From the IMG/VR virus record IMGVR_UViG_3300032307_000369, positions 62,001 to 126,000 of that record: 64,000 nt of DNA; one strand, written 5' to 3'. Of this stretch, positions 1 to 64,000 are shown piece by piece. Both the position numbers and the translations under genes were made by a program. The notes below the pieces were generated by a model. That model ran no database searches and had not been told where the DNA came from. It saw only the letters and a list, made by a program, of their open reading frames with translations. The stretch's first letter is position 1; the number at the start of each line of letters is the position of its first letter.

Positions 1-2
1 AA

Positions 3-251
3 GAGTACTTGAATAGTTTTGGTGGCGACCGCACTGTGATTGTTAAAATCAATCCTGCAGATGTTGTTAGTATTCCCACTGACTATGACTTTAGCAAGGG
101 TCGTGCTTGCCGATACGAAGTTATTGGTGAGTTGGGTGTACATCCAGACGATGCTTTCAAAGCACCTGTTCAAGATGAAGCCTACACACAAGAGCAACTG
201 GATGCCGCAGTTAAGGCCGCAGTTGAAGCCGCTCTTAAGGTAACACAATGA
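3..251 (+). CDS. rIIB: rIIB-like protein, C-terminal part (5' truncated by window)
   Basis: VKINPADVVSIPTDY..KGRACRYEV resembles the conserved C-terminus of T4-like rIIB; frame is open to the window edge. Confidence 0.7.
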   Translation, partial: EYLNSFGGDRTVIVKINPADVVSIPTDYDFSKGRACRYEVIGELGVHPDDAFKAPVQDEAYTQEQLDAAVKAAVEAALKVTQ

Positions 252-424
252 TTAGACTTTGGTTAGCCTTTGCTATCCTTGCCGTCCTGATCCATTTGGG
301 TATCACTACCTGGAGGAATTTGGAAGGCAAGGAACGTTGGACCTTGACAAAGTCTGTATCGTATAGTATAATTGTCGCATTGCTAGCCGTGCTAGCAATG
401 ACTGTAATCGTAATTCTTTTTTAA
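248..424 (+). CDS. small 2-TM membrane protein (58 aa, below ORF-track cutoff)
   Basis: ATG overlaps the rIIB stop (ATGA); MIRLWLAFAILAVLIHLGI...SIIVALLAVLAMTVIVILF. Confidence 0.7.
   Translation: MIRLWLAFAILAVLIHLGITTWRNLEGKERWTLTKSVSYSIIVALLAVLAMTVIVILF
344..372 (+). promoter_or_regulatory. sigma70-type early promoter
   Basis: TTGACA-N17-TATAAT, perfect consensus, inside the upstream CDS. Confidence 0.75.
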
Positions 425-432
425 GGATTTAT

Positions 433-519
433 ATGATTGATGATCGTTGGTTGCGCCCACTGTATTTTGCTTTGGGGTTTGCTGTTTGCTTCTTTCTTTT
501 TTCACAAGGTATTATTTAA
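433..519 (+). CDS. 28-aa single-TM peptide
   Basis: AAGGA SD then MIDDRWLRPLYFALGFAVCFFLFSQGII*; fills the gap before the SPFH gene. Confidence 0.55.
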   Translation: MIDDRWLRPLYFALGFAVCFFLFSQGII

Positions 520-520
520 A

Positions 521-1315
521 ATGAAACGTATTTTTACTCTCTCTATTCTTGCCGCCGCAGTTTTGGCAACGGGTTGTACTCGTATTGAAACTGGTGAGGT
601 TGGTGTTCGTGTTGGCTTTGACAAACAAGTCCAAAGTGGCGAACTATTGCCAGGTTCTTTCAATCAGGTCTTGATTGGTGACGTGCTCACATTCCCAATC
701 AAAGATGTTAATGTCAAATTGGAAGACATGACTCCTGTGGCTAAAGATAACAGCACAATGAAAGACTTTGATGCTGTGGTTATCTATAACATTAACCAGG
801 CGCAGGTTGCTGAACTTTACAGCACAAAGAGTCAGGCATTCCATGCCCGCCACAATGGCGACATCTACTTGATGTATAACTACATTGTTCAAACTACTCG
901 CAATGCTATCTACAAAGAAGCACGTAAGTACGAAGCATTGGACATGGCAGACAATCGTCAACAAATGGAACAGGCTATTAAAGAGCAGATCCAAAAGTCA
1001 CTCGCTGATGAAAAGCTAGATGGCAGTTTGGTCGTTGGTCAAGTCTTGATCCGTAACATTGTGCCAGCTGACTCAGTTGTTGAAAGTGCTAACGCATTGG
1101 TTCGTGCTAAAAACGAATTGAAACAGAAAGAAGTTGAAGTTCGTACTGCCAAGATGGAAGCAGAACGTATGCAGGCATTGAGCAATCAAGGTGCTCAGAG
1201 TATTGCCTACATGCAAGCACAGGCTATGATGAACATCTCTGAAGGTATTAAGAACGGTAAAGTTCAGACTATTGTTGTGCCAAGCAACATGACTGGCTTG
1301 ATGATTAACAAGTAA
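521..1315 (+). CDS. SPFH/band-7 (prohibitin-like) lipoprotein
   Basis: lipobox LATGC, IETGEVGVRVGF, coiled-coil tail; start moved to ATG 521. Confidence 0.85.
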   Translation: MKRIFTLSILAAAVLATGCTRIETGEVGVRVGFDKQVQSGELLPGSFNQVLIGDVLTFPIKDVNVKLEDMTPVAKDNSTMKDFDAVVIYNINQAQVAELYSTKSQAFHARHNGDIYLMYNYIVQTTRNAIYKEARKYEALDMADNRQQMEQAIKEQIQKSLADEKLDGSLVVGQVLIRNIVPADSVVESANALVRAKNELKQKEVEVRTAKMEAERMQALSNQGAQSIAYMQAQAMMNISEGIKNGKVQTIVVPSNMTGLMINK

Positions 1316-1316
1316 T

Positions 1317-1763
1317 ATGAAACTGTTCGGACGTAGTAGCGGATACTATCTATTCTGGACAGGCTTTGTATATTTCTGGATTGGCATGTATCTTGCTTTT
1401 ACGCAAGTTGCCCGTCCAGAAATTGCCACACTAGGATTTGTACTAGCTCTTAGTGTACCACTTTGGTGCCCGCCAGTTGCTCGTTATTTTAACATGGAGC
1501 CTTTAATGTTTGATTGGTTTAAAAAGAAAGAGTATTCTAACGTGGTTAAGTTTCCAGAACCTAAGGCAGTGCCTGATATCCCTTATGTTGCGCCTCCTGA
1601 GCCAGAAAAGCCTGCTAAAATTTTCTATCGTATTGGTGTGACAGACAATAACCGAGTTGCGTTTAGTATGGGCATGTCTGAAATTATCATGACCAAAGTA
1701 GGTTGTCAACAAATGATTGATCAACTTGAAGTATTCATGAATCAACTGCCTGACGAAGAATGA
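1317..1763 (+). CDS. hypothetical membrane protein
   Basis: two N-terminal hydrophobic segments; possible second in-frame start at 1506 (GGAG...ATG). Confidence 0.6.
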   Translation: MKLFGRSSGYYLFWTGFVYFWIGMYLAFTQVARPEIATLGFVLALSVPLWCPPVARYFNMEPLMFDWFKKKEYSNVVKFPEPKAVPDIPYVAPPEPEKPAKIFYRIGVTDNNRVAFSMGMSEIIMTKVGCQQMIDQLEVFMNQLPDEE

Positions 1764-2032
1764 TTAATTTTAATTTTTCTATTTCAAATCCTTGGAGTCA
1801 TCGTTGGAAAACTCTTTGGTGTAAGCACAGTCTGTTGTCAATCTACAAGGCAGTAGAATTTAATGGATATAAGACAAATACTATAATTACTGTTGACTTT
1901 AATTTAACTTCCCAAACTGACCATGCTGGACTACGATTGATGTTAGGGTTGTTTGGTTACGAAATAGAAGTTCATTTTTACGACACACGACACTGGGATA
2001 ATGAAAAGGATTCTTGGACCGTGTACAATTGA
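1760..2032 (+). CDS. hypothetical protein
   Basis: ATGA coupling to the upstream gene. Confidence 0.6.
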   Translation: MINFNFSISNPWSHRWKTLWCKHSLLSIYKAVEFNGYKTNTIITVDFNLTSQTDHAGLRLMLGLFGYEIEVHFYDTRHWDNEKDSWTVYN

Positions 2033-2213
2033 TGAGGCAATGATGGATAAAATTACACCATTTCGAAACTGGGTACGTGAAACATGGTTAGAAAACTGTG
2101 AAGAACACTTGACATATTCCGAAGATCCTTATACAATAAAACAGTATTGGGACAAGTACAAATGGTGGCTCAAAAGAGAATTTAAATATCAAAAGGCAAA
2201 AAATGACAAATAA
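2001..2213 (+). CDS. hypothetical Trp-rich protein
   Basis: operon packing; true start may be a downstream Met. Confidence 0.55.
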   Translation: MKRILGPCTIDEAMMDKITPFRNWVRETWLENCEEHLTYSEDPYTIKQYWDKYKWWLKREFKYQKAKNDK

Positions 2214-2469
2214 GAAATTTGAAGAGCTTAGTGAAGACGAATTTAAAAATTTGAAAATTGAGTTCGCTCCTGGATGCTTTGACAATTTTGAAGGCACACA
2301 GGAAGAATTGGATGAATTGGTCAATTCAATTAAAGATATGTTTGCATCAGGTGAAGCACAGAAAAAAGCTCGCCCAATTGATTTTGATGATATAAATGAT
2401 GAAGATTTAGAGTTGTTAGAAAAGTTCATTCAGATGGAAGACAATTCAGATAAGAGAAATTTACAATAA
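2203..2469 (+). CDS. acidic hypothetical protein
   Basis: AAGG SD, operon packing. Confidence 0.6.
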   Translation: MTNKKFEELSEDEFKNLKIEFAPGCFDNFEGTQEELDELVNSIKDMFASGEAQKKARPIDFDDINDEDLELLEKFIQMEDNSDKRNLQ

Positions 2470-2906
2470 TGAAAGCACAGACACCAGCAGAAGGAATTCT
2501 AAAAACTAATGACTATGGTGATTCAAAATGGTATCAAGTAGTATGCGGTTGCGGCCAACCAGATCATTCATTAACTGTTGAAGTAGAAGCAGACGACTCG
2601 GGTGTTAGTGTTAATACCTATGCTACAGTTAAAACAGACTATTGGACTGACAGCGTTAAAAAACGATATGATATTGACAATCCTTGGCTACAAGAGTTTG
2701 ATTGGTTTTGGAAAGATCTAGTAAACGGATTAGTTACTAGACTAAAACTTACATGGGAAGTTTGGTTCAAAGGATATGTTCAAGCAGAAACTACCACACT
2801 CATGAGCAAACAACAAGCTCTTAATTTTTCTGAAACATTGAAGTCTGCTGTTAAAGATGTTGAAGATTTTGAGTTAGGGAAAAGAAAAATTTCAAAAGAA
2901 AGTTAA
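2469..2906 (+). CDS. hypothetical protein (CxC..H motif)
   Basis: TAATG coupling; VCGCGQPDH. Confidence 0.65.
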   Translation: MKAQTPAEGILKTNDYGDSKWYQVVCGCGQPDHSLTVEVEADDSGVSVNTYATVKTDYWTDSVKKRYDIDNPWLQEFDWFWKDLVNGLVTRLKLTWEVWFKGYVQAETTTLMSKQQALNFSETLKSAVKDVEDFELGKRKISKES

Positions 2907-2914
2907 ATGATTTA

Positions 2915-3109
2915 ATGAATTCTTTAGAACGGTCAATAACAGCCACTATACTAATTGGTTTTATATATGTGGTTCTTTTCTACGATTTTATTGACCACTC
3001 AAATATAGTTGTTTATGATTGTGAACTAATAGAATATTATCACAATGTTCCCAAAGAAGTTAAAAAAGAATGTGATTCTCTAAAAAAAGTTCCACCCTTA
3101 ATAATATGA
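2915..3109 (+). CDS. small membrane protein
   Basis: N-terminal hydrophobic segment. Confidence 0.5.
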   Translation: MNSLERSITATILIGFIYVVLFYDFIDHSNIVVYDCELIEYYHNVPKEVKKECDSLKKVPPLII

Positions 3110-3633
3110 TTAGCAAAAGTCCAGAGCGGCACACCTTTCAGAAAAACGCATACATTAAAAGATGTCAGGAAGAAGGCAAAGTACCAAGCCCTGAAATTAT
3201 TCAAATGTATGAAACTTGGGCCAATGAGCCCGAGTACGAAAATCGTCCAGTAAACGATTTAGAGTACGACCTGCGTACCACTGAATGGATTTTGGCTAAG
3301 GCACGAGCTAGCGATTCGTATGCCCAAAATATCTATGCCGCATTGTGTAATATGCGTTGGCAAAAATTAGATGTGTTGCCAATTTTGAAAGATGAATTTT
3401 GGTCGTGTTCATGGCGTAGTGCAGGTGGCATTGTTGCAAATATGCTACAAAAAGGTGACTACATGGATTGGTATTGTAGTGGTATGGGTGGGGTTGCTAC
3501 ATACGATTTGCAAGAAGGTGAAGCGTACATGGCACGAATGAAGTATGTTCCAGAAGCTACTGTGACTGAAGAGATTCGAGAAGACTTCCAAAAATTAGGT
3601 TGGGTCCCAAATGAGTGGCCCGAAGACGAATAA
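3106..3633 (+). CDS. hypothetical phage protein
   Basis: ATGA coupling; YAQNIYAALCN..WSCSWRSAGG..DWYCSG. Confidence 0.65.
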   Translation: MISKSPERHTFQKNAYIKRCQEEGKVPSPEIIQMYETWANEPEYENRPVNDLEYDLRTTEWILAKARASDSYAQNIYAALCNMRWQKLDVLPILKDEFWSCSWRSAGGIVANMLQKGDYMDWYCSGMGGVATYDLQEGEAYMARMKYVPEATVTEEIREDFQKLGWVPNEWPEDE

Positions 3634-3649
3634 TCGGTAAAATCAGTTG

Positions 3650-3678
3650 TTGACAACCAACAACTCTGACTGTATAAT
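3650..3678 (+). promoter_or_regulatory. sigma70-type early promoter
   Basis: TTGACA-N17-TATAAT, intergenic; AAGGAG SD downstream. Confidence 0.85.
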
Positions 3679-3708
3679 ATATACATATTGTTAATTAAGG
3701 AGCTCTAA

Positions 3709-4920
3709 ATGGCGACAAAAGCACCCGTTAAAAAATCTCGTGTGACCAAAAAGCAAGTTATTGCACATCGTGTGAATGCTAAGAAAGACCACAGCCCTGT
3801 TTGGGAAGGTGTGGAAACTATGACTGCTGAGGAATTTGGTCGCCACTGGCGCAATGCTATGTCATACTATCGTTTAGAGTTTAGTGGTAAAGATCTCAAG
3901 CCCAAAGTCATTGACTGGATGGGCAAAGTAGGCTACGACAAAGATACAATCAAAGCCTTTAAAGACACAAAGGACCACCGTTGCAATAGCACAATGGGTG
4001 GACTAGCCGCTTGTTTGCTTCGTGGCATGCCAGAAGTTCGTGCTGATTGGAACGAAGGACGTAATAGTGCTGATTGGTTGAAAGCTTCTATTAAGAAAGC
4101 AATTGAAGAAGGAACGTCAGACGAAACTGAAGAAGAACTTGCTGAAGCAAAATCAAAGAAAGTTGAAGTGTATGTGCCAAGTATTCAAGAACGCTTGCGT
4201 GAATCCGCTGGAAACATGACTGAAGAATTGGATGTTGCTATTGACGATTGGATCAGTAATCCAGAGCAATTTGATCCAAAAGCATTTAAGGTGACCAATC
4301 TGTTGCGTGGCAAAGGTGCTAAGGCAGCTCATGCTCGAATCATTAAAGGCTTTTATACTAATAGCCAAGCAGAGTTGTTAGAGCTTGCTAGTGGCAATGC
4401 TGATGAACAATTGAAAGAAGCTTATAGTCATGTGGCACGTAAGAATGTGCGCAAACTGCTTGAGTTCTATCAAGCAATTATGGATGCTTGTGAACAAATT
4501 GGTGCGGAAGCTAAACTTAACAAGAAGCCACGTGCTAAGAAGATCGTGCCTGCAGAAAAGTTGATTGCTAAACTTAAATTTTGCAAAACTGATGACAGCC
4601 TTGGAATTGTGTCAGTGCCGCCGGCACAAATTATTGGCGCACAATCTATGTTTGTGTACAACATTAAGACTCGTAAATTTGGACAGTACATTGCTTTGAA
4701 CAGTTCAGGTTTTGCTGTTAAGGGCACAACTGTTACTAACTTTACTGATAAGAGTACACAGAAAACTTTGCGTAAGCCTGCAGAACAACTCAAAGCGTTT
4801 AAAGATATGAACACGCAAAAACGTTGCCAAACTTGGTTTGAAAAAGAAGTTAAGACTACAGAAGTTAAACTTAATGGTCGATTCAATGAAGATGTTGTAA
4901 TTTTGAAAGTGTACAAATGA
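3709..4920 (+). CDS. hypothetical early protein (403 aa, basic)
   Basis: long ORF, strong SD, own promoter. Confidence 0.75.
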   Translation: MATKAPVKKSRVTKKQVIAHRVNAKKDHSPVWEGVETMTAEEFGRHWRNAMSYYRLEFSGKDLKPKVIDWMGKVGYDKDTIKAFKDTKDHRCNSTMGGLAACLLRGMPEVRADWNEGRNSADWLKASIKKAIEEGTSDETEEELAEAKSKKVEVYVPSIQERLRESAGNMTEELDVAIDDWISNPEQFDPKAFKVTNLLRGKGAKAAHARIIKGFYTNSQAELLELASGNADEQLKEAYSHVARKNVRKLLEFYQAIMDACEQIGAEAKLNKKPRAKKIVPAEKLIAKLKFCKTDDSLGIVSVPPAQIIGAQSMFVYNIKTRKFGQYIALNSSGFAVKGTTVTNFTDKSTQKTLRKPAEQLKAFKDMNTQKRCQTWFEKEVKTTEVKLNGRFNEDVVILKVYK

Positions 4921-5171
4921 GTAAGGCAAAACATAAACCTTATCAGTGGATTGATGGGGAAACTGCGGATCGTATTACTAGCCTCAATCTAAAAGACTAC
5001 CGTGCTTATTTGAAAAAAGAATTAGCACAGTGGAAAAAGAATCCTAAGACAGAAGATAACCCAGACGGCTACTGGTTACATCCAGAAGATGTTACGGGTA
5101 ATATGCGAAGGATTGAAGCACTGAATTTGATTATTAAAGACTTTATTGAAACATCGGATGAAATAAAATGA
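4917..5171 (+). CDS. hypothetical protein
   Basis: ATGA coupling at both ends. Confidence 0.6.
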   Translation: MSKAKHKPYQWIDGETADRITSLNLKDYRAYLKKELAQWKKNPKTEDNPDGYWLHPEDVTGNMRRIEALNLIIKDFIETSDEIK

Positions 5172-5785
5172 CACTGCCAGATGAAAGATATCGGGCTGTA
5201 GTACAGACTCAAAGATTTCTATTGCAAATATTGACTACCCCTCGGGTTCCAAAGGCAGTCAAGGATCAAGCTAGGTATTGTTTACGCCACTATCCTAATG
5301 AATGGGATATGCAACGTGCGGCTGAAGGCAGTCCAGATGTTTTTCAAAAAAACATGGATGACCTGCATAAATTTTTGTTAAAAGGTAAAGTAATGAAAGC
5401 AAACGAATTGTTTGAAAATATTGAACAACTGGCAACAGTTAGTGATGAGGCATTGGATAATGCATACCATTATGGACGTAGTACTCCTGGTGCAAACTTT
5501 GGCTGGCTTGCTAATATTGAAAGTGCCAAGGCTGCTTCTAAATTGATTAATGCTGGGGAGACAGACATTGAAGTAATTGCAGATGCAATTCATGATGGTT
5601 GGAATATCACTGCAATAGCAGACTATAAGGGTATGCTAAAATTAGACACACCAACCCCAGACGAAAAGAAAGCAAAACGTTTTGCATTGGCAAGTAAGAG
5701 CTATGCACAACTCCCAGAAGACGAAAAAGAAAAGGATAGAGTAGTAGCAAGGGCACTGCTTAATTTTATTAAAGGTGTAAAATGA
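5168..5785 (+). CDS. fusion: BPSL0761-like N-terminal domain + RyR-repeat-like domain (internal start 5393)
   Basis: MTLPDERYRAV..PRVPK..LRHYP; C-terminal A..H..W and Y..LPE.EKEKDR. Confidence 0.55.
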   Translation: MTLPDERYRAVVQTQRFLLQILTTPRVPKAVKDQARYCLRHYPNEWDMQRAAEGSPDVFQKNMDDLHKFLLKGKVMKANELFENIEQLATVSDEALDNAYHYGRSTPGANFGWLANIESAKAASKLINAGETDIEVIADAIHDGWNITAIADYKGMLKLDTPTPDEKKAKRFALASKSYAQLPEDEKEKDRVVARALLNFIKGVK

Positions 5786-6222
5786 AAATTGGTCTGAGTT
5801 ATAGTCGTTGCGTTCGAGATATCGTTGACGGCAAAGTTGACCTTGACGATGTTCTAGTTATTATTGCTCGCACAGATTTTGATCCACATGACGATGATCA
5901 GTGGAAGAGCATTTGGGTTGGCTATGGTGGAGGCACAGAAAACGCTTACACACGTGGCTTTTTCAGTCATAGTAATCCAGAGTGGGCTGGATATGATAAT
6001 GAAGAAATGTTTCGGTTGATTAGTACTGAACTTTGGGATCAAGGTAAATTACATCAACCTAGAAAATTTGGAGCACATGCAAGTCGCCGACCAGAAATTT
6101 GGCTAGAAGCAGTTCTGCCTAGTAGTGAGTTAGAAACTAATCCTGCGGCTAAAATGGCATGGGACAAGTTTCAAACTATTGCTGGGTTGACAAACGTTGA
6201 ACTGGACGACAAGTATAAATGA
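5782..6222 (+). CDS. hypothetical phage protein
   Basis: AAGGT SD, ATGA coupling. Confidence 0.65.
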   Translation: MKIGLSYSRCVRDIVDGKVDLDDVLVIIARTDFDPHDDDQWKSIWVGYGGGTENAYTRGFFSHSNPEWAGYDNEEMFRLISTELWDQGKLHQPRKFGAHASRRPEIWLEAVLPSSELETNPAAKMAWDKFQTIAGLTNVELDDKYK

Positions 6223-6638
6223 AAATTGGATTTACATGTAGCACGTTTGATTTGTTTCATGCAGGGCATGTAATTATGCTTGAAGAAGCAAAGAAGCAAT
6301 GTGACTTTTTAATAGTAGGTTTACAAACTGACCCAACCATTGATAGACCCAATACTAAAAACAAACCGGTACAAGGTGTGTTTGAACGTTGGACCCAATT
6401 AAAGGCTTGCAAGTTTGTAGATCAAATTGTTCCATACAGTAGTGAAAAGGAATTGCTAGACCTATTGCAATCTTTTCCTATTGATGTTAGAATAATAGGT
6501 GAGGAATACAAAGACAAATCTTTTACTGGTGATCATTTAGATATGGATTACCATTTTAATGAAAGACGACATAGTTTTAGTACAACAGAATTGCGCCAAC
6601 GTGTGGTTGATGCAGAAAATAAAAAGGAAATAAAATGA
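6219..6638 (+). CDS. cytidylyltransferase (TagD/HIGH family)
   Basis: [18 protein letters not shown]...K.VD, FSTTELR. Confidence 0.85.
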
Positions 6639-7255
6639 GTTTAGTCCCAATGGTAGTTGAAAAAAGTAATCAAGGTGAACGAGCCTATGACATTTATAGT
6701 CGATTACTCAAAGACCGTGTTATATTTTTGAACGGCGAAGTAGAAGATTACATGGCAAATGTAATTATTGCACAACTACTATTCTTAGAAAGTGAGAATA
6801 GTGATTTGGATATTCACTTGTACATCAATAGTCCAGGCGGTAGCGTGAGTGCCGGTCTTGCAATTTATGACACTATGCAGTTCATCAAACCAGATGTATG
6901 TACGTATGTCATGGGTCAAGCCTGTAGTATGGGCAGTTTCCTAGCACAAGCGGGTGCTCCTGGCAAACGAGTAGTACTTCCAGAATCACGCACAATGATT
7001 CACCGTGTGAGCTCAGGTACACGCGGTACAAGTGGTAGTATTCACGTACAAGACTTGCAATTTGAAGATGCTAAACGTAGTTTTGAAGAAGCACAACGTA
7101 TCAACAAACGTCTAACAGAATTGTATGTACGTCATAATACAGTGGGCAAAACATACGAAGAGCTATTTGAAACTATGAAGTTTGATACTTTCTTGAGTGC
7201 CGCTGAAGCTGTTGCCAATGGTCTTGCTGATCAAGTGATTGCAAAACGTCCTTGA
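6635..7255 (+). CDS. clpP: Clp protease proteolytic subunit
   Basis: [31 protein letters not shown] (Ser), MIH (His), FDTFL (Asp). Confidence 0.95.
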
Positions 7256-7291
7256 CCTATCTGGTACGCAAATAAATATGCGTACTAGAGG
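7256..7291 (+). promoter_or_regulatory. hairpin with TAAATA late-promoter motif in the loop; 3' arm covers the SD
   Basis: ctggtacgca-AATAAATA-tgcgtactag, extendable by cct/agg. Confidence 0.65.
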
Positions 7292-7296
7292 AAAAT

Positions 7297-8376
7297 ATGG
7301 CAGGTCCAGCGTTTAACAGCAATCAGCTAATCAAAAACATACGTCCAGACCAACTGGACATACGTAAAGGGGAACTATCCGGAGATTTAATTTCGGGTGG
7401 TTCCATTTCTACGTTTGCTTCTACTGGTATTAAAGATGAAGCAACAAAAATTTCTCTTGTTGTCAAAGACAATGAAATAATTGTTGACAACATCACTACC
7501 AAACAATTATCAGGAAATATCTTAGTTGAAGGTAACTTACAAGTATCTGGTCAAATAACTGCTGACCGTTTACACGTTTTGGAATTGACATCTGAAAGAA
7601 CCTATGATAAGATGTATTTGGAATTTCAACCAGTAGACACTGCGAGAAACCCAAATGGTAGTGGTCTTATTTGGAAGGGCACAGACTACACCAAACTGTT
7701 TGTATTAAAGACTGATAAATTTTTTAGTAGCGAACACATTGATCTACACGCTGATAAAAGTTTTAAAATTGACAATGTTGACGTACTAACAAAAAATACT
7801 TTAGGATCAACTATACGAAAAAGTAGTCTTAGAGAGATTGGAACATTGCACCATTTAACAGTGAGCGGTGACGTAAGTTTGGCTGACTTTGTAACTTTTA
7901 GCAGTGATCAACAAAGAATATCAATTAACGTTGAACAACCTGTAGGTACCATTACTATAGGTGATATTATGCAAGACGTTATTATGAACATAGATGTTGA
8001 TAATGGTCGTGCTAAGATTGGTACTTATAATAATAGACCATTTGATTTAACTGCTGGTGATCAAACATTAGTAACGTTAGATCCAAAAGGTATAGTCAGT
8101 GTTGGACATGAGTATAAAACAGATACTGAAATTCGTCTTTATGGCAAAGTAGGCATCAATGTAAAACATCCTGAAGCAGATTTAGATGTTAAGGGTAGTA
8201 TAAGATTTGGTAATAAACTTTTCATGGTATATAATTCTCCTCCAGAAAAAGGTAACTACAAAAGAGGGGACATCGTTTGGAACGAATCTCCTTCAGTTAA
8301 TTCACCTTTAGGCTGGGTATGTATAGTGTCAGGTTCGCCTGGCAAATGGGCATCATTTGGGGACATTCATGAATAG
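7297..8376 (+). CDS. putative virion/tail-fibre-associated beta-rich protein
   Basis: GKVGIN..PEADLDVKG repeat; C-terminal GDIVWN..GWVC..SG.PG.W as seen in tailspike/fibre termini; late motif upstream. Confidence 0.55.
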   Translation: MAGPAFNSNQLIKNIRPDQLDIRKGELSGDLISGGSISTFASTGIKDEATKISLVVKDNEIIVDNITTKQLSGNILVEGNLQVSGQITADRLHVLELTSERTYDKMYLEFQPVDTARNPNGSGLIWKGTDYTKLFVLKTDKFFSSEHIDLHADKSFKIDNVDVLTKNTLGSTIRKSSLREIGTLHHLTVSGDVSLADFVTFSSDQQRISINVEQPVGTITIGDIMQDVIMNIDVDNGRAKIGTYNNRPFDLTAGDQTLVTLDPKGIVSVGHEYKTDTEIRLYGKVGINVKHPEADLDVKGSIRFGNKLFMVYNSPPEKGNYKRGDIVWNESPSVNSPLGWVCIVSGSPGKWASFGDIHE

Positions 8377-8716
8377 GCATATTAAAACAGACAAAATTAA
8401 AAAACAAACTACTTATTGGCTTTGGTTTGGACGAGTAAGTCCAATACTATTTCTTATTGGATCTTTTTCATTATTTGAAATTTTCAACACCGAAGTACCA
8501 TTCATTTTCTATTCCAGTTGGATAGTTTTCGTTACAGTATCATTAATTTGGTGGGCATGGGTACTTAGGACCATTTTAGAGTTTATTAAATTTTTTCAAG
8601 AAGTCAGTCTCTCTGTTGAAGATATAAAAGACAATATAAAAGAAGTTCAACAGAGCGTAACAACTTTGAGAGATTTTGAGATAGAAATAAACAAAAAGAT
8701 TGACAATCCTAAATAA
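8369..8716 (+). CDS. 2-TM membrane protein with coiled-coil tail
   Basis: two hydrophobic helices. Confidence 0.6.
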   Translation: MNRHIKTDKIKKQTTYWLWFGRVSPILFLIGSFSLFEIFNTEVPFIFYSSWIVFVTVSLIWWAWVLRTILEFIKFFQEVSLSVEDIKDNIKEVQQSVTTLRDFEIEINKKIDNPK

Positions 8717-8727
8717 TAATGTATAAT
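8700..8727 (+). promoter_or_regulatory. sigma70-type promoter with nested TAAATA
   Basis: TTGACA-N16-TATAAT; TAAATA at 8710. Confidence 0.7.
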
Positions 8728-8731
8728 TAAT

Positions 8732-8777
8732 ACATGCGGCCTTAGGCATTCATCCCGCAATATAAATTCTGCATGTC
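8732..8777 (+). ncRNA. candidate structured cis-regulatory leader of queD
   Basis: GC-rich island; tgcgg/ccgca stem, loop ggcat pairs with atgtc after an A-rich linker. Confidence 0.4.
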
Positions 8778-8800
8778 ATTGTTCATAAAGGAAAACAACA

Positions 8801-9340
8801 ATGGCAAAATATCTTTCAACAAAAACATACGGCAATGATCGTGGACTTTCATGCTGTTTCAGACAGTGGCGTAGCACACATAGTCACTGCTCATTACTAC
8901 ACGGATATTCAATTGGTATTAAATTAATTTTTGAATCCGAGACACTAGATGATCGTAACTGGGTTATGGATTTTGGTGGACTAAAAGCATTCAAAGAGTG
9001 GAGCGAATACATGTTTGATCATACTTTGGTGCTTGGTGTTGATGATCCACATTTAGAAAAATTTAAAACACTTGCGGCACTTGGTCTTAATGATGTGGGC
9101 GGAGTTTGCGACATTCGTATCGTAGAAGCTGTAGGCTGTGAAAAATTTGCTGAATTGGCTTACAAAACTATGCAAGACATTTTGGAAACTTTCCAAAAGG
9201 GCGAAGGTTGGGAACTAAAAGACCAGTCTGGCAAAACATTAAAGTTGTTCGGTGCTCGTTATCCAGTTGGCGCAGGTGTTAAATTGCGTTCAGTAGAAGT
9301 TTTTGAACACGCCGGTAACAGTGCTGTTTATGAAGGATAA
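8801..9340 (+). CDS. queD: 6-carboxytetrahydropterin synthase / PTPS family
   Basis: HCSLLHGY, WVMDFGGLK, FDH, GCE, VEVFE. Confidence 0.85.
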   Translation: MAKYLSTKTYGNDRGLSCCFRQWRSTHSHCSLLHGYSIGIKLIFESETLDDRNWVMDFGGLKAFKEWSEYMFDHTLVLGVDDPHLEKFKTLAALGLNDVGGVCDIRIVEAVGCEKFAELAYKTMQDILETFQKGEGWELKDQSGKTLKLFGARYPVGAGVKLRSVEVFEHAGNSAVYEG

Positions 9341-9346
9341 ACTTTC

Positions 9347-9676
9347 ATGAAACATAGTATCTGCGACATTGGCGGTGTCGTAGTTAAGGATAACGAAACT
9401 TATGTCCTTAAAGACAACACCTTTCTTAAAAACTTAATTTTAAGTTCAACAGACTTAAAACCTAAACAAAGCACTCGCGGTCACAAACATCCTGGACAAG
9501 AAGAAGTTTATTATTTTGTCAACGGGAGCGGTATAATGGAATTAGACAACGAAAAGATACCAGTTTGTCCAGGGGACGTTATACTAATCAAAGATGGAGT
9601 ATTCCATAGAGTACATAACACAGAAGAAGAAAATCTTTATTTCGTTTGTGTATTTGACGGGAAGAGAAATCATTAA
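9347..9676 (+). CDS. cupin-domain protein
   Basis: HKH..QEEVY...G.G ... PGDVILI..GVFHRVHN. Confidence 0.85.
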   Translation: MKHSICDIGGVVVKDNETYVLKDNTFLKNLILSSTDLKPKQSTRGHKHPGQEEVYYFVNGSGIMELDNEKIPVCPGDVILIKDGVFHRVHNTEEENLYFVCVFDGKRNH

Positions 9677-9867
9677 TGAATTCTTTTGAAAAAATATGGG
9701 CCCGGGCAACTGGGCACTTAATGGGACAGACCGACGAAGATCGTCCAGATGTTCCTATACTCACACTACGAGAAGCAAGAACAGCGTTGTTTCTCAAAAC
9801 ATTTTGGGTAATCATTCATGTTGTAACCTGTTGCTTCATTATTGCTAATACTATCAGGCATTGGTGA
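9676..9867 (+). CDS. small membrane protein
   Basis: TAATG coupling; C-terminal TM. Confidence 0.6.
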   Translation: MNSFEKIWARATGHLMGQTDEDRPDVPILTLREARTALFLKTFWVIIHVVTCCFIIANTIRHW

Positions 9868-9876
9868 TTAATCCAG

Positions 9877-9905
9877 TTGACATTCAAGGGCATAGATGTT
9901 ATTAT
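9877..9905 (+). promoter_or_regulatory. sigma70-type promoter
   Basis: TTGACA-N17-TATTAT. Confidence 0.65.
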
Positions 9906-9933
9906 AACACTATGTCCTTTTTTATTGGTTATT

Positions 9934-10950
9934 ATGATTAAACGTATAGGTTTCGCATGTAAGTGGATTGATCGCCCTGATCAAGTAGATGGTATCAAGC
10001 CAACCGACGATTGTAAGCAATATAACACTGGCGCTACCACCATTACTTGGTTAAATAAACAAACAAAAGAAGTTGCTGAACAAAAACTATGGGACCTAAT
10101 GGTCCAAAACTTAGAAGCAACACGATTACTTGTTGAAAGGGTAGGCAAACAACATGAAAGACTCCGCATGGTTCGCCTTAGTAGCGACATTCTTCCTGCT
10201 TATACCCAATCTGATTGGAGTTATTTTTGGAGTAAACCTGACGTTGTTGAGTATCTTGAACGCAATTTCATCCTTATTGGTGATAGTGCTCGTGCAAGCA
10301 ATACCCGTGTTTCTATGCATCCTGGTCAGTTTACTGTTCTTGCTAGTGATAATCCGGACATTGTTCGGAGAAGTATAGAGGAGTTTGAATATCATGCAGA
10401 TATGGTCAGGTACATGGGCTACGGTAAACAATTTCAAGACTTTAAAATTAATGTCCACATCTCGGGTAGAGCCGGTCCCGAAGGTATTCGAGCTGCCTAC
10501 AAAAAACTTTCCCCTGAAGCAAGAAATTGCATCACAATTGAAAACGAGGAAATGAGCCATGGGTTATCTACTTGCTTGTCTCTTGGTGATCTTCTTCCTA
10601 TCGTACTTGATATACATCATCACTGGATTAAAGAAGGTGAATACATCATGCCAAATGACCCAAAAGTACAGCAAGTACTTGACAGTTGGCGTGGTCTTCG
10701 CCCTACTATGCACTATAGTATTAGCAGGGAAGATGTGCTTGTTGATCACTGCACTCTAACTAAACCCAATCACGAAGCTCTTTTAGAGTCCGGATACAAA
10801 AAACAAAAACTTAGGGCACACAGTAACTTCTATTGGAATAAGGAAGTTAATGATTGGGCATTGAGTTTTAATGATCAATTTGATATCATGTGCGAGAGCA
10901 AGGCTAAAAATTTAGCCAGCAAAGCTCTTTTTGATTATTCCAATACATGA
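9934..10950 (+). CDS. uvsE: UV damage endonuclease
   Basis: RIGFAC, RLSSD, SMHPGQF.VL.S, INVH, IENEE, LDIHHH, HYS, RAHS, MCESKAK. Confidence 0.92.
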   Translation: MIKRIGFACKWIDRPDQVDGIKPTDDCKQYNTGATTITWLNKQTKEVAEQKLWDLMVQNLEATRLLVERVGKQHERLRMVRLSSDILPAYTQSDWSYFWSKPDVVEYLERNFILIGDSARASNTRVSMHPGQFTVLASDNPDIVRRSIEEFEYHADMVRYMGYGKQFQDFKINVHISGRAGPEGIRAAYKKLSPEARNCITIENEEMSHGLSTCLSLGDLLPIVLDIHHHWIKEGEYIMPNDPKVQQVLDSWRGLRPTMHYSISREDVLVDHCTLTKPNHEALLESGYKKQKLRAHSNFYWNKEVNDWALSFNDQFDIMCESKAKNLASKALFDYSNT

Positions 10951-10972
10951 TCACGTGATTAAGCAATCACAC

Positions 10973-10998
10973 AAAAACCCGCACTAGGCGGGTTTTTT
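10973..10998. terminator. bidirectional intrinsic terminator
   Basis: aaaaacccgc-actag-gcgggtttttt between convergent genes. Confidence 0.9.
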
Positions 10999-11024
10999 GT
11001 TGCCAAGAAGATTATAACTGATAG

Positions 11025-11303
11025 TTACGAAGTCTTCTTAGGCGCCCTAGGTTTAGTACCAACTTTCTTTACAGCTGGTGCTTTTGCTGGGGCTTTTGGT
11101 TTTGGAGCTGCCTTAGGTTTTGCAGGTGCCTTAGCTTTAGCGGGAGCCTTTTTAGTTGCTGGCGCTTTTTTAGCTGGGACAATTGATTCAACCACAGCCT
11201 GAGTTGCTTGTTCTGCAACAGGTGCGGGTGTTTCAACTTTATAAGGAACTTCTGCTGTTACTGGCTTCTCTGAACCAAATAATGATTTTAGAAATTTAAT
11301 CAT
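11025..11303 (-). CDS. Ala/Lys/Pro-rich histone-H1-like protein
   Basis: AAGGAG SD; PAKKAPA repeats. Confidence 0.7.
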   Translation of the reverse strand: MIKFLKSLFGSEKPVTAEVPYKVETPAPVAEQATQAVVESIVPAKKAPATKKAPAKAKAPAKPKAAPKPKAPAKAPAVKKVGTKPRAPKKTS

Positions 11304-11396
11304 AATTTAATCTCCTTGTATTTTAATTATGCCTACAGATTGTTCGATAAATAAAATTGTGAAAGCATTGAAACAAAATATGCAGTTATAATACAG

Positions 11397-11425
11397 TTGA
11401 CTTAATGAGATATTGGTGCTACAAT
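11397..11425 (+). promoter_or_regulatory. sigma70-type promoter of the Fe-S operon
   Basis: TTGACT-N17-TACAAT with TGn extension. Confidence 0.7.
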
Positions 11426-11472
11426 AATGAATGTGGGCCACGAACTACAATAACAATAAGGTTCAATTAGTT

Positions 11473-12198
11473 ATGTTAAAAATTACAAATCTCTCCGTCA
11501 ATTACGACGTTATTCCAATTTTGGAAGATATCAATTTAGAAATCAACGAAGGCGAAATTCACGCTATTCTAGGACCAACAGGATCTGGAAAAAGTTCCTT
11601 GGCAAGTACAATAGCTGGTAAAACAGACCTCAGTGTTGTTAAAGGAAAAATAAACTTTAAAAGAAAATCTTTGAACAGTTTAAATCCAAATGAAAGAAGT
11701 AAGTTAGGAATTTTTACAACCTTTCAAGAACCTCCTGAAATTAATGGGATCACAAATTTAAATTTAACCAGACAAATTTTAAATGCTCGTAATGACAAAA
11801 GATCATCAACTGACATTATTAATGATTACAAAAGTTTAATAAAACAATTTGATCTAGGAAGCGAATGGTCCAATCGAGATTATAACGTAGGAGCAAGTGC
11901 AGGCGAAAAAAAGAAAAATGAAATTGTACAGTTACACATGCTCAATCCATCTCTTACAATTTTAGACGATATTGACAGTGGTTTAGACTTAGACACACTA
12001 ACCGAAGTATTTAAAAGTTTAAAAACTTTCCTATCACAAAAAGGAAAGGCAGCTATCATTATCACACATCAACCAACGATCCTTGAAGCAATCGAGCCCA
12101 CCCATGTGCATGTTATCATAGATGGAAGAATCGTAGAGTCAGGTGATAAGAAACTAATTAAAAGGATCATTTCAAATGGCTATCGAGAGTTTTCTTAA
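11473..12198 (+). CDS. sufC: SufC-like ABC ATPase (divergent)
   Basis: GEIHAILGPTGSGKSS, FQ.P.EI.G, S.GEKK.NEI.Q, ILDDIDSGLD, IITH. Confidence 0.85.
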   Translation: MLKITNLSVNYDVIPILEDINLEINEGEIHAILGPTGSGKSSLASTIAGKTDLSVVKGKINFKRKSLNSLNPNERSKLGIFTTFQEPPEINGITNLNLTRQILNARNDKRSSTDIINDYKSLIKQFDLGSEWSNRDYNVGASAGEKKKNEIVQLHMLNPSLTILDDIDSGLDLDTLTEVFKSLKTFLSQKGKAAIIITHQPTILEAIEPTHVHVIIDGRIVESGDKKLIKRIISNGYREFS

Positions 12199-13000
12199 AG
12201 TTGATTCACAAGACCCAGATTGGTCAAACAGTCCCACTCAGTACTTTGGTAAAAAATTTAAGGTCATTGATGCAAATTGCTTAATGATAAAAGAAAATAC
12301 TGATGACTTAATGGTTCTACGTATGAACCCAACTGAGTCAGATTTGCTGTGTAAAAATTTGCAAGTTCTTGGAAAAGATAGTAGTAGATTAGATTTGTTT
12401 ATTTTATGTGACGGATCTAAAAATACTCAACAGGTTTTTATTTACAATGTAACTGCTGAGCCAGATTCAATTATTAATATTGGAATTTTTGTTAAGGACG
12501 GAAAACTTAATAAGCATATTTTTGAATGTGAACTTTATGAGAATTCTGTTATTAACATTTTTGGTCTTGCAGAAAACGAAGTTGGTGGCAGTAGTGAAAT
12601 CATAAGCAAAGTTTACCATGCAGGTCCTTGTGCAGAGAGCAACACATTTGTAAACAGTATTGCTGGAAAAAATAGTCGAACTGTTTTTCAAGGCATTGTC
12701 AAAATTGAAGAAGACATGATAGACAGTGTTGCCAGTGTAACTAACACTAGTATTACATGTGATGAAACTGCCCAAGCATTTAGTACTCCGCAAATGATAA
12801 TTGATTGTGGACAAGTGAGAGCATATCATAACTGTGAAGTCAACACTGTTGACGAAAATAACATATGGTATTTAGAAAGCAGGGGAATTGATAGAAGTAG
12901 TGCTGAAACTCTATTAAAAACGTTGCATCAAGATAGTGTGTTGGACCTTGTTGAATATCAAGACATTAGAGATGAACTCAAAGATTTTTTCCAAAGTTAA
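12176..13000 (+). CDS. sufD: SufD/SufB-family beta-helix protein
   Basis: VFQG.VKI, S.PQM.I, AYH, WYLESRGI...A..L. Confidence 0.75.
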   Translation: MAIESFLKVDSQDPDWSNSPTQYFGKKFKVIDANCLMIKENTDDLMVLRMNPTESDLLCKNLQVLGKDSSRLDLFILCDGSKNTQQVFIYNVTAEPDSIINIGIFVKDGKLNKHIFECELYENSVINIFGLAENEVGGSSEIISKVYHAGPCAESNTFVNSIAGKNSRTVFQGIVKIEEDMIDSVASVTNTSITCDETAQAFSTPQMIIDCGQVRAYHNCEVNTVDENNIWYLESRGIDRSSAETLLKTLHQDSVLDLVEYQDIRDELKDFFQS

Positions 13001-14120
13001 AAGCGATTTTACTTTACCAGACAAAACATACTTAAACAGTGCATCACAAACTTTAATTCCTAATCAAGTAAAAAATTCCTACCTTGATATTTGTAATAAA
13101 ATTGATGCAAGGAAAGAGTATGAAAATGTTAGACAAAAAGTAAAACTACTAATTAATTCTAAAAAAGATAATGAAGTAGTTTTTACTCAAGGCAACAATC
13201 ATAGCATTAATATGATTGCCAAAAGTATTTGTCATAAATGGCATTCAAATGATTGTGTAATTGTTCCTGAAAGTGAGCATCATGCCAATTTACTCATTTG
13301 GCAATACATGTCAATTGAATACGGTTTTAGATTTGAAACTGTAAATGTTATCAAAGACGGCAGCATGGATCTTGGTCATCTTGAAGACTTGCTAGACAGT
13401 TGTGATGGTAAAATATTGTTCAGCATGAGTCACATATCCAACAGCATTGGATATGTACAGCCTGTTAAGAGTATTTTTGACAAGGTTAAAGAGTATGACG
13501 GAATAACTCTACTAGATGCAAGTTTGAGCATTGGTAGAGAATTGATAGATGTGCAAGAGTTTAATATTGATTTTCTAACATTTACTGGTCATAAATTTTA
13601 TGGTCCAACTGGTGTTGGTATATTATATGGCAAGCAAAAATATTTAGACAAGTTAGAGCCTACTATATTAGGCGACAGTAATAGCACATTATTACCATGG
13701 AAATTAGAAATTGGTAAACCTAATATTGCAAGTGTAGTTATGTTAGGTTCAGCAATTGATTGGTTTACATCATATGATTTAGAAAGTTTTCATACCTACG
13801 ATAAACTTATGAATGCAAATTTTCAAATGATGTTAAATGAATTAGACTTTGTAGAAATATTTCATCCTGGTTATTATAAGGGAGGATTAATTGGATTTAA
13901 TCTACATGGACACCATCCTGCGTATGTGGGTGAATTTTTGTCTAATGAAGGTATTGTATTAAAATATGGACATTTGAATGCAAGACCTATTGTAGAAGAA
14001 AAGTTCCCAAATGGTATACTTAGATTAAGTTGGGCCTGCTATAATACTAAAGAAGACGTTGAACAATTAAGGCAAGGACTTATAAAATTCTACGATAAAT
14101 ATAGTTCTAAAAGGACATAA
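12972..14120 (+). CDS. sufS: SufS-like class V PLP enzyme lacking the catalytic Cys
   Basis: EHHAN..WQ, HISN.IG, TGHKFYGPTGVG, R.S...YNT; GHLNA in place of GHHCA. Confidence 0.85.
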   Translation: MNSKIFSKVKSDFTLPDKTYLNSASQTLIPNQVKNSYLDICNKIDARKEYENVRQKVKLLINSKKDNEVVFTQGNNHSINMIAKSICHKWHSNDCVIVPESEHHANLLIWQYMSIEYGFRFETVNVIKDGSMDLGHLEDLLDSCDGKILFSMSHISNSIGYVQPVKSIFDKVKEYDGITLLDASLSIGRELIDVQEFNIDFLTFTGHKFYGPTGVGILYGKQKYLDKLEPTILGDSNSTLLPWKLEIGKPNIASVVMLGSAIDWFTSYDLESFHTYDKLMNANFQMMLNELDFVEIFHPGYYKGGLIGFNLHGHHPAYVGEFLSNEGIVLKYGHLNARPIVEEKFPNGILRLSWACYNTKEDVEQLRQGLIKFYDKYSSKRT

Positions 14121-14123
14121 AAT

Positions 14124-14513
14124 ATGGCTTATTCTTCACAAGTAATTGATCATTATGAAAACCCTAGAAACGTAGGTTCATTTGATAAAAATGATAATGA
14201 TGTTGGAACTGGTATGGTTGGAGCTCCTGCTTGTGGTGACGTTATGAAATTGCAAATTAAAGTTAATGAACAAGGTATTATTGAAGATGCAAAGTTTAAA
14301 ACTTATGGGTGTGGTAGTGCTATTGCTAGTTCTAGTCTTGTCACCGAGTGGCTCAAGGGCAAGAACTTGGATGAGGCACAAGCCATTAAGAACTCAGATA
14401 TCGCTACTGAACTTGCGTTACCGCCCGTTAAGATTCACTGTTCAATATTAGCAGAAGATGCTATCAAAGCCGCAGTAGCAGATTATAAAGCTAAACATGA
14501 TAACACTATCTGA
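14124..14513 (+). CDS. iscU: Fe-S scaffold protein
   Basis: [32 protein letters not shown]; all ligands intact. Confidence 0.97.
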
Positions 14514-14817
14514 ACAAGCTGCCAATAGGGTAAAAGCAACTCTAGAAAAGCGTGGTAAAGGACTAGGGATTAGATTAGGGGTCAAAACTACAGGTTGTAG
14601 TGGCATGGCCTATATGATAGAATTTGTAGATACTCCTACCACTGATGATATGAGCTTTGTTAGTTACGGAGTTCATGTGTTTGTAGATCCAAAAAGTTTA
14701 GCATACCTTGATGGTGTACAAGTGGAATGGGTTAAGAAAGGTCTTAATGAAGGCTTTGATTTTACCAATCCTAACGAACGTGATCGTTGTGGTTGCGGGG
14801 AAAGTTTTAGAGTTTAA
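14497..14817 (+). CDS. iscA: A-type Fe-S carrier
   Basis: [12 protein letters not shown]...CGCGESF. Confidence 0.95.
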
Positions 14818-15101
14818 ATCTTTCCAATTGGCAAAGTACTGCTAACTGGCATATCCCATATTTTTCTTTTAGTAATGCCCATTCGTTGGGCAAATTTTTT
14901 GACGTCACAATCACCACATACGTGGAAATATTTGTTGCTGAGTCTTTTGGGATCTATTTTAGCATGATCTCTTGTAAAATCCTTGTCGCAATTGTCACAG
15001 CGAAACACATTGATTGTTTTTGTTCTAGTATACTGGTGTTCTTTTCCCAGTTTACTGCTTCGAACATACTTGGAAATTTCTTTAAAAGATCTTATGAACA
15101 T
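14814..15101 (-). CDS. small Zn-ribbon protein
   Basis: CDNC...CGDC; TAAATA 5 nt before ATG. Confidence 0.7.
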
Positions 15102-15182
15102 GCCATTATTTACATTAAGTTTATAAAACTATAAGGTAAATAAAGTGGACAGTTGGTATATCACCCAAATTTGGAGTTAATA

Positions 15183-18100
15183 ATGGCAAGAAAAGACGTT
15201 AATATTGGTTTAACAGGTAACGATGGAACAGGTGACAGCATACGTGATGCGTTTTCCAAAGTTAATGCAAATTTCCAAGAACTTTACGCTAGTCAAGGTC
15301 TAGAGGCCGGACTAACATTTGATAACTTAGTTGACGTTATCAAACCACTTAGACCTAACACAGTTTTAGGCTTAGACAGCTTAGGAAAAACTATTGTTAG
15401 TAGAGATTTAGAAGCGGCTGTTGGTATTAGTATTGACACCGTCAGTGATCCGTCTAAGATAATCTTTAGTATTGCCAACGTTCAAATTAGACAAGACCCA
15501 ACACCAACACTGTCAAACGTACTAGATGGAAGTGGGTTCAAACTAAGTTTCATTGGTGATCCAGAAAATGACCAAGATGCTGTTACTAGAAAATGGGTAT
15601 ACCAAAATTTCTTAAACAGAGATAACATTGACAAGTTAGGTACATTTGACCTAGCCGCTGGCAGTGTCATGCGTCAAAATTTCAAGATCAGTCCAACTCC
15701 AGATAACGGCAATATTAATGCTGGTACAAAAATTATTAATGTTTTTGGTTCAGATGGCGTTACACCAAAAACTGATGTTCAGTTAAAGTTTCAAGCAACA
15801 CACCCTGCTCATGCAACTCGAAAAGATTATGTAGATACCAAGCTGTCATTACAAGGTACTGAGACATTAGATCCAGCAACTGGCTTTGTAAACAAAGGCA
15901 TGGGTGTGATGACAGGTCCATTGATTTTAAATGATCACCCTGGACAGTATGTTGAAATTGATAGGAAGCCAGATGGCACACTGTTCGTACAAGAAGATTA
16001 TAGAGCAGCCACAAGAGGGTATGTTGATTCCAAAACGTATTCTGCCGCAGGTAACATATTTGTCAGTACAAAAGGTAATGACGACATGTGGGATTTTGAC
16101 AACAATCGTCCAAATCCCATTTATGGATATCCTGAGGAAGAAATTGGACGTAGTTGGAGTAAAGCATTTAAATCAGTAAATGCCGCGTGTCGTTATGCAA
16201 CACGAATTATAGATGCTGTTGAATTACAAAATATTCCATATCAAGTTACTCCACAACAAATTTCACGTTGGGCTCCTCCATTTACAACGCCAATTACAAG
16301 TCCAAGAACTCGTGTGCGTGTTAGCTTACAAAATCACGGATTCAAAGATGGAGACTACGTTTTAGTTAGCGGAGCTATCTTAGGATCTTTAGACACAAGA
16401 AATTTAAACGGTATTCACAGAGTTAATGCGTTAGATGTTAACAATTTTGAATTAAATTTAAAATCACTGGTAACATGGCCAAATCCAGAAGTTGCACCTG
16501 GCGGCACTATTAGTATTTCGTTGGCTAATAAAAAGGACGGTCCTTACAGTGAAATTTCTAAGGTTGACTTTGGCTTTAGAGGATTCTTTGTACCAAAACC
16601 TGAAATTACTATTATGGTTGAATCAGGAGTTTACTTTGAAGAAGCTCCTATGTTTGTTCCACCAAACTGTGCTATTAAGGGCGATGAATTTAGACGTACT
16701 TTAATTAAACCAAAGCCAGGACCAGTTAATCCTGATAATCAGCTTACTAAATTTGTTCGTGGTGATAGAAGTCAAAGTGCTACCTTTTGGTATAACTCAC
16801 ACTACTACAATCAATTGTCAAGATCAGTTGGAACCACTAACGTGGTTGGTAGTACAAAATTAGAAATTAAAAATAGTCCTTATAGACCAAAGAGTGGTAT
16901 GCGATTTATTGTGGGTACTCTTGGTGGTATACCAAACGTATATCGAGTTGGACGTGAAGTTAACATTGTTTACAAAGAACCAAATCCAGATTTAAATATT
17001 GCTCCTGGAACATATATCATGGACATCGTTGATGACAACGGTGATCCAAAACCATTGGCAACTGGTATTCCAGATTCAACAACTATAGAATTCTTGTTAG
17101 ACCACGAACACTGTGATGCCATGCTTGTTGCTGATGCATTCCAGTTGCGTAATATAACAGTTATAGGATTTAAGGGCTTTGCTATGGCCTTTGATCCTAA
17201 GAGACAAATTAAAACACGTTCTCCTTATGCTCAAGTTGGCGCTGTATTTGCTGGAGAAGGTGGTGGTGGTCAGTTGGTTGACGGTATGTCTGGTAACCAA
17301 GTATGTTATGTATTAGACACTAGTTATACTGATCCGTTTACTGGAACACAAGGTTCTAGTGGACTTAAAATGACTGTTACTGGATTAGTACGTACTCCTG
17401 AAACTCCAAATACATTTTTCTTGGCTAAGAAAAAATATGTCATTATCGATTCCACAACTCCAGATTCCAACGGTACTGCTACATTAACTTTAAGTACTAC
17501 AACTCCAATTGAAGTTGATGATACTTATTTGCCTGCAGGTTTTATTCCAAACGGTTCTCAAATTTTAATTGAAACTGCTGGTAACCGATCAATGTTGTCT
17601 AACGACTTTACCATGATTAACGATTTAGGTTATGGTCTTGTGTGTGAAAATAACGGTGTTGCAGAAGCAGTTAGTCAATTTACATACTATTGCCGTGCCA
17701 GCTATTTGTCTAGATCAGGTGGACAAATTCGTTCGGTAACAGGATCAAGTTGCTATGGTATTATTGGTTTACAATCTGAAGGTAGCGATCCTAACGAAGC
17801 TATTCAGATTGGTAGAATTAAAACTGACATTGGTAACATCATGCAGGTTTACATTGATGATCCTAGTGCAGATGGCAACCAAGGTGCCGTAAGTTTGGTA
17901 ATGGGAGGTTTGGCAAGTAAGCCTATAAGAAACTCTACATTCAAATTAACCAAACACGAAATCATTATTAAAAATATTGCTCGAGCAAGATTGAGTGGTG
18001 GTACACTAACAACTGGGCCGCTAGTTGTAACAACATATTATCCTCATCCTTTCTCAACTGGAGAGAGTGTACAAATGACCAGTGTGAGAGGATTGCAATT

Positions 18101-21100
18101 GCCTGCAATTCCTCCAAGTACTACCCCAAGAGCAACTGATGTTGATGGAAGAGTTTATACTATTACTTCTGTTAACAGTCACACGTTTACATTAGATGGA
18201 AGTGAAAGCACTAATTATATAAATGATTTAGGAACTTATAATTTTGCTGACTTACCAGCTCGTGCTATATCTAATCTAGTAATTGGAGCACAAGATGTTG
18301 TGTTTTCAATTAAGGGAGATCCTAGTCCATCTAATATTACAGGTAGAGCTAGATTTGATGGCATTCCAGGCGAAAACCAAGCTGGACAAAATGTATTAAA
18401 ACTTCAACGACTACAGCGTCCAGCTGTTGTTGGAATGAAAACAACTATTCCTGGCGGAGTGTTGACCTACACTGTAACTGATGTTACTGAAAAAGTAGTT
18501 ACATTTAAACCATCTCCAAGACCAGCACCTACTGGTGACAATGATAATAAAATTGGTGCACAAACCATTTATATCTACACCACTACAGATATAACTACAG
18601 GTGCTATTAATGGCACAACACTTACTGCTACTAATTTAGATCAAAATAATGTTGGACAATTAGTCACAGGAGCCACTGTAGCTGACAACACATACATTAT
18701 AGCAGTGACCAGTCCTACAACAGCGACTGTGTCAATAAGTCAAACTGTTACTAACAGAACTTTAGAATTAAGTTGGGTTCCTAAAATAGGCTGGAGTTTC
18801 CAGCATTTAGACACCAACATGGGTCTACAGTTAAATTATACTAGATATACAATTACTGATACTCCAGTATATGATGCTGTATCAAATAGATGGGCTGTTA
18901 CCTTAGATGTTCCGCTAACAGTCAATATGCAAAATCAAGAAGCAACTGGTCAAACGACTATTGTTGACGGAATTTGGGACGTTACTTTAAACTATGATTT
19001 AGAAACAAGCATCGCTAACAGTGTAAACCCAGTATCATTTACGTTTGTTGATTCGTATTGGGTTACAAGCATTGATCCGTCATTGACCAACCCAATACCT
19101 ACTGTTACTGATGAATACAATAGAGTACGTGCTCGTAAGATTAATTTATATCAGCAAAAGACAATTAGTGTAAGTCAAATTTTAAACAGACCTGCTATTA
19201 TTAACAGCTCTGCTTTAAGATTCTCATCTTCAAACTATGATCCAAGTATATATCGTATTTTAGGTAAAACTTCTGATGGCGGTATTACACAAGATAGATA
19301 TGCTGTTACTACTACTATAAATCCACTTAGTGGTCTTAATACGAATGCTGTAGAGAAAGTATTAGCAAACAAAACTTGGATACAGTCTGAAGTTATTAAT
19401 TACTTGGCTACAATTTATCCTAATTTCCAATACAATGTTAACACTTGTTATCGTGACGTTGGATATATTATCGATGCAGTACTTTATGACTTAACTTACG
19501 GCGGTAACGTAAGAAGCCGTGCCGCTGGTATTAGTTATTACCAACAAGGTAATCCAAGTGCGGCTCTTGTATTAAGTCAGCAAAAAGTAGAAACAATTGA
19601 TGCAATTAATTTTGCGACCACTGCGGCAATAACTGCCTTAAATCAATATAGTGGCGCAACAGTACCTCAATTACAACTACCATATCGTGGAAGTAATTTA
19701 AACGGTGTTGCACAATTACAGGCAAATAAACTGTTTATACAAGATGAAGTTATTGCATTCTTAGCACAAACATATCCTACTTTACAGTTCAATCAAACTA
19801 CTTGTCGTAGAGACGTTGGATTGATTATTGATGCTGTTGCATACGATTTAGAGTATGGTGGTAACGTGGCAACTAGAACGGCTGCTCTAGCATACTATGA
19901 TGGATCAACAAGCTCACAGTATGTGTTGTCTAATCAAAAAACCCAAACCATTGCTGCCATTAACAGAGCATCTACAGTTGCTCAACAAATTGTTTTAGAA
20001 ACTGCTGTAACTGCGACTGCTGGCAACACTGCAACACAAAATACTGCTGGTACTCCTGGAGTTGCTGGTGTTGATGACGTAAGAGTTCAAACATTAATGA
20101 ACATTATTACTAATGTTCTACAAAATGGTACTTCTGTTGCTCCAACTAGAAATTTAGGAATTAGAAGAAGTTATCAAGATCCTCTAGGTGTAGAGTATGC
20201 CCCACAAAGTATTGACAGTGGCATTGTAGCAGAAGCCGGTGCTGCCACAGCATTGCAAGCTCTAATGGACCAAATTGTAGCCATAATTGAATTTGGCACT
20301 ACAGGCCCGCATGTTGTTGTACAGCCACAAGTGTTAGATACTTTACAGGCAATTGATTTCCCACCAACTGCAACATCATTACAATATGGCGCAGTATTAA
20401 CTGGTCCTGGAATTCCTAAAGCAGGAGTTAACGGCGTTACCGAAGATACATTTATTAGAACAGTGACTCAATTGTTTGATGAAAATCAAAATACAATTGG
20501 CTACAGAGCTAGAATTAGTGCGCCAGTAACACAAGCAATTCCTGCTGGTACAGAAATTGTTATTACTGGTCCTGGTAGTGACTTCTTATTTGATCTAAAC
20601 ACTCCACTAGACCTTAGACACTTAGCAGGCGATGTAATTGGTATCACTACCACATTCTCAACTGTACGTGCAACTGGTCATGATTTCTTAAACGTTGGGG
20701 CAGGTGGATATGATGACTCTAACTATCCTAATAACGTTTATGGTCAACCAGTTAATACGCCATCTGACAGTGCAATTGCTAAAGAGGTTGGGACTGGTCG
20801 TGTGTTCCACGTGTCAACTGATCAAAATGGTAATTTTAGAGTAGGTAGCTTCTTTAACGTTAACCAAGGTGACGGATCTGTTAGTATTAGTGCTAAAATT
20901 GGTTTAAGTGCTGTTACAAGTTTAAGTTTCTTAACTGGTGCAACCGTTAACCAATTCTCAACTGATTCTAAGTTAGACGACAATAGTGACAACATTGTTT
21001 CTACACAAAAGGCAATGAAGACCTACATCAATAACTTGATTGACGGTCGTTTTACAATTGACAATACTGATACTCCACAACGTGGTCTATTAAGACTTGA

Positions 21101-23717
21101 CGGCGAAAGTATCATGGTTGGTGATTTAGATGTTGGTTTGAACAGTGTTGAACGTATAGTAAACAGTCCAAACAATGACGGCAGTGTTAATAGAAAGTAT
21201 GTTGACAATGTGTTTGCTGGTGGATCTATTGATTACGATGGTTCTTATGCAATTGAAACAACTGGTCGTAGAACAGATGTATTAGCGTTCACTATGATAA
21301 CTGACAACACATCAGTTGGTGGTGTTCCAAATAATAGGGGTGGAATTGATCTTAATGACAATAAGATACAACGCCTAAAATCTCCAACTGAATTGACCGA
21401 TGCAGCCAACAGAGCGTATGTTGATCAAACAATTGCTACAGGCGGTGTAAGATTAGGTTGGACTGGATTCACTCTTTCTAATACTAATATAAGAAATACA
21501 GTATCTAGCATAAGCATGGTAAACAACGGTGGAGGATATCTTGTTCCACCAGCAGTTGTACTTTATTCTACTAGTGGTACTGGTGCTGCCGCAAGAGCAG
21601 TATTAACTGCTGGTACTGGTGCTAGAAGCGTTAATAATATTATTGTTGATATTGGTGGCTATGGATACACAGAAGCTCCAATTGTTATTATTGGCGGTAG
21701 TGTCTCTAACGTCAACGTAAACAACTCTGGAACTGGATATAGCAGTGCTCCAACACTAACATTTAGTGCTCCTCCAGTTGGCGGCATTAGAGCTACTGGT
21801 TATGCAGTCATGCAGGGAAGTGGCTCAAATCAAATTATTAGTAGCATTGTAATTACAAATGCTGGTGTAGGATATACTCTTGCACCAACTATTGCATTGA
21901 GCGGTGGAGGTTCACCTACTGTAAATGCAATTATTACTGCTGTCCTACAAGCAGGATCAGGCGCAACTGCTACAGCAAGTATCACTGCTACTCAAAGAAA
22001 TATTGATTTAAATGGCAACAAGGTCACTGGTTCAGCAGACCCAACACAAAATACAGATTTAGTAACATTAAATTATTTTAATACTAAAAACTTTATTGGT
22101 GAGATTGCCGATGTAACCATAACCAATGTTCCTGGAAGCGGAGATTTATTGGTCTTTACAGGTACTGTACCAGCTGGAAGTAAAGGGGCTATGGTCAACG
22201 TAGCTGTTGATTCTTCTAGCGATATTTCTTTTGTAAGAAGTGCCAATACAATCACTGTTAATATTAAAGATAATGCTATTATTGATAGTAACATTGCTCC
22301 AAATGCCGCAATACAACAGACTAAGCTATTGTTAAATCGAGCAAATGCTGTAGTTGAAGGTGCTGGCGCAGGTGTTGGTGACTTTGGTATAGTAGCTGTT
22401 AACTCTGCTGAATTTATTAGTGACAGTGGATTAATTAAACTTCGTCAGTCAGAAAATAAAAACACTGGTGTTCGTTTAGATAGAATGCAACAGATTACAA
22501 ACTATCGAATACTAGGAAGATATAATTCTACTGAAAGTGAAACTTCTGTTGGACCAGTAACTGAAGTTCCAGTTGGGGACTTAAAACAATTACTAGGACT
22601 AAGTGCTGCCACAGTTCAAGTGCTTATTAGTGATGATATTTTGGGTGGTAGACAAGTTGACAGCGGCAATCCGTTAAGTCCATTACTTGCTACTAACTGG
22701 AATGGTAGTGCATCTTTTGGTGCTCTACTAAGACGTGGTGGCACAATGATTGGTAAGATTGTTATGACTGATGCTGGCGGATTGCCAGCAGGTGATCCAA
22801 ACATTACTCCAATTATTGGTGTAGGTGCAGGTCTCACAGACAAGTTAGACATTGGTACTAGCGCATTACGTTTCCAAAGTGTGTATGCTAAAAACCATTT
22901 TGGTGATGTTTTCCGAGGAACAACATTTGGAAGCGCAACTGCTCCAACAAGTCAAGGTGGTGGTGCAATATTTAATGGTACTGCTACATTTGCTGGAAGT
23001 TCTGGTGCCTTACAATACGCACTAGTAACTCCTGTAGGTGGTGATCTTGCTCTTAGAGTAGGAGCAAACAATGTAACCTTTAATGGAAGTCAAGAAGTTA
23101 CAATTAGCGTTTTAGCAGAAACTGGCACTGTAAACAATAGTCTTGTAAGAAGAACTAGTGATGGTCAAATTAATGCAAGTCAGTTTAATGGTCCGCTAAC
23201 TGGGTTAGCCACAAGTGCTACTAATTTAAGATTAGGAACAACTGACTATCCTGCAAGTGATAGTGCAAGCAGTACTTCAGTTCCATTACGTATTAATGGA
23301 GTGATAAAGGCTACAACATTTGAAGGTAAGGCAACTAGTGCTAACTATGCTGACTTGGCTGAGAATTATCAAGCAGACTTTGCATATGAGCCAGGAACAG
23401 TACTTGAGTTTGGTGGTGCATACGAAGTAACTATTGCGCAAGACGAAACTAGAAAAGTGGCTGGCGTTGTTTCAACAAACCCAGCGCATTTAATGAATAC
23501 TGAATTACAAGGAGAAAATGTCGTAGCACTTGCACTGCAAGGTCGTGTTCCATGTAAAGTACGTGGTAAAATTAGTAAAGGCGACTTGATGACTAGTGCT
23601 GGCGGCGGGTATGCTCGTCCAACACACGATCCAAAAATTGGAACAATAATTGGAAAAGCGTTAGAGGACTTTGATGGTGTTGAAGGTGTCATTGAAGTAG
23701 TTGTTGGAAGATTGTAA
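15183..23717 (+). CDS. giant tail fibre / baseplate-attached adhesin (~2840 aa)
   Basis: gp9/gp10-like N-terminus NIG...NDGTGD.IR.AF.KVN.NF; A.TR.YVD neck motifs; beta-helix-like region; G.GY..AP repeats; C-terminal ADLAENY autoproteolytic chaperone-like domain. Confidence 0.8.
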   Translation: MARKDVNIGLTGNDGTGDSIRDAFSKVNANFQELYASQGLEAGLTFDNLVDVIKPLRPNTVLGLDSLGKTIVSRDLEAAVGISIDTVSDPSKIIFSIANVQIRQDPTPTLSNVLDGSGFKLSFIGDPENDQDAVTRKWVYQNFLNRDNIDKLGTFDLAAGSVMRQNFKISPTPDNGNINAGTKIINVFGSDGVTPKTDVQLKFQATHPAHATRKDYVDTKLSLQGTETLDPATGFVNKGMGVMTGPLILNDHPGQYVEIDRKPDGTLFVQEDYRAATRGYVDSKTYSAAGNIFVSTKGNDDMWDFDNNRPNPIYGYPEEEIGRSWSKAFKSVNAACRYATRIIDAVELQNIPYQVTPQQISRWAPPFTTPITSPRTRVRVSLQNHGFKDGDYVLVSGAILGSLDTRNLNGIHRVNALDVNNFELNLKSLVTWPNPEVAPGGTISISLANKKDGPYSEISKVDFGFRGFFVPKPEITIMVESGVYFEEAPMFVPPNCAIKGDEFRRTLIKPKPGPVNPDNQLTKFVRGDRSQSATFWYNSHYYNQLSRSVGTTNVVGSTKLEIKNSPYRPKSGMRFIVGTLGGIPNVYRVGREVNIVYKEPNPDLNIAPGTYIMDIVDDNGDPKPLATGIPDSTTIEFLLDHEHCDAMLVADAFQLRNITVIGFKGFAMAFDPKRQIKTRSPYAQVGAVFAGEGGGGQLVDGMSGNQVCYVLDTSYTDPFTGTQGSSGLKMTVTGLVRTPETPNTFFLAKKKYVIIDSTTPDSNGTATLTLSTTTPIEVDDTYLPAGFIPNGSQILIETAGNRSMLSNDFTMINDLGYGLVCENNGVAEAVSQFTYYCRASYLSRSGGQIRSVTGSSCYGIIGLQSEGSDPNEAIQIGRIKTDIGNIMQVYIDDPSADGNQGAVSLVMGGLASKPIRNSTFKLTKHEIIIKNIARARLSGGTLTTGPLVVTTYYPHPFSTGESVQMTSVRGLQLPAIPPSTTPRATDVDGRVYTITSVNSHTFTLDGSESTNYINDLGTYNFADLPARAISNLVIGAQDVVFSIKGDPSPSNITGRARFDGIPGENQAGQNVLKLQRLQRPAVVGMKTTIPGGVLTYTVTDVTEKVVTFKPSPRPAPTGDNDNKIGAQTIYIYTTTDITTGAINGTTLTATNLDQNNVGQLVTGATVADNTYIIAVTSPTTATVSISQTVTNRTLELSWVPKIGWSFQHLDTNMGLQLNYTRYTITDTPVYDAVSNRWAVTLDVPLTVNMQNQEATGQTTIVDGIWDVTLNYDLETSIANSVNPVSFTFVDSYWVTSIDPSLTNPIPTVTDEYNRVRARKINLYQQKTISVSQILNRPAIINSSALRFSSSNYDPSIYRILGKTSDGGITQDRYAVTTTINPLSGLNTNAVEKVLANKTWIQSEVINYLATIYPNFQYNVNTCYRDVGYIIDAVLYDLTYGGNVRSRAAGISYYQQGNPSAALVLSQQKVETIDAINFATTAAITALNQYSGATVPQLQLPYRGSNLNGVAQLQANKLFIQDEVIAFLAQTYPTLQFNQTTCRRDVGLIIDAVAYDLEYGGNVATRTAALAYYDGSTSSQYVLSNQKTQTIAAINRASTVAQQIVLETAVTATAGNTATQNTAGTPGVAGVDDVRVQTLMNIITNVLQNGTSVAPTRNLGIRRSYQDPLGVEYAPQSIDSGIVAEAGAATALQALMDQIVAIIEFGTTGPHVVVQPQVLDTLQAIDFPPTATSLQYGAVLTGPGIPKAGVNGVTEDTFIRTVTQLFDENQNTIGYRARISAPVTQAIPAGTEIVITGPGSDFLFDLNTPLDLRHLAGDVIGITTTFSTVRATGHDFLNVGAGGYDDSNYPNNVYGQPVNTPSDSAIAKEVGTGRVFHVSTDQNGNFRVGSFFNVNQGDGSVSISAKIGLSAVTSLSFLTGATVNQFSTDSKLDDNSDNIVSTQKAMKTYINNLIDGRFTIDNTDTPQRGLLRLDGESIMVGDLDVGLNSVERIVNSPNNDGSVNRKYVDNVFAGGSIDYDGSYAIETTGRRTDVLAFTMITDNTSVGGVPNNRGGIDLNDNKIQRLKSPTELTDAANRAYVDQTIATGGVRLGWTGFTLSNTNIRNTVSSISMVNNGGGYLVPPAVVLYSTSGTGAAARAVLTAGTGARSVNNIIVDIGGYGYTEAPIVIIGGSVSNVNVNNSGTGYSSAPTLTFSAPPVGGIRATGYAVMQGSGSNQIISSIVITNAGVGYTLAPTIALSGGGSPTVNAIITAVLQAGSGATATASITATQRNIDLNGNKVTGSADPTQNTDLVTLNYFNTKNFIGEIADVTITNVPGSGDLLVFTGTVPAGSKGAMVNVAVDSSSDISFVRSANTITVNIKDNAIIDSNIAPNAAIQQTKLLLNRANAVVEGAGAGVGDFGIVAVNSAEFISDSGLIKLRQSENKNTGVRLDRMQQITNYRILGRYNSTESETSVGPVTEVPVGDLKQLLGLSAATVQVLISDDILGGRQVDSGNPLSPLLATNWNGSASFGALLRRGGTMIGKIVMTDAGGLPAGDPNITPIIGVGAGLTDKLDIGTSALRFQSVYAKNHFGDVFRGTTFGSATAPTSQGGGAIFNGTATFAGSSGALQYALVTPVGGDLALRVGANNVTFNGSQEVTISVLAETGTVNNSLVRRTSDGQINASQFNGPLTGLATSATNLRLGTTDYPASDSASSTSVPLRINGVIKATTFEGKATSANYADLAENYQADFAYEPGTVLEFGGAYEVTIAQDETRKVAGVVSTNPAHLMNTELQGENVVALALQGRVPCKVRGKISKGDLMTSAGGGYARPTHDPKIGTIIGKALEDFDGVEGVIEVVVGRL

Positions 23718-23754
23718 GATATCCTAAAATAAATAAGATGAACAGGAACGAAAA

Positions 23755-26700
23755 ATGAGCATTCAATACATAAACATTGGTTCTAACGCAAATGACGGCA
23801 CTGGCGATGATTTGCGAACTGCATTTTTAAAAGTAAATGATAATTTTCAATTACTTGCAACCATAGGTGGAGAGACCAATATTGGTGCAAACCTTGGTGG
23901 TGGCGGGGGACAAGTTTACGCAGGTAAAACTAATGAAACACTTAATTTTAGAACAATTGCTGGTGATGTTAATTCAGGCATAACCGTAAATCAGTCTGGC
24001 AATGTTATTACGATTGCTAGTAATTTTAGTGTTCCTGCATCTATTACTACACTAATATCTGAAGATAACAGTGGTCAATTTACTACTACAAGCCCAGGAG
24101 CTACTTTTAGATTCAATGGCACTGGTGGCGTTACTACTAGTTTAAATGCTAATATATTGACCATTGACGGTCAATTTGCACTAGTGCAAGATACGTTGCC
24201 TTTACTAGGCGGTAATTTAGATTTAAATGGAAGTAATATTACTGGTTTAGGTAATATTAGTATTGTTGGCAATATCACTTCTGATAATTTAACTGTAGGA
24301 AGAATTGTAACTCCTGGAGTGTTTCCTGCAACTGCTACAATTAACGGTTCATTAACTGTTCGAGGATCAACAAGTTTACAAGCTGTTACTGCAACTTCTA
24401 TCGTTACTAACAATATTATAACTGCACCAGGATTTACAGCAACAAGTGGTGCATTTACTGGCAACCTTACTGGTAACAGCACTGGAACACACTATGGCAA
24501 CGTTGCCTTAAAAGTAGTTGATCCATTAGATCCTAACTATCCTGAAATAGTTATAGTTGATTCTGATACACAAACAATAACTGGTTCACATTTTGGTACA
24601 TTTAGTGGCGGTTTGACTGGTTCACTAATTACTGGCGGTCTAGCATTAGATGGTAATAGTATTACTGGTGAAGGTAGAATTGAAGTTACTGGTTCAGAAG
24701 TGCAAACTGGCACAATGGCATTTACTGTAAATGGAAGATTCCACGGTGGTGATTCACCTGCTGGCGTTGCTCCAGAAGCTGATCAAGGACCAGAGTCTGC
24801 CATGTTCACCATGACTCAACAGGTATATGGTTTTTCAGAGCCAATTCGATTAAGAACTGTAAGTAAGAACGGAAGCAATTCAATTCCACTTGGTCCTGGT
24901 ATACGATTTGAATCTGTTAATGAAATTGATCCTAGTGATCCAACAACTTATGACCCATTAAATCCGCCAACACAACCAGAATATGTTTTACATGGTTATT
25001 TGGGAGTGTTAAACTATGATAACGGTGCTGACACAAATCCCGATATAAGTGCATTTGTAGCTAGAGTTAGATCTGACGACGGTGACTTTGTACGTGATAT
25101 TATTATTGCTAGAGGTGACAATCGTGTTAGTATTTCTGGGCTTGATATAGAAGATAGTAAAATTAGTCCAAAATATGATGAAATAGCTTCTGGAGTTTTT
25201 GGAATAACTCCATCTGATTTGATTATTACAAACGGAGCAAGTAATCATTATATTAACTTCTATGGAGAATATGATCCAAATTTCCAAGATGAAGGTTTTG
25301 CAACTGGACCTGGCTACACTGGATATAGTTTTCCAAAAGTAATTGGTGCTCCTGGAGAAGTATTAACTGTACAATTAGGAACCAACTTACTAACTTGGGC
25401 CACACCAGGTGGTGGTGGCGGTGGTGGTGGAACAACTTTACTAAACTTGACTGATGTTCCAGACAGTTACGCTACTCATGCTGGCAAACTTTTAAGAGTT
25501 AAGTCGACCAGTGACGGAATAGAATTTACAAATAGTTTTAATGCCACAGTTACTGGTAGTTTAATTGGAAATGCTAGTACAGCGACTGCCTTACAAACTG
25601 CTAGAACAATCAATGGGTTTACCTTTGATGGTACACAAGATGTAACTATTGACACTCGTCAGATTGAAGAACTAAGACAAGTAGCCTCAAATGCCAATAT
25701 AGTTGGAAGTGGTGGCAGCATTGTATCAACTATAAATATTACCACCTTAGAATCTAACCTAGACGTTAATTTTGGAGAACCTTCAACTAATCAAGGTGCT
25801 AGAAAATTTAGAGTAGGCATGGACATTAAGGGAACACAGATCAGTAATCCAGTTATTACGAATATTTCATTAACTGGTGGAACATTCCCAACTCCAAATA
25901 ATGATAGAACTGTCGTTATAACAGTCACATTTGATGCACAAGTGGTCAATGCTGAGAGTAATATTACTATCACTGGTGAAGTGCAAAATCAGTGGTTTAA
26001 TGATGAAAAAGTTAGATCTGTATTCAGTGTGAGCCCTGGCAGTGCATTATCGTATACAAGTTCATTGGGGCTGTTTGCACTTAATGATTCAGTATCAAAT
26101 GTCAATAACACACTGGTAAGAAGAAATGGTAGTGGGCAAGTTTTCCTTGGCACTGCTTATGTTAGCACACTAACAAAAAATAGTGCTGATACTGAAATAA
26201 CTGTAACAAGTCCAATTTCTACTAATTCTAGTATAACATCATCTGCAAATATTACCACAACAGGCAGTGTTATTGCTGGGTTTATAACACTGACTGGAAC
26301 AGGTAATCAAACTATTTCATCTAGTGCTGGCACTAATATTATTTTGCAACCTGGAACAAGTGTTGATTTAAGCGGTAAGAAAATAACAAATCTTTCAATT
26401 GCGGCTCCAACAGCAGACAGTGATGCGGCAAGTAAAAAATATGTTGACGATGAAATCCAAGGTTTATTTGAAGAAACTTTTCAAGAATTACCTGTATCTG
26501 GAGATACTGGTGGCACGTTAAATGTACAGCGAAGTGCAATTTTTACAGTTGCAGGTAGTTCAAATATTTCTACATCGACCACCGGTACTGGTGTTCAAAT
26601 AAATTTAAAAAATACAATTTCTGGAGTCAGTGTTAGTGGAAACTTACCAGTTACTGGAAACGTAACAAGCTCAGGCGGGTTTATAAAAGGTGGTAATGTT

Positions 26701-27171
26701 AAAATAGATGGCAATGCTGTTACACAAACTGTTAATGGTAGTGATTTAAATCTAGTCCCTGGAGATTTAGGTGGTTCTGTTGTAGTAAGTGGTAGTGATT
26801 TAAAACTAGTAAACAGTAGACTATTCCTTAATGGTTCTGACACAATGGAGTTTCCACCTAATACATTAGAACAAAGTGTTACATTAGTTACTGCTACTAC
26901 GTTTATTAGAACTGCCAACTGGGTTGATGATTCAGCAGGACTAGCCTATGCTTCCATAGCTAACGGTACACCTGGACAAATTAAGACAATTATTATGGCT
27001 AGTCGTGGCACGTACGGTAATGCGCTAGACACAAGACCTAGATATTTGATATTAAGTGGTAACATTAATGGAGCCACTAGAACTGTAAACATTGCCGCTT
27101 CTGATCCTAACGGTTCAACAACGTTCTTGTTTTTGAACAACAGTTGGTGGCGAATTGCTCATGTGGCGTAA
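23755..27171 (+). CDS. tail fibre/baseplate protein (1138 aa)
   Basis: same NDGTGD N-terminus; P.LGGNLDLNG, L.DVP.SY, GNASTATALQTARTING, DAASKKYVD. Confidence 0.8.
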   Translation: MSIQYINIGSNANDGTGDDLRTAFLKVNDNFQLLATIGGETNIGANLGGGGGQVYAGKTNETLNFRTIAGDVNSGITVNQSGNVITIASNFSVPASITTLISEDNSGQFTTTSPGATFRFNGTGGVTTSLNANILTIDGQFALVQDTLPLLGGNLDLNGSNITGLGNISIVGNITSDNLTVGRIVTPGVFPATATINGSLTVRGSTSLQAVTATSIVTNNIITAPGFTATSGAFTGNLTGNSTGTHYGNVALKVVDPLDPNYPEIVIVDSDTQTITGSHFGTFSGGLTGSLITGGLALDGNSITGEGRIEVTGSEVQTGTMAFTVNGRFHGGDSPAGVAPEADQGPESAMFTMTQQVYGFSEPIRLRTVSKNGSNSIPLGPGIRFESVNEIDPSDPTTYDPLNPPTQPEYVLHGYLGVLNYDNGADTNPDISAFVARVRSDDGDFVRDIIIARGDNRVSISGLDIEDSKISPKYDEIASGVFGITPSDLIITNGASNHYINFYGEYDPNFQDEGFATGPGYTGYSFPKVIGAPGEVLTVQLGTNLLTWATPGGGGGGGGTTLLNLTDVPDSYATHAGKLLRVKSTSDGIEFTNSFNATVTGSLIGNASTATALQTARTINGFTFDGTQDVTIDTRQIEELRQVASNANIVGSGGSIVSTINITTLESNLDVNFGEPSTNQGARKFRVGMDIKGTQISNPVITNISLTGGTFPTPNNDRTVVITVTFDAQVVNAESNITITGEVQNQWFNDEKVRSVFSVSPGSALSYTSSLGLFALNDSVSNVNNTLVRRNGSGQVFLGTAYVSTLTKNSADTEITVTSPISTNSSITSSANITTTGSVIAGFITLTGTGNQTISSSAGTNIILQPGTSVDLSGKKITNLSIAAPTADSDAASKKYVDDEIQGLFEETFQELPVSGDTGGTLNVQRSAIFTVAGSSNISTSTTGTGVQINLKNTISGVSVSGNLPVTGNVTSSGGFIKGGNVKIDGNAVTQTVNGSDLNLVPGDLGGSVVVSGSDLKLVNSRLFLNGSDTMEFPPNTLEQSVTLVTATTFIRTANWVDDSAGLAYASIANGTPGQIKTIIMASRGTYGNALDTRPRYLILSGNINGATRTVNIAASDPNGSTTFLFLNNSWWRIAHVA

Positions 27172-27174
27172 AAT

Positions 27175-30100
27175 ATGACCGTAAAACCTATTTGGATTAC
27201 ATCTTCAGGAAGTTTAGGAAGTTTTGAACAAAGCCAACCTATCACTCCAATTGTGTTGGAAGTGGCCAATGCCAACGAAGTAAAAATTATTTCCAAAACA
27301 TTGCCTAATGGCTTAAAACTTGATTCAGTAACCAAAACAATTACTGGGGTTCCACTTGATAGTGGGATTACAAAAACCTACGACTTTGTTGTTAGAGCAA
27401 GTATTGTAGATGTTGATGGTAAGACTTATATACAGGATAGAACTTTCAACATTACAATTATTAGTAATGCTCAGCCAATACTACTAACTCCTCCTGGTGC
27501 AATATCTATTGGGTTGAATAAAGAAAACTTTGTTTTAAACAAATCAATAGTTAATTTTCAATTTGATGCTGTAGCTAATAGTGTTCCACCTGGACAAAAA
27601 TTAAAATTTTATTTAGAAGAAAATAAAGGAGAATTACCTCCTGGACTCAAATTATCAGAAGAAGGTCTTCTATACGGGACAATTGATGATGATTTGGAAT
27701 TAGATTTCAAAGTTGTTCAAGGAACATATGATAGAGATTTTTATGACATTAATCCCTATGACTATGGAACTCCAATTGAGCCAGCTAGAGGTATAACAAC
27801 TGTTGCTAATGGGAAAATACAATCTGCATCAGTTACCTATGGCGGCAATGGATATTTGCTAGATCCAAAAATTATTGTAGGTGGTAGTGTAGATTTTAGC
27901 TCTATTGTTATCACTGATGGTGGAAATGGTTATACCGTTGCACCAACAGTTGTTTTTAGTAATAGTTTAACCATTGGCGGAATTACTGCAACAGGATATG
28001 CTGAAATATCAAACGGATCTGTTACTAACATCGTTATAACAAATCCTGGAACAGGATATGAAGTTGCCCCAACAATTATATTCAAAGATCAAAATACAGG
28101 TAGTGGAGCAAGTGCTACATGTGAGTTACAATTAGGATTAGACGGTGCTCTTATTGCAAGAGTCACTAACGGAACTGTTGTTGATATTGATATTGCAAAT
28201 CCTGGTAGTGGATACCAAACAGCTCCTGCAATAAGTTTTGGTGCTCCAACAGCAGGATCTAGAATTATATCTAAAACTTATAAGTTTTCTTTGACAGTTG
28301 CTAATGGTGAATTAACTGACACTAAAATTTATACCATTTTTGTAAAGAGTGAAAATTCTTTACGTGTCGATACTACATTTATCTTTTCAGATACTGTTGA
28401 CTTTGATACTAGTAGAACATATATTCAACCACCAATTTGGATTACCCCAAACACACTTCCAATTGTAAAAGGCAACAACAACTACATATATGATTTAGAA
28501 GTATTTGATCCAACACCTACTGTAGGAAAATTATATTTTGGTCTATTAGATTTTAATTTTGACGGTACTCCTAGTGAGTTTGGTCCAAGAAATAATGAGA
28601 GAAATCAAATCACGCATAATATAGTACATGTTGATTTAGAATCTCCAGTGCTATTAACACTATCACAACGACATACTTTTAAAGATAGCGATCGAGTTAG
28701 AATTTCAAATGTTGGCGGTACTACTGAGCTTAACGATGATGTGTATTATATCAAAGTAATTAGTGAAATTCAAATTGCTTTATATTCTGACGTGGTGTTA
28801 GTAAACCCAATTGTGGGCACATTCTTTAATGCCTACACAAGTGGTGGTAAAGTAAATCCTGAAGAAAACTATTTAAAATTGGACCCTGTTGGTGGGGAAA
28901 TCAATGGATTCATTCCATACCAACCAAGTGTGACAAAAACTTATACCTTCACTGTTCAAATACAAAGAATTTTAGATGATGTTGAAGTAGCAAATTCTTT
29001 TAAACAATTTCAGTTAACAGTAGAAGGAAATATACAAGGGGACATTAATTTCGTTACTCCAACACTTGTTGGAACATTAAAACCAAACGAACAAAGTTTG
29101 TTAAAAATTGAAGCTGAATCTACGTTACCTTCAGCATCTGTAATATATGACCTTATACCTGGATATGGTAAAACTTCAGGAGTAAACTATATTGAGTTGA
29201 ATCTAACAGAATATCGCGGAAATATTCTAATTGAAAATTATGGTATAAATCCAGTAGTAATTTTAGAAAAAGGACAAAGCTACAAAATTAATGTAGACTT
29301 AGATAACTTTACGGTAGGATTTAAAAATATTGATGGATCATACTACAATAGTGGACTTAGACACAGCACAGGAGTTGTTGGGCAGGCTGCACAAGAAAAG
29401 TCTAATGGCTATTATATTTTTATTCCTCCATTTAATGAAACTGATAAAATTGAATTAGTATATACTAATATCAAAAAAGACGGACTATTCCTAGCATTAA
29501 AAAAATATAACATTGATACAAAAGAATGGGATCGTCAAATTATCAACTCATATTTTACAGAATATGATGCTTATACTAATTTAACAAAACAAATCAACTC
29601 TAATCAAGATGCTCATGCTGTAATTTTAGATTATACAAAAATTCAATTTGGTATTAAGAAATATAATACTGGAACACTTACATGGGATCTTGTAAATATT
29701 CCCGTTACAAAGCCAACAAATCCTACGTCAAATTCATACTGGTTAGATCTTGCTGAAAGTAGCTTTGGAGTTTTAGAATTTAGATATTTTGGATTGCAAG
29801 GTCGTTGGGTATCAGTTAGTATGTCTGTTGTTACAACTATGCCAAATAACAGCGAAGGGGTCAATGGGAACTATAAAATATTTAACGATGCTGGCACCTA
29901 TAAAGTACTTAGAAAAATTAATGGTGTTTGGAAAATTATAGAAAGATTGCCTATCGAAACAAAGACTGCATTTGATCCAAACGTGTTCTTTAAACCAGCA
30001 ATTGCTACTGCACCTGTTACAAATTTACAATACGATGTTTGGTTCAAATACAATGCGTTGTATGACGGGCTAGACAAAAAAATTACAGTCAATTTAAAGA

Positions 30101-31416
30101 GTTTAGATAATCTTCCTACAGATATTTCAATTGGTCTTGGTGGAGATATCATTGGTAAAATTACTCCAACTACTGGCAACACCTTTAAAGGCTACTACAG
30201 TAGCAACGTTTTGTACGTGGCTAACGATGTTGTCACATTTAATAATTCTTTATATATTTGTGTAAACCAATATAGATCTACTGGTAATTGGTATCAAGAA
30301 TTGTCTAATTGGAATAGTTTTGCGTATACTAAACGTGTTGCTACCACAATTGACGTTAACAGCTATGGTGTTGCAAAGTTCAGTATCCACGGTATAAATG
30401 ACGACGGCACTTCGATAGATCAACTTTTAAGATTTAGAATTAGAGCTAGAGACACGCAAAATGTTAGCTCTTTAGAAAAAGATTTTACTATTGCTTATGA
30501 AAGCAGTACTGTAACATCATTAACTAACATATATCTACAACCGTTTTTAGGAAAAGAAAGTAGAGATAGATATTTTAATTTTATTACAGATACTAATATT
30601 TTCTTATCTGATAGTTTGTATAGATCAGAAGATCCAAATTTTGGTATTCAACGTGTTCCTAAGATGTTACTTCTTGGAGGTATTGAAAATACAAAGTCTG
30701 ACAATTATGTCAGTGCTGTTCAAAGAAATTATTATGACAGACCTTTGTATTTTGGTGATATAAAAGTTGCTATTGCTAAAAACGAAGACAAGTTAGAATA
30801 CGAAGTTATATATGTAGAAATTAACGATCCGTATGAGATTAATAATGTAAGTGTTTCTGATAAAATTAAATTAGCATTTGATTATGATCCTCTTACCGTT
30901 GATTATAGTAAAATTAGAGTTGATGATTCTAGTGTAGTTGCTACTGATACAGGCTTAGACACAATATATCCAAGTAGTATTACACTCATGCAAGACGCAT
31001 TAAAAAAGGTCATGCTTGAAACATCTGACAGTGTATTAGTAACTCCAAACTATGAAGATTGGGGAGGAATTATAGGAGCAAGTTCTGAACTTGATGATTG
31101 GGGTCTGGTTGCAGAACGAGTTTCACTAGTTGACGATTTCTTACTTGCAAGAAATAGTATAGGATTTGACGTTAAATACCGTCCGCTATGGATGAATACT
31201 AGCCAAGATGGCACAGGAAACCCAGTGGGTTATGTTAAAGCCATACCAATTTGCTATGTCAAACCTGGTGAAAGTGCAAAAATATTGCGATTAATTGAAA
31301 GAAGCAAGTTTGATTTTAAACTGCTAAATTTCAAAATTGATAGAATAGTAATTCAAAATCCTCTAGGTGAAACCGGGGATAAATATATAAAGTTTATTAA
31401 CAGGGAAATTATATGA
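27175..31416 (+). CDS. baseplate wedge-like protein with Ig-like repeats
   Basis: P.WIT..G.LG, LP.GLKL...G repeats, G.GY..AP repeats; position in the tail module. Confidence 0.65.
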   Translation: MTVKPIWITSSGSLGSFEQSQPITPIVLEVANANEVKIISKTLPNGLKLDSVTKTITGVPLDSGITKTYDFVVRASIVDVDGKTYIQDRTFNITIISNAQPILLTPPGAISIGLNKENFVLNKSIVNFQFDAVANSVPPGQKLKFYLEENKGELPPGLKLSEEGLLYGTIDDDLELDFKVVQGTYDRDFYDINPYDYGTPIEPARGITTVANGKIQSASVTYGGNGYLLDPKIIVGGSVDFSSIVITDGGNGYTVAPTVVFSNSLTIGGITATGYAEISNGSVTNIVITNPGTGYEVAPTIIFKDQNTGSGASATCELQLGLDGALIARVTNGTVVDIDIANPGSGYQTAPAISFGAPTAGSRIISKTYKFSLTVANGELTDTKIYTIFVKSENSLRVDTTFIFSDTVDFDTSRTYIQPPIWITPNTLPIVKGNNNYIYDLEVFDPTPTVGKLYFGLLDFNFDGTPSEFGPRNNERNQITHNIVHVDLESPVLLTLSQRHTFKDSDRVRISNVGGTTELNDDVYYIKVISEIQIALYSDVVLVNPIVGTFFNAYTSGGKVNPEENYLKLDPVGGEINGFIPYQPSVTKTYTFTVQIQRILDDVEVANSFKQFQLTVEGNIQGDINFVTPTLVGTLKPNEQSLLKIEAESTLPSASVIYDLIPGYGKTSGVNYIELNLTEYRGNILIENYGINPVVILEKGQSYKINVDLDNFTVGFKNIDGSYYNSGLRHSTGVVGQAAQEKSNGYYIFIPPFNETDKIELVYTNIKKDGLFLALKKYNIDTKEWDRQIINSYFTEYDAYTNLTKQINSNQDAHAVILDYTKIQFGIKKYNTGTLTWDLVNIPVTKPTNPTSNSYWLDLAESSFGVLEFRYFGLQGRWVSVSMSVVTTMPNNSEGVNGNYKIFNDAGTYKVLRKINGVWKIIERLPIETKTAFDPNVFFKPAIATAPVTNLQYDVWFKYNALYDGLDKKITVNLKSLDNLPTDISIGLGGDIIGKITPTTGNTFKGYYSSNVLYVANDVVTFNNSLYICVNQYRSTGNWYQELSNWNSFAYTKRVATTIDVNSYGVAKFSIHGINDDGTSIDQLLRFRIRARDTQNVSSLEKDFTIAYESSTVTSLTNIYLQPFLGKESRDRYFNFITDTNIFLSDSLYRSEDPNFGIQRVPKMLLLGGIENTKSDNYVSAVQRNYYDRPLYFGDIKVAIAKNEDKLEYEVIYVEINDPYEINNVSVSDKIKLAFDYDPLTVDYSKIRVDDSSVVATDTGLDTIYPSSITLMQDALKKVMLETSDSVLVTPNYEDWGGIIGASSELDDWGLVAERVSLVDDFLLARNSIGFDVKYRPLWMNTSQDGTGNPVGYVKAIPICYVKPGESAKILRLIERSKFDFKLLNFKIDRIVIQNPLGETGDKYIKFINREII

Positions 31417-32030
31417 GCTCAAGCGCCATTGTTTACACAACAATTAACGAAAACTTTCCAGCCGCAGGGCAGGATAATGATTCACAAGGTTTTAGAGATA
31501 ACTTTGCTAGAGTCAAAACTGCATTAGGTACAGCACAAAGTGAAATCACTTATCTAAATAATAATGCTGTTGATAAAACACAGAATAACGATATGGGTAA
31601 CAATACCCTAAGTAATGTGATTTTAAAAAATTATGGAATCGTAAGTAACACAGCATTAACATCTGCTGCCGCAACCAGTGTTATTACCTTCAGTGAATCT
31701 CAATATAGAAGATACAGCTTAGGTAACAATACAAACATTTTTCAAATTGATAACTGGCCCGTTGGTTGTTATTCTGAAATGTTTCTTGAGGTAGTTTCTG
31801 CAAGTGGAACCAAACAAATTAGATTCCAAACAGGTGTTATTAATAATAGCTTAGGGACTCCAGTTAAAAATATGCATTTAGGCGAAGGCTTTGGAAATAA
31901 TGCGTATGTGGACTGCACTAGATTAGATAACTCAAATAGATTACAAACTTATCTATTTAAAGTTGCTACACCTGATGGTGGAGTAAACACTTATGTATCA
32001 CTTGTTGATATGTTTAAACAGCAGGCTTAA
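31413..32030 (+). CDS. putative virion structural protein
   Basis: INENFP.AGQDNDSQGFRDNF; TAAATA at 31380. Confidence 0.55.
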   Translation: MSSSAIVYTTINENFPAAGQDNDSQGFRDNFARVKTALGTAQSEITYLNNNAVDKTQNNDMGNNTLSNVILKNYGIVSNTALTSAAATSVITFSESQYRRYSLGNNTNIFQIDNWPVGCYSEMFLEVVSASGTKQIRFQTGVINNSLGTPVKNMHLGEGFGNNAYVDCTRLDNSNRLQTYLFKVATPDGGVNTYVSLVDMFKQQA

Positions 32031-32263
32031 TGCATCCATTACAAGTAAATCTTGAAAATCTAACTGACAGTGAGTTAGAAGATAAAATAAAAGAGCTAAC
32101 CAAAAAGTACTTTGTAGTACTACAGGTTAGCCCTTCAGCATCAACGCAAGTATTGATGTTATTAGAAGATTACAAAAGCGAACAATCAGCAAGAGAACAC
32201 AAACGACAAAACCACAAATCAGATCTAGGCGATGAATTTGATGGTTTGATTAATATTGGTTGA
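32030..32263 (+). CDS. hypothetical protein
   Basis: TAATG coupling. Confidence 0.6.
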   Translation: MHPLQVNLENLTDSELEDKIKELTKKYFVVLQVSPSASTQVLMLLEDYKSEQSAREHKRQNHKSDLGDEFDGLINIG

Positions 32264-32287
32264 CATTTTTGTAAATTCATATATAAT
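32260..32287 (+). promoter_or_regulatory. sigma70-type promoter (leaderless geometry)
   Basis: TTGACA-N16-TATAAT, ATG 6 nt downstream. Confidence 0.7.
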
Positions 32288-32293
32288 ACTGTA

Positions 32294-32809
32294 ATGCACA
32301 GTAATCAATATGGACAAGTTTTTAGGAATGAGCAAGAAGTTTTAGACTTGATGCTCCAAGATCCTAATTTAGATATTTCCAAAATAAATTTTGAAAGTCT
32401 CGATCTTGTTAATCTTTTTAACGAGTCAGCAAGTCGTTGTGGCATAAATGTAAGCATACAGACTGCAAATGAAATCACTCTTGATGTAATTGAATTCGAT
32501 AAACAAAATCAAGCTGATTGGTTTATGCCTAAAGATCATTGCCCAAATTTGATAGAAACATTAATTAATCAATGTAACACTGAAGAACAAAGACAGCGGG
32601 TTGAGTTAGAACTAGAGCTATATATTAAGCATGGAATGATTGACTTACTGCATTTCATGAAGTATTTGGTTGACACCCTTAGAAAAAATAATGTCGTTTG
32701 GGGTGTTGGCAGGGGTTCTAGTGTAGCAAGTTACATATTATATTTGATAGGAGTTCATAAGGTTGACAGCATTAAATATAATTTAGACATTAATGAATTT
32801 CTAAAATAA
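32294..32809 (+). CDS. stand-alone DNA polymerase III alpha-like fragment
   Basis: RV..EL, GVGRGSSVAS..LY.IG...VD..KY.L...FL, then stop. Confidence 0.8.
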   Translation: MHSNQYGQVFRNEQEVLDLMLQDPNLDISKINFESLDLVNLFNESASRCGINVSIQTANEITLDVIEFDKQNQADWFMPKDHCPNLIETLINQCNTEEQRQRVELELELYIKHGMIDLLHFMKYLVDTLRKNNVVWGVGRGSSVASYILYLIGVHKVDSIKYNLDINEFLK

Positions 32810-32832
32810 ACTTAAAATAAGGAGACACTATT

Positions 32833-33135
32833 ATGAGTGAACGCAAAATTTATAAAACTATGCAGGGAAAAACAATTGATTTTGATGCATTACGTTTAGC
32901 GAACGAATTAGTACCAGCCATAGGAAACATGAAAGTCAATGCACGTGGCGATCAAATTGCACCAAATGGTACCATTGTTAGAACAAGAGATGACATTGTT
33001 CAAGAAAGAACTGTTAAAGAAAATGCGCAAATTGAGGAATTTACTGAAGATTTTGGTCCTGAGCCAGAAATCACTCCTGAAGAAGCACAAAAAATATTAG
33101 CCAAAAATAAGAAAATTAAACCACAGGAGAAGTAA
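32833..33135 (+). CDS. hypothetical phage protein
   Basis: AAGGAG SD; GNMKVNARGD. Confidence 0.65.
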   Translation: MSERKIYKTMQGKTIDFDALRLANELVPAIGNMKVNARGDQIAPNGTIVRTRDDIVQERTVKENAQIEEFTEDFGPEPEITPEEAQKILAKNKKIKPQEK

Positions 33136-33495
33136 ATGACTGTCAAAGGCAAATTGCTCCCGCTACATGACAAGGTAATGGTCACCAATATGAATTTTGG
33201 TGAAGGTAAAACTAAAACTGGCATAGTATTAACATCTGATGATGGCAAAAGCAGTGGTCTACATCCAAGATGGTGCCAAGTCAAATTTGTAGGGAACGAA
33301 CAAAAAGACATCAAAGTAGGGCAATGGCTGTTGATGCAACATGGTCGTTGGACACGTGGTATAAAATATGAAGAAGATGGCACTGAAATAACTCTACATA
33401 TGATAGACGTAGATGGTGTCTTGCTAGTAAGTAATGAAGAGCCTGAAACAGATGATTACCGAGTCAAAGTCGGTGCAATGAATTTCCAAACATAA
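33136..33495 (+). CDS. groES: GroES-like co-chaperonin
   Basis: PLHDKV.V, KTKTGIVL, VG....IKVG. Confidence 0.8.
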   Translation: MTVKGKLLPLHDKVMVTNMNFGEGKTKTGIVLTSDDGKSSGLHPRWCQVKFVGNEQKDIKVGQWLLMQHGRWTRGIKYEEDGTEITLHMIDVDGVLLVSNEEPETDDYRVKVGAMNFQT

Positions 33496-33496
33496 T

Positions 33497-33904
33497 ATGA
33501 ATATTGATCTAAACAAATATAAGGACTTTGTCCAAGCAGTTACTAGCGAAGCAAGTAACGATACAGACGCATTGATTGCTCGTATGCGTGAATTACAAAC
33601 GCAAGAAAACATTAACGTGGCTTTGCTAAACACAGCAAGTACTGGTTTAGGTAGCGAAGGTGGGGAATTCCAAGAAATAGTCAAAAAGATGTTGTTTCAA
33701 GGTAAGCCATTCAACGAAGAAAATCGTTTCCACATGAAGCGTGAACTTGGTGATATTATTTGGTACTGGGTCAATGCATGTCGAGCATTGAATCTTGACC
33801 CAAACGAAGTTATTGCCGAAAACGTTCGTAAACTGGAATCACGCTATCCAGGTGGGTCTTTTGATGCGTATTATTCTGAAAACCGAAAAGACGGCGACCT
33901 TTGA
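33497..33904 (+). CDS. mazG: MazG-like NTP pyrophosphohydrolase
   Basis: GL.SEGGE..E..KK, ELGDI.WY, N..KL..RYP. Confidence 0.88.
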   Translation: MNIDLNKYKDFVQAVTSEASNDTDALIARMRELQTQENINVALLNTASTGLGSEGGEFQEIVKKMLFQGKPFNEENRFHMKRELGDIIWYWVNACRALNLDPNEVIAENVRKLESRYPGGSFDAYYSENRKDGDL

Positions 33905-33916
33905 TAAAAATGTGTG

Positions 33917-33945
33917 TTGACATAGCGTATAAAATCATTTAAAAT
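33917..33945 (+). promoter_or_regulatory. sigma70-type promoter
   Basis: TTGACA-N17-TAAAAT, intergenic. Confidence 0.7.
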
Positions 33946-33977
33946 TATACTGTATATTTTTAATATGAAAGGTCGTT

Positions 33978-34388
33978 ATGTTAGCGCACATTTATCGTGG
34001 AATTTTGGACATACTCCATGCTCATCATGCTCAACTTCGTAAGAATGTAACTGAGCACATTCGAAAATTTGATGAGAAAAATTTAGAAGACAAATTAAGT
34101 GATATTAGCGTATACGGCTTTTGGCGTATGCTACTTGAACTAATCTTTAATACTTACATCCACATTTGTTTAGGTGTAGGAATCTTGTTAGCATTTACAC
34201 TAGTGCTAGTATCTTGGCCAATTAGAGCCATATTTGGACTGTATTTTCAAACAGTCTCAATTAAAAATCAGATGATGTATGATATGACTGAACCAGTTGA
34301 TCAAAGTACTCAACAAGTAAATCTACCTAAATACAATGTTAATGAAGGGAAAAAACTAAATGCAAGTACAGCCAAAAGATCCAAGTAA
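33978..34388 (+). CDS. membrane protein
   Basis: AAGGT SD; central hydrophobic stretch. Confidence 0.6.
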   Translation: MLAHIYRGILDILHAHHAQLRKNVTEHIRKFDEKNLEDKLSDISVYGFWRMLLELIFNTYIHICLGVGILLAFTLVLVSWPIRAIFGLYFQTVSIKNQMMYDMTEPVDQSTQQVNLPKYNVNEGKKLNASTAKRSK

Positions 34389-34527
34389 GGGACATTTTTA
34401 TGTCAGCCTTGCTAAAAGTGCTATTCGCATTGTAGCGGGTGGCTGTTTGATTACAGGCAACTTGCTAATGGCAGGAGTTTGTCTTATAATGGCAGAAGTG
34501 TTAGGCATTGTTGAGGAATTAGTATGA
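34360..34527 (+). CDS. 55-aa membrane protein (not in ORF track)
   Basis: MQVQPKDPSKGHFYVSLAKSAIRIVAG...AEVLGIVEELV*; ATGA coupling to the next gene. Confidence 0.65.
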   Translation: MQVQPKDPSKGHFYVSLAKSAIRIVAGGCLITGNLLMAGVCLIMAEVLGIVEELV

Positions 34528-34739
34528 GTGGAAAGTGGCATGGTGGTAAGGGTTCTAGACCACGACCTTTTAGTGTAAAAATTAATGAGTTTGAAGAAAG
34601 CATGAATCGTATCTTTGGCAACGAAGAACGTGACCAAGCAAAAGAAGATAAAAAGAAAGCTGACGCCGAGTATTGGGCCAAGATCAAAGAAGAAACTGAT
34701 AAACGTATTGCAGAGTTTAATAACAAGGATAAAAAATGA
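34524..34739 (+). CDS. small charged hypothetical protein
   Basis: GAGG SD; GGKGSRPRP. Confidence 0.65.
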   Translation: MSGKWHGGKGSRPRPFSVKINEFEESMNRIFGNEERDQAKEDKKKADAEYWAKIKEETDKRIAEFNNKDKK

Positions 34740-34897
34740 CACCAGCAATAAAAGAAATGAAACAAGGAACATGCGGTTGCGGTCGTAGCCCAACTGGAGA
34801 CTGTTGTGGTTGGCATGGTCTAACTGAAGAACAATATAAAGTTAAATTAGAAGAATATATGACCAATCGAGAGGACATAAACGGCGATGATGCATAA
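34736..34897 (+). CDS. 53-aa CDGSH-like Cys/His protein (not in ORF track)
   Basis: AAGGA SD; CGCGRSPTGDCCGWH. Confidence 0.65.
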   Translation: MTPAIKEMKQGTCGCGRSPTGDCCGWHGLTEEQYKVKLEEYMTNREDINGDDA

Positions 34898-35057
34898 ACA
34901 GTTAGCCAATGAACTTGTAATTCAACTGCACGACATTGCTAGAACTATAGAACAACAAATAGGCATTGGCCAACTAAGCAACGATGTTCGAAATGTTGCT
35001 GATAGATTACACACAGTAACAACTGAAACAGGCACACAACAAAAGGTAAAAGAATGA
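34887..35057 (+). CDS. 56-aa hypothetical protein (not in ORF track)
   Basis: fills the gap; ATGA coupling to the clamp loader. Confidence 0.55.
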   Translation: MMHKQLANELVIQLHDIARTIEQQIGIGQLSNDVRNVADRLHTVTTETGTQQKVKE

Positions 35058-35977
35058 ATCAATTATGGGTAGAAAAGTATCGGCCTAAGAACGTAGATGG
35101 TTACGTGTTTAGAGATGAAAATCAACGTAAGCAAGTTGAAGCATGGATTAAACAAGGAAGTATTCCGCATCTATTGTTAAGCGGTAGTCCTGGAATTGGA
35201 AAGACTACATTAGCCAAGTTACTGCTTAATGAACTAGAAATTCCTCAATATGATATCTTAGAAATTAACGCAAGTCGTGAACGAGGAATTGGTGAGGTTC
35301 GTGATAGAATTACTAACTTTATTCAAATGATGCCGTTTGGTCCATTTAAAGTAGTGTTACTTGACGAGGCTGATTATCTAACTCCAGAAGCACAGGCAGC
35401 TATGCGTGGTGTTATGGAAGAATACTCCGGAACTAGTCGATTTATTTTGACCTGTAATCATCCTAATCAAATTATTCCAGCTATTCATAGTCGTTGTCAG
35501 CAGTTTCACTTTGAAAAGATTGATCAAACAGAATTTACTGCTCGTGCGGCAACTATTTTGGTTGAAGAAGGAATTGATTTTGATTTAGATAACTTAGACA
35601 CATTTGTCAAAGCAACATATCCTGATTTGCGTAAATGTATCAACATGGTACAACAAAACTGTCAAGATGGAAAGTTGTTGGCTCCATCTAAATCTGATTC
35701 TGGAATGCAGGACTGGAAAGTTAAAATGGTTGAATTGTTTAAGGCTGGCAGAATTAGTGACGCAAGAAAAACTATTTGTGCTAGTGCAAGACCAGAAGAT
35801 CTTGATAGTGTATACAGATGGATGTATGACAACTTAGATGTGTTTAGTAAAGAAGAAGAACTGCAAGATCAAGCAGTGATTATAATTAAACAAGGATTAG
35901 TTGATCACACATTGATTGCTGATCCAGAAATTAATTTATCTGCAACTTTGATTAAGTTGGCAAAACTAGGAAAGTAA
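35054..35977 (+). CDS. clamp-loader AAA+ subunit (RFC/gp44-like)
   Basis: WVEKYRP, GSPGIGKTT, EINAS, LLDEAD, SRC. Confidence 0.92.
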   Translation: MNQLWVEKYRPKNVDGYVFRDENQRKQVEAWIKQGSIPHLLLSGSPGIGKTTLAKLLLNELEIPQYDILEINASRERGIGEVRDRITNFIQMMPFGPFKVVLLDEADYLTPEAQAAMRGVMEEYSGTSRFILTCNHPNQIIPAIHSRCQQFHFEKIDQTEFTARAATILVEEGIDFDLDNLDTFVKATYPDLRKCINMVQQNCQDGKLLAPSKSDSGMQDWKVKMVELFKAGRISDARKTICASARPEDLDSVYRWMYDNLDVFSKEEELQDQAVIIIKQGLVDHTLIADPEINLSATLIKLAKLGK

Positions 35978-36441
35978 TGCCTAGAAAAAACTCGGCCAAA
36001 GGACGTAATAGTTATGATGCTGAAATAGGGGACAGTGTTGTTCCCTTTTTTAATCGCAACGTAACTCCCTATCCCACTGAATCTGGCGGACCTAAGTTTG
36101 ATTTAATACCAGTTACTAAACAAAAAGATATTATGATCAATCATGCTAGGATGTATGCCCAGCAGGAATATGATCGTATTATGGAACTGGTTAAGGTATT
36201 GCAAAAACAAGCTGATGATATCAAACGTAGATTAGATGTTACTGATGCAGTACACGGAGCAGTATATCAGTTTCAACCAGTGATGGGTAATTGTTATTGG
36301 TTAGTGTGGGACAAGCGGAAGCAACATACATTATTAACCCAGAATGGACCTAACGATTGGTCTAGTAGTGCTCCAGAGGATTACGAATATCAGACACAGG
36401 TAAAATATATGGGTGACCATACCTGGATGGAAATAGAATAA
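35977..36441 (+). CDS. hypothetical protein (DUF2452-like)
   Basis: coiled coil then FQPV.G..Y.L ... D.TW. Confidence 0.55.
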   Translation: MPRKNSAKGRNSYDAEIGDSVVPFFNRNVTPYPTESGGPKFDLIPVTKQKDIMINHARMYAQQEYDRIMELVKVLQKQADDIKRRLDVTDAVHGAVYQFQPVMGNCYWLVWDKRKQHTLLTQNGPNDWSSSAPEDYEYQTQVKYMGDHTWMEIE

Positions 36442-36462
36442 AAGGGGCACAAGGCCCCTTTT

Positions 36463-36464
<2 letters not shown>
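36440..36464. terminator. bidirectional intrinsic terminator
   Basis: aaaaggggc-acaag-gcccctttttt between convergent genes. Confidence 0.9.
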
Positions 36465-38549
<2,085 letters not shown>

Positions 38550-38559
38550 AGGATAAAAA

Positions 38560-39195
38560 ATGAGTTTTACGTTTAATTTTACAAAACAGCAATTAGGGGA
38601 AATGATCCCAGGTAATCCATACCTAACTCATTGGTACGAAGCACTATCTGCTATTTTGCCTGAATATGAAATTAACACTCCACAACGAGTAGCGGCATTT
38701 ATTGCACAGTGCGCTCACGAGTCAGGTGGCTTTAAAGCATTAAAAGAAAATTTAAATTATAAGGCAGCAACACTGCGTAAAATTTTCCCTAAGTATTTTC
38801 CTACAGACGAAATAGCCGCAAAATATGCCGCAATGCCTAACAAGCAAGAAGCAATTGCTAATTTAGTTTATGCTAATCGTATGGGCAACGGTGGTCCAGA
38901 AACAGGTGACGGCTATCGTTACTGTGGTCGTGGGCTAATTCAATTGACTGGTAAAGAAAACTATTCATGGTTTGCAGCCAGTTTAGAAATGCCTGTTGAA
39001 GAAGTTCCAGAGTATCTAGGAACTTTTGAAGGTGCTGTACAAAGTGCTTGCTGGTTCTGGGAAACAAACAACTTAAATCAGTGGGCAGACAAGGGTGATA
39101 TTCTAACATTGACCAAACGAATTAACGGTGGAACAATTGGTTTAGAAGATCGTATTAAGCATTTTAATCACGCTGTTCATGTGCTAGGACACTAA
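38560..39195 (+). CDS. GH19 endolysin
   Basis: F.AQ..HESG.F...ENLNY, YANRMGN, GDGY.Y.GRGLIQLTG..NY, INGG..GL.DR. Confidence 0.93.
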   Translation: MSFTFNFTKQQLGEMIPGNPYLTHWYEALSAILPEYEINTPQRVAAFIAQCAHESGGFKALKENLNYKAATLRKIFPKYFPTDEIAAKYAAMPNKQEAIANLVYANRMGNGGPETGDGYRYCGRGLIQLTGKENYSWFAASLEMPVEEVPEYLGTFEGAVQSACWFWETNNLNQWADKGDILTLTKRINGGTIGLEDRIKHFNHAVHVLGH

Positions 39196-39196
39196 T

Positions 39197-39661
39197 ATGT
39201 GGCTATTGACATTCTTGCCTGATAGCTTGTTGATGTATATTATCAACGGCATATTGGTTGCAGGTGCAGTGAGTTTCTTTTTAAGTTTTTTTGTGTTACA
39301 CAAAATTCTAAATAAATTCCCTGCCCTAGCACCGTACCATCTAATAATACAAATTATCAGCGTAGTATTACTGGTAGCAGGCATTTATTTCAAAGGCGGA
39401 TACAGTACAGAAATGATGTGGCGTGAACGAGTTAAAGAAGCTGAAGCTAAGGTTGCAGTTGTTGAACAACAAAGTCAGTTACTTAACACTCAACTTGAAG
39501 AAGAGCGTAAGAAAAAACAAAAGGTTAAAGTAGAGTACTATAATACTGTAAAAACTGAAATCAAAGAAGTTGAAAAAGTTATCAATGCCAAATGTGAAGT
39601 GGATACTAAGGTAAACGAACTGCACAATAAAGCGGCAACTAATCCGGAGAAAACAAAATGA
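39197..39661 (+). CDS. putative inner-membrane spanin (Rz-like)
   Basis: N-terminal TMs, coiled coil, C-terminal Cys; follows the endolysin. Confidence 0.6.
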   Translation: MWLLTFLPDSLLMYIINGILVAGAVSFFLSFFVLHKILNKFPALAPYHLIIQIISVVLLVAGIYFKGGYSTEMMWRERVKEAEAKVAVVEQQSQLLNTQLEEERKKKQKVKVEYYNTVKTEIKEVEKVINAKCEVDTKVNELHNKAATNPEKTK

Positions 39662-39927
39662 AAAGATTAGTATTGCTACTTCCAACGGTTTTATTAACGG
39701 GTTGTTTGGCAACAGCGCCAGTTGTCCCAAAATGGCCAGATGTTCCTAAGGAATTATTAGTAGCTTGTCCTGATTTAAAAACTGTAGATCCTGCAAATAA
39801 TAAAATTAGCACACTGATAGAAACAGTGGCTGATAATTATAAAGAATACTACCAGTGCAAGGACAAAGTTGACGATTGGATCACTTGGTACAACGGGCAA
39901 CAAAAATTATGGGAAACACTTAAATAG
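39658..39927 (+). CDS. putative outer-membrane spanin (Rz1-like lipoprotein)
   Basis: lipobox LTGC, Pro-rich, P..LL..CP.L, NY..Y..C. Confidence 0.7.
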   Translation: MKRLVLLLPTVLLTGCLATAPVVPKWPDVPKELLVACPDLKTVDPANNKISTLIETVADNYKEYYQCKDKVDDWITWYNGQQKLWETLK

Positions 39928-39948
39928 TAGTATATTAAGGAGCGAGTA

Positions 39949-40242
39949 ATGGAAGATAAAAAATTACTCAAGTGGGTGTTTTTAATATTATTAGCACCCC
40001 TTGTGTTAGCATATTTTAGCAATGGTGGAGAAAGTTTTCGATACCCTTGCCAAAACCCAGACAACTGGGACAAACCAATGTGTAAAATGCCAGCATGTGA
40101 TGTAACTCGCACATGTCCAGAGCACATTTTTAAAGGGCAACGTGACCCAAGACTAGGACCCCCAAAAGATGAACCGACTAAAACAACTACTACTCCAACT
40201 ATCGGAGCGACTAACACGCAAGGAGCAAACTGTGGAAAATAA
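39949..40242 (+). CDS. exported Cys-rich small protein
   Basis: N-terminal TM; FRYPCQ.P.NW...C..P.C....CP. Confidence 0.65.
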   Translation: MEDKKLLKWVFLILLAPLVLAYFSNGGESFRYPCQNPDNWDKPMCKMPACDVTRTCPEHIFKGQRDPRLGPPKDEPTKTTTTPTIGATNTQGANCGK

Positions 40243-40753
40243 TCAAACCACTCATATCTATACAGAAGAGCAATTAATGGCTCGACTAAAATTCTTTATC
40301 GGCATTTGTCTATCATTGACATTGTTTGGTATTGTATTTGTTGTATTGTACTCATTAATATTTGTAACACAACCACTAAATGCAATTAGTCCAATTGATC
40401 AAAAGTTTTTTGAATTAATTATTCCTATTGCTACATTCTTAACAGGTACATTAAGTGGTATCATGTTAGCAGGTGGTGACAAAGATTTAAGAGCTAAAGC
40501 TCTTGAAGCAGCCAATAAGGCTCCAACAGTGAGTCCAGCACCAACAACACCAGCACCTAGCGGATTCAGTGCTAGTGCTAGTTTTGGCGGAGCAACTGCT
40601 AGTTTTAACAAACCAGCTTTTGGTGGAGCACCGTTAGGCGGGAATACAGCAAGTACTCCGTTTACTGCTGAACCAAGTTGGGGAGCAACTCCAATTGCAA
40701 CTACAGCAAGCGGCAAGAAAATTGTTCCAGAAGAGCCACAGCCTGAGCTATAA
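40232..40753 (+). CDS. 2-TM membrane protein with low-complexity tail
   Basis: AAGGAG SD before GTG 40232; two TMs; ends QPEL. Confidence 0.7.
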   Translation: MENNQTTHIYTEEQLMARLKFFIGICLSLTLFGIVFVVLYSLIFVTQPLNAISPIDQKFFELIIPIATFLTGTLSGIMLAGGDKDLRAKALEAANKAPTVSPAPTTPAPSGFSASASFGGATASFNKPAFGGAPLGGNTASTPFTAEPSWGATPIATTASGKKIVPEEPQPEL

Positions 40754-40759
40754 TATATC

Positions 40760-41167
40760 ATGACATCAGTGAGCGAGCAAAAGAAAGAAGATTGGATGAA
40801 CACTAAGTGGCGTCCAATGATGGGATGGATGTACATGGTAGTGTGCATTACTGATTTTGTAATCTTTCCAGTATTGTGGAGTTTAGTACAAGCACTACAT
40901 GGTGGAAGAGTAGAAACACAGTGGAGTCCTATTACGCTCAATGGTGCAGGATTGTTTCATATGGCTATGGGTGCTATATTAGGCATTGCGGCTTATGGTC
41001 GTACACAGGAAAAGTTGAATGGTGCAAACAATGGTGGTTTACAAACTCCAGCACCTAACCCAATACCTAGTACACCAACATCTTTCAGTGGTAGTTTTTC
41101 TCAACAACCTCTGACTTCTAGTACAGGAAAGCCAATGCCGGCACAGCCTGTTCAACCAGAACTTTAA
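40760..41167 (+). CDS. putative holin (3TM/GTA-holin-like)
   Basis: WRP..GW, LG...YGRT.EK; ends QPEL. Confidence 0.65.
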   Translation: MTSVSEQKKEDWMNTKWRPMMGWMYMVVCITDFVIFPVLWSLVQALHGGRVETQWSPITLNGAGLFHMAMGAILGIAAYGRTQEKLNGANNGGLQTPAPNPIPSTPTSFSGSFSQQPLTSSTGKPMPAQPVQPEL

Positions 41168-41179
41168 AAGGAAAATAAA

Positions 41180-41473
41180 ATGAAATTATTAGCAACAGCA
41201 ATTTTCACAGGTATGTTAACATTTGGTACAGTAGCCTGTGCTAAAGAAGAACCAAAAAAGGCAGCACCAGCAGTTGCGGCGGCTCCAGCGTCTGACGCTA
41301 AGAAAGCCGACGAAGCTAAGAAAACTGACGCTCCAAAAACTAAAAAAGCATGTATTAAAACTACAGATCCTAAAACTGGAAAAGAAGTTGAAAAATGCAA
41401 GACAGTAAAGATTCACGAAAAGCATGAAGGTACTAAAGTTGAAGGTGCAACTAAGGAGCCTGGTAAGAAATGA
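41180..41473 (+). CDS. secreted Lys/Ala-rich protein
   Basis: signal peptide, one Cys pair. Confidence 0.65.
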   Translation: MKLLATAIFTGMLTFGTVACAKEEPKKAAPAVAAAPASDAKKADEAKKTDAPKTKKACIKTTDPKTGKEVEKCKTVKIHEKHEGTKVEGATKEPGKK

Positions 41474-41862
41474 GAAAATTCCTTTTTACTAGTATGGTGG
41501 TTATTTCTTTAACTGGCTGCGCTAGTATTAAGGAAATGGTTCCAAGTTTTTCTGATGTTAATCAATCAGCAAAAATTATTGATGTTAGACAAAGTGTGGC
41601 GCAATTAAACTGCAAAGAAGCACATGCGCCACAAGTTAAACTTATTAAAGATAATCTACAATGGTTTGTTCTGTATAGTGAGAGTAAGGGATGGCGTCAA
41701 CAAGACGTTATTAAATTAGTCAAACCAATTCAAGATACAGTTGATGATTTTTATAAGCGTAGTATAGACAAGCAAGGCACTGAAAGTTATTGTGAAATTA
41801 AGAAAAAAATTATGACCACACAAACTGAAAAAGCTGCCAGTGCTATATTAGGGAGATTTTAA
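41470..41862 (+). CDS. lipoprotein
   Basis: lipobox LTGC. Confidence 0.7.
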   Translation: MRKFLFTSMVVISLTGCASIKEMVPSFSDVNQSAKIIDVRQSVAQLNCKEAHAPQVKLIKDNLQWFVLYSESKGWRQQDVIKLVKPIQDTVDDFYKRSIDKQGTESYCEIKKKIMTTQTEKAASAILGRF

Positions 41863-42092
41863 TGATTGATAACTTGTATAAATTGGCACAGGGCGGTGGT
41901 CCAATTGGTGAACGTGCCCAAATGGCACTAATGCTAACTGAACAACATAATAAAGGTGAAATCACTGACAGTGAATTTCAAGAACTTATGTTAGACTTAA
42001 CTCGTCTTGACGAGGTGACAGATAATGCCACTTCTATTGAATACAAAACTATGTTTGTAACCGCAGTGTACGCTGTCGCACAACTAGCATAA
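41862..42092 (+). CDS. hypothetical protein
   Basis: GGAG SD, TAATG coupling. Confidence 0.6.
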   Translation: MIDNLYKLAQGGGPIGERAQMALMLTEQHNKGEITDSEFQELMLDLTRLDEVTDNATSIEYKTMFVTAVYAVAQLA

Positions 42093-42110
42093 TAGGATAA
42101 ACAACTTTCA

Positions 42111-42148
42111 AAAGGCAGCTTGACAGTTGCCTTTCTTTGTTATATAAT
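42111..42148 (+). terminator. intrinsic terminator overlapping a sigma70 promoter
   Basis: aaaggcagc-TTGACA-gttgccttt plus T-rich tail; TTGACA-N17-TATAAT. Confidence 0.75.
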
Positions 42149-42154
42149 AGTGTT

Positions 42155-42997
42155 ATGAAAGATTATTATGGAATCCTTGGTGTCCCAAAAACTGCATCAG
42201 CAGACGACATCAAAAAAGCATATAGAAAAGCGGCTATGAAGCACCATCCAGACAGAGGTGGTGATCAAGCACGTTTTAAAGAAATTAACGAAGCACATGA
42301 TATATTATCCGACAAGGATAAACGTATGCAGTTGGATCAAGGTATTGATCCGCTAAATCCAAATCAAAGAACTTATAGAAGTCAAAATTTTAATCAAGGC
42401 TTCAATAATATGGAAGATATCTTTCAAAACTTTGGATTTGATTTTGGCTTTACTCCTCGAGGCTTTAGACCACAAGCCCCTACAAAGAATAAATCATTTA
42501 ATGTTCAAATGACGTTGACTCTAGAAGAAGCGTTTACGGGGATTAACAAAAACATTACAATTACTCATCCAGGCGGAGTTGGCAAAAACGTAGGAATTAA
42601 TATTCCACCTGGCATCGATAATGGCATGGCCATACGCTATGCTGGAATGGGCGATGACAGCATTAATGGTCTGCCTGCTGGTGATCTAACAATTATAATT
42701 AATATCGCTCCGCATCCAGTGTATGCTAGAGAAGGACTAAATTTATTAACTGATGTTACAGTTGACTGCTTTGATTCTATATTAGGAACAAATGCTGAAA
42801 TTGATACACTAGATGGTAGAAGGTTGCAGGTAGTAGTTCCTGCTGGAACACAGCCTGGAACTACCTTAGGATTAAAAAATGAAGGAATGCGAGACCAACA
42901 AGGTAATGTTGGAAAACTATATGTAAGAGTAAATGTTAGCGTTCCTAAAATTACTGATCCTATTAAATTGTCCTTAATCAAACAACTTAAAAATTAA
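42155..42997 (+). CDS. dnaJ: DnaJ/CbpA-like chaperone (no Zn finger)
   Basis: DYY.ILGV, HPD motif, G/F region, DnaJ C-domain. Confidence 0.92.
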   Translation: MKDYYGILGVPKTASADDIKKAYRKAAMKHHPDRGGDQARFKEINEAHDILSDKDKRMQLDQGIDPLNPNQRTYRSQNFNQGFNNMEDIFQNFGFDFGFTPRGFRPQAPTKNKSFNVQMTLTLEEAFTGINKNITITHPGGVGKNVGINIPPGIDNGMAIRYAGMGDDSINGLPAGDLTIIINIAPHPVYAREGLNLLTDVTVDCFDSILGTNAEIDTLDGRRLQVVVPAGTQPGTTLGLKNEGMRDQQGNVGKLYVRVNVSVPKITDPIKLSLIKQLKN

Positions 42998-43005
42998 ATA
43001 TCAAT

Positions 43006-43518
43006 ATGGAAAAACTTGTATTTCATCCAGATCCAATTTTAGAAGAACAAATGCCAGCATTTGATTTTGACAATCCTATTATGGATCCTAAAGAATTAGA
43101 AAAAGAACTATTAGCAATTATGTTTGCCAACAATGGCATTGGTCTTGCAAGTCCACAGATTGGCATAAGAACTAGAGTATTTGCAATGGGGCATTCACTT
43201 ATGCCAGAAGCAAGTCTTGCAATGTTTAACCCAACTGTAATTGATGCTAGCAATGAATTTCAAGATATAGAAGAAGGATGTTTGAGTTTTCCAAATATTT
43301 TTGCTAAAATTAAAAGACCTACTTGGATTGTAGTAAAATACAATACTAGTGATAATGAAGAACGAACAGAACGAATGGAGGGTTACAACTGTAAATGTTT
43401 TTTACATGAATTGGACCACTTAGATGGTATTGTAATGAAAGATCGTTTAAGTCAACTTAAATGGGCACTAGCCGTTAAAAAATCAAAAAAGGTAAAAAAT
43501 TATGTTAGAACCAAATGA
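43006..43518 (+). CDS. def: peptide deformylase
   Basis: GIGLASPQ, EGCLS, HELDH. Confidence 0.95.
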   Translation: MEKLVFHPDPILEEQMPAFDFDNPIMDPKELEKELLAIMFANNGIGLASPQIGIRTRVFAMGHSLMPEASLAMFNPTVIDASNEFQDIEEGCLSFPNIFAKIKRPTWIVVKYNTSDNEERTERMEGYNCKCFLHELDHLDGIVMKDRLSQLKWALAVKKSKKVKNYVRTK

Positions 43519-45784
43519 AGATCTAGAAAAGATCTTTGAACGTGCAATTCAATTATCTTTGGATAACCACCACCAATATATTACTTTAGAACATTTCTTA
43601 TATTGCATGGTTACTGACGAGTCATTTAACAGTGTACTTGTGGGTTATGGCACTGATGTTGAAGATTTAACTGCTAAGTTAGAAAACTATATTAAAAACG
43701 AGCTTGTTAGTATTGTTGATCAAACTTCAAATTCTAGACCAAAGAAAACTAATAGTGTTGAACGTATGCTTAATAGAGCATTTACGCACACACTGTTCTC
43801 TGGAAGAACAACCATTGAACCAATTGATTGCTTTTTAAGCATTTTAAATGAAAAGAAAAGTCATGCGGCATTTTATCTTCGCAGTGCTAATATTGAGAAG
43901 GACAAATTTATTGAGTATGTCAATAAAGAAATTGGCACAAGTAATCAAGACGGCGAAGAAGCCACAGTTCCAGAAAATAAACTTGAAGCATATATTGGCA
44001 ACTTCTGCACAAACCTAAATGCCAAGGTTAAAAATAAAGAGATTGATCCAGTTATTGGCAGGGACAAGGAACTGGAAGAAATGCAATTGGTACTTGCACG
44101 TAGACACAAGTCAAACGTAATGCTAATTGGTGATCCAGGTGTAGGTAAAACAGCTCTTGCTGAAGGTCTTGCACGTAAAATTGTTGAAGGTAACGTTCCT
44201 AAATTTATTCAAGATCACACAGTTTACACTTTAGACATTGGTGCTTTGTTAGCTGGTTCTAAATATCGTGGAGATTTTGAAGAGCGTCTTAAAAATGTTC
44301 TTACAGCTATCCAGAAAAAGAAAAAGTGCATTTTGTTTATTGACGAAGCACACATGATGAATGGTGCAGGAACAAGCAGTGGACAAAGTAATGACATGGC
44401 TAACATGTTAAAACCTGCACTTGCTAAAGGCGGACTAAAAGTTATCGCTAGCACTACATGGGAAGAATTCCGTAAGCACTTTGAAAAGGATCGTGCGCTA
44501 ATGCGTCGATTCCAACGTGTTATGGTTGGTGAGCCCGATGAAGTAACAACGATTAAGATTATCAAAGGTCTTAAAAAGTATTACGAAAAACATCATGGAT
44601 GCAAAATTACTAATCAAGCAATTATTGATTCTGTAAAATACAGTGTTAAGTACATGAGTGATAAAAAATTGCCTGATAAAGCAATTGATATTATTGACTG
44701 TGCTTGTGCTCGTTTCAAAGTACGTGATGAAGAAGGCGGCACAGTTGACCACGATGAAGTTGTATTCGAAGTCGCTAAAATGACTGGATTACCTTTAGAA
44801 CAAGTGGCTGCTAAGGATACAACAGTATTGCATGATTTAGAAGGCGATATTAAATCTGAAGTATATGGTCAGGACACTGCTGTAGATTCATTACTTGATA
44901 AAATTTATATTGCACAAGCAGGTCTTAAGAGCCATAATAAACCAATTGGTAGCTTCTTGTTTGTTGGTCCAACTGGATGTGGCAAGACTGAAACTGCTAA
45001 AGTATTGGCAAATAAGATGGGCATTAAGATGCTACGTTTTGACATGAGCGAGTTCCAAGAAAAACACTCAGTTGCTAAATTTATTGGTGCTCCTCCAGGC
45101 TACGTAGGTTTTGAAGACAATGCTGGACAATTGATTACACAGCTTCAAGAAAATCCTAACTGTATTCTATTGTTAGATGAAATTGAAAAAGCTCACCCAG
45201 ATGTTAGCAATGTTATGTTGCAACTTATGGACAACGGGTTTGTAACTGGCAGTAATGGCAAAAAAGCAGATGCACGTAATGTTATTATCATTATGACATC
45301 TAATTTAGGTGCTTCTGATAGTGAAAAATCTAATATAGGTTTTGGCAGTCAAGAAAAATTAGGAGAGATTAATAACGCTGTTAATAGATTCTTTGCTCCT
45401 GAATTCCGTAATCGTCTAGACGGTATTATTACATTTAAGAAACTTGAACACAGTGTAATGACAAAGGTAGTTGACAAGTTCATTAAAGAAATGAATTCGT
45501 TAATCACTGACAAGAATGTGTTTGTACAGCTAACTGAAACTGCTAAAAATCATCTTATTGACAAAGGGTTTGATAGCAAAATGGGTGCTAGACCAATGCA
45601 ACGTGTTATTGATGACGGTATTAAAAAGCCATTAAGCAGACAAATACTGTTTGGTAAGCTAGTAAATGGTGGCTTGGTCAAAGTTGACTTTGTTGATAAC
45701 CAACTAGTTTTTGATTATTTTGACCCTCTGCCAATTGTAAAAGATGTTGAAGCAAGTGCGGAAGAGAATGCAACACAAGATTAA
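43502..45784 (+). CDS. clpA: ClpA-type AAA+ unfoldase
   Basis: Clp N-domain, GDPGVGKT, KYRGDFE, GPTGCGKT, PPGYVG, IGF loop, no M-domain. Confidence 0.93.
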   Translation: MLEPNEDLEKIFERAIQLSLDNHHQYITLEHFLYCMVTDESFNSVLVGYGTDVEDLTAKLENYIKNELVSIVDQTSNSRPKKTNSVERMLNRAFTHTLFSGRTTIEPIDCFLSILNEKKSHAAFYLRSANIEKDKFIEYVNKEIGTSNQDGEEATVPENKLEAYIGNFCTNLNAKVKNKEIDPVIGRDKELEEMQLVLARRHKSNVMLIGDPGVGKTALAEGLARKIVEGNVPKFIQDHTVYTLDIGALLAGSKYRGDFEERLKNVLTAIQKKKKCILFIDEAHMMNGAGTSSGQSNDMANMLKPALAKGGLKVIASTTWEEFRKHFEKDRALMRRFQRVMVGEPDEVTTIKIIKGLKKYYEKHHGCKITNQAIIDSVKYSVKYMSDKKLPDKAIDIIDCACARFKVRDEEGGTVDHDEVVFEVAKMTGLPLEQVAAKDTTVLHDLEGDIKSEVYGQDTAVDSLLDKIYIAQAGLKSHNKPIGSFLFVGPTGCGKTETAKVLANKMGIKMLRFDMSEFQEKHSVAKFIGAPPGYVGFEDNAGQLITQLQENPNCILLLDEIEKAHPDVSNVMLQLMDNGFVTGSNGKKADARNVIIIMTSNLGASDSEKSNIGFGSQEKLGEINNAVNRFFAPEFRNRLDGIITFKKLEHSVMTKVVDKFIKEMNSLITDKNVFVQLTETAKNHLIDKGFDSKMGARPMQRVIDDGIKKPLSRQILFGKLVNGGLVKVDFVDNQLVFDYFDPLPIVKDVEASAEENATQD

Positions 45785-46463
45785 ACATCTTTTTACTAAA
45801 AAGTTATTTTATAAAAAATGGCTTTATAAAGTCGTAATTAGTTGCCCAGGAATTGGGCAACTACGTCGACGAGGTTTATCATATATAACTGCTGTCGATC
45901 ACAAAAGATCTAGCAACATTTACTTAAACTCAATTCTTGACGATATCACCAATCATAGAAAAGATTTGATATTAATATCAGAAATTTTGGAGAAAGAGCT
46001 AGCTTCTGCTGATCACCAAGTCAGAGTTGAAGGAAGTACGTGTGCTATTTTTACTAATTCTAAATTATTAATATCTAATATTGAAAAAGGACTAAAGGGA
46101 TTTGTTACAGAAATCCATTTACCTGAATCGTTGGAGTCAGAACTATTTTTATCTGGCAACAAGAATAAAGTAATATGCACACAACTACCGCTAGAAGGAT
46201 ATAGGTACAAGATATATCTTAAAAATGGCGACATCCGTAGTTATGATAATTTACAAAAATTTGTATCTTGGGCTGATAAATTTAAAGACAGGATACATAT
46301 CCCTATAGGCACTAGAAGAGTTTTAGTTGGACTCACACACCCATACATATATGGGCAGTATTTCTATGCTAAGGATCAAAAAATGGCCAGTATGGCTCTA
46401 ATGATCATGGGAGATCACCTAAATAAGACCGAAGAATATGTATTAAAATCTGAACTAATATAG
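45768..46463 (+). CDS. hypothetical protein
   Basis: long ORF overlapping the clpA end. Confidence 0.65.
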   Translation: MQHKIKHLFTKKLFYKKWLYKVVISCPGIGQLRRRGLSYITAVDHKRSSNIYLNSILDDITNHRKDLILISEILEKELASADHQVRVEGSTCAIFTNSKLLISNIEKGLKGFVTEIHLPESLESELFLSGNKNKVICTQLPLEGYRYKIYLKNGDIRSYDNLQKFVSWADKFKDRIHIPIGTRRVLVGLTHPYIYGQYFYAKDQKMASMALMIMGDHLNKTEEYVLKSELI

Positions 46464-46477
46464 GTAAATATAAGACT

Positions 46478-46906
46478 ATGCCAGCACTAAGCGAAACACT
46501 ACTTTTTACATCGGGTACGGATTCAAACGGAAACCCAAATAAAACATCTAGCATAACTTACCCTCCAGGTGTAAGTGGTGCTCAAACCTATTACAGTGAC
46601 AAAATTAAAGGCGAGGGATACTACGGTGGTAACGGATTACACACTGGTGGGTATATTCCTTGGCCTGAATCAACATTAGTTAACCCTGGTGAAAATAATA
46701 ACTTTAGAGGCACAATACAGCTTCAAGCAAGCCTAGTAACCAATCCAACAGATTCTGATTGGTTTGTTATCTCTGGAACAGATGCTACGTTTGATGGTAC
46801 AGATCAATCCAACAGATTTCTTAATTTTGTAGGTAATTTTGTTTGGATTCGCGCAAAAGTCGTTATAACACAAGGTGTTTTAACGTCAATTCAAGTCAAT
46901 CACTAA
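46478..46906 (+). CDS. hypothetical late (probably structural) protein
   Basis: TAAATA at 46465; beta-rich, GNFVWIRA. Confidence 0.6.
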   Translation: MPALSETLLFTSGTDSNGNPNKTSSITYPPGVSGAQTYYSDKIKGEGYYGGNGLHTGGYIPWPESTLVNPGENNNFRGTIQLQASLVTNPTDSDWFVISGTDATFDGTDQSNRFLNFVGNFVWIRAKVVITQGVLTSIQVNH

Positions 46907-46989
46907 TATCAGTACTCGCTCAATTCAAATAAATACATGATAATAGAAATCATGGTACCTTTACCATGGGTGAGTAAGGCACATATATC

Positions 46990-47358
46990 ATGAAATTATT
47001 TGAATTTTTTAGTCAGAATACAACTGAGCCAGCAGAGAAGGAAAATGACGACCAAATGCGTAAGGACGTCATGGCATTCATACTCGATGATAATGACATC
47101 TATCGAGAGCATCTTCTCCCGCTAATACACAAGCACAACAAAAACATTAAAGATGAAGACTTGCGTAAAGATTACGTAAAAGTTGTTAACGACTGCTGCC
47201 TTCAATTTTATAAAGAAAAAGAATTAAAAACAGATCCAAATGATCTTTTCCCAAAGGCAATGAGGAATGAGATGGTAAAACAACTTATCAAGATCAATAA
47301 AGAAAATATTATCACTAAAAAGAAGAAAAAAGATGAAGATACGAGATCTGTTATTTGA
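46990..47358 (+). CDS. hypothetical protein with N-terminal tag (MKLFEFF)
   Basis: TAAATA at 46930; first gene of the tagged cluster. Confidence 0.65.
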   Translation: MKLFEFFSQNTTEPAEKENDDQMRKDVMAFILDDNDIYREHLLPLIHKHNKNIKDEDLRKDYVKVVNDCCLQFYKEKELKTDPNDLFPKAMRNEMVKQLIKINKENIITKKKKKDEDTRSVI

Positions 47359-47719
47359 GGGCAGGATTGATCCTTCTCTTTTAAATCAATTCCTAAAACA
47401 TTGCTCTGAAGAATTAGGTCTTGAATCGTTACCTAAAATTAATCTTATAGATAATAAAGAGTATTCAATTACACATAAGTCATTTGGCGGGTACAGCCCA
47501 GATGAAAAATCAATAATACTTGCTACTGAAGGTAGACACCCAGTTGATGTGTTTAGAACGCTTGCACATGAACTAACACATTACAAACAAGACTTAGATG
47601 GACAACTTGAAGGCGACGATGTGGGTGCCACTGGTAGTCCACAAGAAAATGAAGCTAACTCTGTTGCTGGTATAATAATGCGAAATTTTGGTCAGAAGTT
47701 TCCAGAAGTATTTGAATAA
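47333..47719 (+). CDS. zincin-like metallopeptidase with N-terminal tag (MKIRDLLFE)
   Basis: RTLAHELTHYKQ...ENEAN. Confidence 0.7.
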   Translation: MKIRDLLFEGRIDPSLLNQFLKHCSEELGLESLPKINLIDNKEYSITHKSFGGYSPDEKSIILATEGRHPVDVFRTLAHELTHYKQDLDGQLEGDDVGATGSPQENEANSVAGIIMRNFGQKFPEVFE

Positions 47720-47727
47720 GGACCAAT

Positions 47728-48744
47728 ATGCGTATTAGAGATCTATTTGAAGGCGGGTGGGACACTACCAAAACACAAAATACTGTTTTACATCCTAAAA
47801 TTGTAAGTGTTGCTCTGTCTGTAGTAGATCAATTTGTTATTGACTTTAATAATTTTATTAAAAATAAAAACATTGGTCAAATTAAACGTGGCAGACCAAC
47901 AGGCAGTAGTGCATATCACGAACAAGATGCTATCGAAAAGCCTGAAACAATTTACGGCGACATAGACTTGCAAATGATTGCTCCACCAGTTGAAGGGTTA
48001 ACTTACGGGCAGTTTAGTGGTTATTGGAATAAGTTAGCAGATGATTTTGTTAAAACAGCTAATCCAACTTATGTAGACACAGCAGACAGCAAGCCAGGTC
48101 ATCCAATTTTTCAAGTTGGTAAACAAGACTATGTACAAGTTGATTTTATGTGGCATGAACAAAAAATGGCAGACTGGGGAGCAACTCGTGTAACTCCAGA
48201 ACGTGGTGTCAAAGGATTATTGTCAGGTAACATGTACAGTGTGTTTGGCGAAATACTTGATATGAGCATACAACATGCTGGCGTACAACTTAAAGTGATT
48301 GATGATCAGCGTGTACCATTTAGTAAACAAAAAGATACGCAGACTATTACAGTAACAACAAATCCAAAAACATTTATACTAGATGTTTTCATGTATTTGG
48401 CAAAACGTATGGGTGTAAACAATCCAAAGATTGATCCTATGCTTAAACAGTTTTCAGGTAATGACATTAATGATGTTAAAATAAGCAAACTAGTTAATGG
48501 TATGAAAGGATTTGCCTCAAGTGCCGAAGCAAGCGGTATGTTTGGTAACGGGGATTTACAAAATTTCAACTCTGCTCAAGATTTTATGAATAAGTTTTGG
48601 CAACGTTACGAAGAAAAAGCACAAATTGACATTGCTGGCAAAAAGCGTGACAAAGCACAGACCCCAGACGCTATTGCACGTGCCAATGCAGACAGAGAAA
48701 AGATCCAAAAAGGTCTAGATATGGTTAAGGGATATTTCCAATGA
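47728..48744 (+). CDS. Pol-beta-fold nucleotidyltransferase-like protein with tag (MRIRDLFE)
   Basis: TGS...GDIDL...VQVDF. Confidence 0.65.
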   Translation: MRIRDLFEGGWDTTKTQNTVLHPKIVSVALSVVDQFVIDFNNFIKNKNIGQIKRGRPTGSSAYHEQDAIEKPETIYGDIDLQMIAPPVEGLTYGQFSGYWNKLADDFVKTANPTYVDTADSKPGHPIFQVGKQDYVQVDFMWHEQKMADWGATRVTPERGVKGLLSGNMYSVFGEILDMSIQHAGVQLKVIDDQRVPFSKQKDTQTITVTTNPKTFILDVFMYLAKRMGVNNPKIDPMLKQFSGNDINDVKISKLVNGMKGFASSAEASGMFGNGDLQNFNSAQDFMNKFWQRYEEKAQIDIAGKKRDKAQTPDAIARANADREKIQKGLDMVKGYFQ

Positions 48745-49118
48745 GAGCAAAAGAATTTATTACTGAACTTAAAGCGCCAACAATAACCAACAGACAAGGT
48801 AAGTCAACCACTGCAATACATCTTTACACTGATGCTGAAAGACGCAATAGTGATTATGTGTCATATCGTTTAGGTATGGCTGTGGCGTGTACTGATGGAA
48901 CGAACGATCCAGACATGGATGGCAAAAGTTGGGTAGACAAGAGTAAAACAACACATCCATATACTTCTCAAGAACAAGAGATGTTAAAGAAAGCCTATAA
49001 GGTTGTAGGTGCAAAATATACAGATTTGACCAAAGGTGATATGAGAAGTCAAGAACTGAATACTACTAACGTTGTTAGTCCTGTTGCTAAACCCAAACGA
49101 AACAAATACGGCGTGTAA
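48741..49118 (+). CDS. hypothetical protein with tag (MRAKEFITE)
   Basis: ATGA coupling. Confidence 0.65.
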   Translation: MRAKEFITELKAPTITNRQGKSTTAIHLYTDAERRNSDYVSYRLGMAVACTDGTNDPDMDGKSWVDKSKTTHPYTSQEQEMLKKAYKVVGAKYTDLTKGDMRSQELNTTNVVSPVAKPKRNKYGV

Positions 49119-49130
49119 CGAGAGTTAAAA

Positions 49131-49970
49131 ATGAAAATATTTGAACTGTTAATTGAAAGTGGTAAACGACTTGCTAGTCAAGGAGTTGAAGTCTCTAGAG
49201 TAAACAAAGAAGACTTCAATGCCGCTAAAAATGTTTTAAATCCTATTCTAATCAAAGCAGGAATTAAAGCAGGATGGACTGCTGGCGGAGCTGGTAGTTT
49301 TGATCCAGAGCATGATTATGGTGGCGGTGGTAGAGAGGACAGTGGTGATATTGATATTATGATTGATCCAACTGACTTGGTAAAACAATTTCCTCCTAAT
49401 GTTGAAGCATATAACGCCGCAAGTAAAAAACCAATTGGTCCAAAAGCAATGGCATCAGCCATGGCGGATCCTGCTAAAAAAGCAAAAATTGAGATGAGTG
49501 CAAGTAAATGGGCACTTGCAACTTATATGTCAAAGAACGGATTTATAACTGACCCAGGAACGTTAACTGTTGAATACACTGCTGGTGGACAAAGTTTCTC
49601 AGTTGATTTAATTATACGTCCACGTAATGCATGGCCGTTGCACACACATGATTTTGTAACTGACCCAAAAATGCGTGGTGGCGATTTATGGACACAGATG
49701 TATCCAGTACTTGCTAAACTTGCAAGCCAAAAAACATTTGTTGATCCAAAAACAGGCGAAGAAAAAGGCAACCTACAATTCAGCCCAGACAGAGGATTGG
49801 TAGACAGAGATACTGATAAAGTCATTGCAATCAACAAAGATGACATTGCTAAAATATTGTTACACCCACAAGCAACAGCTAGAGATTTAGCAAGTATGAC
49901 AGGTATTAGAAATGCGTTGTCTAAACAGCCTGAAAAACTGTCAAAACTACCACAGCCACAAGAGCAATAA
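49131..49970 (+). CDS. Pol-beta-fold nucleotidyltransferase-like protein with tag (MKIFELLIE)
   Basis: AGS...SGDIDIMI...FSVDL. Confidence 0.65.
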   Translation: MKIFELLIESGKRLASQGVEVSRVNKEDFNAAKNVLNPILIKAGIKAGWTAGGAGSFDPEHDYGGGGREDSGDIDIMIDPTDLVKQFPPNVEAYNAASKKPIGPKAMASAMADPAKKAKIEMSASKWALATYMSKNGFITDPGTLTVEYTAGGQSFSVDLIIRPRNAWPLHTHDFVTDPKMRGGDLWTQMYPVLAKLASQKTFVDPKTGEEKGNLQFSPDRGLVDRDTDKVIAINKDDIAKILLHPQATARDLASMTGIRNALSKQPEKLSKLPQPQEQ

Positions 49971-49978
49971 ATACACTT

Positions 49979-52381
49979 ATGAATTTATTTGAACTGTTCT
50001 CACCCAATAAACAAATTATTATGGAAGGCATTGACCATCCAGAAGATCTCATTATCTCGCAAGGTAGTGCAGGTGCTGACAGGGTATTAAAAGATTTAGC
50101 AAGTTTAGAAAAAGATCCAAGTACAGTTACAGTTAAATGGGACGGCTTTCCAGCAGTAGTATTTGGTAGAGACAAAGGCGGAAACTTAGTGTTTATGGAT
50201 AAGCACATGTACGAAAAAGTATCTGCTGGCAAAATGGATTTTATGTCCATTAAAGATTATGATGAAAGTCGTGGAGCCAATCGTTCAAGTCTAATTGACC
50301 AAGAAAGTGTAATACGTCCGCTATTGAGCAAAATTGTTCCTAACGTTCGAGATCAATATTGGATGGGCGACTTAATGTGGACTGGCACCCCGCCAGTTAG
50401 TAATGGTGCATTTGTCTTTAAACCAAATACGGTTGAATATCAAGTTGACATAGATCAAAGTCCTGGAGTTGGCGATTCATTAAGCGACAAGATTGCTAGA
50501 AGCGGGGCAGGAATTGCAGTACATACTTTTATTCCAGGATTAGGACAACCTGATCAACCACTTGTTGGTCTTAAAGGATTACCAGAAGATGCTGGCATTA
50601 CTTTCCTAGTAGGAGAGATGAAGGACAAACCACGTGTTGCAATTAATTCAGAATTATTAAATCAAACGCAACAAATAATTAATGCAAATAGAAGTGCTGT
50701 GGATAAATTCTTTGTTGATCTAACTGCAATGAAAGGCAAGAGTGTTGTAACTGCCATGGGCCCTTTCATCACACGCATGTTAGAAGACAATGATATTAAA
50801 GGCAACATTGTTCCTAGATTCTTAGAATTTTTAGGAGAGCGTTTAACTGACAGTGCTAAACAAAAAATGTTAGGCACTAACAAAGATGGTTGGCTTTATC
50901 AAGAACAAGGCGGTGCTCCAGGACTACTTGGCATTTGGACCATGTGGGCCGCTATTACTGAATTAAAATTAAATATTAAACAACAAATTGATACGCAACA
51001 GCAAGGTAGTAAGATACGTGCTGTTACTGATGGAATTAACGCACATGAAGGTTATGTGTTTGGTGCTGGTAAAGACAAATTAAAACTAGTTGATAGATTA
51101 GGATTTAGCAGAGCAAACTTTGCTAAACATAAAGTTAGTGATGAAGAAGTGGCTGAAAAAAGTAAAATGCCGTTGGCAGTTTTTTGCTTTGGACGTATGA
51201 ATCCGCCAACAATGGGACACGGTCTTGTTTTAAATAAAACAATTGAACTTGGCAAACAAAATGCATTTATATTTTTAAGTAATAGTGTTGACCCTACAGA
51301 AAATCCTTTACAGCCATCAATAAAAGCAAAATTTGTTGAACAAATTTATCCTAATACCAAAGGACACATTGTTACAGAATTTGTCCAAAATCCAATATAC
51401 GCTGCCAACTGGTTATATGCTAAAGGCTATCGAAATATGGCATTTGTTGCTGGCAGTGATAGATTGGGTAAAGAAAAGGGCAGTATTGAAAAAATACTTA
51501 ACAGTTGGAATAGCGGTCCAGTTAGAAGTACCGATCCTGCTGGCGCTAGAGATTTCGTACAAATACAATACATAAGTGCAGGTGATAGGGATCCTGATAG
51601 TGAAGGAGTTTCAGGCTTCAGTGGATCTAAAGCACGTCAAGCAGTGACCGCAAATAACGAACAACAGTTTCAACAATATACTGGAATTGGTAATGATATC
51701 GTTGTTAATGGTAAAACACTATATCAGTCAGTTAGAGAAGGTATGGGTATAAAAGATCAAAAACCAACTGCTCCAGCCGTGCCTGCTAAACAACCTACTA
51801 TCAATGTACCAAATCAAAATGTCACTACTAAACAACCTGTTGAAAAGAAAGTTCCTGGACAAGCCCCAATGCAAAAAACAAATCAAGCAGACTTGGTTGA
51901 GAGTGTGCTAAGAGACAAAGAAGATTATTATGCCAAACGTAAGGCATTACAAGATATTCAATTGGATCCAAATACTGCTAAAGATGAAGAATTAAGAAAA
52001 GAACTTATTAGACGTAAACACGCTTTAGAACGTGAAGCCAAAAAGAAAGGTGTTATTGCTGAATCAATTATTAGATCAATTATTGATGAAGCACCAATCG
52101 AGATGGATCCACAAAATCCAAATGACCCAATGGTTATGCCACCTGGTCTTAATCCAGGAAAACTTAGCTATCGTAAACAACGTGCGGCTGCACAATTGGC
52201 AGATTTAGCTCGTATGGCTTCACAGGCAAATGAAAAGAATAGTGCTATAATGTGGGATAGCATTGTTAAACATTTTCCAGAGTTAGAAACAAACATTCGC
52301 AGTATACAACATGGCATGCAAGAATTAGAAAAAGTTAGACGTGCAGGCGGAAAACAAAGTAGAGGAATTGAAAAAATATGA
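49979..52381 (+). CDS. RNA-ligase-like domain + HIGH-type nucleotidyltransferase + small C-terminal modules, with tag (MNLFELF)
   Basis: KWDG, GDL, EGYV, KL(V)DR; FGRMNPPTMGH, AGSDR, SGSKAR. Confidence 0.7.
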   Translation: MNLFELFSPNKQIIMEGIDHPEDLIISQGSAGADRVLKDLASLEKDPSTVTVKWDGFPAVVFGRDKGGNLVFMDKHMYEKVSAGKMDFMSIKDYDESRGANRSSLIDQESVIRPLLSKIVPNVRDQYWMGDLMWTGTPPVSNGAFVFKPNTVEYQVDIDQSPGVGDSLSDKIARSGAGIAVHTFIPGLGQPDQPLVGLKGLPEDAGITFLVGEMKDKPRVAINSELLNQTQQIINANRSAVDKFFVDLTAMKGKSVVTAMGPFITRMLEDNDIKGNIVPRFLEFLGERLTDSAKQKMLGTNKDGWLYQEQGGAPGLLGIWTMWAAITELKLNIKQQIDTQQQGSKIRAVTDGINAHEGYVFGAGKDKLKLVDRLGFSRANFAKHKVSDEEVAEKSKMPLAVFCFGRMNPPTMGHGLVLNKTIELGKQNAFIFLSNSVDPTENPLQPSIKAKFVEQIYPNTKGHIVTEFVQNPIYAANWLYAKGYRNMAFVAGSDRLGKEKGSIEKILNSWNSGPVRSTDPAGARDFVQIQYISAGDRDPDSEGVSGFSGSKARQAVTANNEQQFQQYTGIGNDIVVNGKTLYQSVREGMGIKDQKPTAPAVPAKQPTINVPNQNVTTKQPVEKKVPGQAPMQKTNQADLVESVLRDKEDYYAKRKALQDIQLDPNTAKDEELRKELIRRKHALEREAKKKGVIAESIIRSIIDEAPIEMDPQNPNDPMVMPPGLNPGKLSYRKQRAAAQLADLARMASQANEKNSAIMWDSIVKHFPELETNIRSIQHGMQELEKVRRAGGKQSRGIEKI

Positions 52382-53205
52382 AAATTAAACAACTTTTAGA
52401 CGAAGCTAAAAAAGGTGTTAAAGCACCTAAGCATACAGTAAAGCCTAGAAACTTTGTTGCCAAAAATGCTATTGCTACTACTAGTGGAGCTGGCGCACAC
52501 AAAGATAAAAAGAAAGCTGAAAAGCAAGGCGATGTCAAACACAAGAAACAAGCTGTTCCCGTAGATGAACAGACTGTAGCAGAAGAGAAACAAAAAGGTG
52601 TTGATGGCAAAGCCTGCTGGAAAGGCTATAAGCGCATGGGCACTAAGAAGAAAGGTGGCAAGACTGTAGACAATTGTGTGCCAATGAATGAAAGTTTTGA
52701 TCCTGAATACGATGACGAAGCTGGAATGGCTGACAATAATCTTGAAACTCTAAAAAGAGCAGTAGAAGGCTTAGACGACATGATCAATGAAGGCGATAAC
52801 TTGCCTGAATGGTGTCAAGAAAAAATTGCAGTAGCAAAAAGCATGTTGATCTCAGTTTGGGACTACATGCAAAGTGAAGAAAACAGTATGTCTGAAAATC
52901 AAAGAAATCCTGATCTAATGAGTCAAAGTGATTATGACCGATATCAACAAGGTCAAATGGACCAACAAAAACGTGACTTTAAACGTGACGAAATGGAACA
53001 TGAACTTGGTCACGAAGAAAGAGGAATGTATTATGTTGTGATTGCTAAAAATGGCAAATGGGAACATACTAAAGCACAGCCAAGGCAAGAAGGTATGAAT
53101 GCCGCACAACGAATTATCAGTGCGTTACATGCAAAGTATCCAAGTATGCACTTGGGCATGGTAGGTCCTGATGGCAAAGTATATAATTATGGCAAGGGCA
53201 AATAA
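52378..53205 (+). CDS. modular/polyprotein-like protein with tag (MKIKQLLDE)
   Basis: unrelated short modules separated by hydrophobic-x-E sites. Confidence 0.65.
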   Translation: MKIKQLLDEAKKGVKAPKHTVKPRNFVAKNAIATTSGAGAHKDKKKAEKQGDVKHKKQAVPVDEQTVAEEKQKGVDGKACWKGYKRMGTKKKGGKTVDNCVPMNESFDPEYDDEAGMADNNLETLKRAVEGLDDMINEGDNLPEWCQEKIAVAKSMLISVWDYMQSEENSMSENQRNPDLMSQSDYDRYQQGQMDQQKRDFKRDEMEHELGHEERGMYYVVIAKNGKWEHTKAQPRQEGMNAAQRIISALHAKYPSMHLGMVGPDGKVYNYGKGK

Positions 53206-53206
53206 A

Positions 53207-53641
53207 ATGGATAAGTTACAGTTAGCATTAAAAACAGCATTTGCAAGTGAATACTCGTTTGCATTAAAAGCACAAAATTTTCACTGGAATGTGGAAGGCA
53301 TGTTCTTTACTCAATTTCATGATTTGTTTGGCGACATTTACAATGAAGTATATGGGAATATTGATGCGTTTGCAGAGAATATTAGAAAAGCAAAAGCATA
53401 TACCCCTGCAAGTTTAACACGTTTCAGTATGTTGAGTGTAATTCAAGATGAGACTGAAATGTTAGAGGCACCAGAAATGTGTGCAGAACTTTTATCTGAT
53501 TCTGATAAGATGGCAGAAATTCATAGATTAACTTTTCAATTATCTGAAGAAGCAGGTGAACATGGTCTTAGTGACTTTTTAGCAGGAAGACAAGATGCCT
53601 TCCGTAAACACTCTTGGATGTTAAGAGCCACATTGAAATGA
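53207..53641 (+). CDS. dps: Dps-family ferritin-like protein
   Basis: NFHWNVEG..F...H..F...Y, D..AE.IR, K..WML. Confidence 0.92.
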   Translation: MDKLQLALKTAFASEYSFALKAQNFHWNVEGMFFTQFHDLFGDIYNEVYGNIDAFAENIRKAKAYTPASLTRFSMLSVIQDETEMLEAPEMCAELLSDSDKMAEIHRLTFQLSEEAGEHGLSDFLAGRQDAFRKHSWMLRATLK

Positions 53642-54309
53642 AAATCAAAGAGCTATTAGAACAGAAACAAACTTCCAATGAGGATATTGGTAAAATAGCC
53701 AGTACCGTTGCGGATAAAGTGAGTGATGTTGCTAAGCCAGTTATAGATAAAGTAAGTGACTTTACTAAACCAGTTATAGATAAAGTAAGTGACTTTGCTA
53801 AACCAGTAGTGGACAAAGTAAAAGACGTTGCACGTCCTTATGTAGACAAACTTTCAACTAGTGTTAAAGACGTGCTGCCTAAAGATGTTGGAGATAAGGT
53901 TGTACATTATGCAGGTGATGGACATGACCATCCACCAAATATGCAATTTGCCAGCGACAAGTATAGAGAAAGAATGTCAAATTTAGATCCATCTTTTAAA
54001 GACGCACTCTATAGAGCGGCAAAAGATTCTGGTCTACCAATGCAGGTTACCAGTTCTCATAGATCTCAAGCAGAACAAGACGACTTATATAGACGATGGT
54101 TAAAAGGCGAACCTGGTATTTTTAAACCAAGTAAAAATGTTGGAAGCCATGGCGGGTTTGCTGTGGATATGAATGCAAAAGATGTTGCTAATTTACACGC
54201 ATGGTTAAAAAAGAACGACCCAGATGGTACCAAGTATGGACTACAAACTGGAATTGAATTTGGTGACCCTGTACATGTCCAATTACGAAATTTTAATAAA
54301 CGAGTATGA
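53638..54309 (+). CDS. M15-like Zn peptidase with tag (MKIKELLE) and 11-aa repeats
   Basis: TS..RS..EQ..LY, SH...AVD, DPVHVQ. Confidence 0.75.
   Translation: MKIKELLEQKQTSNEDIGKIASTVADKVSDVAKPVIDKVSDFTKPVIDKVSDFAKPVVDKVKDVARPYVDKLSTSVKDVLPKDVGDKVVHYAGDGHDHPPNMQFASDKYRERMSNLDPSFKDALYRAAKDSGLPMQVTSSHRSQAEQDDLYRRWLKGEPGIFKPSKNVGSHGGFAVDMNAKDVANLHAWLKKNDPDGTKYGLQTGIEFGDPVHVQLRNFNKRV
53713..53850 (+). repeat. 33-bp coding tandem repeat (about 4 copies)
   Basis: DKVSDVAKPVI / DKVSDFTKPVI / DKVSDFAKPVV / DKVKDVARPYV. Confidence 0.85.
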
Positions 54310-54599
54310 AACAGTATAAGATTACTACTGATAATATTGTCAATGACAGTCCAGACGATTGTTATATAGACCCTGCAGATCCTTTAAACGAAATAAAGGC
54401 TCTGCAATATCTTGGTGGTATCAATTCTCTAAATAGATTGCAAGAATATAAAGGCATGCAAGGTAGTAATATTAGCGCAACTGGTTCAGAAAAAGGAAGA
54501 TTACAAAGAGAACATAATATTAAACCTGGTACTCCTGAATGGTTTAAACTATGGTTTAGCTTACCTTATATGACTGGTGAGAGGCCTATTAAAAAATGA
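54306..54599 (+). CDS. hypothetical phage protein
   Basis: IKPGTPEWFKLWFS. Confidence 0.65.
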   Translation: MKQYKITTDNIVNDSPDDCYIDPADPLNEIKALQYLGGINSLNRLQEYKGMQGSNISATGSEKGRLQREHNIKPGTPEWFKLWFSLPYMTGERPIKK

Positions 54600-55729
54600 A
54601 AATAAGAGATTTATTAGAGTTATCAAAAACTAGTCCACTAGGCAGAGCACTTGACCAATTTAGTGGTTCAATTGACACTGAAAAAATTGGCAATCAAATA
54701 TCCAATGTGTTCAAACCAGACACAGTTGCTGATACTAATCGTTCAACCAATATCACTTCTGCTCCTGGTACGTCATCATCTAGTAAACCTGTTGCATCTG
54801 CGCCTAAGACAGACAACGTATTATCTGATGTAGAAAGTGAACTTGATAGACAAGGAATCACAGATCCATTTGTTAGAAAATCTATTCTAGCTAAAACTGG
54901 GCAAGAGTCAGGATCTAAATATAGAGTTACTGAAATTCCTTTCAAAAATACAAGTAATGATACTATTAGATTGCGATTACCACAACTACAAGGTATGAGT
55001 GATGAAGAACTCAATGCCTTAAAACAAGACAAAGTGGCGTTTTTTAACAGGGCATATGGATATAAAGGCAACACGTTAAACAATAACGAACCAGGTGATG
55101 GTTGGAAATATCGAGGTCGTGGTCTAACTGGTATCACTGGAAAAGTAAATTATCAAAGAGTTGACGATGCACTAGGGCTTAAGGGCGAGTTGGTTAAAAA
55201 TCCAGATCTATTGCTAGATCCTGAAATTGATAAAAAAGCATCTGTTTGGTACTACAAGGCAGCTGGTGCAAACAATGTAAAATTTGACAATCAAGAAGAT
55301 GCAAATAAATGGGCCATACACAAGGCTGGCGGGAACATGTATGCTCCTGGTACTAAATTAGGAAATATAGCACTAGATGACATGAACAAAAGGACTGCTG
55401 TAATTGCTACTACGGGAGCCGCAGTTTTAGCTGGTCCTACTTTATTAAATAAAGCAAAAGATATAATTGGAAACTTAAAAGGTACTGCTGGCAATGTAGT
55501 TAACACTGCAAAAAATGTTGGTGTAAGAACTGCTGCCACTGCCGCACTAGCAGGTAGTTTAGGTGGAGGTGGTGGGAGTGGTGGAGGATACTATACCAGT
55601 AGAACTTCTGAAGAACCAGAAATTGTCGTTATAATTAACGGCAAACGTAAAAAATTTAAAACTAAAGCAGAAGCATTGCAGGCAATTAAGTTAGCTAAAC
55701 AACAAGGATTGGAAGTGTCAAATGGGTAA
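54596..55729 (+). CDS. second GH19-like glycosidase with tag (MKIRDLLE)
   Basis: QESG, GDGWKYRGRG...ITGK.NY, NPDLL. Confidence 0.75.
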   Translation: MKIRDLLELSKTSPLGRALDQFSGSIDTEKIGNQISNVFKPDTVADTNRSTNITSAPGTSSSSKPVASAPKTDNVLSDVESELDRQGITDPFVRKSILAKTGQESGSKYRVTEIPFKNTSNDTIRLRLPQLQGMSDEELNALKQDKVAFFNRAYGYKGNTLNNNEPGDGWKYRGRGLTGITGKVNYQRVDDALGLKGELVKNPDLLLDPEIDKKASVWYYKAAGANNVKFDNQEDANKWAIHKAGGNMYAPGTKLGNIALDDMNKRTAVIATTGAAVLAGPTLLNKAKDIIGNLKGTAGNVVNTAKNVGVRTAATAALAGSLGGGGGSGGGYYTSRTSEEPEIVVIINGKRKKFKTKAEALQAIKLAKQQGLEVSNG

Positions 55730-56330
55730 GCCAGAAGTTTATTTAGATATGGACGGAGTTATTGCAGACTTTTTTACAGAGTATGCTAAACTTGCGGGTA
55801 TTGAATCAGGAAACTATAGAGATATTCCCCCGGCTAAAACAGATCCTACATTAAACAAAATGATAGGTACTAACTTTTTTGCACGATTACCAAAATGCAG
55901 AAATGCAGATGCACTAGTAGACTTAATAGTAAAAACGTTTGGTAGTTTTAATATCTGTTCAAGTCCTTTGCGTGGTGATCATGATAACAGTGAAAAACAG
56001 AAAAAGATTTGGCTTAACAATAATCTAAAATATCAACCTAAAGATGTTGTAATTACGCCAAACAAAGCCAAATGGGCCAAGCAAAAAGATGGTACTCCAA
56101 ACATCCTAATTGATGACCGAGGGAGTAATATTAGTTCTTGGGAAGCCGCTGGAGGTATTGGTATCAAATATCAAGCAGACGAAGATAGCCTACAGGTGAT
56201 AGTGCAAGGAATTAAAAGAGCGTTTTCTGTCATAAAAGGCGAACAAGAGCATAATCCGCAACAATTAAAAAGTTTAGATCGTAGCAGTGGTAACTTAATT
56301 GCTACCAGTGGTGATAAAGACTCCCATTAA
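55722..56330 (+). CDS. HAD-family 5'(3')-nucleotidase
   Basis: YLDMDGVIADF, CSSP, K..W, LIDD. Confidence 0.85.
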   Translation: MGKPEVYLDMDGVIADFFTEYAKLAGIESGNYRDIPPAKTDPTLNKMIGTNFFARLPKCRNADALVDLIVKTFGSFNICSSPLRGDHDNSEKQKKIWLNNNLKYQPKDVVITPNKAKWAKQKDGTPNILIDDRGSNISSWEAAGGIGIKYQADEDSLQVIVQGIKRAFSVIKGEQEHNPQQLKSLDRSSGNLIATSGDKDSH

Positions 56331-56339
56331 GGACATATT

Positions 56340-56576
56340 ATGAAAATTCAAGAAATTATTACAGAAACTGCTACAGCTGGTTCAACAAGTGCTAGTAATA
56401 TTGCTAGTACTGGGAATAGTCCTCATGTTGCTGTTGGAAGTCCAGCAGTAATCAAACGTTGGGGTGGAAGTCCAGGAAAAATGGGCAAGAGCCCTAGTCC
56501 AACTAAAACAGAGCCACAGGATGCTGAAGATAACCCAGTGACCAATCCTAAAGTTGGCAACAACTTAATTTCTTAA
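56340..56576 (+). CDS. small low-complexity protein with tag (MKIQEIITE)
   Basis: AAGGA SD; E-TATAGSTSASNIA. Confidence 0.65.
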   Translation: MKIQEIITETATAGSTSASNIASTGNSPHVAVGSPAVIKRWGGSPGKMGKSPSPTKTEPQDAEDNPVTNPKVGNNLIS

Positions 56577-56599
56577 TAAATATAGTATTGGAGAACAAA

Positions 56600-57901
56600 A
56601 TGCCTTTTAAATCAGCTAAACAGAAAAAAACAATAGATGCGGCAGCACATAACCCTGCTTTTGCAAAGAAAGTGGGGATCAAAGTTAGCGATGCAAAGAA
56701 GATGTCAGCACACGGCAAAGGCCAAACTAAGTTTGATGAAGCAAAACTAGATGAATTATCTCCAAAAACATTAACTTCTTATAAAGATAAGGCACGTAGC
56801 CAAGTGCGAGCAAGTGCTGGCGCTAATCCTAATAACTCACACGTAGCAACTGATCCTAAAATTGCAAATCGTGCTCGTGGCGCAGTCAAGGCAGATAATC
56901 GTTTAAATGGGTTTGGTCCTGCTAAGAAAGTTAAGGAAGCGACTGATACAGTAGAAAAAGATGAAAAGGGCAATGTCAAATCATGGAAGCATGAGGGCGA
57001 CTGGAAGAAAACAAATAATAAAGAAGGACGAGGAAAAGTGACTAATTTAAGCGACAAGGCTCGTAGACAAACAGCAAAAATGAGCAAAGCTGAAACTGAA
57101 ATGGCTGAAGCATTTGAACAAGCATTAGAAGGTTCTGGATCTCCAACAGTTACACATGGTCCAAACAAAGGCAAAAAATGGAGTCCAGAAACTCCAGGCC
57201 CAACAAACCCAAGTTACAAGGGAATAGACAAAGGTATTCCTAGTCCACCAGATGGTGCAACTGCTCCACCTCCAGGATATAAACCTCCAAAGTCAATGAA
57301 AAAGGCAGAAGTGACTCCATCAGTAAGTACAGACGATTCTGCAATGGCAGAAGAACGTTCTTCAAAGAAGGTGATGAAAAAATTACGTGCCAAACACATG
57401 ATGGAATCAATTCGAGTATTAGGACAATTGATTGCTGAAGCTAAAAAGAGTGCAAAAAAGAAAAATAGCAAAGTTGAAGAAGACCCAAATGAAGGTAACG
57501 CATTTGGTAAAGCAGTAGCTGATGCTAAAAAAGATGGCATCCAAAAAGGTGAAAAAGTTAAAGTAGGTGGTAAAGAATACCCAGTTAAAGAAGCTGCCAA
57601 CGATAAATGCAATCATACTCCAAAAGGTAAAAAGTGCCCAGTACACGGTTTAAAAGAATGTGGCTCAATGTATGAAGGCAATGATGGTAATTTAGCCAAC
57701 AATGCTAAACCTTACGACAAAGTGACAAAGGGCGATGTAGTTGCTGGTAGATTAGGCAAAGACGAAATGGGTGGAAAATCCAAAAAGAAGAAAGTTAAAG
57801 AAGGATGGACCCATGATACACTAGCCGCTCAATTGTTTGAGAGTGGAGACGAGTATATGGTCGCACTACGAAACAAATTGGATAAACAGCTAAAAGGTTA
57901 A
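56600..57901 (+). CDS. basic polyprotein-like protein
   Basis: TAAATA at 56577, GGAG SD; Lys-rich modules separated by hydrophobic-x-E. Confidence 0.65.
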   Translation: MPFKSAKQKKTIDAAAHNPAFAKKVGIKVSDAKKMSAHGKGQTKFDEAKLDELSPKTLTSYKDKARSQVRASAGANPNNSHVATDPKIANRARGAVKADNRLNGFGPAKKVKEATDTVEKDEKGNVKSWKHEGDWKKTNNKEGRGKVTNLSDKARRQTAKMSKAETEMAEAFEQALEGSGSPTVTHGPNKGKKWSPETPGPTNPSYKGIDKGIPSPPDGATAPPPGYKPPKSMKKAEVTPSVSTDDSAMAEERSSKKVMKKLRAKHMMESIRVLGQLIAEAKKSAKKKNSKVEEDPNEGNAFGKAVADAKKDGIQKGEKVKVGGKEYPVKEAANDKCNHTPKGKKCPVHGLKECGSMYEGNDGNLANNAKPYDKVTKGDVVAGRLGKDEMGGKSKKKKVKEGWTHDTLAAQLFESGDEYMVALRNKLDKQLKG

Positions 57902-57913
57902 TCCACTAAAACT

Positions 57914-57936
57914 AACAGGGCACAAGTTGCCCTGTT
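57914..57936 (+). terminator. hairpin / probable terminator
   Basis: aacagggca-caagt-tgccctgtt. Confidence 0.7.
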
Positions 57937-57950
57937 CTTACGACTAACAC

Positions 57951-57978
57951 TTGACTTCTTTATAAATGATAGTATAAT
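57951..57978 (+). promoter_or_regulatory. sigma70-type promoter
   Basis: TTGACT-N16-TATAAT. Confidence 0.7.
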
Positions 57979-58000
57979 TGTATATTATTTAGGAGATAAC

Positions 58001-58339
58001 ATGTCTAAAGTATTTGGAGCGCCAGAACAAGCTAAACTAAAACAACTAGTAAAAGATGGCTGGCAAGTAATGGACGAAATTAAAAGTCTGCAAGAAGGAT
58101 TGAATGACACAATCAAAGCTGTAGCCGAAGAGCTTGACGTTAAGCCAAGTGTAATTAAAAAAGCTATTCGTACAGCAATGAAGGACGACTGGGAACAAAC
58201 TGCTAAAGACTTTAGTGATTTGGAAGATATTGTTCATACAACAGGTCATGCTGGTCCATGGAATCAAAACACAACAGCAACAACAGCACAACCAAAACCA
58301 CAAGTAACAGATGATACAGACGATTCTGCACCATTCTAA
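58001..58339 (+). CDS. T4 DsbA/GapR-like dsDNA-binding protein
   Basis: helical LKQL..E...L.E.L.D.IK..AEEL...P..I.KA pattern; AGGAG SD. Confidence 0.55.
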   Translation: MSKVFGAPEQAKLKQLVKDGWQVMDEIKSLQEGLNDTIKAVAEELDVKPSVIKKAIRTAMKDDWEQTAKDFSDLEDIVHTTGHAGPWNQNTTATTAQPKPQVTDDTDDSAPF

Positions 58340-58613
58340 AAACGCTAAAGAATGGATCAAAGCTGACTGGGACGCAAATCCTTGGCGGTTAACTGCGGAA
58401 ACATATAATGCCTTTACAGCGTTAGCCACTGCTATCATTTTTGCCTTTATGGCTCCTAATGTGCCATACGGATTAACATATCCGTTATGGCTAAGTGGAA
58501 CATTTATAATGATATTTTGTGGCATAAGCCGAGGAAGTTTTGGCATGGTAGTAATGAGTGTTGTTATGACAATCATAGATACTTTTGGTTACATTAGATT
58601 TTTGCTACAATAA
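58311..58613 (+). CDS. 3-TM membrane protein
   Basis: three hydrophobic segments. Confidence 0.6.
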   Translation: MIQTILHHSKNAKEWIKADWDANPWRLTAETYNAFTALATAIIFAFMAPNVPYGLTYPLWLSGTFIMIFCGISRGSFGMVVMSVVMTIIDTFGYIRFLLQ

Positions 58614-58625
58614 ATATATGTAAGA

Positions 58626-58676
58626 TGGTTGATCCAGCCACAATTGGATATATTGGTTTGCAAGCCGTAAGTTGCA
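58626..58676 (+). ncRNA. tandem H-type pseudoknots in the DNA polymerase leader
   Basis: two units tggtt..agcc with different but self-complementary second stems. Confidence 0.55.
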
Positions 58677-58688
58677 GAGGAGAAAAAT

Positions 58689-61364
58689 ATGAGTTATGTA
58701 GATGCCTTCTGGGATAGAGAGAAGGACGTTATTCACGTAGTTGAACGTGATAACAAAGGTCAAAGACGTTTCGTCGACTATCCAGCGAAATACACATTTT
58801 ATTACCCTGATAATAAAGGCAAGTTCCACAGCATATTTGGTGAGTCATTATCCAAAGTCACTGCTAGAAACTTTAAAGAATTTGCAAAAGAACAAAAAAT
58901 ACACAGCAATCATACCTTGTATGAAAGCGACATCAATCCAGTATTCCGTGTTTTAGAAGAACAATACTTAGGTCAAGAACCTCCAAAGCTACATGTAGCA
59001 TTTTTTGACATTGAGGTGGACTTTGATCCAGAACGTGGCTACGCTAGTCCAGACGATGCGTTCATGCCAATTACTGCGATTGCTGTTCACCTACAATGGT
59101 TAGATACTCTAGTGTGTTTAGCTATTCCGCCAAAGACATTAACAATGGAACAGGCGAAAGAACAAATTAAAGACTTTCCAAATACAATATTATTTGAAAC
59201 TGAAGCTGAATTACTAGATACCTTTTTAACATTAATTGAAGATGCTGATGTTATTACTGGATGGAACAGCGAAGGTTTTGACGTACCTTACACAGTAAAT
59301 CGTGTAGTAAAAGTATTGAGTAAAGAAGATACTAAACGTTTTTGTCTGTTTGATCAGTATCCTAAAAAGCGTGAGTATGAAAAATTTGGCAGGACTTCAA
59401 TTACGTATGACTTTGTAGGTCGTGTACACTTGGATAGTTTAGAAGTATATAGAAAATACAAATATGAAGAAATGCACAGTTACCGATTAGATGTAATTGG
59501 TGAGCTTGAACTAGGCGAAAAGAAAACGCAATATGAGGGAACCCTAGATCAACTGTACAATCAAGACTTTAAAACATTTATTGAATACAACAGACAAGAT
59601 ACGTCGCTGTTAGATAAAATGGATAAGAAGTTAAAGTTTTTAGATTTAGCCAACGTATTAGCACATGGTAATACTGTGTTGTTACAAACAACAATGGGTG
59701 CTGTGGCTATGACTGAACAAGCTATTATTAACGAAGCACATCAACAAGGACTAATTGTTCCAAGTAGAGCAAGAAAGTCTGAACAAGGCGACACTGCGGC
59801 AGCAGGTGCTTATGTTGCGTATCCTAAAAAAGGATTACACGAATGGATTGGTGCTATCGACATTAACTCACTGTACCCGTCAGCTATTCGAGCATTAAAC
59901 ATGGCTCCAGAAACTATTGTGGGCCAATTGCGTCAAACAAAAACACAAGAGTTTATTGAAACACAAATGGCATTGCATAAAAAGTCCTTTGCTGGAAGTT
60001 GGGAAGATAAATTTGGTAGTTTAGAATACGAGTCAGTTATCAATCAAGATAAAGCAGAAGAAATTACAATTGATTGGGAAAATGGCGAAGTGTCAGTTCA
60101 CAGTGGTGCTGAGATTTATGATATGATTTTTAACAGTCATAAGCCTTGGATCTTGTCAGCTAACGGAACAATCTTCACATATGAAAAAGAAGGCATTATT
60201 CCAGGTCTGTTGAAAAAATGGTATGCTGAACGTAAAGAAATGCAAAAGAAGTCTAAGGATGCAGAATCAGCTGGAAATAAAATTGAAGCTGAATACTGGG
60301 ACAAGCGACAACTTGTGCGTAAAATTAATCTTAACAGTTTGTATGGCGCACTATTAAATCCAGGTTGTAGGTTTTTTGACAAACGCATTGGACAGTCAAC
60401 TACACTAGTTGGCAGATGTGTTGCTAGACATATGGCAGGTAAGATCAATGAAATCATTTGCGGTACATATGACTACAAAGGTAAAAGTATTATATATGGC
60501 GACACTGACTCATGTTATTTTAGTGCTTACTCAACATTAAAAACTGACATTGATAAAGGCAACATTGCATGGAATAAAGATACTGTGGTCACTTTATATG
60601 ATCAAATTGCAGATGAAGTAAACGACAGTTTTCCACAATTCATGCTTGATTATTTCCATGTACCTAAATCCCGCGGGGAAGTAATTAAGGGTGGTAGAGA
60701 GCTAGTTGCAATCAGTGGTCTGTTTATTACTAAAAAGCGTTATGGTGTTTTAATTTATGACAAAGAAGGCAAGCGTTTAGATGTTAACGACAAGCCTGGA
60801 AAAATTAAAGCCATGGGATTGGATCTTAAAAGATCTGATACTCCAGAATATATGCAAAATTTCTTAGAAGAAATTCTAACCAATGTGTTAGAAGGAAAAC
60901 AAGAAAAAGAAATTCTTGATAAAATTATTGAGTTTAGAAATGAATGGAAGACTCGTCCAGGATGGGAGAAAGGAAGTCCAAGACGTGCTAATAATATTTC
61001 TCAATATCAAGAAGAAGAACGTAAAAAAGGCAAGGCCAATATGCCAGGTCACGTTCGTGCCGCAATTAATTATAATAGAATGCGTGAAATGAATGGTGAC
61101 AAGTATTCTGTACAAATTGTTGATGGTATGAAAGTTTACGTATGTAAATTGAAAAACAACGCTATTGGGTATACAAGTATTGCATACCCTGTTGACGAAC
61201 TTAAAATTCCCAAGTGGTTTCAAGAACTTCCGTTTGATGATGCCGCAATGGAACAAACCATTATTGACAATAAAATTGACAATTTGATTGGTGTACTTGA
61301 ATGGGATATTGAAAGTACAACTGGTGCAGGAAACACGTTTAACAAACTTTTTGATTTTGAGTAA
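58689..61364 (+). CDS. family B DNA polymerase
   Basis: FDIE, GWN...FD, YN.QD; DINSLYPS, K...NSLYG, YGDTDS, KKRY. Confidence 0.97.
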   Translation: MSYVDAFWDREKDVIHVVERDNKGQRRFVDYPAKYTFYYPDNKGKFHSIFGESLSKVTARNFKEFAKEQKIHSNHTLYESDINPVFRVLEEQYLGQEPPKLHVAFFDIEVDFDPERGYASPDDAFMPITAIAVHLQWLDTLVCLAIPPKTLTMEQAKEQIKDFPNTILFETEAELLDTFLTLIEDADVITGWNSEGFDVPYTVNRVVKVLSKEDTKRFCLFDQYPKKREYEKFGRTSITYDFVGRVHLDSLEVYRKYKYEEMHSYRLDVIGELELGEKKTQYEGTLDQLYNQDFKTFIEYNRQDTSLLDKMDKKLKFLDLANVLAHGNTVLLQTTMGAVAMTEQAIINEAHQQGLIVPSRARKSEQGDTAAAGAYVAYPKKGLHEWIGAIDINSLYPSAIRALNMAPETIVGQLRQTKTQEFIETQMALHKKSFAGSWEDKFGSLEYESVINQDKAEEITIDWENGEVSVHSGAEIYDMIFNSHKPWILSANGTIFTYEKEGIIPGLLKKWYAERKEMQKKSKDAESAGNKIEAEYWDKRQLVRKINLNSLYGALLNPGCRFFDKRIGQSTTLVGRCVARHMAGKINEIICGTYDYKGKSIIYGDTDSCYFSAYSTLKTDIDKGNIAWNKDTVVTLYDQIADEVNDSFPQFMLDYFHVPKSRGEVIKGGRELVAISGLFITKKRYGVLIYDKEGKRLDVNDKPGKIKAMGLDLKRSDTPEYMQNFLEEILTNVLEGKQEKEILDKIIEFRNEWKTRPGWEKGSPRRANNISQYQEEERKKGKANMPGHVRAAINYNRMREMNGDKYSVQIVDGMKVYVCKLKNNAIGYTSIAYPVDELKIPKWFQELPFDDAAMEQTIIDNKIDNLIGVLEWDIESTTGAGNTFNKLFDFE

Positions 61365-61371
61365 AAACTAC

Positions 61372-61400
61372 TTGACTTTGAATCTAAATAATAATACAAT
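61372..61400 (+). promoter_or_regulatory. sigma70-type promoter with nested TAAATA
   Basis: TTGACT-N17-TACAAT. Confidence 0.7.
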
Positions 61401-61420
61401 TAAAAACAGGAGATTATAAT

Positions 61421-62158
61421 ATGAAAGATATACTACAAGACATCGTGGGGCATACACACAACTTAGGCTTTTTGAACATTGTAAAAATTACAGGTGACAA
61501 TGAAGCTACTAAAATTGACAGCATGGCGGATGACCGTAGCGTTATTATGCTAGGCGAAACAAATGCACCAGTTCCAGAATTAGGTGGGGTTTTTGGAATG
61601 CCGCAACTTAACAAGTTGAAATTCTTGTTAGATGGTTCAGAATACAAAGATGAAGCCAAAATTGAACTGCAATATGCAGACAGAAATGGTGCTAATATTC
61701 CAGTAGGCATTCACTTTGAAAATAAAGCAGGTGATTTTAAGAACGATTATCGTTTTATGAACACTGAAATTATTAACGAGAAATTAAAATCAGTTAAGTT
61801 CAAAGTTCCTAAATGGGACGTAGAGTTGGAGCCTAGTGTTTCTTCTGTACAAAGGTTTAATTTCCAAGCTGGCGCTAATACAGAACACACAACATTCGTT
61901 GCAAAAACTGATGGCGACAAGTTAAAGTTTGTATTTGGTGATGCTAGTACACACGGCGGTGAGTTTGTATTTGCAACAGGAATTAGTGGTACACTAAACA
62001 AAGGATGGACATGGCCCGTTGCTCCAATCCTAGCAATTTTAAAAATTGCTGATGTAAACAATACTAAGATGAGTTTTAGTAACGAAGTTGGTGCTGTTAT
62101 GATTACTCTTGATAGTGGTATTGCAACTTACAAATATATTGTTCCAGCGCAAGCCTAA
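61421..62158 (+). CDS. probable sliding clamp (gp45/PCNA-like)
   Basis: 245 aa, follows the polymerase, ends YKYIVPA; clamp loader present in the window. Confidence 0.55.
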   Translation: MKDILQDIVGHTHNLGFLNIVKITGDNEATKIDSMADDRSVIMLGETNAPVPELGGVFGMPQLNKLKFLLDGSEYKDEAKIELQYADRNGANIPVGIHFENKAGDFKNDYRFMNTEIINEKLKSVKFKVPKWDVELEPSVSSVQRFNFQAGANTEHTTFVAKTDGDKLKFVFGDASTHGGEFVFATGISGTLNKGWTWPVAPILAILKIADVNNTKMSFSNEVGAVMITLDSGIATYKYIVPAQA

Positions 62159-62162
62159 ATAA

Positions 62163-62522
62163 ATGATTAAAAACATCACTCCTTCTGGTAGATATATACA
62201 GGTAACTGGTGGCAACGCCAGTACCTATATAAATGGTTATCCTGGAGCACAAGGTGTTGGCAATATGCGTTTTAATACTTCTAATCAAAACATGGAAGTA
62301 TTTGATGGCAGTAATTGGATTATGCTCAACATGGATTATGTTAGTGTAGGTTTAAATGGAGAAGCAGAATCATTGTTAGACTGGGCACGTAAAAAGCGTG
62401 ATGAAGAGATGGAAATACAAGCTCTTGCCCAAACTAATCCTGCTGTTAAAAATGCATTAGAAGCTGTTGAACGAGCAAAAGAACAATTAAAAATAATAAA
62501 GGAATTATCAATTGAGCACTAA
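62163..62522 (+). CDS. hypothetical protein
   Basis: G.MRFN....MEVFDG..W motif. Confidence 0.6.
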   Translation: MIKNITPSGRYIQVTGGNASTYINGYPGAQGVGNMRFNTSNQNMEVFDGSNWIMLNMDYVSVGLNGEAESLLDWARKKRDEEMEIQALAQTNPAVKNALEAVERAKEQLKIIKELSIEH

Positions 62523-64000
62523 TCGTATCAATTATACAGAAACACAAAGAGACTATGCTGTGTACTTGCCAGCTATTAGTAGCTTCTATACTAAAATGGT
62601 TAGTGACACACGTCATAATCACAAAAGTGGTGTAGAGCCAGCAAGGATGCCTAAAGGGTTTGAGCATGGTATTGAATCTATGAACTTTTTAGATGCTGAA
62701 CGTGGAGCATTTACATACAAATATGGATTGTATTCAGCAGGTCATGCGCAACTTGATTTAGATAAAACTATGCTTCGAGATGCTATGGTGCAAGAGCGTG
62801 ACCGAGACAACACAATTATTTTAGGTGACTCAGGCGGTTTCCAAATTGGTAAAGGTGTATTAAAGTTTGATTGGCAAGATTTTAAAGGCAAAGGTGCTAA
62901 TAAAACTCGTGATCAAATTTTAAATTGGTTAGAGCTTACTGCTAACTGGAGTATGGTACTCGACGTGCCCACATGGGCAAGTAATGATTTACATCGTGAA
63001 AAAACTGGTTTGAATAATTTTCAAGATTGCTTAGATGCAACTATTTGGAATAATAATTATTTCGCACAGAATCGTCTAGGTAATACAAAATTTTTAAACG
63101 TGTTACAAGGTAACAGTTTAGAAGAAGCTGACATTTGGTATGATGCTGTTAAACATTTGCCATTTGAAGGTTGGGCAATGGGCTCACAGAACATGTGTAA
63201 TATGCCAATTATTTTGCATAGACTAATAACAATGCGTGATGAAGGCATGCTAGAAGGCAAAGATTGGATACACTTCTTAGGTACTGCTCCATTAGACTGG
63301 GCTTGCTACTTAACAAGTATACAACGTCAATTGCGTAAGCATTGCAATCCTAACATCACTGTTAGTTTTGACTGTGCAAGTCCTTACATTGCAGTAGCAT
63401 ATGGTCTTTCATATACAGACCCAAGTTTCCGTAGAGATAAATGGTCAATTTTGATGGAAAAAGCTCCAGATAATAAAATTTGGGCAGGTGATACCATACC
63501 ATTCCCATGGCGCAGTGCTATTGGCAATCGTTTGACTATGGGAGATGTTTGTTATTATAAACCTGGCGACTTAAACAAAGTTGGCAAAGAAGGTAAAACT
63601 AGTTGGGATAGTTTTAGTTATGGCTTGTACATGGCACATAATACTGAAGTACACATCCAAGCTGTGCAACGTGCTAATCAACTGATGGATATGGAAGTGG
63701 CACGTTATAAACCAGATTGGAGATACTGGCGTAAACTTAACGAACGAGAAGAAAAAAGTGATAGCCCAAGTGAATGGGTTCCTCGAAATATTCTATACTT
63801 TGATCGTTTTGTTCAAGAATTATTTGAAAGCGACGATCCACGCACAATGTTAAAACATGCACACAATTTCTTAACCGAATTGCAAGGCGGATTACAGCGT
63901 GGCAAAACTGGCAACGATGTTAAAAATCGTGTTATTAATGCAGTGTTTGATTTTGGTGAAGACACAATCCCATCAAATGAAGAATTAACTGACATGAACG
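62512..64000 (+). CDS. TGT-fold transglycosylase, DpdA-like (3' truncated; absent from ORF track)
   Basis: AAGGA SD, TTG start; hand-translated GDSGGFQ, LDVP, VLQG, HFLG, SFDCASP. Confidence 0.75.
   Translation, partial: MSTNRINYTETQRDYAVYLPAISSFYTKMVSDTRHNHKSGVEPARMPKGFEHGIESMNFLDAERGAFTYKYGLYSAGHAQLDLDKTMLRDAMVQERDRDNTIILGDSGGFQIGKGVLKFDWQDFKGKGANKTRDQILNWLELTANWSMVLDVPTWASNDLHREKTGLNNFQDCLDATIWNNNYFAQNRLGNTKFLNVLQGNSLEEADIWYDAVKHLPFEGWAMGSQNMCNMPIILHRLITMRDEGMLEGKDWIHFLGTAPLDWACYLTSIQRQLRKHCNPNITVSFDCASPYIAVAYGLSYTDPSFRRDKWSILMEKAPDNKIWAGDTIPFPWRSAIGNRLTMGDVCYYKPGDLNKVGKEGKTSWDSFSYGLYMAHNTEVHIQAVQRANQLMDMEVARYKPDWRYWRKLNEREEKSDSPSEWVPRNILYFDRFVQELFESDDPRTMLKHAHNFLTELQGGLQRGKTGNDVKNRVINAVFDFGEDTIPSNEELTDMN

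Follow-up and report, generated by a model that had tools for sequence, protein, structure and literature searches.

We show that the 5′ leader of a queD-like gene in a freshwater jumbo phage is a conserved RNA pseudoknot, which is built like a preQ1-I riboswitch but falls outside every Rfam family, which was found almost only on phage contigs and which appears to be wired to switch translation on. Over 96 distinct homologous leaders 90.9% of the cells in the two pseudoknot helices P1 and P2 are paired, 9 of 12 pairs show compensatory changes and 0 of 500 shuffles reach these values. A downstream hairpin, P3, shares 2-7 nt with the 3′ strand of P2 and buries the start codon or the Shine-Dalgarno (SD) sequence, suggesting that P2 and P3 constitute the alternative states of a putative riboswitch.

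Locus and architecture of the leader

The window analysed here is a stretch of 64,000 nucleotides comprising bases 62001-126000 of a 245,550-bp IMG/VR virus record (G000) with about 37% GC and an estimated completeness of 70%, i.e. a jumbo phage from freshwater-type samples. All positions refer to the window unless stated otherwise, and homologous loci are designated by L and a number. The leader lies between a 119-aa ORF that ends at 8716 and a 179-aa ORF at 8801-9340 (only translation table 11 was used). It contains the following features:

8700-8727 (+), predicted sigma-70-type promoter: TTGACA (8700-8705), 16-nt spacer with TG just upstream of the -10 hexamer, TATAAT (8722-8727)
8735-8739 (+), P1 5′ strand (UGCGG)
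8740-8744 (+), L1 (CCUUA)
8745-8752 (+), P2 5′ strand (GGCAU-U-CA): five distal pairs, then U8750 of a U.C mismatch, then two proximal pairs
8753-8754 (+), L2 (UC)
8755-8759 (+), P1 3′ strand (CCGCA)
8760-8769 (+), L3 (AUAUAAAUUC), with A at positions 3, 5 and 7
8770-8777 (+), P2 3′ strand (UG-C-AUGUC), the proposed switching sequence, containing the mismatch partner C8772
8774-8783 (+), P3 5′ strand (UGUCAUUGUU), overlapping the P2 3′ strand by 4 nt
8788-8792 (+), SD sequence (AAGGA) in the 13-nt loop of P3
8797-8806 (+), P3 3′ strand (AACAAUGGCA), containing the start codon (8801-8803) and codon 2
8801-9340 (+), QueD-like PTPS-family gene (179 aa), inferred to be the regulated gene
9347-9676 (+), cupin gene (Pfam Cupin_2), 6 nt downstream and probably in the same operon

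The promoter matches the consensus at 12 of 12 positions, which is the best match in a 12-kb scan, and places the inferred transcription start at about 8734, 1 nt before P1. In many relatives the TGTATAAT box sits exactly 7 nt before P1. Four RNA-labelled sequencing runs hold only contigs of relatives whose coverage begins where conservation begins, so that these do not map a start site. The window contains five perfect TTGACA-N15-18-TATAAT sites on the + strand (344-372, 3650-3678, 8700-8727, 32260-32287 and 42120-42148) compared to 0.12 expected, suggesting that the phage relies on host sigma-70 consensus promoters. The stretch 9877-10950 holds a UvdE UV-damage endonuclease gene with its own near-consensus promoter at 9877-9905.

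The 179-aa protein belongs to the PTPS/QueD family (Pfam PF01242, 5e-13; phrog_2389 'QueD-like', 6e-33) but scores only 36 bits with the NCBIfam QueD equivalog model, which has a cut-off of 89 bits.

Comparative analysis of the pseudoknot

The initial annotation had described a stem formed by TGCGG (8735-39) and CCGCA (8755-59), a pairing of the loop GGCAT (8745-49) with ATGTC (8773-77), and an alternative pairing of ACATGCGG (8732-39) with CTGCATGT (8769-76). This observation is correct, as all of these pairings are present in the sequence. The window sequence alone is not informative: its minimum free energy (MFE) of -12 kcal/mol equals the shuffle mean (z = -0.01), 94 of 200 shuffles fold as well, and the MFE structure uses the alternative helix. 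We applied the comparative test that had been proposed with the annotation, i.e. covariation among homologous leaders.

A protein-guided search identified 80 loci encoding QueD-like proteins with 74-100% identity to that of the window. Of these, 73 carry the same leader element, 72 directly upstream of the gene and one (L035) ahead of a paralog, resulting in 49 distinct leaders. In a structure-blind MAFFT alignment P1 is 99.6% paired, with compensatory changes at two of its five pairs, and the loop-tail helix is 78% paired although part of the loop is misaligned; 0 of 500 shuffles reach the observed values. The loop and the tail gain or lose one base pair together in the same 15 rows of two independent MAFFT alignments. 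In contrast, the alternative helix is only 66% paired, its four outer pairs are mostly unpaired and its covariation is not clearly above shuffles (31/500), so that this particular alternative is not conserved. A narrower version, according to which CUGC pairs with the P1 5′ strand GNGG, fits 82% of cells but fails in 9 of 12 GAGG sequences and is better explained by the UG:CA extension of P2 described below.

The variants show that P2 extends beyond the five annotated pairs. These are followed by a U8750.C8772 mismatch, which is invariant in 96 of 96 distinct aptamers, and by two further pairs, C8751:G8771 and A8752:U8770. The proximal pairs change to A:U in the L074 clade and to G:C in L247 and L267, which explains the otherwise puzzling invariant CUGC. 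Searching for the longest loop-tail helix picked wrong registers in one platform group, whereas anchoring the register on the mismatch requires no gaps and results in 86% pairing at positions 1-5 with four to six pair types each; shifted registers give 25-47% and whole-strand shuffles reach at most 64%. In a covariance-model alignment of the 96 aptamers fitted to P1 only, the whole knot is 90.9% paired, nine of 12 pairs show double changes in 135 cells, 0 of 500 shuffles reach this and slid controls give 30-49%. Across the alignments P1 is 98-99.6% paired, with AU76/UA12 and CG46/UA27/AU23 at the two covarying pairs, and P1 together with the loop-tail pairing is 88-91% paired. As the sequences are related, some of these counts reflect only a few evolutionary events, and the L2-L3 pairs rest on about three clades.

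The loops are conserved as well. L1 varies from 3 to 9 nt among relatives, but its second and third bases, C and U, are invariant. The closing pair G8739:C8755 is invariant in 96 of 96 aptamers, and C8754, directly 5′ of the P1 3′ strand, is conserved in 95 of 96 (L259 has U). L3 position 4 is a pyrimidine in 31 of 31 leaders with a C:G middle P1 pair and A in 22 of 22 with A:U or U:A, i.e. it tracks this pair in 53 of 53 leaders, and position 6 is U in 9 of 9 with U:A. This suggests a base triple. In a short variant of the RNA (L263 328-370, and L258), scoring only 20 bits with our covariance model, P1 is reduced to 4 bp and L3 is 3 nt shorter. These are signatures of an L3 strand lying in the P1 groove, although the number of independent events behind them is small.

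Distribution and gene association

A covariance model carrying P1 only identified a single copy of the element in the phage, with no further copy upstream of folE or of the QueE-like gene. An IUPAC pattern scan returned at least 120 instances in IMG/VR, and the element has hundreds of copies there. As the pattern fixes some bases, variation at those positions was judged from the protein-guided sets only. Of the 119 instances that could be assessed, 118 precede a QueD-like gene or an operon containing one after a cupin gene (L206) or after a 243-aa ORF (L221), while one (L191) is a chance match. The element was never found before queC, queE, queF or a transporter gene. In L206 the cupin (minus strand; 2531-2872 on the reverse complement), with 55% identity, lies directly behind the RNA and ahead of the QueD-like gene, suggesting a two-enzyme unit under the putative switch.

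The association holds for three QueD-like subfamilies, with 179 aa (window 8801-9340), 168 aa (L035 2495-3001) and 195 aa (L127 415-999). The third is 27% identical to the window protein and carries the RNA in 28 of 40 loci retrieved by protein alone. All three have CxxxHGY in place of the CxxxHGH motif of QueD, as in E. coli QueD, and the first two also have RQW where QueD has its first zinc histidine, suggesting that their chemistry may differ from that of canonical QueD. In L030 and L064, relatives without the RNA, the QueD-like gene is directly followed by a QueE-like gene, which hints that the RNA marks a particular gene arrangement.

Among genomes of 185,579 prokaryote species the pattern gave 22 matches, of which only seven are true instances, all on contigs of metagenome-assembled genomes (MAGs). 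Six have a QueD-like gene directly behind the RNA and the seventh (L109) is cut by the contig end at the start codon. The bins holding the RNA (L102, L105, L109, L114 and L119) are mostly labelled Bacteroidota, one being a 183-kb 'Haliscomenobacter' contig, yet their leaders use strong SD sequences and -35/-10 promoters; these are probably phage contigs binned with cellular genomes.

The tie of the RNA to one protein family across three subfamilies would also be compatible with a protein-binding site, at which the QueD-like enzyme itself or a phage translational regulator decides between P2 and P3, as in the autoregulatory leader pseudoknot of T4 gene 32. We consider this unlikely, as the invariant single-stranded bases, the mismatch and the base-triple-like covariation are concentrated in a compact 43-nt knot as in small-molecule aptamers, the RNA stays nearly constant while the QueD-like proteins diverge to 27% identity, and no RNA-binding domain is evident in the protein.

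Expression platform

No terminator follows the element, as there is no U-tract after any helix. In every leader type the sequence beginning inside the P2 3′ strand forms a predicted hairpin, P3, with the ribosome-binding region, with energies of -5 to -12.6 kcal/mol. In the window UGUCAUUGUU pairs with AACAAUGGCA, placing the start codon in the stem and the SD in the loop (MFE of -9.0 kcal/mol for 8773-8815); relatives carry AGGAG at the position of the SD. Other groups use GUCAUC with GAUGGC plus an imperfect extension over the SD, or CCUAUG with CAUAGG over the SD itself. Of 148 distinct leaders, 142 have a tail-to-RBS helix of at least 5 bp, and 127 of these overlap the P2 3′ strand by at least 2 nt. 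The base of P3 is 89% paired in 49 leaders, with G:C changing to A:U and C:G to U:A, and 0 of 500 shuffles reach this. P2 and P3 are mutually exclusive, and only these two partners of the tail are conserved.

The clearest evidence is that the loop strand of P2 is a copy of the start region and that both change together: GGCA occurs with AUGGCA (Ala), GGUA with AUGGUA (Val), GACUU with AUGACUU (Thr) and GACA with AUGACA, the tail in each case being complementary to both. Where P3 pairs with the SD instead, codon 2 is free to vary. Blocking the P2 3′ strand in silico weakens the platform structure by a mean of 4.4 kcal/mol. In the window the energy changes from -9.0 to -0.8 kcal/mol and the unpaired probability of the AUG rises from 0.00 to 0.31 (about 0.3-0.5 in the window type), while the SD-pairing type shows mixed changes in accessibility.

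As P3 is AU-rich and of modest stability it could melt with temperature, and the structure starts at the predicted 5′ end of the mRNA, which might suggest an RNA thermometer, a fixed translational throttle or a 5′ stabiliser of the mRNA. Such a ligand-independent function is very unlikely, as a throttle or thermometer needs only P3 and does not explain a conserved pseudoknot with invariant loop bases, a U.C mismatch, a loop strand mimicking the start region and the exclusive linkage to one enzyme family.

Comparison with known RNA families

The preQ1-I model of Rfam (RF00522, gathering threshold 39 bits) gave no match at E<=10 in window 8600-8900, L074 or L004, and no Rfam family matched at gathering threshold in the window or in 20 loci. 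A scan of the whole phage with RF00522 gave a best hit of 13.7 bits elsewhere and nothing at the leader. A preQ1-II (RF01054) hit of 15.4 bits in L074 (gathering score 47, E=2.7) is driven by the SD region, no preQ1-III (RF02680) hit was obtained, and a freshwater-2 (RF02980) hit of 14 bits (gathering score 49.9, E=9.9) appears in the window only and in none of 20 relatives. Both weak hits are at chance level.

With preQ1-I (types I, II and III) the element shares an H-type pseudoknot of similar size at the start of a que-type mRNA, here that of a QueD-like protein below the QueD cut-off, a 5-bp P1 closed by G-C as pocket floor, a C directly 5′ of the P1 3′ strand at the position of the specificity base, preceded by U, A or C (type I has UC, types II and III have AC), an A-containing L3 that tracks P1, and a P2 3′ strand as the presumed regulatory strand (PMC11625349). 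It differs in that P2 has 7-10 pairs with an invariant internal U.C mismatch instead of 3-4 pairs, L2 is 2 nt, the first L1 base is C, A or U followed by an invariant CU instead of U or UU, L3 ends in an invariant YUC instead of A, and the SD is not part of P2 but lies 10-30 nt downstream in or next to P3, which competes with P2, whereas P2 of preQ1-I contains part of the SD or precedes a terminator. The positions equivalent to U6, the first L1 base, and to A29/A30, at the 3′ end of the A-rich L3, which contact the ligand edge in preQ1-I, are not conserved as U and A, i.e. two of the three ligand-contact positions differ. The element was found only on phage contigs and phage-like MAG contigs. 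We therefore do not file it as preQ1-I but describe it as a preQ1-I-like variant.

SAM-II and SAM-V riboswitches are likewise H-type pseudoknots in which L3 lies in a helix groove and forms base triples, they act as translational switches, and SAM-V was found in marine metagenomes; however, there is no sequence resemblance and no Rfam match, they are associated with methionine/SAM genes and they are OFF switches. The Vibrio vulnificus add adenine riboswitch shares the proposed logic, as a strand of its aptamer helix is also the 5′ strand of an RBS-sequestering helix so that ligand binding frees the RBS, but it has an unrelated three-way junction fold, a different size and a different gene context. 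The T4 gene 32 leader is an H-type pseudoknot at the 5′ end of a phage mRNA controlling translation, but it binds its own protein product and not a metabolite, and is not known to have conserved pocket-like loops or a competing RBS hairpin of this kind.

Discussion

Our data support a model according to which the leader (about 8734-8806) is a riboswitch consisting of an H-type pseudoknot aptamer, with a P1 of 5 bp, a P2 of seven pairs interrupted by the U.C mismatch, a 2-nt L2 ending in the conserved C and an L3 lying along P1, and of the hairpin P3 as expression platform. Without ligand the tail would pair with the start region and translation of the queD-like gene would be low. In known H-type pseudoknot riboswitches the ligand stabilises the knot; here this would hold the tail in P2, collapse P3 and allow the ribosome to bind, resulting in a translational ON switch. 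The helices P1, P2 and P3, their overlap and the exclusive association with QueD-like genes are established by the comparative data, and the conserved aptamer with covariation, the mutually exclusive platform pairing and the consistent gene association correspond to what is expected of a riboswitch, whereas ligand binding, the identity of the ligand, an effect on expression and the direction of the switch are inferred. We favor this model with moderate confidence. The ligand is most likely a small molecule with a guanine-like Watson-Crick face from the GTP to pterin to 7-deazaguanine route, as inferred from the gene association and the conserved C, and an ON design fits a precursor or a signal better than the end product.

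The interpretation given in the initial annotation, a variant or new riboswitch-like sensor of a 7-deazaguanine or pterin pathway metabolite with mutually exclusive pairings, is thereby supported in part: the element is a conserved, riboswitch-like H-type pseudoknot that resembles preQ1-I without matching its consensus, and it does have mutually exclusive pairings, but the conserved competitor of P2 is P3 and not the proposed helix, and the ligand class remains an inference.

All known preQ1 riboswitches are OFF switches (PMC11625349), and feedback control of a biosynthetic enzyme would normally need an OFF switch. The same aptamer might act as a classical OFF switch for preQ0, preQ1 or CDG, with the ligand-bound knot, stacked on the remaining part of P3 or lying close to the SD, blocking the ribosome. 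The shared fold, closing pair and conserved C, the que-pathway-type gene and the presence of FolE and a QueE-like gene in the phage are in agreement with this. In the marine variant L107 the SD starts only 5 nt after P2, so direct occlusion is possible there, and a preQ1-I riboswitch separated from its RBS is reported to regulate translation all the same, with steric blocking by the liganded knot argued as the mode of action (PMC10018353). However, P2 and P3 share 2-7 nt in 127 of 148 leaders and cannot both be complete, P3 buries the AUG or the SD and loses most of its stability when P2 forms, no third, anti-sequestering element was found, the U6 and A30 equivalents are not conserved and RF00522 does not match. 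The OFF reading is not excluded but we consider it unlikely.

A further-reaching possibility, which on present evidence is doubtful, is a riboswitch class confined to phages that has re-used the preQ1-I fold with a rebuilt pocket (the U.C mismatch, the L1 motif nCU and an L3 ending in YUC) to sense a ligand other than preQ1, for example the QueD substrate 7,8-dihydroneopterin triphosphate, another pterin or 7-carboxy-7-deazaguanine, thereby switching on translation of a divergent QueD-like enzyme during infection.

Riboswitches are reported to be rare in phages, and the cases discussed, glutamine riboswitches and one putative psbA-associated riboswitch (PMC9004378), are classes also known from bacteria. 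No Rfam 15 family covers the element described here, and our literature searches revealed no description of it. It shows the smallest known riboswitch fold rebuilt with a longer, mismatched P2 and apparently inverted logic, and it would offer a compact natural ON switch (about 75 nt) for engineering. It also provides an experimental handle on the role of FolE, QueD-like and QueE-like genes in jumbo phages in which Pfam searches found no QueC or DpdA, as the ligand of the RNA should name the metabolite the phage monitors.

The phage encodes FolE (G000 129260-130006) and a QueE-like radical-SAM enzyme (G000 132836-133789; phrog_2076, 4.5e-58), while Pfam searches found no QueC and no TGT/DpdA either here or in a relative that is 99% complete. 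Both genes lie in a cluster outside the window (G000 129260-133789; L240 3260-7789), about 58 kb downstream of the queD-like gene, together with a cysteine-dioxygenase-like and a phosphoribosyltransferase-like gene, none of which has the RNA in front. Within the window (11431-14120) the phage encodes a SufC-like ABC ATPase, a SufB/D core protein and a class-V aminotransferase (SufS-like), and the phage and its relatives carry many radical-SAM genes, which suggests phage-supplied Fe-S cluster assembly. In relatives (L004 3689-4534, L005 3616-4098, L036 2337-2723 and L023 5161-6138) the locus is flanked by a KdsA-type DAHP-synthase-family enzyme, a cytidylyltransferase, a HIT protein, glycosyltransferases and a GDP-mannose-dehydratase-type epimerase, i.e. 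a sugar-nucleotide module of auxiliary genes.

What the first reader, a model, noticed from the sequence alone, without database searches (positions are those of the whole stretch)
11397..14817. Chimeric phage Fe-S operon: divergent sufC-D-S without sufB, joined to intact iscU-iscA
Seen: five coupled genes behind a sigma70 promoter, with only one SufB/D-family gene. IscU and IscA keep all ligands and the LPPVK chaperone motif and look host-like, with a visibly GC-richer patch near 14340-14440. They also have their own TAAATA motif at 14096. Established: SUF and ISC are normally separate systems and SufB is the SUF scaffold. Inference: the phage may block host SUF and reroute clusters through its own IscU/IscA to phage Fe-S enzymes such as a QueE-type radical SAM protein, which is not seen in this window.
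Basis: partly seen in the sequence, partly recalled or inferred. Interest (0 to 1): 0.65.

Follow-up and report, generated by a model that had tools for sequence, protein, structure and literature searches.

The report
Decayed phage SUF operon plus IscU-IscA
A large freshwater phage carries the remains of a once-complete iron-sulfur (SUF) operon, with sufB gone and a SufS that has lost its catalytic cysteine yet is still conserved, joined to an intact IscU-IscA pair. It is therefore not a working hybrid SUF pathway but a conserved "dead-enzyme" module next to a host-dependent scaffold and carrier.

Summary
The five genes are real: sufC 11470-12198, sufD 12176-13000, sufS-like 12972-14120, iscU 14124-14513 and iscA 14497-14817. 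They overlap or nearly abut. The 245.5-kb viral contig holds only one SufB/D-family gene.

- The catalytic Cys is Asn.
- The loop carrying R56 and the type-II beta-hairpin are deleted.
- Three further active-site residues are changed.
- The SufC catalytic Glu is Asp.

Related phage contigs show how this arose. Four of them carry a canonical sufB-C-D-S-E-T-A operon in the same slot. Eight Cys-less contexts, in six sequence-distinct lineages, lack sufB and sufE, with or without iscU-iscA. Some relatives have also lost the PLP lysine, SufD His360 and the SufC H-loop.

These genes are still under strong purifying selection (dN/dS 0.02-0.09). The loss happened at least twice.

IscU and IscA keep every ligand. 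The phage copies form one clade, and their codon composition matches the phage, so this was a single old capture.

Five radical-SAM genes lie elsewhere on the contig. No desulfurase, SufE or ferredoxin was found.

Best reading: IscU and IscA work with host IscS to feed phage Fe-S enzymes. The SufC-SufD-SufS remnant has a non-catalytic role that is still unknown. Whether it blocks host SUF is untested.

The parts
11025..11303 (-). Ala/Lys/Pro-rich 92-aa gene. It marks the upstream flank of the operon slot in all relatives.
   Evidence: It has no Pfam hit.
11346..11353 (+). GATAAATA motif, similar to a T4 late promoter, in the shared upstream region.
   Evidence: The columns are invariant in the alignment with the sufB-upstream regions of L014 and L015. 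Enrichment of the motif upstream of ORF starts is shown.
11397..11425 (+). Sigma-70-like promoter TTGACT-17-TACAAT with an extended-10 TG.
   Evidence: 10 of 12 matches. It is conserved in L012, and its -35 box is conserved upstream of sufB in L014 and L015. As a consensus match alone it is not significant.
11470..12198 (+). sufC (242 aa). Walker A, Q-loop and H-loop are kept. The Walker-B catalytic Glu is Asp (ILDDID, nt 11959-11988) and the signature reads SAGE instead of SGGE.
12176..13000 (+). Short sufD-like gene (274 aa), the only SufB/D-family gene on the contig. The equivalent of E. coli SufD His360 is kept (H218, nt 12827-12829).
12972..14120 (+). sufS-derived pseudo-desulfurase (382 aa). 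It has the type-II SufS fold. The PLP Lys (K208), the D200 equivalent and the R379 equivalent are kept. The catalytic Cys, the alpha3-alpha4 loop (H55/R56) and the beta-hairpin are lost. Q203 is Leu, T278 is Lys and R359 is Lys.
13977..13979 (+). AAT (Asn336) at the position of the catalytic Cys (E. coli C364). This is two base changes away from any Cys codon.
   Evidence: The same Asn is found in 8 cluster representatives, P0001-P0008.
14095..14101 (+). ATAAATA motif 22 nt upstream of the iscU start, inside the 3' end of the sufS-like gene. It is a likely internal late-type promoter.
   Evidence: It is conserved in L012, L096 and L097.
14124..14513 (+). iscU (129 aa). C37, D39, C63, H105, C106 and LPPVK are all present.
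14497..14817 (+). iscA, an A-type carrier (106 aa), with C34, C98 and C100.
14876..14892 (+). Weak terminator-like hairpin after iscA.
   Evidence: Three such sites were found against 2.2 expected, so this is weak.
14814..15101 (-). Cys-rich 95-aa gene. It marks the downstream flank of the slot in most relatives, ahead of the giant fibre gene.

Best explanation
The locus is a reduced descendant of a complete phage sufB-C-D-S-E-T-A operon. sufB, sufE, sufT and sufA have been lost. An iscU-iscA pair, captured once and long ago from a proteobacterium, now occupies the downstream part of the slot.

Shown: the sufS-derived protein cannot make a persulfide. It has no catalytic Cys, no R56 loop and no beta-hairpin. 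No other desulfurase or sulfur acceptor is on the contig, so the locus cannot act as a SUF pathway.

Inferred: IscU and IscA are functional. They draw sulfur from the host IscS and use host HscBA and Fdx. This raises scaffold and carrier capacity for the phage's own radical-SAM enzymes.

Inferred from selection, with the nature of the role unknown: SufC, SufD and the dead SufS are kept as a non-catalytic or only weakly catalytic module. It most likely binds or modulates something rather than assembling clusters.
For: 1. Gene identities and intact IscU and IscA ligands.
2. SufS lesions. Cys364 is Asn when aligned to solved SufS structures. A 13-aa deletion removes the HRGIH loop and a 9-aa deletion removes the hairpin. 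Q203 is Leu, T278 is Lys and R359 is Lys. Published work shows that R56, R359, the alpha3-alpha4 loop and the beta-latch are needed for catalysis and persulfide transfer (PMC11507941; PMC8918507). The fold is nonetheless intact: pLDDT 93.8 and TM 0.92 to E. coli SufS.
3. Comparative series. Four of 4 contexts with canonical SufS carry sufB, sufE, sufT and sufA (L014, L015, L101, L102). None of 8 Cys-less contexts carries sufB or sufE in the sequence available (L013 and L104 are cut close to sufC); these are the window with its near-relatives L008-L012, L013, L103, L100, L104, L096, L097 and L098.
4. The region upstream of sufC is homologous to the region upstream of sufB in relatives.
5. Catalytic residues of SufC and His360 of SufD decay further in relatives. 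SufB C254, C405 and E434 and SufD H360 are essential in E. coli (PMC5571166).
6. Purifying selection. dN/dS is 0.05-0.06 between the window and L012, and 0.02-0.09 within the most degenerate lineages.
7. The contig holds no second class-V aminotransferase, no SufE and no Fer2.
8. Five radical-SAM genes lie on the same contig and are conserved in the 93% relative.
9. Phage IscU plus IscA form one clade with SH-aLRT 99.5.
Against: - No expression or biochemical data exist; no RNA run holds the locus.
- In the window itself the decay is mild. The PLP Lys, the D200 and R379 equivalents, SufD His360, and the SufC Walker A and H-loop are all kept. Some chemistry could therefore survive: a Cys-independent PLP reaction or slow ATP hydrolysis.
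- The contig is estimated about 70% complete, so a sufB, a desulfurase or a sufE could lie in the unseen part.
- The host is unknown.
- That IscU draws on host IscS is assumed from how ISC works in bacteria.
- The role of the SufC-SufD-SufS remnant is not identified.
Confidence: 0.55

Rival explanations
1. Dominant-negative or decoy module. Catalytically impaired SufC and SufD enter host SufB-containing complexes, and the dead SufS interferes with host sulfur mobilisation. Host SUF is shut down, and iron and sulfur flow through host IscS to phage IscU and IscA.
For: Catalytic residues are lost while folds, lengths and binding regions are kept under strong purifying selection. The same reduction arose at least twice: an AU test on SufC+SufD rejects a single sufB-less clade, p = 0.001. 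The strongly conserved SufD C-terminal region, which binds SufC in solved complexes, is kept.
Against: The SufS elements that dock SufE, the beta-hairpin and the alpha3-alpha4 loop, are deleted, so titration of SufE is unlikely. Phage SufS is at most 36% identical to any bacterial SufS, which makes heterodimers doubtful. The host, and whether it has SUF, is unknown. No benefit of blocking SUF has been demonstrated.
Confidence: 0.17
2. Working hybrid pathway using different chemistry. The Cys-less SufS homologue is still a PLP enzyme, for example a cystine C-S lyase that releases cysteine persulfide, and it passes sulfur to IscU. SufC-SufD supplies iron or ATP-driven remodelling, and IscA distributes the clusters.
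For: The window protein keeps the PLP Lys, the His-His pair, and the D200 and R379 equivalents. The last two are invariant across all 40 aligned homologues. SufD His360, SufC Walker A and the SufC H-loop are kept in the window. iscU directly follows the sufS-like gene in three lineages. Inactive archaeal IscS paired with IscU is a precedent for an unusual desulfurase-scaffold pair (PMC8918507).
Against: Relatives with the same gene order have lost the PLP Lys, the His pair, SufD His360, and the SufC catalytic Glu and H-loop, yet remain under purifying selection. Relatives L013, L103 and L100 keep sufC-D-S without any iscU or iscA. The phosphate-binding Thr-Thr is Asn-Asn and Q203 is Leu in the window protein.
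Confidence: 0.15
3. Non-functional relics. sufC, sufD and the sufS-like gene are decaying remnants that have simply not been deleted yet. Only iscU-iscA matters.
For: Progressive loss of catalytic residues across lineages. The sufS-like gene has unusually low GC.
Against: There are no frameshifts or stops in 12 contexts. SufD is 274-276 aa in all of them. dN/dS is 0.02-0.09 in three separate lineage pairs with dS of 0.3-1.5. The three genes are retained together even where iscU-iscA is absent.
Confidence: 0.05

Closest known systems
Proteobacterial or cyanobacterial-type SUF operon (sufBCDSE with sufA and sufT), as in E. coli SufBC2D-SufSE
   Same: SufC, SufD and SufS are homologues in the same order. 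Sister phages carry the complete set in the same genomic slot.
   Different: There is no SufB, SufE, SufT or SufA. SufS lacks the catalytic Cys, the R56 loop and the beta-hairpin. The SufC catalytic Glu is Asp. SufD is short, 274 aa against 423 aa in E. coli.
Phage-encoded IscU and A-type carrier auxiliary genes in marine T4-like viral genomes (Nishimura et al. 2017, PMC5332604), and the lone IscU in Phage C48C1 (OQ984149)
   Same: A T4-like phage carrying IscU and an A-type carrier together with several radical-SAM genes and ClpP. C48C1 IscU is 75.6% identical.
   Different: Here the pair is fused to a conserved, catalytically dead SufC-SufD-SufS remnant. No searched paper that turned up describes such a remnant.
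Gram-positive sufCDSUB operon
   Same: The order of the first four genes looks the same: C-D-S followed by a U-type protein.
   Different: The resemblance is convergent. The ancestor was sufBCDSE. The U-type protein is a true IscU, with LPPVK and His105, above the TIGR01999 cut-off and below the SufU cut-off. There is no sufB.
Archaeoglobus fulgidus IscS, an inactive desulfurase paralogue that pairs with IscU (PMC8918507)
   Same: A desulfurase homologue without desulfurase activity, encoded next to iscU.
   Different: Af-IscS is type I. It lacks the PLP Lys but keeps the Cys that may ligate the cluster. The window protein is type II, keeps the Lys and lacks the Cys.
SMS / minimal SUF (SmsCB) systems
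   Same: A two-component core of an ABC ATPase plus one SufB/D-family protein.
   Different: In SMS the partner is SufB-like and holds the cluster. Here the partner is SufD-like, derived by loss of SufB, and in relatives it loses even the His360 ligand.

Membership tests
SUF pathway (SufBC2D scaffold + SufSE) | SufB scaffold subunit present | tested here: not met
   There is one SufB/D-core gene in the 245.5-kb contig, and it is SufD-like. The same holds for the 214-kb relative. About 30% of the genome is unseen.
SUF pathway (SufBC2D scaffold + SufSE) | SufS catalytic cysteine on the active-site loop | tested here: not met
   GHLNARP aligns to GHHCAQP of solved SufS. The Asn codon is at 13977-13979.
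SUF pathway (SufBC2D scaffold + SufSE) | SufS alpha3-alpha4 loop (H55/R56) and type-II beta-hairpin | tested here: not met
   There are deletions of 13 aa and 9 aa relative to the canonical phage homologues.
SUF pathway (SufBC2D scaffold + SufSE) | PLP-binding lysine of SufS | tested here: met
   GHKFYGPTG, K208. It is lost in relatives P0009, P0010, P0027 and P0030-33.
SUF pathway (SufBC2D scaffold + SufSE) | Sulfur acceptor SufE or SufU | tested here: not met
   No PF02657 hit on the contig. The U-type protein scores below the SufU cut-off, 66 bits against 92.5.
SUF pathway (SufBC2D scaffold + SufSE) | SufC ATPase motifs intact | tested here: inconclusive
   Walker A, Q-loop and H-loop are present. 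The catalytic Glu is Asp and the signature SGGE reads SAGE. Activity cannot be judged from sequence.
SUF pathway (SufBC2D scaffold + SufSE) | SufD His360 ligand | tested here: met
   H218 aligns to E. coli H360. It is replaced by Gln in 5 of 8 sufB-less relatives.
ISC system | IscU with three Cys, Asp39, His105 and the LPPVK chaperone motif | tested here: met
ISC system | IscA with its three conserved Cys | tested here: met
   C34, C98 and C100. TIGR02011 scores above its cut-off.
ISC system | Type-I desulfurase IscS encoded alongside | tested here: not met
   The only class-V aminotransferase on the contig is the dead SufS homologue. A host IscS is assumed.
ISC system | HscB, HscA and ferredoxin encoded alongside | tested here: inconclusive
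   There is no Fer2 on the contig. HscB and HscA were not searched.
Gram-positive sufCDSUB | SufU-type zinc sulfurtransferase, and sufB at the operon end | tested here: not met
   The protein is IscU-type, not SufU-type, and there is no sufB.
Cys-independent NifS-like C-S lyase (C-DES type) | PLP enzyme lacking the active-site Cys but releasing persulfide from cystine | not testable with these tools
   The Lys and the D200 and R379 equivalents are kept in the window. Relatives lose the Lys. An enzyme assay is needed.

The most novel reading that the evidence does not exclude
A family of large freshwater T4-like phages has repeatedly converted a working SUF machine into a conserved three-protein pseudoenzyme module: ATPase-impaired SufC, SufD without its ligand, and SufS without Cys or Lys. 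This module acts on the host's Fe-S biogenesis, as a decoy, inhibitor or re-router, rather than assembling clusters itself. That would be a new kind of phage takeover of cofactor assembly.
Probability: 0.2. Interest if true: 0.8.

Novelty: new variant of a known kind. Interest (0 to 1): 0.62.

Why it matters
Phage-borne IscU and A-type carriers are known auxiliary genes. Complete phage SUF operons are rarer.

A SUF remnant that has lost its catalytic residues, yet is kept under strong purifying selection, arises more than once and sits beside intact IscU and IscA was not found in the literature searched. It gives a natural series: full operon, then Cys-less SufS, then Lys-less SufS together with an H-loop-less SufC. 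This series can be used to ask two questions:
- What do SufC, SufD and SufS do apart from catalysis?
- How does a phage tune Fe-S supply for its own radical-SAM enzymes?

It is also a warning for automated annotation of auxiliary genes. These genes would be called 'cysteine desulfurase' and 'Fe-S assembly ATPase' although the first certainly is not a desulfurase and the second may not be an active ATPase.

Tried and rejected
- Megablast of the locus against deposited phage genomes found no match. tblastn with SufD found only bacterial-like contamination records and one remote Microcystis phage hit.
- A link to the freshwater amoC-phages that carry sufB (bioRxiv 10.64898/2026.06.18.733297) was rejected. 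There is no AmoC on the contig.
- QueE or NrdG as the client enzyme was not supported. The five radical-SAM proteins match no QueE or NrdG model above its cut-off. They look like SPASM or B12-type enzymes.
- Independent capture of iscU-iscA in the window and in L012 was suggested by IscA being only 64% identical and by saturated dS. It was rejected in favour of one capture followed by fast evolution or cassette exchange, because the phage copies form one clade.
- A recent host origin inferred from the GC-rich patch was rejected on GC3.
- Host inference from IscU failed: it is 83-90% identical to many beta- and gammaproteobacteria. Inference from the relatives' SufB also failed: it is about 70-72% identical to many phyla. 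There is no usable signal, so the host is left open.
- Complex prediction of SufC + SufD + the dead SufS gave no verdict, with a score of 0.00 and controls not run. This is evidence neither for nor against binding.
- A search for RNA sequencing runs found none holding the locus. Holders are freshwater, lake and subsurface DNA metagenomes.
- Two literature searches, one for phage SUF auxiliary genes and one for SufS lacking its catalytic cysteine, returned nothing relevant to phages.
Full report
WHAT IS THERE

The window is bases 62,001-126,000 of a 245,550-bp linear viral contig from IMG/VR. The contig is estimated about 70% complete and has 37.5% GC. Its other genes point to a large T4-like phage: family-B DNA polymerase, clamp loader, a Lon-like protease, ClpP, giant fibre proteins, and gp9/10-like baseplate hits in relatives. 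Sequencing runs that hold the locus come from freshwater, lake and subsurface metagenomes.

They match SufC, a SufB/D-core protein closest to SufD, a SufS-family class-V aminotransferase, IscU and IscA. Comparison with relatives puts the sufC start at 11470 and the sufS start at 12972. The genes overlap by 23, 29 and 17 nt, or are separated by 3 nt.

A sigma-70-like site lies at 11397-11425 (TTGACT-17-TACAAT, preceded by TG). It is not significant as a bare pattern match, but it is conserved.

That motif is more than 20-fold enriched just upstream of ORF starts in this genome. It is conserved upstream of iscU in relatives that otherwise differ greatly at the nucleotide level. iscU-iscA therefore probably has its own late-type promoter.

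THE SufS HOMOLOGUE IS NOT A DESULFURASE

Against solved SufS structures, the active-site loop GHHCAQP reads GHLNARP in the window protein. The Asn codon AAT at 13977-13979 is two changes away from any Cys codon.

Alignment with phage homologues shows further changes:
- A 13-residue deletion removes the HRGIH segment, which is the alpha3-alpha4 loop carrying H55 and R56.
- A 9-residue deletion removes the type-II beta-hairpin.
- Q203 is Leu, T278 is Lys, R359 is Lys, and the phosphate-binding Thr-Thr is Asn-Asn.

Published work on E. coli SufS shows that C364 carries the persulfide. R56 and R359 are needed for catalysis and transfer. The alpha3-alpha4 loop and the beta-latch mediate the close approach of SufE (PMC11507941; PMC8918507).

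The PLP lysine, the His-His pair, and the equivalents of D200 and R379 remain. The predicted structure is confident (pLDDT 93.8) and superposes on E. coli SufS at TM 0.92. It is a well-folded SufS without the chemistry of one.

In SufC, the Walker-B catalytic Glu is Asp and the signature reads SAGE. Walker A, the Q-loop and the H-loop are intact. SufD keeps the equivalent of His360.

WHERE IT CAME FROM

Eight IMG/VR contigs and further metagenomic contigs carry the same slot. It lies between an Ala/Lys/Pro-rich small gene and a Cys-rich 95-aa gene, followed by a giant fibre gene.

Four contexts carry a full sufB-sufC-sufD-sufS-sufE-sufT(DUF59)-sufA operon: L014, L015, L101 and L102. Their SufS is canonical in every motif, and their SufB has the C405 and E434 motifs.

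Eight Cys-less contexts, in six sequence-distinct lineages, lack sufB and sufE in the sequence available; L013 and L104 are cut close to sufC, so sufB upstream of them cannot be excluded:
- The window with L008-L012: sufC-D-S followed by iscU-iscA.
- L096 and L097: the same order, with a SufS that has also lost the PLP Lys. L098 is a shorter contig with the same SufS.
- L104: the same order, with Cys replaced by Asp and the Lys lost.
- L013 and L103: sufC-D-S only.
- L100: sufC-D-S only, with Cys replaced by Ser and the hairpin still present.

The correlation between a canonical SufS and the presence of sufB and sufE has no exception in these contexts.

The intergenic region upstream of sufC in the window aligns with the region upstream of sufB in L014 and L015, including the -35 box. 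sufB was therefore cut out cleanly.

In the sufB-less lineages, SufC loses the signature motif, the catalytic Glu and the H-loop His to varying degrees. SufD loses the His360 equivalent in five of eight.

These genes are not decaying neutrally:
- SufD is 274-276 aa in all twelve contexts.
- No frame is broken.
- dN/dS is 0.05-0.06 between the window and L012.
- dN/dS is 0.02-0.09 within the most degenerate pairs, at dS of 0.3-1.5.

A tree of SufC+SufD+SufS puts L100 inside the clade of full-operon phages. An AU test on SufC+SufD rejects a single sufB-less group (p = 0.001; p = 0.05 when SufS is included). Two caveats apply: the branches of L100 and L101 are long, and the tree had been seen before the test was run. 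With those caveats, the reduction happened at least twice.

THE ISC HALF

IscU is 83-90% identical to IscU of many beta- and gammaproteobacteria. IscA is 62-67% identical to betaproteobacterial IscA, but only 27-28% identical to the SufA of the full-operon phages. The carrier is therefore a replacement, not a descendant.

Phage IscU plus IscA (window, L012, L096, L097) form one clade with SH-aLRT 99.5. The nearest bacteria are 78% identical. GC3 of iscU and iscA equals that of their neighbours. This was a single old capture, not a fresh host-like patch.

Between the window and L012, the pair is much more diverged than its flanks. dS is saturated for iscU and 1.9 for iscA, against 0.3-0.8 for the flanks. 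This points to fast evolution on the L012 branch or to exchange of the cassette among phages.

CLIENTS AND MISSING PARTNERS

The contig has no second class-V aminotransferase, no SufE, no Fer2 ferredoxin and no AmoC.

It does have five radical-SAM genes clustered at genome positions 5-16 kb, outside the window. At least two have SPASM domains and one has a B12-binding domain. They sit with a cupin, a 2OG-oxygenase-like protein and a dehydrogenase. The cluster is conserved in the 93% relative. None is a QueE. The PTPS/QueD-like gene at 8801-9340 scores below the QueD cut-off.

Marine T4-like viral genomes with IscU or A-type carriers plus many radical-SAM genes and ClpP have been described (PMC5332604).

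HOW IT MOST LIKELY WORKS

Shown: the locus cannot mobilise sulfur by the SUF route, and it lacks the SUF scaffold.

Inferred:
- IscU and IscA are functional and depend on host IscS and the host chaperones. They add scaffold and carrier capacity for phage Fe-S enzymes.
- SufC, SufD and the dead SufS are kept for a role that needs neither catalysis nor SufB or SufE. This follows from their selection pattern and from their retention in phages without iscU-iscA.

I cannot say what that role is. Three candidates remain:
It is weakened by the loss of the SufE-docking elements.
- A residual Cys-independent PLP chemistry feeding IscU. This is possible in the window but contradicted by the Lys-less relatives.
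- Mere relics, which the selection data contradict.

A complex prediction for the three proteins gave no verdict and is not used as evidence.

NOVELTY AND VERDICT

The chimeric origin is supported. The proposed blocking mechanism is untested.

The main new point is a conserved, recurrently evolved, catalytically disabled SufC-SufD-SufS module in a clade of large freshwater phages. I rate this a new variant of a known kind, phage Fe-S auxiliary genes, with moderate to high interest.

Only genetic code 11 was used.

Noticed in passing
Genome (G000) 5,176-17,271, minus strand, outside the window; loci L003-L007: A cluster of five radical-SAM genes, at least two with SPASM domains and one with a B12-binding domain. 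It also holds a cupin, a 2OG-Fe(II)-oxygenase-like protein, an alcohol-dehydrogenase-like protein and two paralogous ~380-aa unknowns. It looks like a small-molecule or peptide modification pathway and is conserved in the 93% relative.
   Followed up: partly
Whole genome, for example window 7273, 23730, 37270, 46465, 49968, 56577, 62156: ATAAATA lies 3-45 nt upstream of ORF starts far more often than chance: 18 of 27 plus-strand copies fall in a zone that covers 3.2% of the genome. This looks like a T4-type late promoter. TAAATA overall is under-represented, with 50 copies found against 95 expected.
   Followed up: partly
window 11025-11303 (-): A 92-aa protein made largely of Ala/Lys/Pro repeats, with a histone-H1-like composition. 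It is conserved (77% identity in L009-L012, present in L015) and diverges from the operon promoter. It has no family hit.
   Followed up: no
window 14814-15101 (-): A 95-aa protein with two CxxC pairs, conserved in most relatives between the Fe-S operon and the giant fibre gene. It is missing in L101 and L102, where sufA abuts the fibre gene. Its only match is a faint SprT-like hit.
   Followed up: no
window 15153-23717 (+): A giant fibre-like ORF of 2,854 aa. Its length varies among relatives up to 3,394 aa, and an internal stretch of about 73 residues is missing in L009.
   Followed up: no
window 6635-7255, 8801-9340, 9347-9676, 9877-10950; L101 3141-3725: The neighbourhood upstream of the operon is stress-themed. 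It holds ClpP, a PTPS/QueD-like protein below the QueD cut-off, a small cupin and the UV-damage endonuclease UvdE. One full-operon relative also has an Fe/Mn superoxide dismutase next to sufB.
   Followed up: partly
L104 2827-2943: A 38-aa ORF is inserted between the dead sufS and iscU in one lineage only.
   Followed up: no
L014 3430-3741: An extra 103-aa ORF lies between sufB and sufC in one full-operon relative. It is absent in L015.
   Followed up: no
window 43502-45784 and 437-1315: A 760-aa ATP-dependent (Lon-like) protease with a very strong PHROG match, and an SPFH/Band-7 protein. With ClpP, and a ClpX-like ORF seen only by eye (not scanned) at genome position 25.2 kb, the phage carries an unusually full set of proteolysis genes.
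   Followed up: no

What the first reader, a model, noticed from the sequence alone, without database searches (positions are those of the whole stretch)
11473..12198. SufC-like ATPase with Walker B Glu to Asp and an altered ABC signature
Seen: ILDDIDSGLD (GAT at 11968) instead of ILDE.DSGLD, and ASAGEKKK instead of FSGGEKKR, with Walker A, Q-loop and H-loop intact. Established: the Glu after Walker B (Glu171 in E. coli SufC) is the catalytic base of ABC ATPases. Inference: it binds ATP but hydrolyses poorly. With the Cys-less SufS, two of three Suf genes appear disarmed specifically at catalytic positions, which looks more like selection for a non-catalytic role than random decay.
Basis: partly seen in the sequence, partly recalled or inferred. 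Interest (0 to 1): 0.68.

Follow-up and report, generated by a model that had tools for sequence, protein, structure and literature searches.

The report
Phage SufC with a weakened ATPase site
A giant freshwater phage carries an iron-sulfur-assembly ATPase (SufC) whose catalytic glutamate is now aspartate; relatives show this is a conserved early step in a repeated change that follows loss of the partner SufB and leaves a SufC-SufD pair whose job seems to need little or no ATP hydrolysis.

Summary
Window 11473-12198 (+) encodes a 241-aa SufC (TIGR01978 255 bits, cut-off 212.8). It has Asp166 (GAT, 11968-11970) where E. coli SufC has catalytic Glu171, and SAGE in place of SGGE. Walker A, Q-loop, D-loop and H-loop are intact. 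It is not an error or decay. Asp is fixed in a sub-clade down to 67% identity, and dN/dS is 0.06 against a 96%-identical relative. The context explains it. Sister phages with a full sufB-grx-sufC-sufD-sufS-sufE-sufT-sufA operon keep every SufC motif and the SufS cysteine. Phages without sufB, including this one, carry altered SufC sites, and their SufS is either Cys-less (Cys to Asn) or gone. A second, separate clade keeps only sufC-sufD, with signature, D-loop and H-loop lost but Walker A Lys, Walker B Asp, Q-loop Gln and the SufD-contact surface kept. A SufC+SufD tree rejects a single origin (AU p=4e-06). SufC-SufD binding is predicted (ipSAE 0.90, best control 0.00). Most likely this SufC binds ATP, hydrolyses it slowly, stays bound to SufD and works without SufB. 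ATPase loss and the pair's function are inferred, not measured.

The parts
11473..12198 (+). sufC-like gene, 241 aa (P0001)
   Evidence: TIGR01978 sufC 255.3 bits against cut-off 212.8. E=5e-51 to E. coli SufC chains.
11572..11595 (+). Walker A GPTGSGKS (residues 34-41), consensus-like; Lys40 kept
   Evidence: G34, P35, G39 and K40 are conserved in all three phage clades.
11722..11736 (+). Q-loop (Gln85) and start of the predicted SufD-contact surface
   Evidence: interface residues 71-93.
11893..11907 (+). ABC signature ASAGE (residues 141-145). Gly143 of the canonical SGGE is Ala.
11959..11970 (+). Walker B ILD plus Asp166 (GAT 11968-11970) in place of the catalytic Glu (E. coli Glu171)
11977..11988 (+). 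D-loop SGLD, intact
12067..12069 (+). H-loop His199 (E. coli His203), intact here; Gln or Asn in many SufB-less relatives
12176..13000 (+). Short sufD-like gene (274 aa). Its start overlaps the end of sufC by 23 nt. His218 (12827-12829) is the E. coli SufD His360 equivalent and is kept.
   Evidence: PF01458 99.5 bits and TIGR01981 102.8 bits, below its cut-off. Alignment to 2ZU0 SufD. Predicted to bind SufC.
12972..14120 (+). sufS-like PLP protein. The likely start is ATG 12972; the ORF is open from GTG 12936. The catalytic Cys is replaced by Asn (AAT 13977-13979) and the PLP Lys is kept (13593-13595).
14124..14513 (+). iscU, with all three Cys, Asp and His ligand positions present
   Evidence: TIGR01999 228 bits against cut-off 192. 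Sequence. 83-90% identical to beta/gammaproteobacterial IscU.
14497..14817 (+). iscA (A-type carrier), with its three Cys present
   Evidence: TIGR02011 161 bits against cut-off 150.6. Sequence.
9877..10950 (+). uvdE-like gene, the conserved upstream synteny anchor of the sufC-sufD pair in all related phages
   Evidence: PF03851. Synteny.

Best explanation
This is a genuine, selectively maintained SufC-family ABC subunit of an uncultured freshwater jumbo phage. The record is 245.5 kb, and its DNA polymerase is closest to Sinorhizobium phage Phosso and Agrobacterium phage Atu_ph07. The ancestral phage carried a complete SUF operon. In the lineage leading to this window sufB, grx, sufE and sufT were lost and a proteobacterial-type iscU was gained. 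SufS lost its persulfide Cys (Cys to Asn). SufC acquired the two classical marks of a 'degenerate' ABC nucleotide site: catalytic Glu to Asp, and the first Gly of the SGG signature replaced. Walker A/B, the Q-loop, D-loop and H-loop, and the surface that grips the C-terminal helices of SufD, are all retained. I therefore infer that the protein still binds Mg-ATP, still binds the co-translated short SufD (probably as a SufC2D2-like complex), and can still close into an ATP-bound dimer. I also infer that it hydrolyses ATP only slowly, so it acts as a long-lived nucleotide-bound switch or structural partner, not as the turnover motor of a SufBC2D scaffold. Relatives show where this leads. First SufS is deleted. 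Then the signature, D-loop, H-loop and the SufD cluster-ligand His are lost, while the SufC-SufD pair stays under purifying selection. Shown here: the substitutions, their fixation, purifying selection, the link with absence of sufB, at least two independent origins, and conservation of the SufD interface. Inferred: slow hydrolysis, ATP binding, complex stoichiometry, and what the pair does. My leading guess is a SufB-independent accessory of the phage IscU/IscA module that serves phage radical-SAM and other Fe-S proteins. A function unrelated to cluster building is almost as likely.
For: Family membership and residue mapping. Asp is fixed in 7 clusters, and all 69 cellular-type hits have Glu. 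Operon comparison: sufB-containing phage loci (L018-20, L025-28, L007, L009-11, L045-48, L056; L008 has sufB elsewhere in its record) all have SGGE/LDE/[ST]GLD/His in SufC and Cys in SufS. All loci without sufB have altered SufC sites, with SufS Cys-to-Asn or absent. There is no second SUFBD-core gene in the window's 245 kb record or in seven related records, two of them 99-100% complete. dN/dS, window against L002: SufC 0.058 (dS 0.31), SufD 0.048, SufS 0.053. SufCD-only close pairs give 0.04. Column conservation: Walker A G/P/G/K, Gln85, Asp165 and interface residues R75/G79/I80/P87 are shared by all clades, while signature, D-loop and H-loop are lost in the SufB-less clades. SufC+SufD tree: the window clade is nested in the sufB-bearing forms (99), the SufCD-only clade is separate, and the AU test rejects one origin at p=4e-06. 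Complex prediction: ipSAE 0.90 against a best control of 0.00. That mark was reached by 51 of 78 solved complexes and 2 of 108 mismatched pairs. The runs agree in 100% of contacts and partner pLDDT is at least 88. The interface is SufD 226-254 with SufC 48-51, 71-93 and 101-106. This matches the published E. coli SufC2D2 interface (PMC6006206). Literature: K40, E171 and H203 are essential in SufC. Mj SufC E171Q abolishes complementation. Signature changes plus Glu-to-Asp define slow degenerate ABC sites. The phage record encodes two radical-SAM matches above the family cut-off, plus two weaker ones, as possible Fe-S clients.
Against: No biochemical measurement exists. Glu-to-Asp sites can retain some hydrolysis (PMC7756269), and SufC turnover is slow even in wild type, so 'slow' might still be enough. 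Absence of sufB is shown only for the DNA in hand: the window's record is about 70% complete, although complete relatives also lack it. The host is unknown, so a hybrid with host SufB cannot be excluded. The complex score may reflect memory of the solved E. coli SufC-SufD structure. With SufC alone the AU test does not reject a single origin (p=0.085), and the groups were named after seeing a tree. No RNA data were found. The function of a SufB-less SufC-SufD pair is unknown, and the review calls E. coli SufC2D2 probably non-physiological.
Confidence: 0.6

Rival explanations
1. The phage SufC-SufD pair plugs into the host's SufB to make a hybrid SufBC2D scaffold. Asp166 is a tolerated or tuning substitution, and the protein is still a working Fe-S assembly ATPase.
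For: The window's SufD keeps the His360-equivalent ligand. SufC keeps Walker A, Q-, D- and H-loops. In E. coli SufD pairs with SufB and SufC binds both. Asp sites can still hydrolyse slowly.
Against: Every phage that encodes its own SufB keeps Glu and SGGE, so the canonical job selects for them. E171 substitutions abolish SUF function in E. coli and M. jannaschii SufC. Close relatives go on to lose the SufD His, the H-loop and the D-loop. The phage iscU is of beta/gammaproteobacterial ISC type, which is weak evidence on whether the host has SUF at all.
Confidence: 0.15
2. The pair acts as a dominant-negative or sequestering factor. An ATP-locked SufC-SufD and a Cys-less SufS bind host SUF components or substrates and shut down or redirect host Fe-S assembly during infection.
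For: Catalytically dead but binding-competent versions of two enzymes sit in one operon under purifying selection. The partner interface is conserved.
Against: There is no evidence of contact with host proteins, and the host is unknown. The phage also carries intact iscU and iscA and radical-SAM genes, which fits supplying clusters better than blocking supply. SufCD-only relatives lack SufS altogether.
Confidence: 0.1
3. These are leftover genes under relaxed selection after sufB loss, functionless relics on the way to deletion.
For: SufS is deleted in L015, and everything except sufC-sufD is gone in the second clade. Catalytic motifs erode progressively.
Against: dN/dS is 0.04-0.15 in all SufB-less lineages with unsaturated dS. 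ORF lengths stay at 238-245 aa (SufC) and 273-278 aa (SufD) across sequences only 38-45% identical. The 23-nt sufC/sufD overlap and the interface residues are conserved.
Confidence: 0.05
4. Sequencing or assembly artefact at codon 166.
For: None found.
Against: The same codon state occurs in independent assemblies from other samples and studies. Contigs from independent runs cover the site; the table of differences is cut to its 40 best-supported rows of 480 and lists none between 11721 and 12235.
Confidence: 0.01

Closest known systems
E. coli SufC in SufBC2D and SufC2D2 (PDB 2D3W, 2ZU0, 5AWF)
   Same: Same family (above the TIGR01978 cut-off) and the same length class. Walker A Lys40, Q-loop, D-loop, His203 equivalent and Lys152 equivalent are present. 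It is encoded next to SufD and is predicted to grip the SufD C-terminal helices through the Q-loop region, as in the crystal structures.
   Different: The catalytic Glu171 is Asp and the signature is SAGE instead of SGGE. No SufB is encoded. SufD is a short 274-aa form lacking the N-terminal domain. About 40% identity.
Degenerate nucleotide-binding sites of asymmetric ABC proteins (ABCC family, TAP1/TAP2, TM287/288 and similar), reviewed in PMC7756269
   Same: It shows the two commonest marks of such sites: Walker B Glu to Asp, and a signature deviation at the first Gly of SGG. Those sites bind ATP tightly and hydrolyse much more slowly than the transport cycle.
   Different: In those proteins a degenerate site is paired with a consensus site in a heterodimer. 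Here a single sufC gene would make both composite sites of a SufC dimer degenerate. SufC is a soluble, non-transport ABC protein.
Complete phage-borne SUF operons in sister jumbo phages (e.g. L018-L020, L025-L028: sufB-grx-sufC-sufD-sufS-sufE-sufT-sufA)
   Same: Same genomic slot, between uvdE and a giant structural gene. Same 241-aa SufC and 274-aa SufD with a 23-nt overlap, and 59-65% identity.
   Different: Those keep every catalytic residue in SufC and SufS and encode SufB, SufE and SufT. The window has lost these and carries iscU instead.
Minimal SUF / SMS system (SufB*2C2 of methanogens)
   Same: It is also a reduced two-component derivative of the SUF scaffold built around SufC.
   Different: The minimal system keeps the SufB-type scaffold and needs the SufC Walker A, Glu171 and H-motif residues. 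The phage pair keeps the SufD-type subunit, lacks SufB, and is shedding those residues.

Membership tests
SufC (Fe-S cluster assembly ATPase, TIGR01978) | Profile score above the curated equivalog cut-off | tested here: met
   255.3 bits against 212.8. The stricter enterobacterial model NF007134 gives 203 against 400, not met.
SufC (Fe-S cluster assembly ATPase, TIGR01978) | Walker A Lys (E. coli Lys40) and Walker B Asp | tested here: met
   GPTGSGKS and ILD-D165.
SufC (Fe-S cluster assembly ATPase, TIGR01978) | Catalytic Glu after Walker B (E. coli Glu171), essential in vivo | tested here: not met
   Asp166, GAT 11968-11970. Essentiality.
SufC (Fe-S cluster assembly ATPase, TIGR01978) | ABC signature SGGE | tested here: not met
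   SAGE (Gly143Ala). Relatives have STGE or SNGE.
SufC (Fe-S cluster assembly ATPase, TIGR01978) | H-loop His (E. coli His203) and D-loop SGLD | tested here: met
   His199 and SGLD 169-172.
SufC (Fe-S cluster assembly ATPase, TIGR01978) | Encoded with, and binding, SufB and SufD | tested here: inconclusive
   SufD is adjacent and predicted to bind (ipSAE 0.90, best control 0.00). No SufB in the 245 kb record, which is about 70% complete.
SufC (Fe-S cluster assembly ATPase, TIGR01978) | ATPase activity stimulated by SufB/SufD | not testable with these tools
   Needs an enzyme assay.
Degenerate ABC nucleotide-binding site | Catalytic Glu replaced (typically by Asp) and a deviant signature | tested here: met
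   Asp166 and SAGE. Definition from PMC7756269.
Degenerate ABC nucleotide-binding site | Paired with a consensus site in a heterodimeric NBD pair | tested here: not met
   Only one SufC-family gene in the phage record. Pairing with a host SufC could not be examined.
Degenerate ABC nucleotide-binding site | Tight ATP binding with strongly reduced hydrolysis | not testable with these tools
   Needs binding and hydrolysis assays.

The most novel reading that the evidence does not exclude
The phage SufC-SufD pair is a nucleotide-binding pseudo-ATPase module. It has been exapted at least twice independently, each time after loss of SufB, for a conserved function that needs neither ATP turnover nor the SufD cluster ligand, and it is kept by many freshwater jumbo phages. 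The window captures the first step (Glu to Asp, SGGE to SAGE, Cys-less SufS) of that transition.
Probability: 0.45. Interest if true: 0.72.

Novelty: new variant of a known kind. Interest (0 to 1): 0.62.

Why it matters
Fe-S assembly genes in viruses are usually counted as straightforward auxiliary metabolic genes. Here a graded natural series runs from a full phage SUF operon to a remodelled sufC*-sufD-sufS*-iscU-iscA cluster, then to sufC*-sufD-iscU-iscA, and finally to sufC*-sufD alone. Annotation-level calls such as 'SufC' or 'SufS' can therefore hide proteins that have lost catalytic residues yet remain under strong selection. The series offers a natural experiment on what SufC-SufD does apart from SufB, an open point in SUF biology where the SufC2D2 complex has been regarded as probably non-physiological. 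It also adds a soluble, non-transporter example of how ABC ATPase sites degenerate. It cautions against inferring viral metabolic capacity from family names alone.

Tried and rejected
Megablast of the operon against 50,697 phage records found nothing. tblastn found only distant SufC genes of 41% identity or less, many in contaminated records. I checked for a link to the recently described amoC-phages that carry sufB; no AmoC match appeared in this or four related records, although the control genomes also did not ring. I looked for expression, but no RNA run holds the stretch. Laying contigs of four runs confirmed presence in independent freshwater samples and added nothing about the key codon beyond the lack of listed differences; the table of differences was truncated. 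The AU test on SufC alone did not reject a single origin of the degenerate forms (p=0.085); the concatenated SufC+SufD test did. Host assignment from IscU resolves only to beta/gammaproteobacterial type, because IscU is too conserved. Literature searches found no description of phage SufC-SufD pairs or of degenerate SufC. I did not run the large representative-protein search, because the word search and family scans left nothing open. Assembly error and pseudogene readings were considered and rejected (see rivals).

Full report
**What is there.**
Window 11473-12198 (+) translates to a 241-aa protein, P0001. It scores 255.3 bits on the SufC equivalog TIGR01978 (cut-off 212.8) and 66.6 bits on Pfam ABC_tran. 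phmmer against PDB sequences aligns it end to end with E. coli SufC at E=5e-51. In that alignment Asp166 lies on catalytic Glu171, Lys40 on Lys40, Lys147 on Lys152 and His199 on His203. The DNA shows GAC GAT at 11965-11970 and GCA AGT GCA GGC GAA (A-S-A-G-E) at 11893-11907. Walker A (GPTGSGKS), Q-loop Gln85, D-loop SGLD and H-loop His are present. The ATG at 11431 would add 14 residues that no homologue has.

**Surroundings.**
The gene sits in a + strand cluster:
- PTPS (8801)
- cupin (9347)
- UvdE (9877)
- a small Lys/Ala/Pro-rich ORF on the minus strand (11025-11303)
- sufC
- a short 274-aa sufD-like gene whose start overlaps sufC by 23 nt (12176-13000)
- a sufS-like gene (to 14120)
- iscU (14124)
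- iscA (14497)
- a small Cys-rich ORF on the minus strand
- a 2854-aa structural-type gene

The window is bases 62001-126000 of a 245.5 kb IMG/VR virus record, estimated about 70% complete. Its family-B DNA polymerase is closest to those of the jumbo phages Sinorhizobium phage Phosso (50%) and Agrobacterium phage Atu_ph07 (46%). Tail-fibre, endolysin and Lon-type protease matches confirm that it is a phage.

SufS is Cys-less. The loop that reads GHHCAQP in solved SufS structures reads GHLNARP here, with Asn at 13977-13979, while the PLP Lys and HHAN are kept. IscU and IscA pass their equivalog cut-offs and keep all ligand residues. The SufD-like protein keeps the His that aligns with E. coli SufD His360; Cys358 is Ala.

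**Is Asp common?**
A word search returned 607 relatives. Among the best 120, Asp at this position occurs only in P0001-P0006 and P0008. Those are 67-98% identical and all carry S[A/T/N]GE. A larger set of 241-aa phage proteins (P0007, P0009-P0037) has Glu with ASGGE. All 69 cellular-type SufC hits in which the motif could be located have Glu. A third set of 240-242-aa proteins has much more eroded motifs.

**Context decides.**
Loci fetched from IMG/VR and from assemblies were annotated by BLAST against the window's proteins and those of L018, and the SufC motifs were tabulated.

Phages whose SufC is canonical carry sufB. L018-L020 and L025-L028 have uvdE, sufB, (grx), sufC, sufD, sufS, sufE, sufT and sufA in the same slot. 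More distant phage SUF loci (L007, L009-L011, L045-L048, L056) also have sufB. L008, where sufB is not adjacent, has a 477-aa SufB elsewhere in the record. Wherever one of these loci carries a SufS, it reads L/H-C-A.

Every locus without sufB has an altered SufC:
- The window group (L001-L005, L064, L066, L067) has LDD and S[ATN]GE, and its SufS has Asn for Cys (L066's SufS is cut off before that loop).
- L054 has UvdE upstream (L058, same contig) and a SufS with Asn for Cys; the N-terminal third of its SufC falls across a 10-base gap between the two fetched pieces.
- L069 has LDD with a broken D-loop and Gln for the H-loop His.
- L015 has lost sufS (sufC-sufD-iscU-iscA), with D-A at the catalytic pair and Gln for His.
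- A large second group (L017, L029-L043, L047, L051-L053) comes from 140-354 kb phage contigs and has only uvdE, sufC and sufD. Its signature, D-loop and often its H-loop are unrecognisable.

Whole-record searches found a single SUFBD-core gene, the short SufD, in the window's record and in seven related records. Two of those are 99-100% complete 353 kb genomes.

**Selection.**

| Comparison | Gene | dN/dS |
|---|---|---|
| Window vs L002 | SufC | 0.058 (dS 0.31) |
| Window vs L002 | SufD | 0.048 |
| Window vs L002 | Cys-less SufS | 0.053 |
| Deeper pairs | all three | 0.1-0.2, with saturated dS |
| Close pairs in the SufCD-only group | SufC, SufD | about 0.04 |

ORF lengths and the 23-nt overlap are constant across sequences only 38-45% identical. 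These genes are not decaying.

**Where constraint is kept and lost.**
One search compared 22 canonical sequences, 17 from the window's SufB-less clade and 22 from the SufCD-only clade. Positions held in all three groups include Walker A G34, P35, G39 and K40, Gln85, Walker B Asp165, R75, G79, I80 and P87, and much of the C-terminal third. Positions invariant in canonical forms but lost in the SufB-less clades include N36, A38, G143, E166, H199 and Q200. In the SufCD-only clade the whole signature and D-loop are also lost.

In the window itself, 13 canon-invariant positions differ. Five of them lie in or next to ATP-site motifs: N36T, A38S, D86E, G143A and E166D.

The SufD ligand His follows the same trend. 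It is kept in all sufB-bearing phages and in the window, L002, L066 and L067. It is replaced in L064, L069, L015 and L054, and in most SufCD-only phages.

**Phylogeny.**
A SufC tree places the window's SufB-less clade (SH-aLRT 98) inside the sufB-bearing canonical forms. The SufCD-only clade (99) falls apart from them. On SufC alone the AU test does not reject a single clade of all degenerate forms (p=0.085). On concatenated SufC+SufD (518 columns) it does (p=4e-06, log-likelihood difference 65.7), and canonical forms plus the window clade have support 99. With the root on more distant sufB-containing phage loci, loss of sufB with erosion of the SufC site happened at least twice. One caveat is that the groups were defined after seeing the first tree.

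**Partner binding.**
A complex prediction of the window's SufD and SufC scored ipSAE 0.90 in three runs, against 0.00 for the best of three controls. That mark was reached by 51 of 78 solved complexes and 2 of 108 mismatched pairs. The runs agree in 100% of contacts, and partner pLDDT is at least 88. The interface joins SufD 226-254 to SufC 48-51, 71-93, 101-106, 153 and 157. This corresponds to the published contact between the SufD C-terminal helices and the SufC Q-loop region (PMC6006206). Because the E. coli complex is solved, the pass shows likeness more than proof. Even so, the interface residues are among those conserved in all clades.

**Mechanistic reading.**
The SUF review (PMC6006206) records the following:
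- Lys40, Glu171 and His203 of SufC, and His360 of SufD, are essential in vivo.
- SufB and SufD stimulate the SufC ATPase.
- ATP-driven SufC dimerisation opens the SufB-SufD interface.
- SufC2D2 forms when SufB is absent.

E171Q in M. jannaschii SufC abolishes complementation (bioRxiv 10.1101/2024.03.20.586028). The review of degenerate ABC sites (PMC7756269) states that signature changes and Walker B Glu to Asp are the two commonest marks of such sites. It adds that these sites still hydrolyse ATP, but far too slowly to drive the cycle.

The window's SufC has exactly these two marks and nothing else broken. I therefore infer ATP binding, SufD binding and possibly ATP-dependent dimerisation, with slow hydrolysis. 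This step is inference. Only one sufC is present, so both composite sites of a homodimer would be degenerate.

The phage record also encodes two radical-SAM matches above the family cut-off, plus two weaker ones, and no other class-V aminotransferase. A role beside the intact IscU/IscA in supplying phage Fe-S proteins is therefore plausible. However, the SufCD-only relatives, which lack the SufD His and any neighbouring Fe-S genes, point to a function that may no longer be cluster assembly.

**Host and occurrence.**
IscU is 83-90% identical to IscU of Burkholderiales, Neisseriales, Rhodocyclales and various Gammaproteobacteria. This suggests a proteobacterial host with an ISC system but does not identify it. 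Near-identical DNA occurs in freshwater, lake and one subsurface metagenome from about ten studies. No RNA run was found.

**Novelty.**
Searches of the paper library found viral Fe-S auxiliary genes and a sufB in amoC-phages. They found no description of SufB-less phage SufC-SufD pairs or of naturally degenerate SufC. I class this as a new variant of known kinds: SufC, and degenerate ABC sites.

**Limits.**
There is no biochemistry, no host and no expression data. The window's genome is incomplete. The function of the pair is unresolved.

Noticed in passing
window 12936-14120 (+): The SufS-like PLP protein has Asn (13977-13979) in place of the persulfide Cys, with the PLP Lys kept. The same Asn is fixed in every SufB-less relative whose SufS sequence reaches that loop (window group, L054, L064, L067), and dN/dS is about 0.05. 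The true start is probably ATG 12972, which gives a 29-nt overlap with sufD as in relatives, rather than GTG 12936.
   Followed up: partly
window 12176-12310 (+) and SufD of all related loci: The first 45 or so residues of the short SufD (MAIESFLKVD..DPDW....IDANCL) are the most conserved part of the protein in all three phage clades, well beyond the 23-nt overlap with sufC. They replace the N-terminal domain of cellular SufD. No function is known.
   Followed up: no
window 11025-11303 (-): A 92-aa Lys/Ala/Pro-rich ORF resembling a histone H1 tail lies on the opposite strand between uvdE and sufC. An ORF of 92-106 aa is called at the same place and strand in every related phage locus, whether or not sufB is present.
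   Followed up: no
window 14814-15101 (-): A 95-aa ORF with two CxxC pairs (zinc-ribbon-like) lies on the opposite strand between iscA and the giant gene. It is positionally conserved, at 95-115 aa, in relatives.
   Followed up: no
window 15153-31416 (+): Three consecutive very large ORFs of 2854, 1138 and 1413 aa show weak tail-fibre and virion-structural matches. The first is positionally conserved downstream of the Fe-S cluster genes in all relatives.
   Followed up: partly
window 14124-14513 (+): The phage IscU is 83-90% identical to beta/gammaproteobacterial IscU, far closer to cellular proteins than any of the Suf genes (about 40-49%). This suggests a recent host-derived acquisition that replaced the SufB-type scaffold.
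   Followed up: partly
L018-L020, L025-L028 (sister phages): A complete phage-borne SUF operon, sufB-grx-sufC-sufD-sufS-sufE-sufT(DUF59)-sufA, sits between uvdE and the giant structural gene, with clpP and PTPS upstream. It is a self-sufficient Fe-S assembly system in a jumbo phage.
   Followed up: partly
G000:C1 about 5.8-15.9 kb (outside the window): The phage record has four radical-SAM family matches, two of them above the family cut-off. They are possible clients of the phage Fe-S genes, and the nearby PTPS hints at 7-deazaguanine chemistry.
   Followed up: no
window 43502-45784 (+): A 760-aa ATP-dependent protease (phrog_4871, 835 bits) is encoded by the phage. Relatives also carry clpP near the suf locus.
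   Followed up: no

What the first reader, a model, noticed from the sequence alone, without database searches (positions are those of the whole stretch)
12972..14120. SufS-like protein keeps the PLP lysine but has Asn at the catalytic cysteine
Seen: KYGHLNARP (AAT at 13977) where SufS/CsdA enzymes have R.GHHCA.P. TGHKFYGP, EHHAN and the C-terminal Arg are kept; DGAQ has become DASL and EAGTP has become EIGKP. The ORF is full length. Established: this Cys (Cys364 in E. coli SufS) carries the persulfide and is essential for desulfurase activity, while selenocysteine lyase activity largely does not need it. Inference: a pseudo-desulfurase that could be a dominant-negative decoy for host SufS/SufE, a Sec or cystine lyase, or a repurposed PLP enzyme.
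Basis: partly seen in the sequence, partly recalled or inferred. Interest (0 to 1): 0.8.

Follow-up and report, generated by a model that had tools for sequence, protein, structure and literature searches.

The report
Phage SufS relic without catalytic cysteine
A giant freshwater phage carries a copy of the sulfur-mobilising enzyme SufS that has lost its catalytic cysteine and its partner-docking loops yet is still kept by selection, which marks a stage in the step-by-step decay of a phage-borne iron-sulfur cluster assembly operon.

Summary
ORF 12972-14120 (382 aa) has the SufS fold, keeps the PLP lysine (K208) and has Asn (AAT, 13977-13979) where all 232 cellular homologues sampled have Cys.

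It also missed R359K. All three are SufE-coupling elements.

The genome is a jumbo myovirus, on a 245.5-kb IMG/VR contig. Its closest relatives (46-54% identity, phage or metagenome contigs only) keep Cys and sit in complete sufB-C-D-S-E-T-A operons.

The Cys-less forms are one nested clade. Their operons lost sufB, sufE and sufT, and most gained iscU-iscA. Within that clade the PLP lysine was lost at least twice, SufC's ATPase motifs also decay, one copy is broken, and distant phages keep only sufCD.

The window's gene is still under strong purifying selection (dN/dS 0.04-0.05). Its remodelled PLP pocket is invariant across its subclade.

Best reading: a pseudo-desulfurase kept as a non-persulfide-forming partner of SufC-SufD, with phage IscU-IscA as scaffold and carrier and host IscS as the sulfur source. 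A residual Cys-independent PLP activity is not excluded. A SufE decoy is unlikely.

Verdict: new variant of a known kind, moderately interesting.

The parts
11397..11425 (+). Promoter-like site (TTGACT, 17 nt, TACAAT, with TG) just upstream of the module
   Evidence: This is a consensus match only; the number of such sites in the region is not above the shuffle expectation.
11431..12198 (+). sufC (ABC ATPase). The conserved start is probably the ATG at 11473 (MLKITNL). Walker B catalytic Glu has become Asp (ILDD), and the signature SGGE has become SAGE.
   Evidence: Pfam ABC_tran. NCBIfam SufC scores 255, above the cutoff of 212.8. Motifs are read from the alignment.
12176..13000 (+). Short sufD (274 aa, SUFBD core). 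It overlaps sufC by 23 nt and sufS* by 29 nt. The His360 equivalent is kept.
   Evidence: It is the most conserved gene of the module (dN/dS 0.02-0.05).
12972..14120 (+). sufS* (382 aa): SufS fold, PLP Lys kept, catalytic Cys replaced by Asn
   Evidence: AF2 model pLDDT 91.2 and pTM 0.90. Foldseek best match is E. coli SufS, TM 0.92. NCBIfam SufS scores 273.6, below the cutoff of 475.1.
13110..13115 (+). Junction (R47|K48) where 13 residues of the alpha3-alpha4 loop (ANIHRGxH..., H55/R56) are missing
   Evidence: Alignment A1. Role of the loop from PMC11507941.
13593..13595 (+). AAA, Lys208 (equivalent of E. coli SufS K226, the PLP Schiff-base lysine)
13677..13682 (+). Junction (S236|N237) where 10 residues of the type II beta-hairpin are missing
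   Evidence: Role of the hairpin from PMC8918507.
13977..13979 (+). AAT, Asn336 at the position of the persulfide-forming Cys (E. coli C364)
14124..14513 (+). iscU (129 aa). It is a true IscU, not SufU: the three Cys, D39, H105 and LPPVK are all present.
   Evidence: NCBIfam IscU scores 228.3, above the cutoff of 192.4; SufU scores only 66.4, below its cutoff of 92.5.
14497..14817 (+). iscA (A-type carrier, 106 aa, three Cys present). It overlaps iscU by 17 nt.
   Evidence: NCBIfam IscA scores 161, above the cutoff of 150.6.
14876..14892 (+). Terminator-like hairpin followed by a T-run, after iscA
   Evidence: consensus match only.

Best explanation
The gene is a SufS-derived pseudo-desulfurase. 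It is one stage in the reductive evolution of a SUF iron-sulfur assembly operon that an ancestor of this jumbo-phage group carried complete (sufB-C-D-S-E-T-A).

In the window's lineage sufB (scaffold), sufE (persulfide acceptor) and sufT were lost, and an iscU-iscA cassette (ISC scaffold plus A-type carrier) sits in their place. Once the acceptor was gone, the parts of SufS that exist only to make and hand over a persulfide were lost: the Cys, the alpha3-alpha4 loop with H55/R56, the beta-hairpin, and R359.

The protein is nevertheless kept by strong purifying selection. It is translationally coupled to sufD.

Inferred mechanism: it no longer mobilises sulfur by the persulfide route. It works as a non-catalytic or ligand-binding subunit together with SufC-SufD. 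New clusters are built on phage IscU/IscA, with sulfur supplied by the host's own desulfurase (IscS).

In the window's subclade a remodelled PLP pocket is still conserved. PLP is probably still bound, as a structural cofactor or small-molecule sensor, or for a minor Cys-independent reaction.

Shown: the residue states, the deletions, the operon contexts, the phylogeny and the selection.
Inferred: complex formation with SufCD, dependence on host IscS, and the role of the pocket.
For: 1. Identity and fold.

2. Loss of persulfide machinery: C364N, R359K and both deletions. The literature ties these elements to persulfide formation and transfer to SufE.

3. Context. Seven Cys-bearing relatives sit in sufB-C-D-S-E-T-A. 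All Cys-less relatives lack sufB, sufE and sufT. Those whose downstream DNA was recovered have sufC-sufD-sufS*-iscU-iscA, except P0025. P0025 (Cys to Ser) has sufC-sufD-sufS* alone. No sufB, sufE or second class-V enzyme is present in the 64-kb window. No sufB hit falls on the window's contig.

4. Polarity. The phage clade is monophyletic (100/100). The Cys-bearing lineages form a basal grade, and the Cys-less forms are one nested clade (81/91; 99/89 without P0025). The SufD tree agrees.

5. Selection.
- dN/dS of sufS* is 0.037 (CI 0.017-0.062) and 0.049 (0.029-0.076).
- This is no higher than in Cys-bearing pairs (0.040).
- There is no acceleration relative to sufD.
- A lineage with no Lys and no Cys gives 0.086 (0.054-0.129).

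6. PLP chemistry is not needed for the shared role. Lys was lost at least twice inside the clade, and the pocket residues are scrambled there.

7. The window subclade's pocket is conserved. All 12 pocket positions are invariant in 11 sequences that have only 46.6% invariant columns overall (P about 9e-5, not corrected for phylogeny).

8. Coupling to sufD. The genes overlap by 29 nt. sufD is followed by a sufS or sufS* gene in every locus of the clade that holds sufS.
Against: No experiment or complex prediction links SufS* to SufC-SufD, and co-retention and gene overlap are weak evidence of physical interaction.

SufS* is not indispensable in the wider group. A 334-aa version exists (L202). 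Its near-identical relative L270 has the gene split in two. Twelve distant jumbo contigs keep sufCD with no sufS at all. Part of the signal could therefore be slow decay rather than a new role.

The invariant Lys/His/Asp/Arg pocket in the window's subclade is just what a still-active PLP enzyme would show.

The link between Cys loss and operon remodelling is essentially one evolutionary event, so the correlation has n of about 1.

The host and its Fe-S systems are unknown.
Confidence: 0.5

Rival explanations
1. It is a still-active PLP enzyme with a Cys-independent reaction. Candidates are selenocysteine lyase, cysteine sulfinate desulfinase, a C-DES-like cystine lyase, or a 'split' desulfurase. 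In the split case the loss of the two lids opens the pocket, so that a Cys of the adjacent IscU attacks the PLP-bound cysteine directly.
For: Lys208, H103/H104 (H123/H124), N157, D182, H207 and R351 are kept, and together with five derived residues they are invariant across the subclade. The C364A variant of E. coli SufS still forms the Cys-aldimine (PDB 6o11, listed; PMC11507941). That SufS without this Cys retains Sec lyase and sulfinate desulfinase activity is my recollection of the CsdB literature and was not checked here. iscU lies 3 nt downstream.
Against: Q203 has become L, the phosphate-loop GTT has become GNN, T278 has become K and R359 has become K, so cofactor and substrate contacts are altered. 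R359K alone halves the basal rate and cuts SufE-stimulated turnover about tenfold in E. coli SufS. Sister lineages in the same operon context lost Lys at least twice and are still under purifying selection. The NCBIfam SclA model scores 103.9 against a cutoff of 525.
Confidence: 0.25
2. It is a decoy or dominant-negative factor. It titrates host SufE or SufS, or acts with dead SufC/SufD on host SufB, to shut down the host SUF pathway and redirect iron and sulfur to the phage's ISC-type scaffold.
For: Catalytic residues decay in SufS* and also in SufC while the folds are kept under selection. That pattern is typical of pseudoenzymes that act by binding.
Against: The SufE-docking elements, the alpha3-alpha4 loop and the beta-hairpin/latch, are deleted. 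Identity to cellular SufS is only about 30%, which makes heterodimers unlikely. It is not known whether the host has a SUF system at all.
Confidence: 0.1
3. It is a functionless relic on its way to loss. Its apparent conservation reflects only recent common ancestry or constraint from the overlapping sufD frame.
For: The wider group shows every stage of loss: a shrunken 334-aa form (L202), a split gene (L270), and sufCD-only phages.
Against: dN/dS is 0.04-0.05 with dS of 0.4-0.8 over the whole 382 codons, and the CI excludes 1 by far. Only 29 nt overlap sufD. ORFs are intact in 16 distinct sequences down to 35% identity. The evolutionary rate relative to sufD is not raised in the window's subclade.
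Confidence: 0.05

Closest known systems
Type II cysteine desulfurase SufS (E. coli SufS/CsdB, B. subtilis SufS)
   Same: It has the same fold (Foldseek TM 0.92). It shares the PLP Lys, H123/H124, D200, N175, H225 and R379 equivalents and the short type II active-site loop. It lies downstream of sufC-sufD.
   Different: - The catalytic Cys is Asn.
- The alpha3-alpha4 loop and the beta-hairpin are missing.
- R359 is K, Q203 is L and T278 is K.
- No SufE or SufU partner gene is present.
- It scores below NCBIfam's SufS cutoff.
[quoted passage not shown]
   Same: It is a natural desulfurase homologue without desulfurase activity, encoded with IscU and proposed to act only as a scaffold partner (PMC8918507).
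   Different: AfIscS is type I. It lost the PLP Lys (Asp199) but keeps the Cys, which is proposed as a cluster ligand. The window protein is type II, keeps Lys and lost Cys. Its Lys-less sister lineages have lost both.
Engineered E. coli SufS C364A, and the Sec-lyase activity of CsdB
   Same: It has the same single functional defect at the persulfide site. C364A traps the Cys-aldimine (PDB 6o11).
   Different: The phage protein carries additional natural changes: two deletions and four pocket substitutions. Those changes are fixed and conserved in its subclade.
C-DES, the Cys-less NifS-like cystine C-S lyase of Synechocystis (from my own knowledge, not tested here)
   Same: It is a class-V PLP enzyme lacking the nucleophilic Cys that can still deliver sulfur, as cysteine persulfide from cystine.
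   Different: It is not a close relative. No C-DES chain appears among the 60 listed of the 83 PDB matches. The window protein descends from a bona fide SufS within a SUF operon.
Fe-S assembly auxiliary metabolic genes of phages (sufE, nifU/iscU, iscA in viromes)
   Same: Single Fe-S assembly genes are known phage cargo (PMC8940887). The iscU-iscA cassette here is widespread, with 597 viral-contig hits.
   Different: Here there is a whole SUF operon in jumbo phages, together with its decayed derivatives. My searches of the paper library found no description of this.

Membership tests
SufS (type II cysteine desulfurase) | Class-V aminotransferase fold, homologous to SufS | tested here: met
   Pfam PF00266 at 1.1e-78. 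PDB SufS chains at about 5e-53. AF2 pLDDT 91.2 and Foldseek TM 0.92 to E. coli SufS.
SufS (type II cysteine desulfurase) | PLP Schiff-base lysine (K226) | tested here: met
   K208 lies in TGHKFYGP and aligns to the HK of SufS.
SufS (type II cysteine desulfurase) | Nucleophilic Cys in the active-site loop (C364), one of four strictly conserved residues (PMC8918507) | tested here: not met
   It is Asn336, AAT at 13977-13979. 232 of 232 non-clade homologues have Cys.
SufS (type II cysteine desulfurase) | Type II beta-hairpin near the active site | tested here: not met
   There is a 10-residue gap after S236 against both cellular SufS and the Cys-bearing phage relatives.
SufS (type II cysteine desulfurase) | Alpha3-alpha4 loop with H55/R56, and R359 | tested here: not met
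   There is a 13-residue gap that removes ANIHRGxH, and R359 has become K331. Roles are from PMC11507941.
SufS (type II cysteine desulfurase) | Curated family score (NCBIfam TIGR01979, cutoff 475.1 bits) | tested here: not met
   It scores 273.6 bits. The Cys-bearing phage relative L008 scores 432.1 bits, which is also below the cutoff.
SufS (type II cysteine desulfurase) | Dedicated sulfur acceptor (SufE or SufU) encoded with it | tested here: not met
   There is no SufE hit in the window. The downstream gene is IscU (228.3 bits, above 192.4), not SufU (66.4 bits, below 92.5).
SufS (type II cysteine desulfurase) | Cysteine desulfurase activity | not testable with these tools
   This needs an enzyme assay.
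Selenocysteine lyase / Cys-independent PLP lyase | Intact PLP pocket (Lys, His, Asp, Arg) able to form an external aldimine | tested here: inconclusive
   Seven ancestral pocket residues are kept and invariant in the subclade. Q203L, T278K, R359K and GTT to GNN alter cofactor and substrate contacts. The SclA model scores 103.9 against a cutoff of 525.
Inactive desulfurase paralog acting as IscU partner (AfIscS-like) | Loss of a catalytic residue with retention under selection, encoded next to iscU | tested here: met
   Cys is lost, dN/dS is 0.04-0.05, and iscU starts 3 nt after the stop codon.
Inactive desulfurase paralog acting as IscU partner (AfIscS-like) | Type I enzyme that keeps the loop Cys as a cluster ligand and forms an (IscS-IscU)2 complex | tested here: not met
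   It is of type II descent and its Cys is replaced. Complex formation is not testable here.

The most novel reading that the evidence does not exclude
SufC, SufD and SufS* of these jumbo phages form a conserved complex that has given up both of its enzymatic activities, ATP hydrolysis and persulfide formation, and has been exapted for a new, binding-based job. Candidate jobs are a chaperone or iron-loading factor for the adjacent giant tail-fibre/baseplate proteins, and a takeover device for host Fe-S biogenesis. Alternatively, the window's variant is a 'split desulfurase' in which an opened PLP pocket uses a cysteine of IscU as the nucleophile.
Probability: 0.15. Interest if true: 0.8.

Novelty: new variant of a known kind. 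Interest (0 to 1): 0.6.

Why it matters
Cysteine desulfurases are the entry point of sulfur into Fe-S clusters, and their persulfide Cys is treated as strictly conserved. This is a natural series of one SufS lineage caught at successive stages:
- a complete enzyme in a full SUF operon;
- Cys lost with a conserved remodelled PLP pocket (the window);
- Lys lost as well;
- a truncated form, then a broken gene;
- the gene gone, with only SufCD left.

The series shows which parts of SufS exist only for the persulfide relay to SufE, because they disappear together with sufE. It also shows that the rest of the protein, and a motif-decayed SufC-SufD, are worth keeping for some other reason.

For phage biology it documents complete SUF operons as jumbo-phage cargo, and their replacement by a mobile iscU-iscA cassette. 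For annotation it is a warning: 'cysteine desulfurase' labels on such viral genes are wrong in the functional sense.

Tried and rejected
1. Raw-read check of the codon. Only Logan contigs were available. X1 matches with 0 differences but may be the source. Support for Asn therefore comes from independent assemblies.

2. DNA-level search of GenBank phages. Only iscU/iscA gave hits, in records that look like bacterial contamination. No cultured relative carries this gene; the DNA polymerase points to the Atu_ph07 / Phosso / SCTP-2 / GAP32-type jumbo myoviruses.

3. Search of one genome per GTDB species. Nothing is above 34% identity, so recent acquisition from a sequenced cell is rejected.

4. 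A substitute Cys.
- C355 (WACYNT) is also present in the Cys-bearing relatives and is His in P0006-8.
- C95 is subclade-specific, but by alignment it lies eight residues upstream of H103.
- Distances could not be measured because model coordinates are not returned.

5. SufU identity of the downstream gene is rejected. LPPVK and His-Cys are present, and the IscU model passes its cutoff while the SufU model does not.

6. Second desulfurase. A profile search of all six-frame ORFs of the window found only this gene. The rest of the 245-kb contig could not be read in full.

7. A statistical test of 'Cys loss goes with iscU gain' was not attempted. It is a single clade, so there is effectively one event.

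8. Some SufC dN/dS values (pairs with L016 or L011) come from frame-offset HSP starts and were ignored.

9. Literature searches for phage SUF operons and for Cys-less SufS pseudoenzymes found nothing specific.
Full report
**1. The observation**

The + strand ORF 12972-14120 encodes 382 residues. All homologues begin at this ATG (M-x-S-K-x-F-S), not at the upstream GTG. The evidence that it is a SufS relative is:
- Pfam Aminotran_5 at 1.1e-78.
- Best solved relatives are SufS of S. aureus, B. subtilis and E. coli, at E about 5e-53.

In those alignments the SufS active-site motif GHHCAqP lies over GHLNArP. This puts Asn336 (AAT, 13977-13979) at E. coli C364, and Lys208 (AAA, 13593-13595) at K226.

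- A 13-residue gap after R47 removes the ANIHRGxH segment. This is the alpha3-alpha4 loop with H55 and R56.
- A 10-residue gap after S236 removes the type II beta-hairpin.
- R359 is Lys, Q203 is Leu and T278 is Lys.
- The phosphate-loop GTT is GNN.

An AlphaFold2 model built on 31 clade sequences is confident (pLDDT 91.2, pTM 0.90). It superposes on E. coli SufS with TM 0.92. The fold is therefore intact.

The Asn is not an error:
- Cys to Asn needs two base changes.
- Six other independent assemblies have Asn, with both AAT and AAC.
- All 232 homologues outside the clade keep Cys and Lys.
- Only assembled contigs, not raw reads, could be laid on the gene. One spans it without a difference but may be the source sample.

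**2. What genome and what neighbourhood**

The window belongs to IMG/VR contig UViG_3300032307_000369, which is 245,550 bp. It encodes:
- a T4-type DNA polymerase closest (42-50%) to jumbo myoviruses such as Phosso, Atu_ph07, SCTP-2 and GAP32;
- tail-fibre proteins, ClpP, Lon, DnaJ, PhoH and other genes.

The runs that hold the sequence are mostly freshwater or lake metagenomes.

The gene is the third of five tightly packed, partly overlapping genes:
- sufC, 11431-12198;
- a short sufD, 12176-13000;
- sufS*, 12972-14120;
- iscU, 14124-14513;
- iscA, 14497-14817.

A promoter-like site lies in front (11397-11425) and a terminator-like hairpin behind (14876-14892). Both are consensus matches only.

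IscU is a genuine IscU, with LPPVK and His-Cys. It passes NCBIfam's IscU cutoff and fails the SufU cutoff. No sufB, sufE or second class-V enzyme is in the window. A scan for sufB found 23 viral loci, none on this contig.

**3. Relatives and the direction of change**

Close relatives exist only on viral and metagenomic contigs:
- The best match among one genome per 185,579 species is 34%.
- In a 1.84-billion-protein representative library the clade is four clusters at 425 bits or more. The next hit is at 268 bits.

Relatives at 46-57% identity (about 401-414 aa) keep Cys, Lys, Gln, the loop and the hairpin. In every such locus examined the gene sits in a complete operon: sufB (474 aa), sufC, sufD (276 aa), sufS, sufE, sufT, sufA.

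Relatives without Cys all lack sufB, sufE and sufT:
- Loci L003-L006, L013, L014, L149, L152, L154, L155 and L157 carry sufC-sufD-sufS*-iscU-iscA. The short contigs L007 and L012 end at sufS*.
- P0025 has Cys replaced by Ser and the hairpin kept. It has only sufC-sufD-sufS*.

In a maximum-likelihood tree rooted on cellular SufS:
- The phage clade is monophyletic (100/100).
- The Cys-bearing lineages form the basal grade.
- All Cys-less sequences form one nested clade (81/91; 99/89 without P0025).
- The PLP Lys was lost at least twice inside it: P0009/10 have Thr, and P0027 plus P0030-33 have Asn.

A SufD tree gives the same nesting. The full operon with an active-looking SufS is therefore ancestral, and the window's state is derived.

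The elements lost from SufS are the ones that the literature assigns to persulfide formation and to the 'close-approach' transfer to SufE. These are C364, the alpha3-alpha4 loop (residues 50-59), the beta-latch/hairpin and R359 (PMC11507941; PMC8918507). They disappeared in the lineage that lost sufE.

**4. Is it still under selection?**

Yes. Nei-Gojobori dN/dS for sufS*:

| Pair | State | dN/dS | 95% bootstrap CI | dS |
|---|---|---|---|---|
| L001-L012 | Cys-less, Lys kept | 0.037 | 0.017-0.062 | 0.44 |
| L001-L003 | Cys-less, Lys kept | 0.049 | 0.029-0.076 | 0.82 |
| L149-L155 | no Lys, no Cys | 0.086 | 0.054-0.129 | 0.97 |
| L008-L009 | Cys-bearing | 0.040 | 0.022-0.058 | 1.46 |

The ratio of dN in sufS to dN in sufD is 1.2-2.7 in the window's subclade and 1.8-3.1 in Cys-bearing pairs. 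Constraint has therefore not relaxed there.

Sixteen distinct Cys-less sequences, down to 35% identity, keep open frames.

Within the window's subclade there are 11 distinct sequences at 65-99% identity, with 46.6% invariant columns. All 12 pocket positions are invariant:
- seven ancestral: H103, H104, N157, D182, H207, K208, R351;
- five derived: L185, T205, K249, K331, N336.

The hypergeometric P is about 9e-5, without phylogenetic correction. In the Lys-less lineages the same positions are scrambled.

**5. The wider pattern of decay**

SufC shows parallel erosion:

| Motif | Cys-bearing phages | Window's subclade | Other Cys-less lineages |
|---|---|---|---|
| Signature | SGGE | SAGE or STGE | lost in all |
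| Walker B | ILDE | ILDD (catalytic Glu to Asp) | Gln, Ser or Cys; only L152 keeps Glu |
| H-loop | His present | His present | His lost |

The GxxxxGK[ST] P-loop persists throughout. SufC dN/dS stays at 0.06-0.08.

SufD is the best-conserved gene (0.02-0.05). It keeps the His360 equivalent in the window and loses it in L149, L152, L154 and L014.

Further along the series:
- L202-type phages have a 334-aa SufS* without Lys, Cys or the N-terminal 50 residues.
- The near-identical L270 has it split into two ORFs.
- Twelve distant jumbo contigs keep only sufC-sufD in the same place, between a UvdE-like gene and the tail-fibre genes.

In the SufD tree these sufCD-only phages form one clade at the unresolved base of the phage group, beside a full-SUF lineage.

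The iscU-iscA cassette is widespread and mobile:
- It gives 597 viral-contig hits, mostly without sufCDS.
- L001 and L003 share 93-96% identity in SufC, SufD and SufS, but only 64% in IscA.
- An unrelated contig (L182) has an IscA 92% identical to the window's.

**6. How it most likely works**

Shown: the protein cannot form the enzyme-bound persulfide and has lost the SufE interface. It is nevertheless selected. It is co-inherited and translationally coupled with sufD.

Inferred: de novo cluster assembly in infected cells now runs on phage IscU and IscA, with sulfur from the host's own desulfurase. IscU is the natural partner of IscS. SufS* persists as a non-persulfide-forming subunit acting with SufC-SufD.

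In the window's subclade the conserved remodelled pocket suggests PLP is still bound. I put about 0.5 on this reading.

The rivals, with my confidence in each:
- Cys-independent PLP reaction, or persulfide formation in trans on IscU, about 0.25. The invariant pocket supports it. The altered cofactor contacts and the Lys-less sisters count against it.
- Decoy, about 0.1. It is weakened by deletion of the SufE-docking elements.
- Functionless relic, about 0.05. The dN/dS values contradict it for this subclade.

**7. Comparison with what is known**

By descent and fold it is a SufS. It fails the defining features of the enzyme family:
- no Cys, hairpin, alpha3-alpha4 loop or R359;
- no acceptor gene;
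- 273.6 bits against NCBIfam's cutoff of 475.1.

The nearest functional precedent is the inactive IscS paralog of Archaeoglobus fulgidus. That protein lost the PLP Lys, keeps the Cys and is thought to serve only as IscU's scaffold partner (PMC8918507). The window protein is the mirror image in a type II enzyme, and it is encoded by a phage.

Single Fe-S assembly genes are known phage cargo (PMC8940887). My library searches did not find a description of complete phage SUF operons or of their Cys-less derivatives. Absence from that library is not proof of novelty.

**8. Verdict**

- It is a new variant of a known kind: a natural pseudo-desulfurase.
- Interest is 0.6.

Noticed in passing
window 11431-12198 (sufC); L149, L152, L154, L155, L157, L007, L202, L273: SufC's ATPase motifs decay in step with SufS. 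In the window's subclade the Walker B catalytic Glu is Asp and the signature SGGE is SAGE or STGE. In other Cys-less lineages Glu becomes Gln, Ser or Cys, the H-loop His is lost and the signature is gone. The P-loop GK[ST] and purifying selection (dN/dS 0.06-0.08) persist.
   Followed up: partly
L273-L284 (e.g. L273:4295-5825): Twelve distant jumbo-phage contigs keep only a sufC-sufD pair (34-45% identity), with no sufS, sufB or iscU. The pair sits in the same slot, between a UvdE-like endonuclease and tail-fibre genes. The persistent unit of this module is SufCD, and its role there is unexplained.
   Followed up: partly
L202:4086-5090 and L270:1049-2028: A 334-aa SufS* lacks Lys, Cys and the N-terminal 50 residues. 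It is followed by a superoxide-dismutase-like gene and an ErpA-like gene before iscU-iscA. In the near-identical L270 the sufS* frame is split into 108-aa and 171-aa ORFs, which is either a pseudogene or an assembly error.
   Followed up: partly
window 14124-14817; L003, L182: The iscU-iscA cassette looks mobile. L001 and L003 share 93-96% identity in SufC, SufD and SufS but only 88% in IscU and 64% in IscA. The unrelated contig L182, which has no sufCDS, carries IscU at 91% and IscA at 92% identity to the window's. 597 viral contigs matched IscU.
   Followed up: partly
window 12176-13000 (sufD); L149, L152, L154, L014: The equivalent of E. coli SufD His360 is kept in the window and in the Cys-bearing phages. 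It is Gln or Asn in several Cys-less lineages.
   Followed up: partly
window 14814-15101 (-): A 95-aa ORF with two CxxC pairs (zinc-ribbon-like) lies on the opposite strand. It is conserved between the Fe-S module and the giant tail-fibre gene in nearly all clade loci that reach that far, whether full-SUF or decayed (L008, L149, L151, L155, L202; not found in L010 or in sufCD-only L273). It has no family match.
   Followed up: no
window 11025-11303 (-): A 92-aa Ala/Lys/Pro-rich basic ORF lies upstream of sufC on the opposite strand. Similar ORFs hold the same position in L202 and L273. It has no Pfam match.
   Followed up: no
window 15153-23717, 23755-27171, 27175-31416 (+): Three very large ORFs (2854, 1138 and 1413 aa) follow the module. 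The 1138-aa ORF has a weak match to a PHROGs tail-fibre family. A faint T4 gp9/10 N-terminal hit is on record for the homologue of the first in L155. The N-terminal motif GNDGTGDSIRDAF recurs in the tail-fibre-like ORF of L273.
   Followed up: no
window 437-1315, 6635-7255, 8801-9340, 9877-10950, 36463-37233 (-), 42137-42997, 43502-45784: The phage encodes an SPFH/Band 7 protein, ClpP, a PTPS/QueD-like enzyme, a UvdE-type endonuclease, PhoH, a full DnaJ and a Lon-type protease. This is a rich proteostasis set. QueD hints at a 7-deazaguanine pathway, whose QueE would be an Fe-S client.
   Followed up: no
window 11431-11473: The longest sufC ORF starts at 11431, but all homologues start at the Met of MLKITNL (11473). 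The promoter-like site ends at 11425, so the real start is probably 11473.
   Followed up: partly
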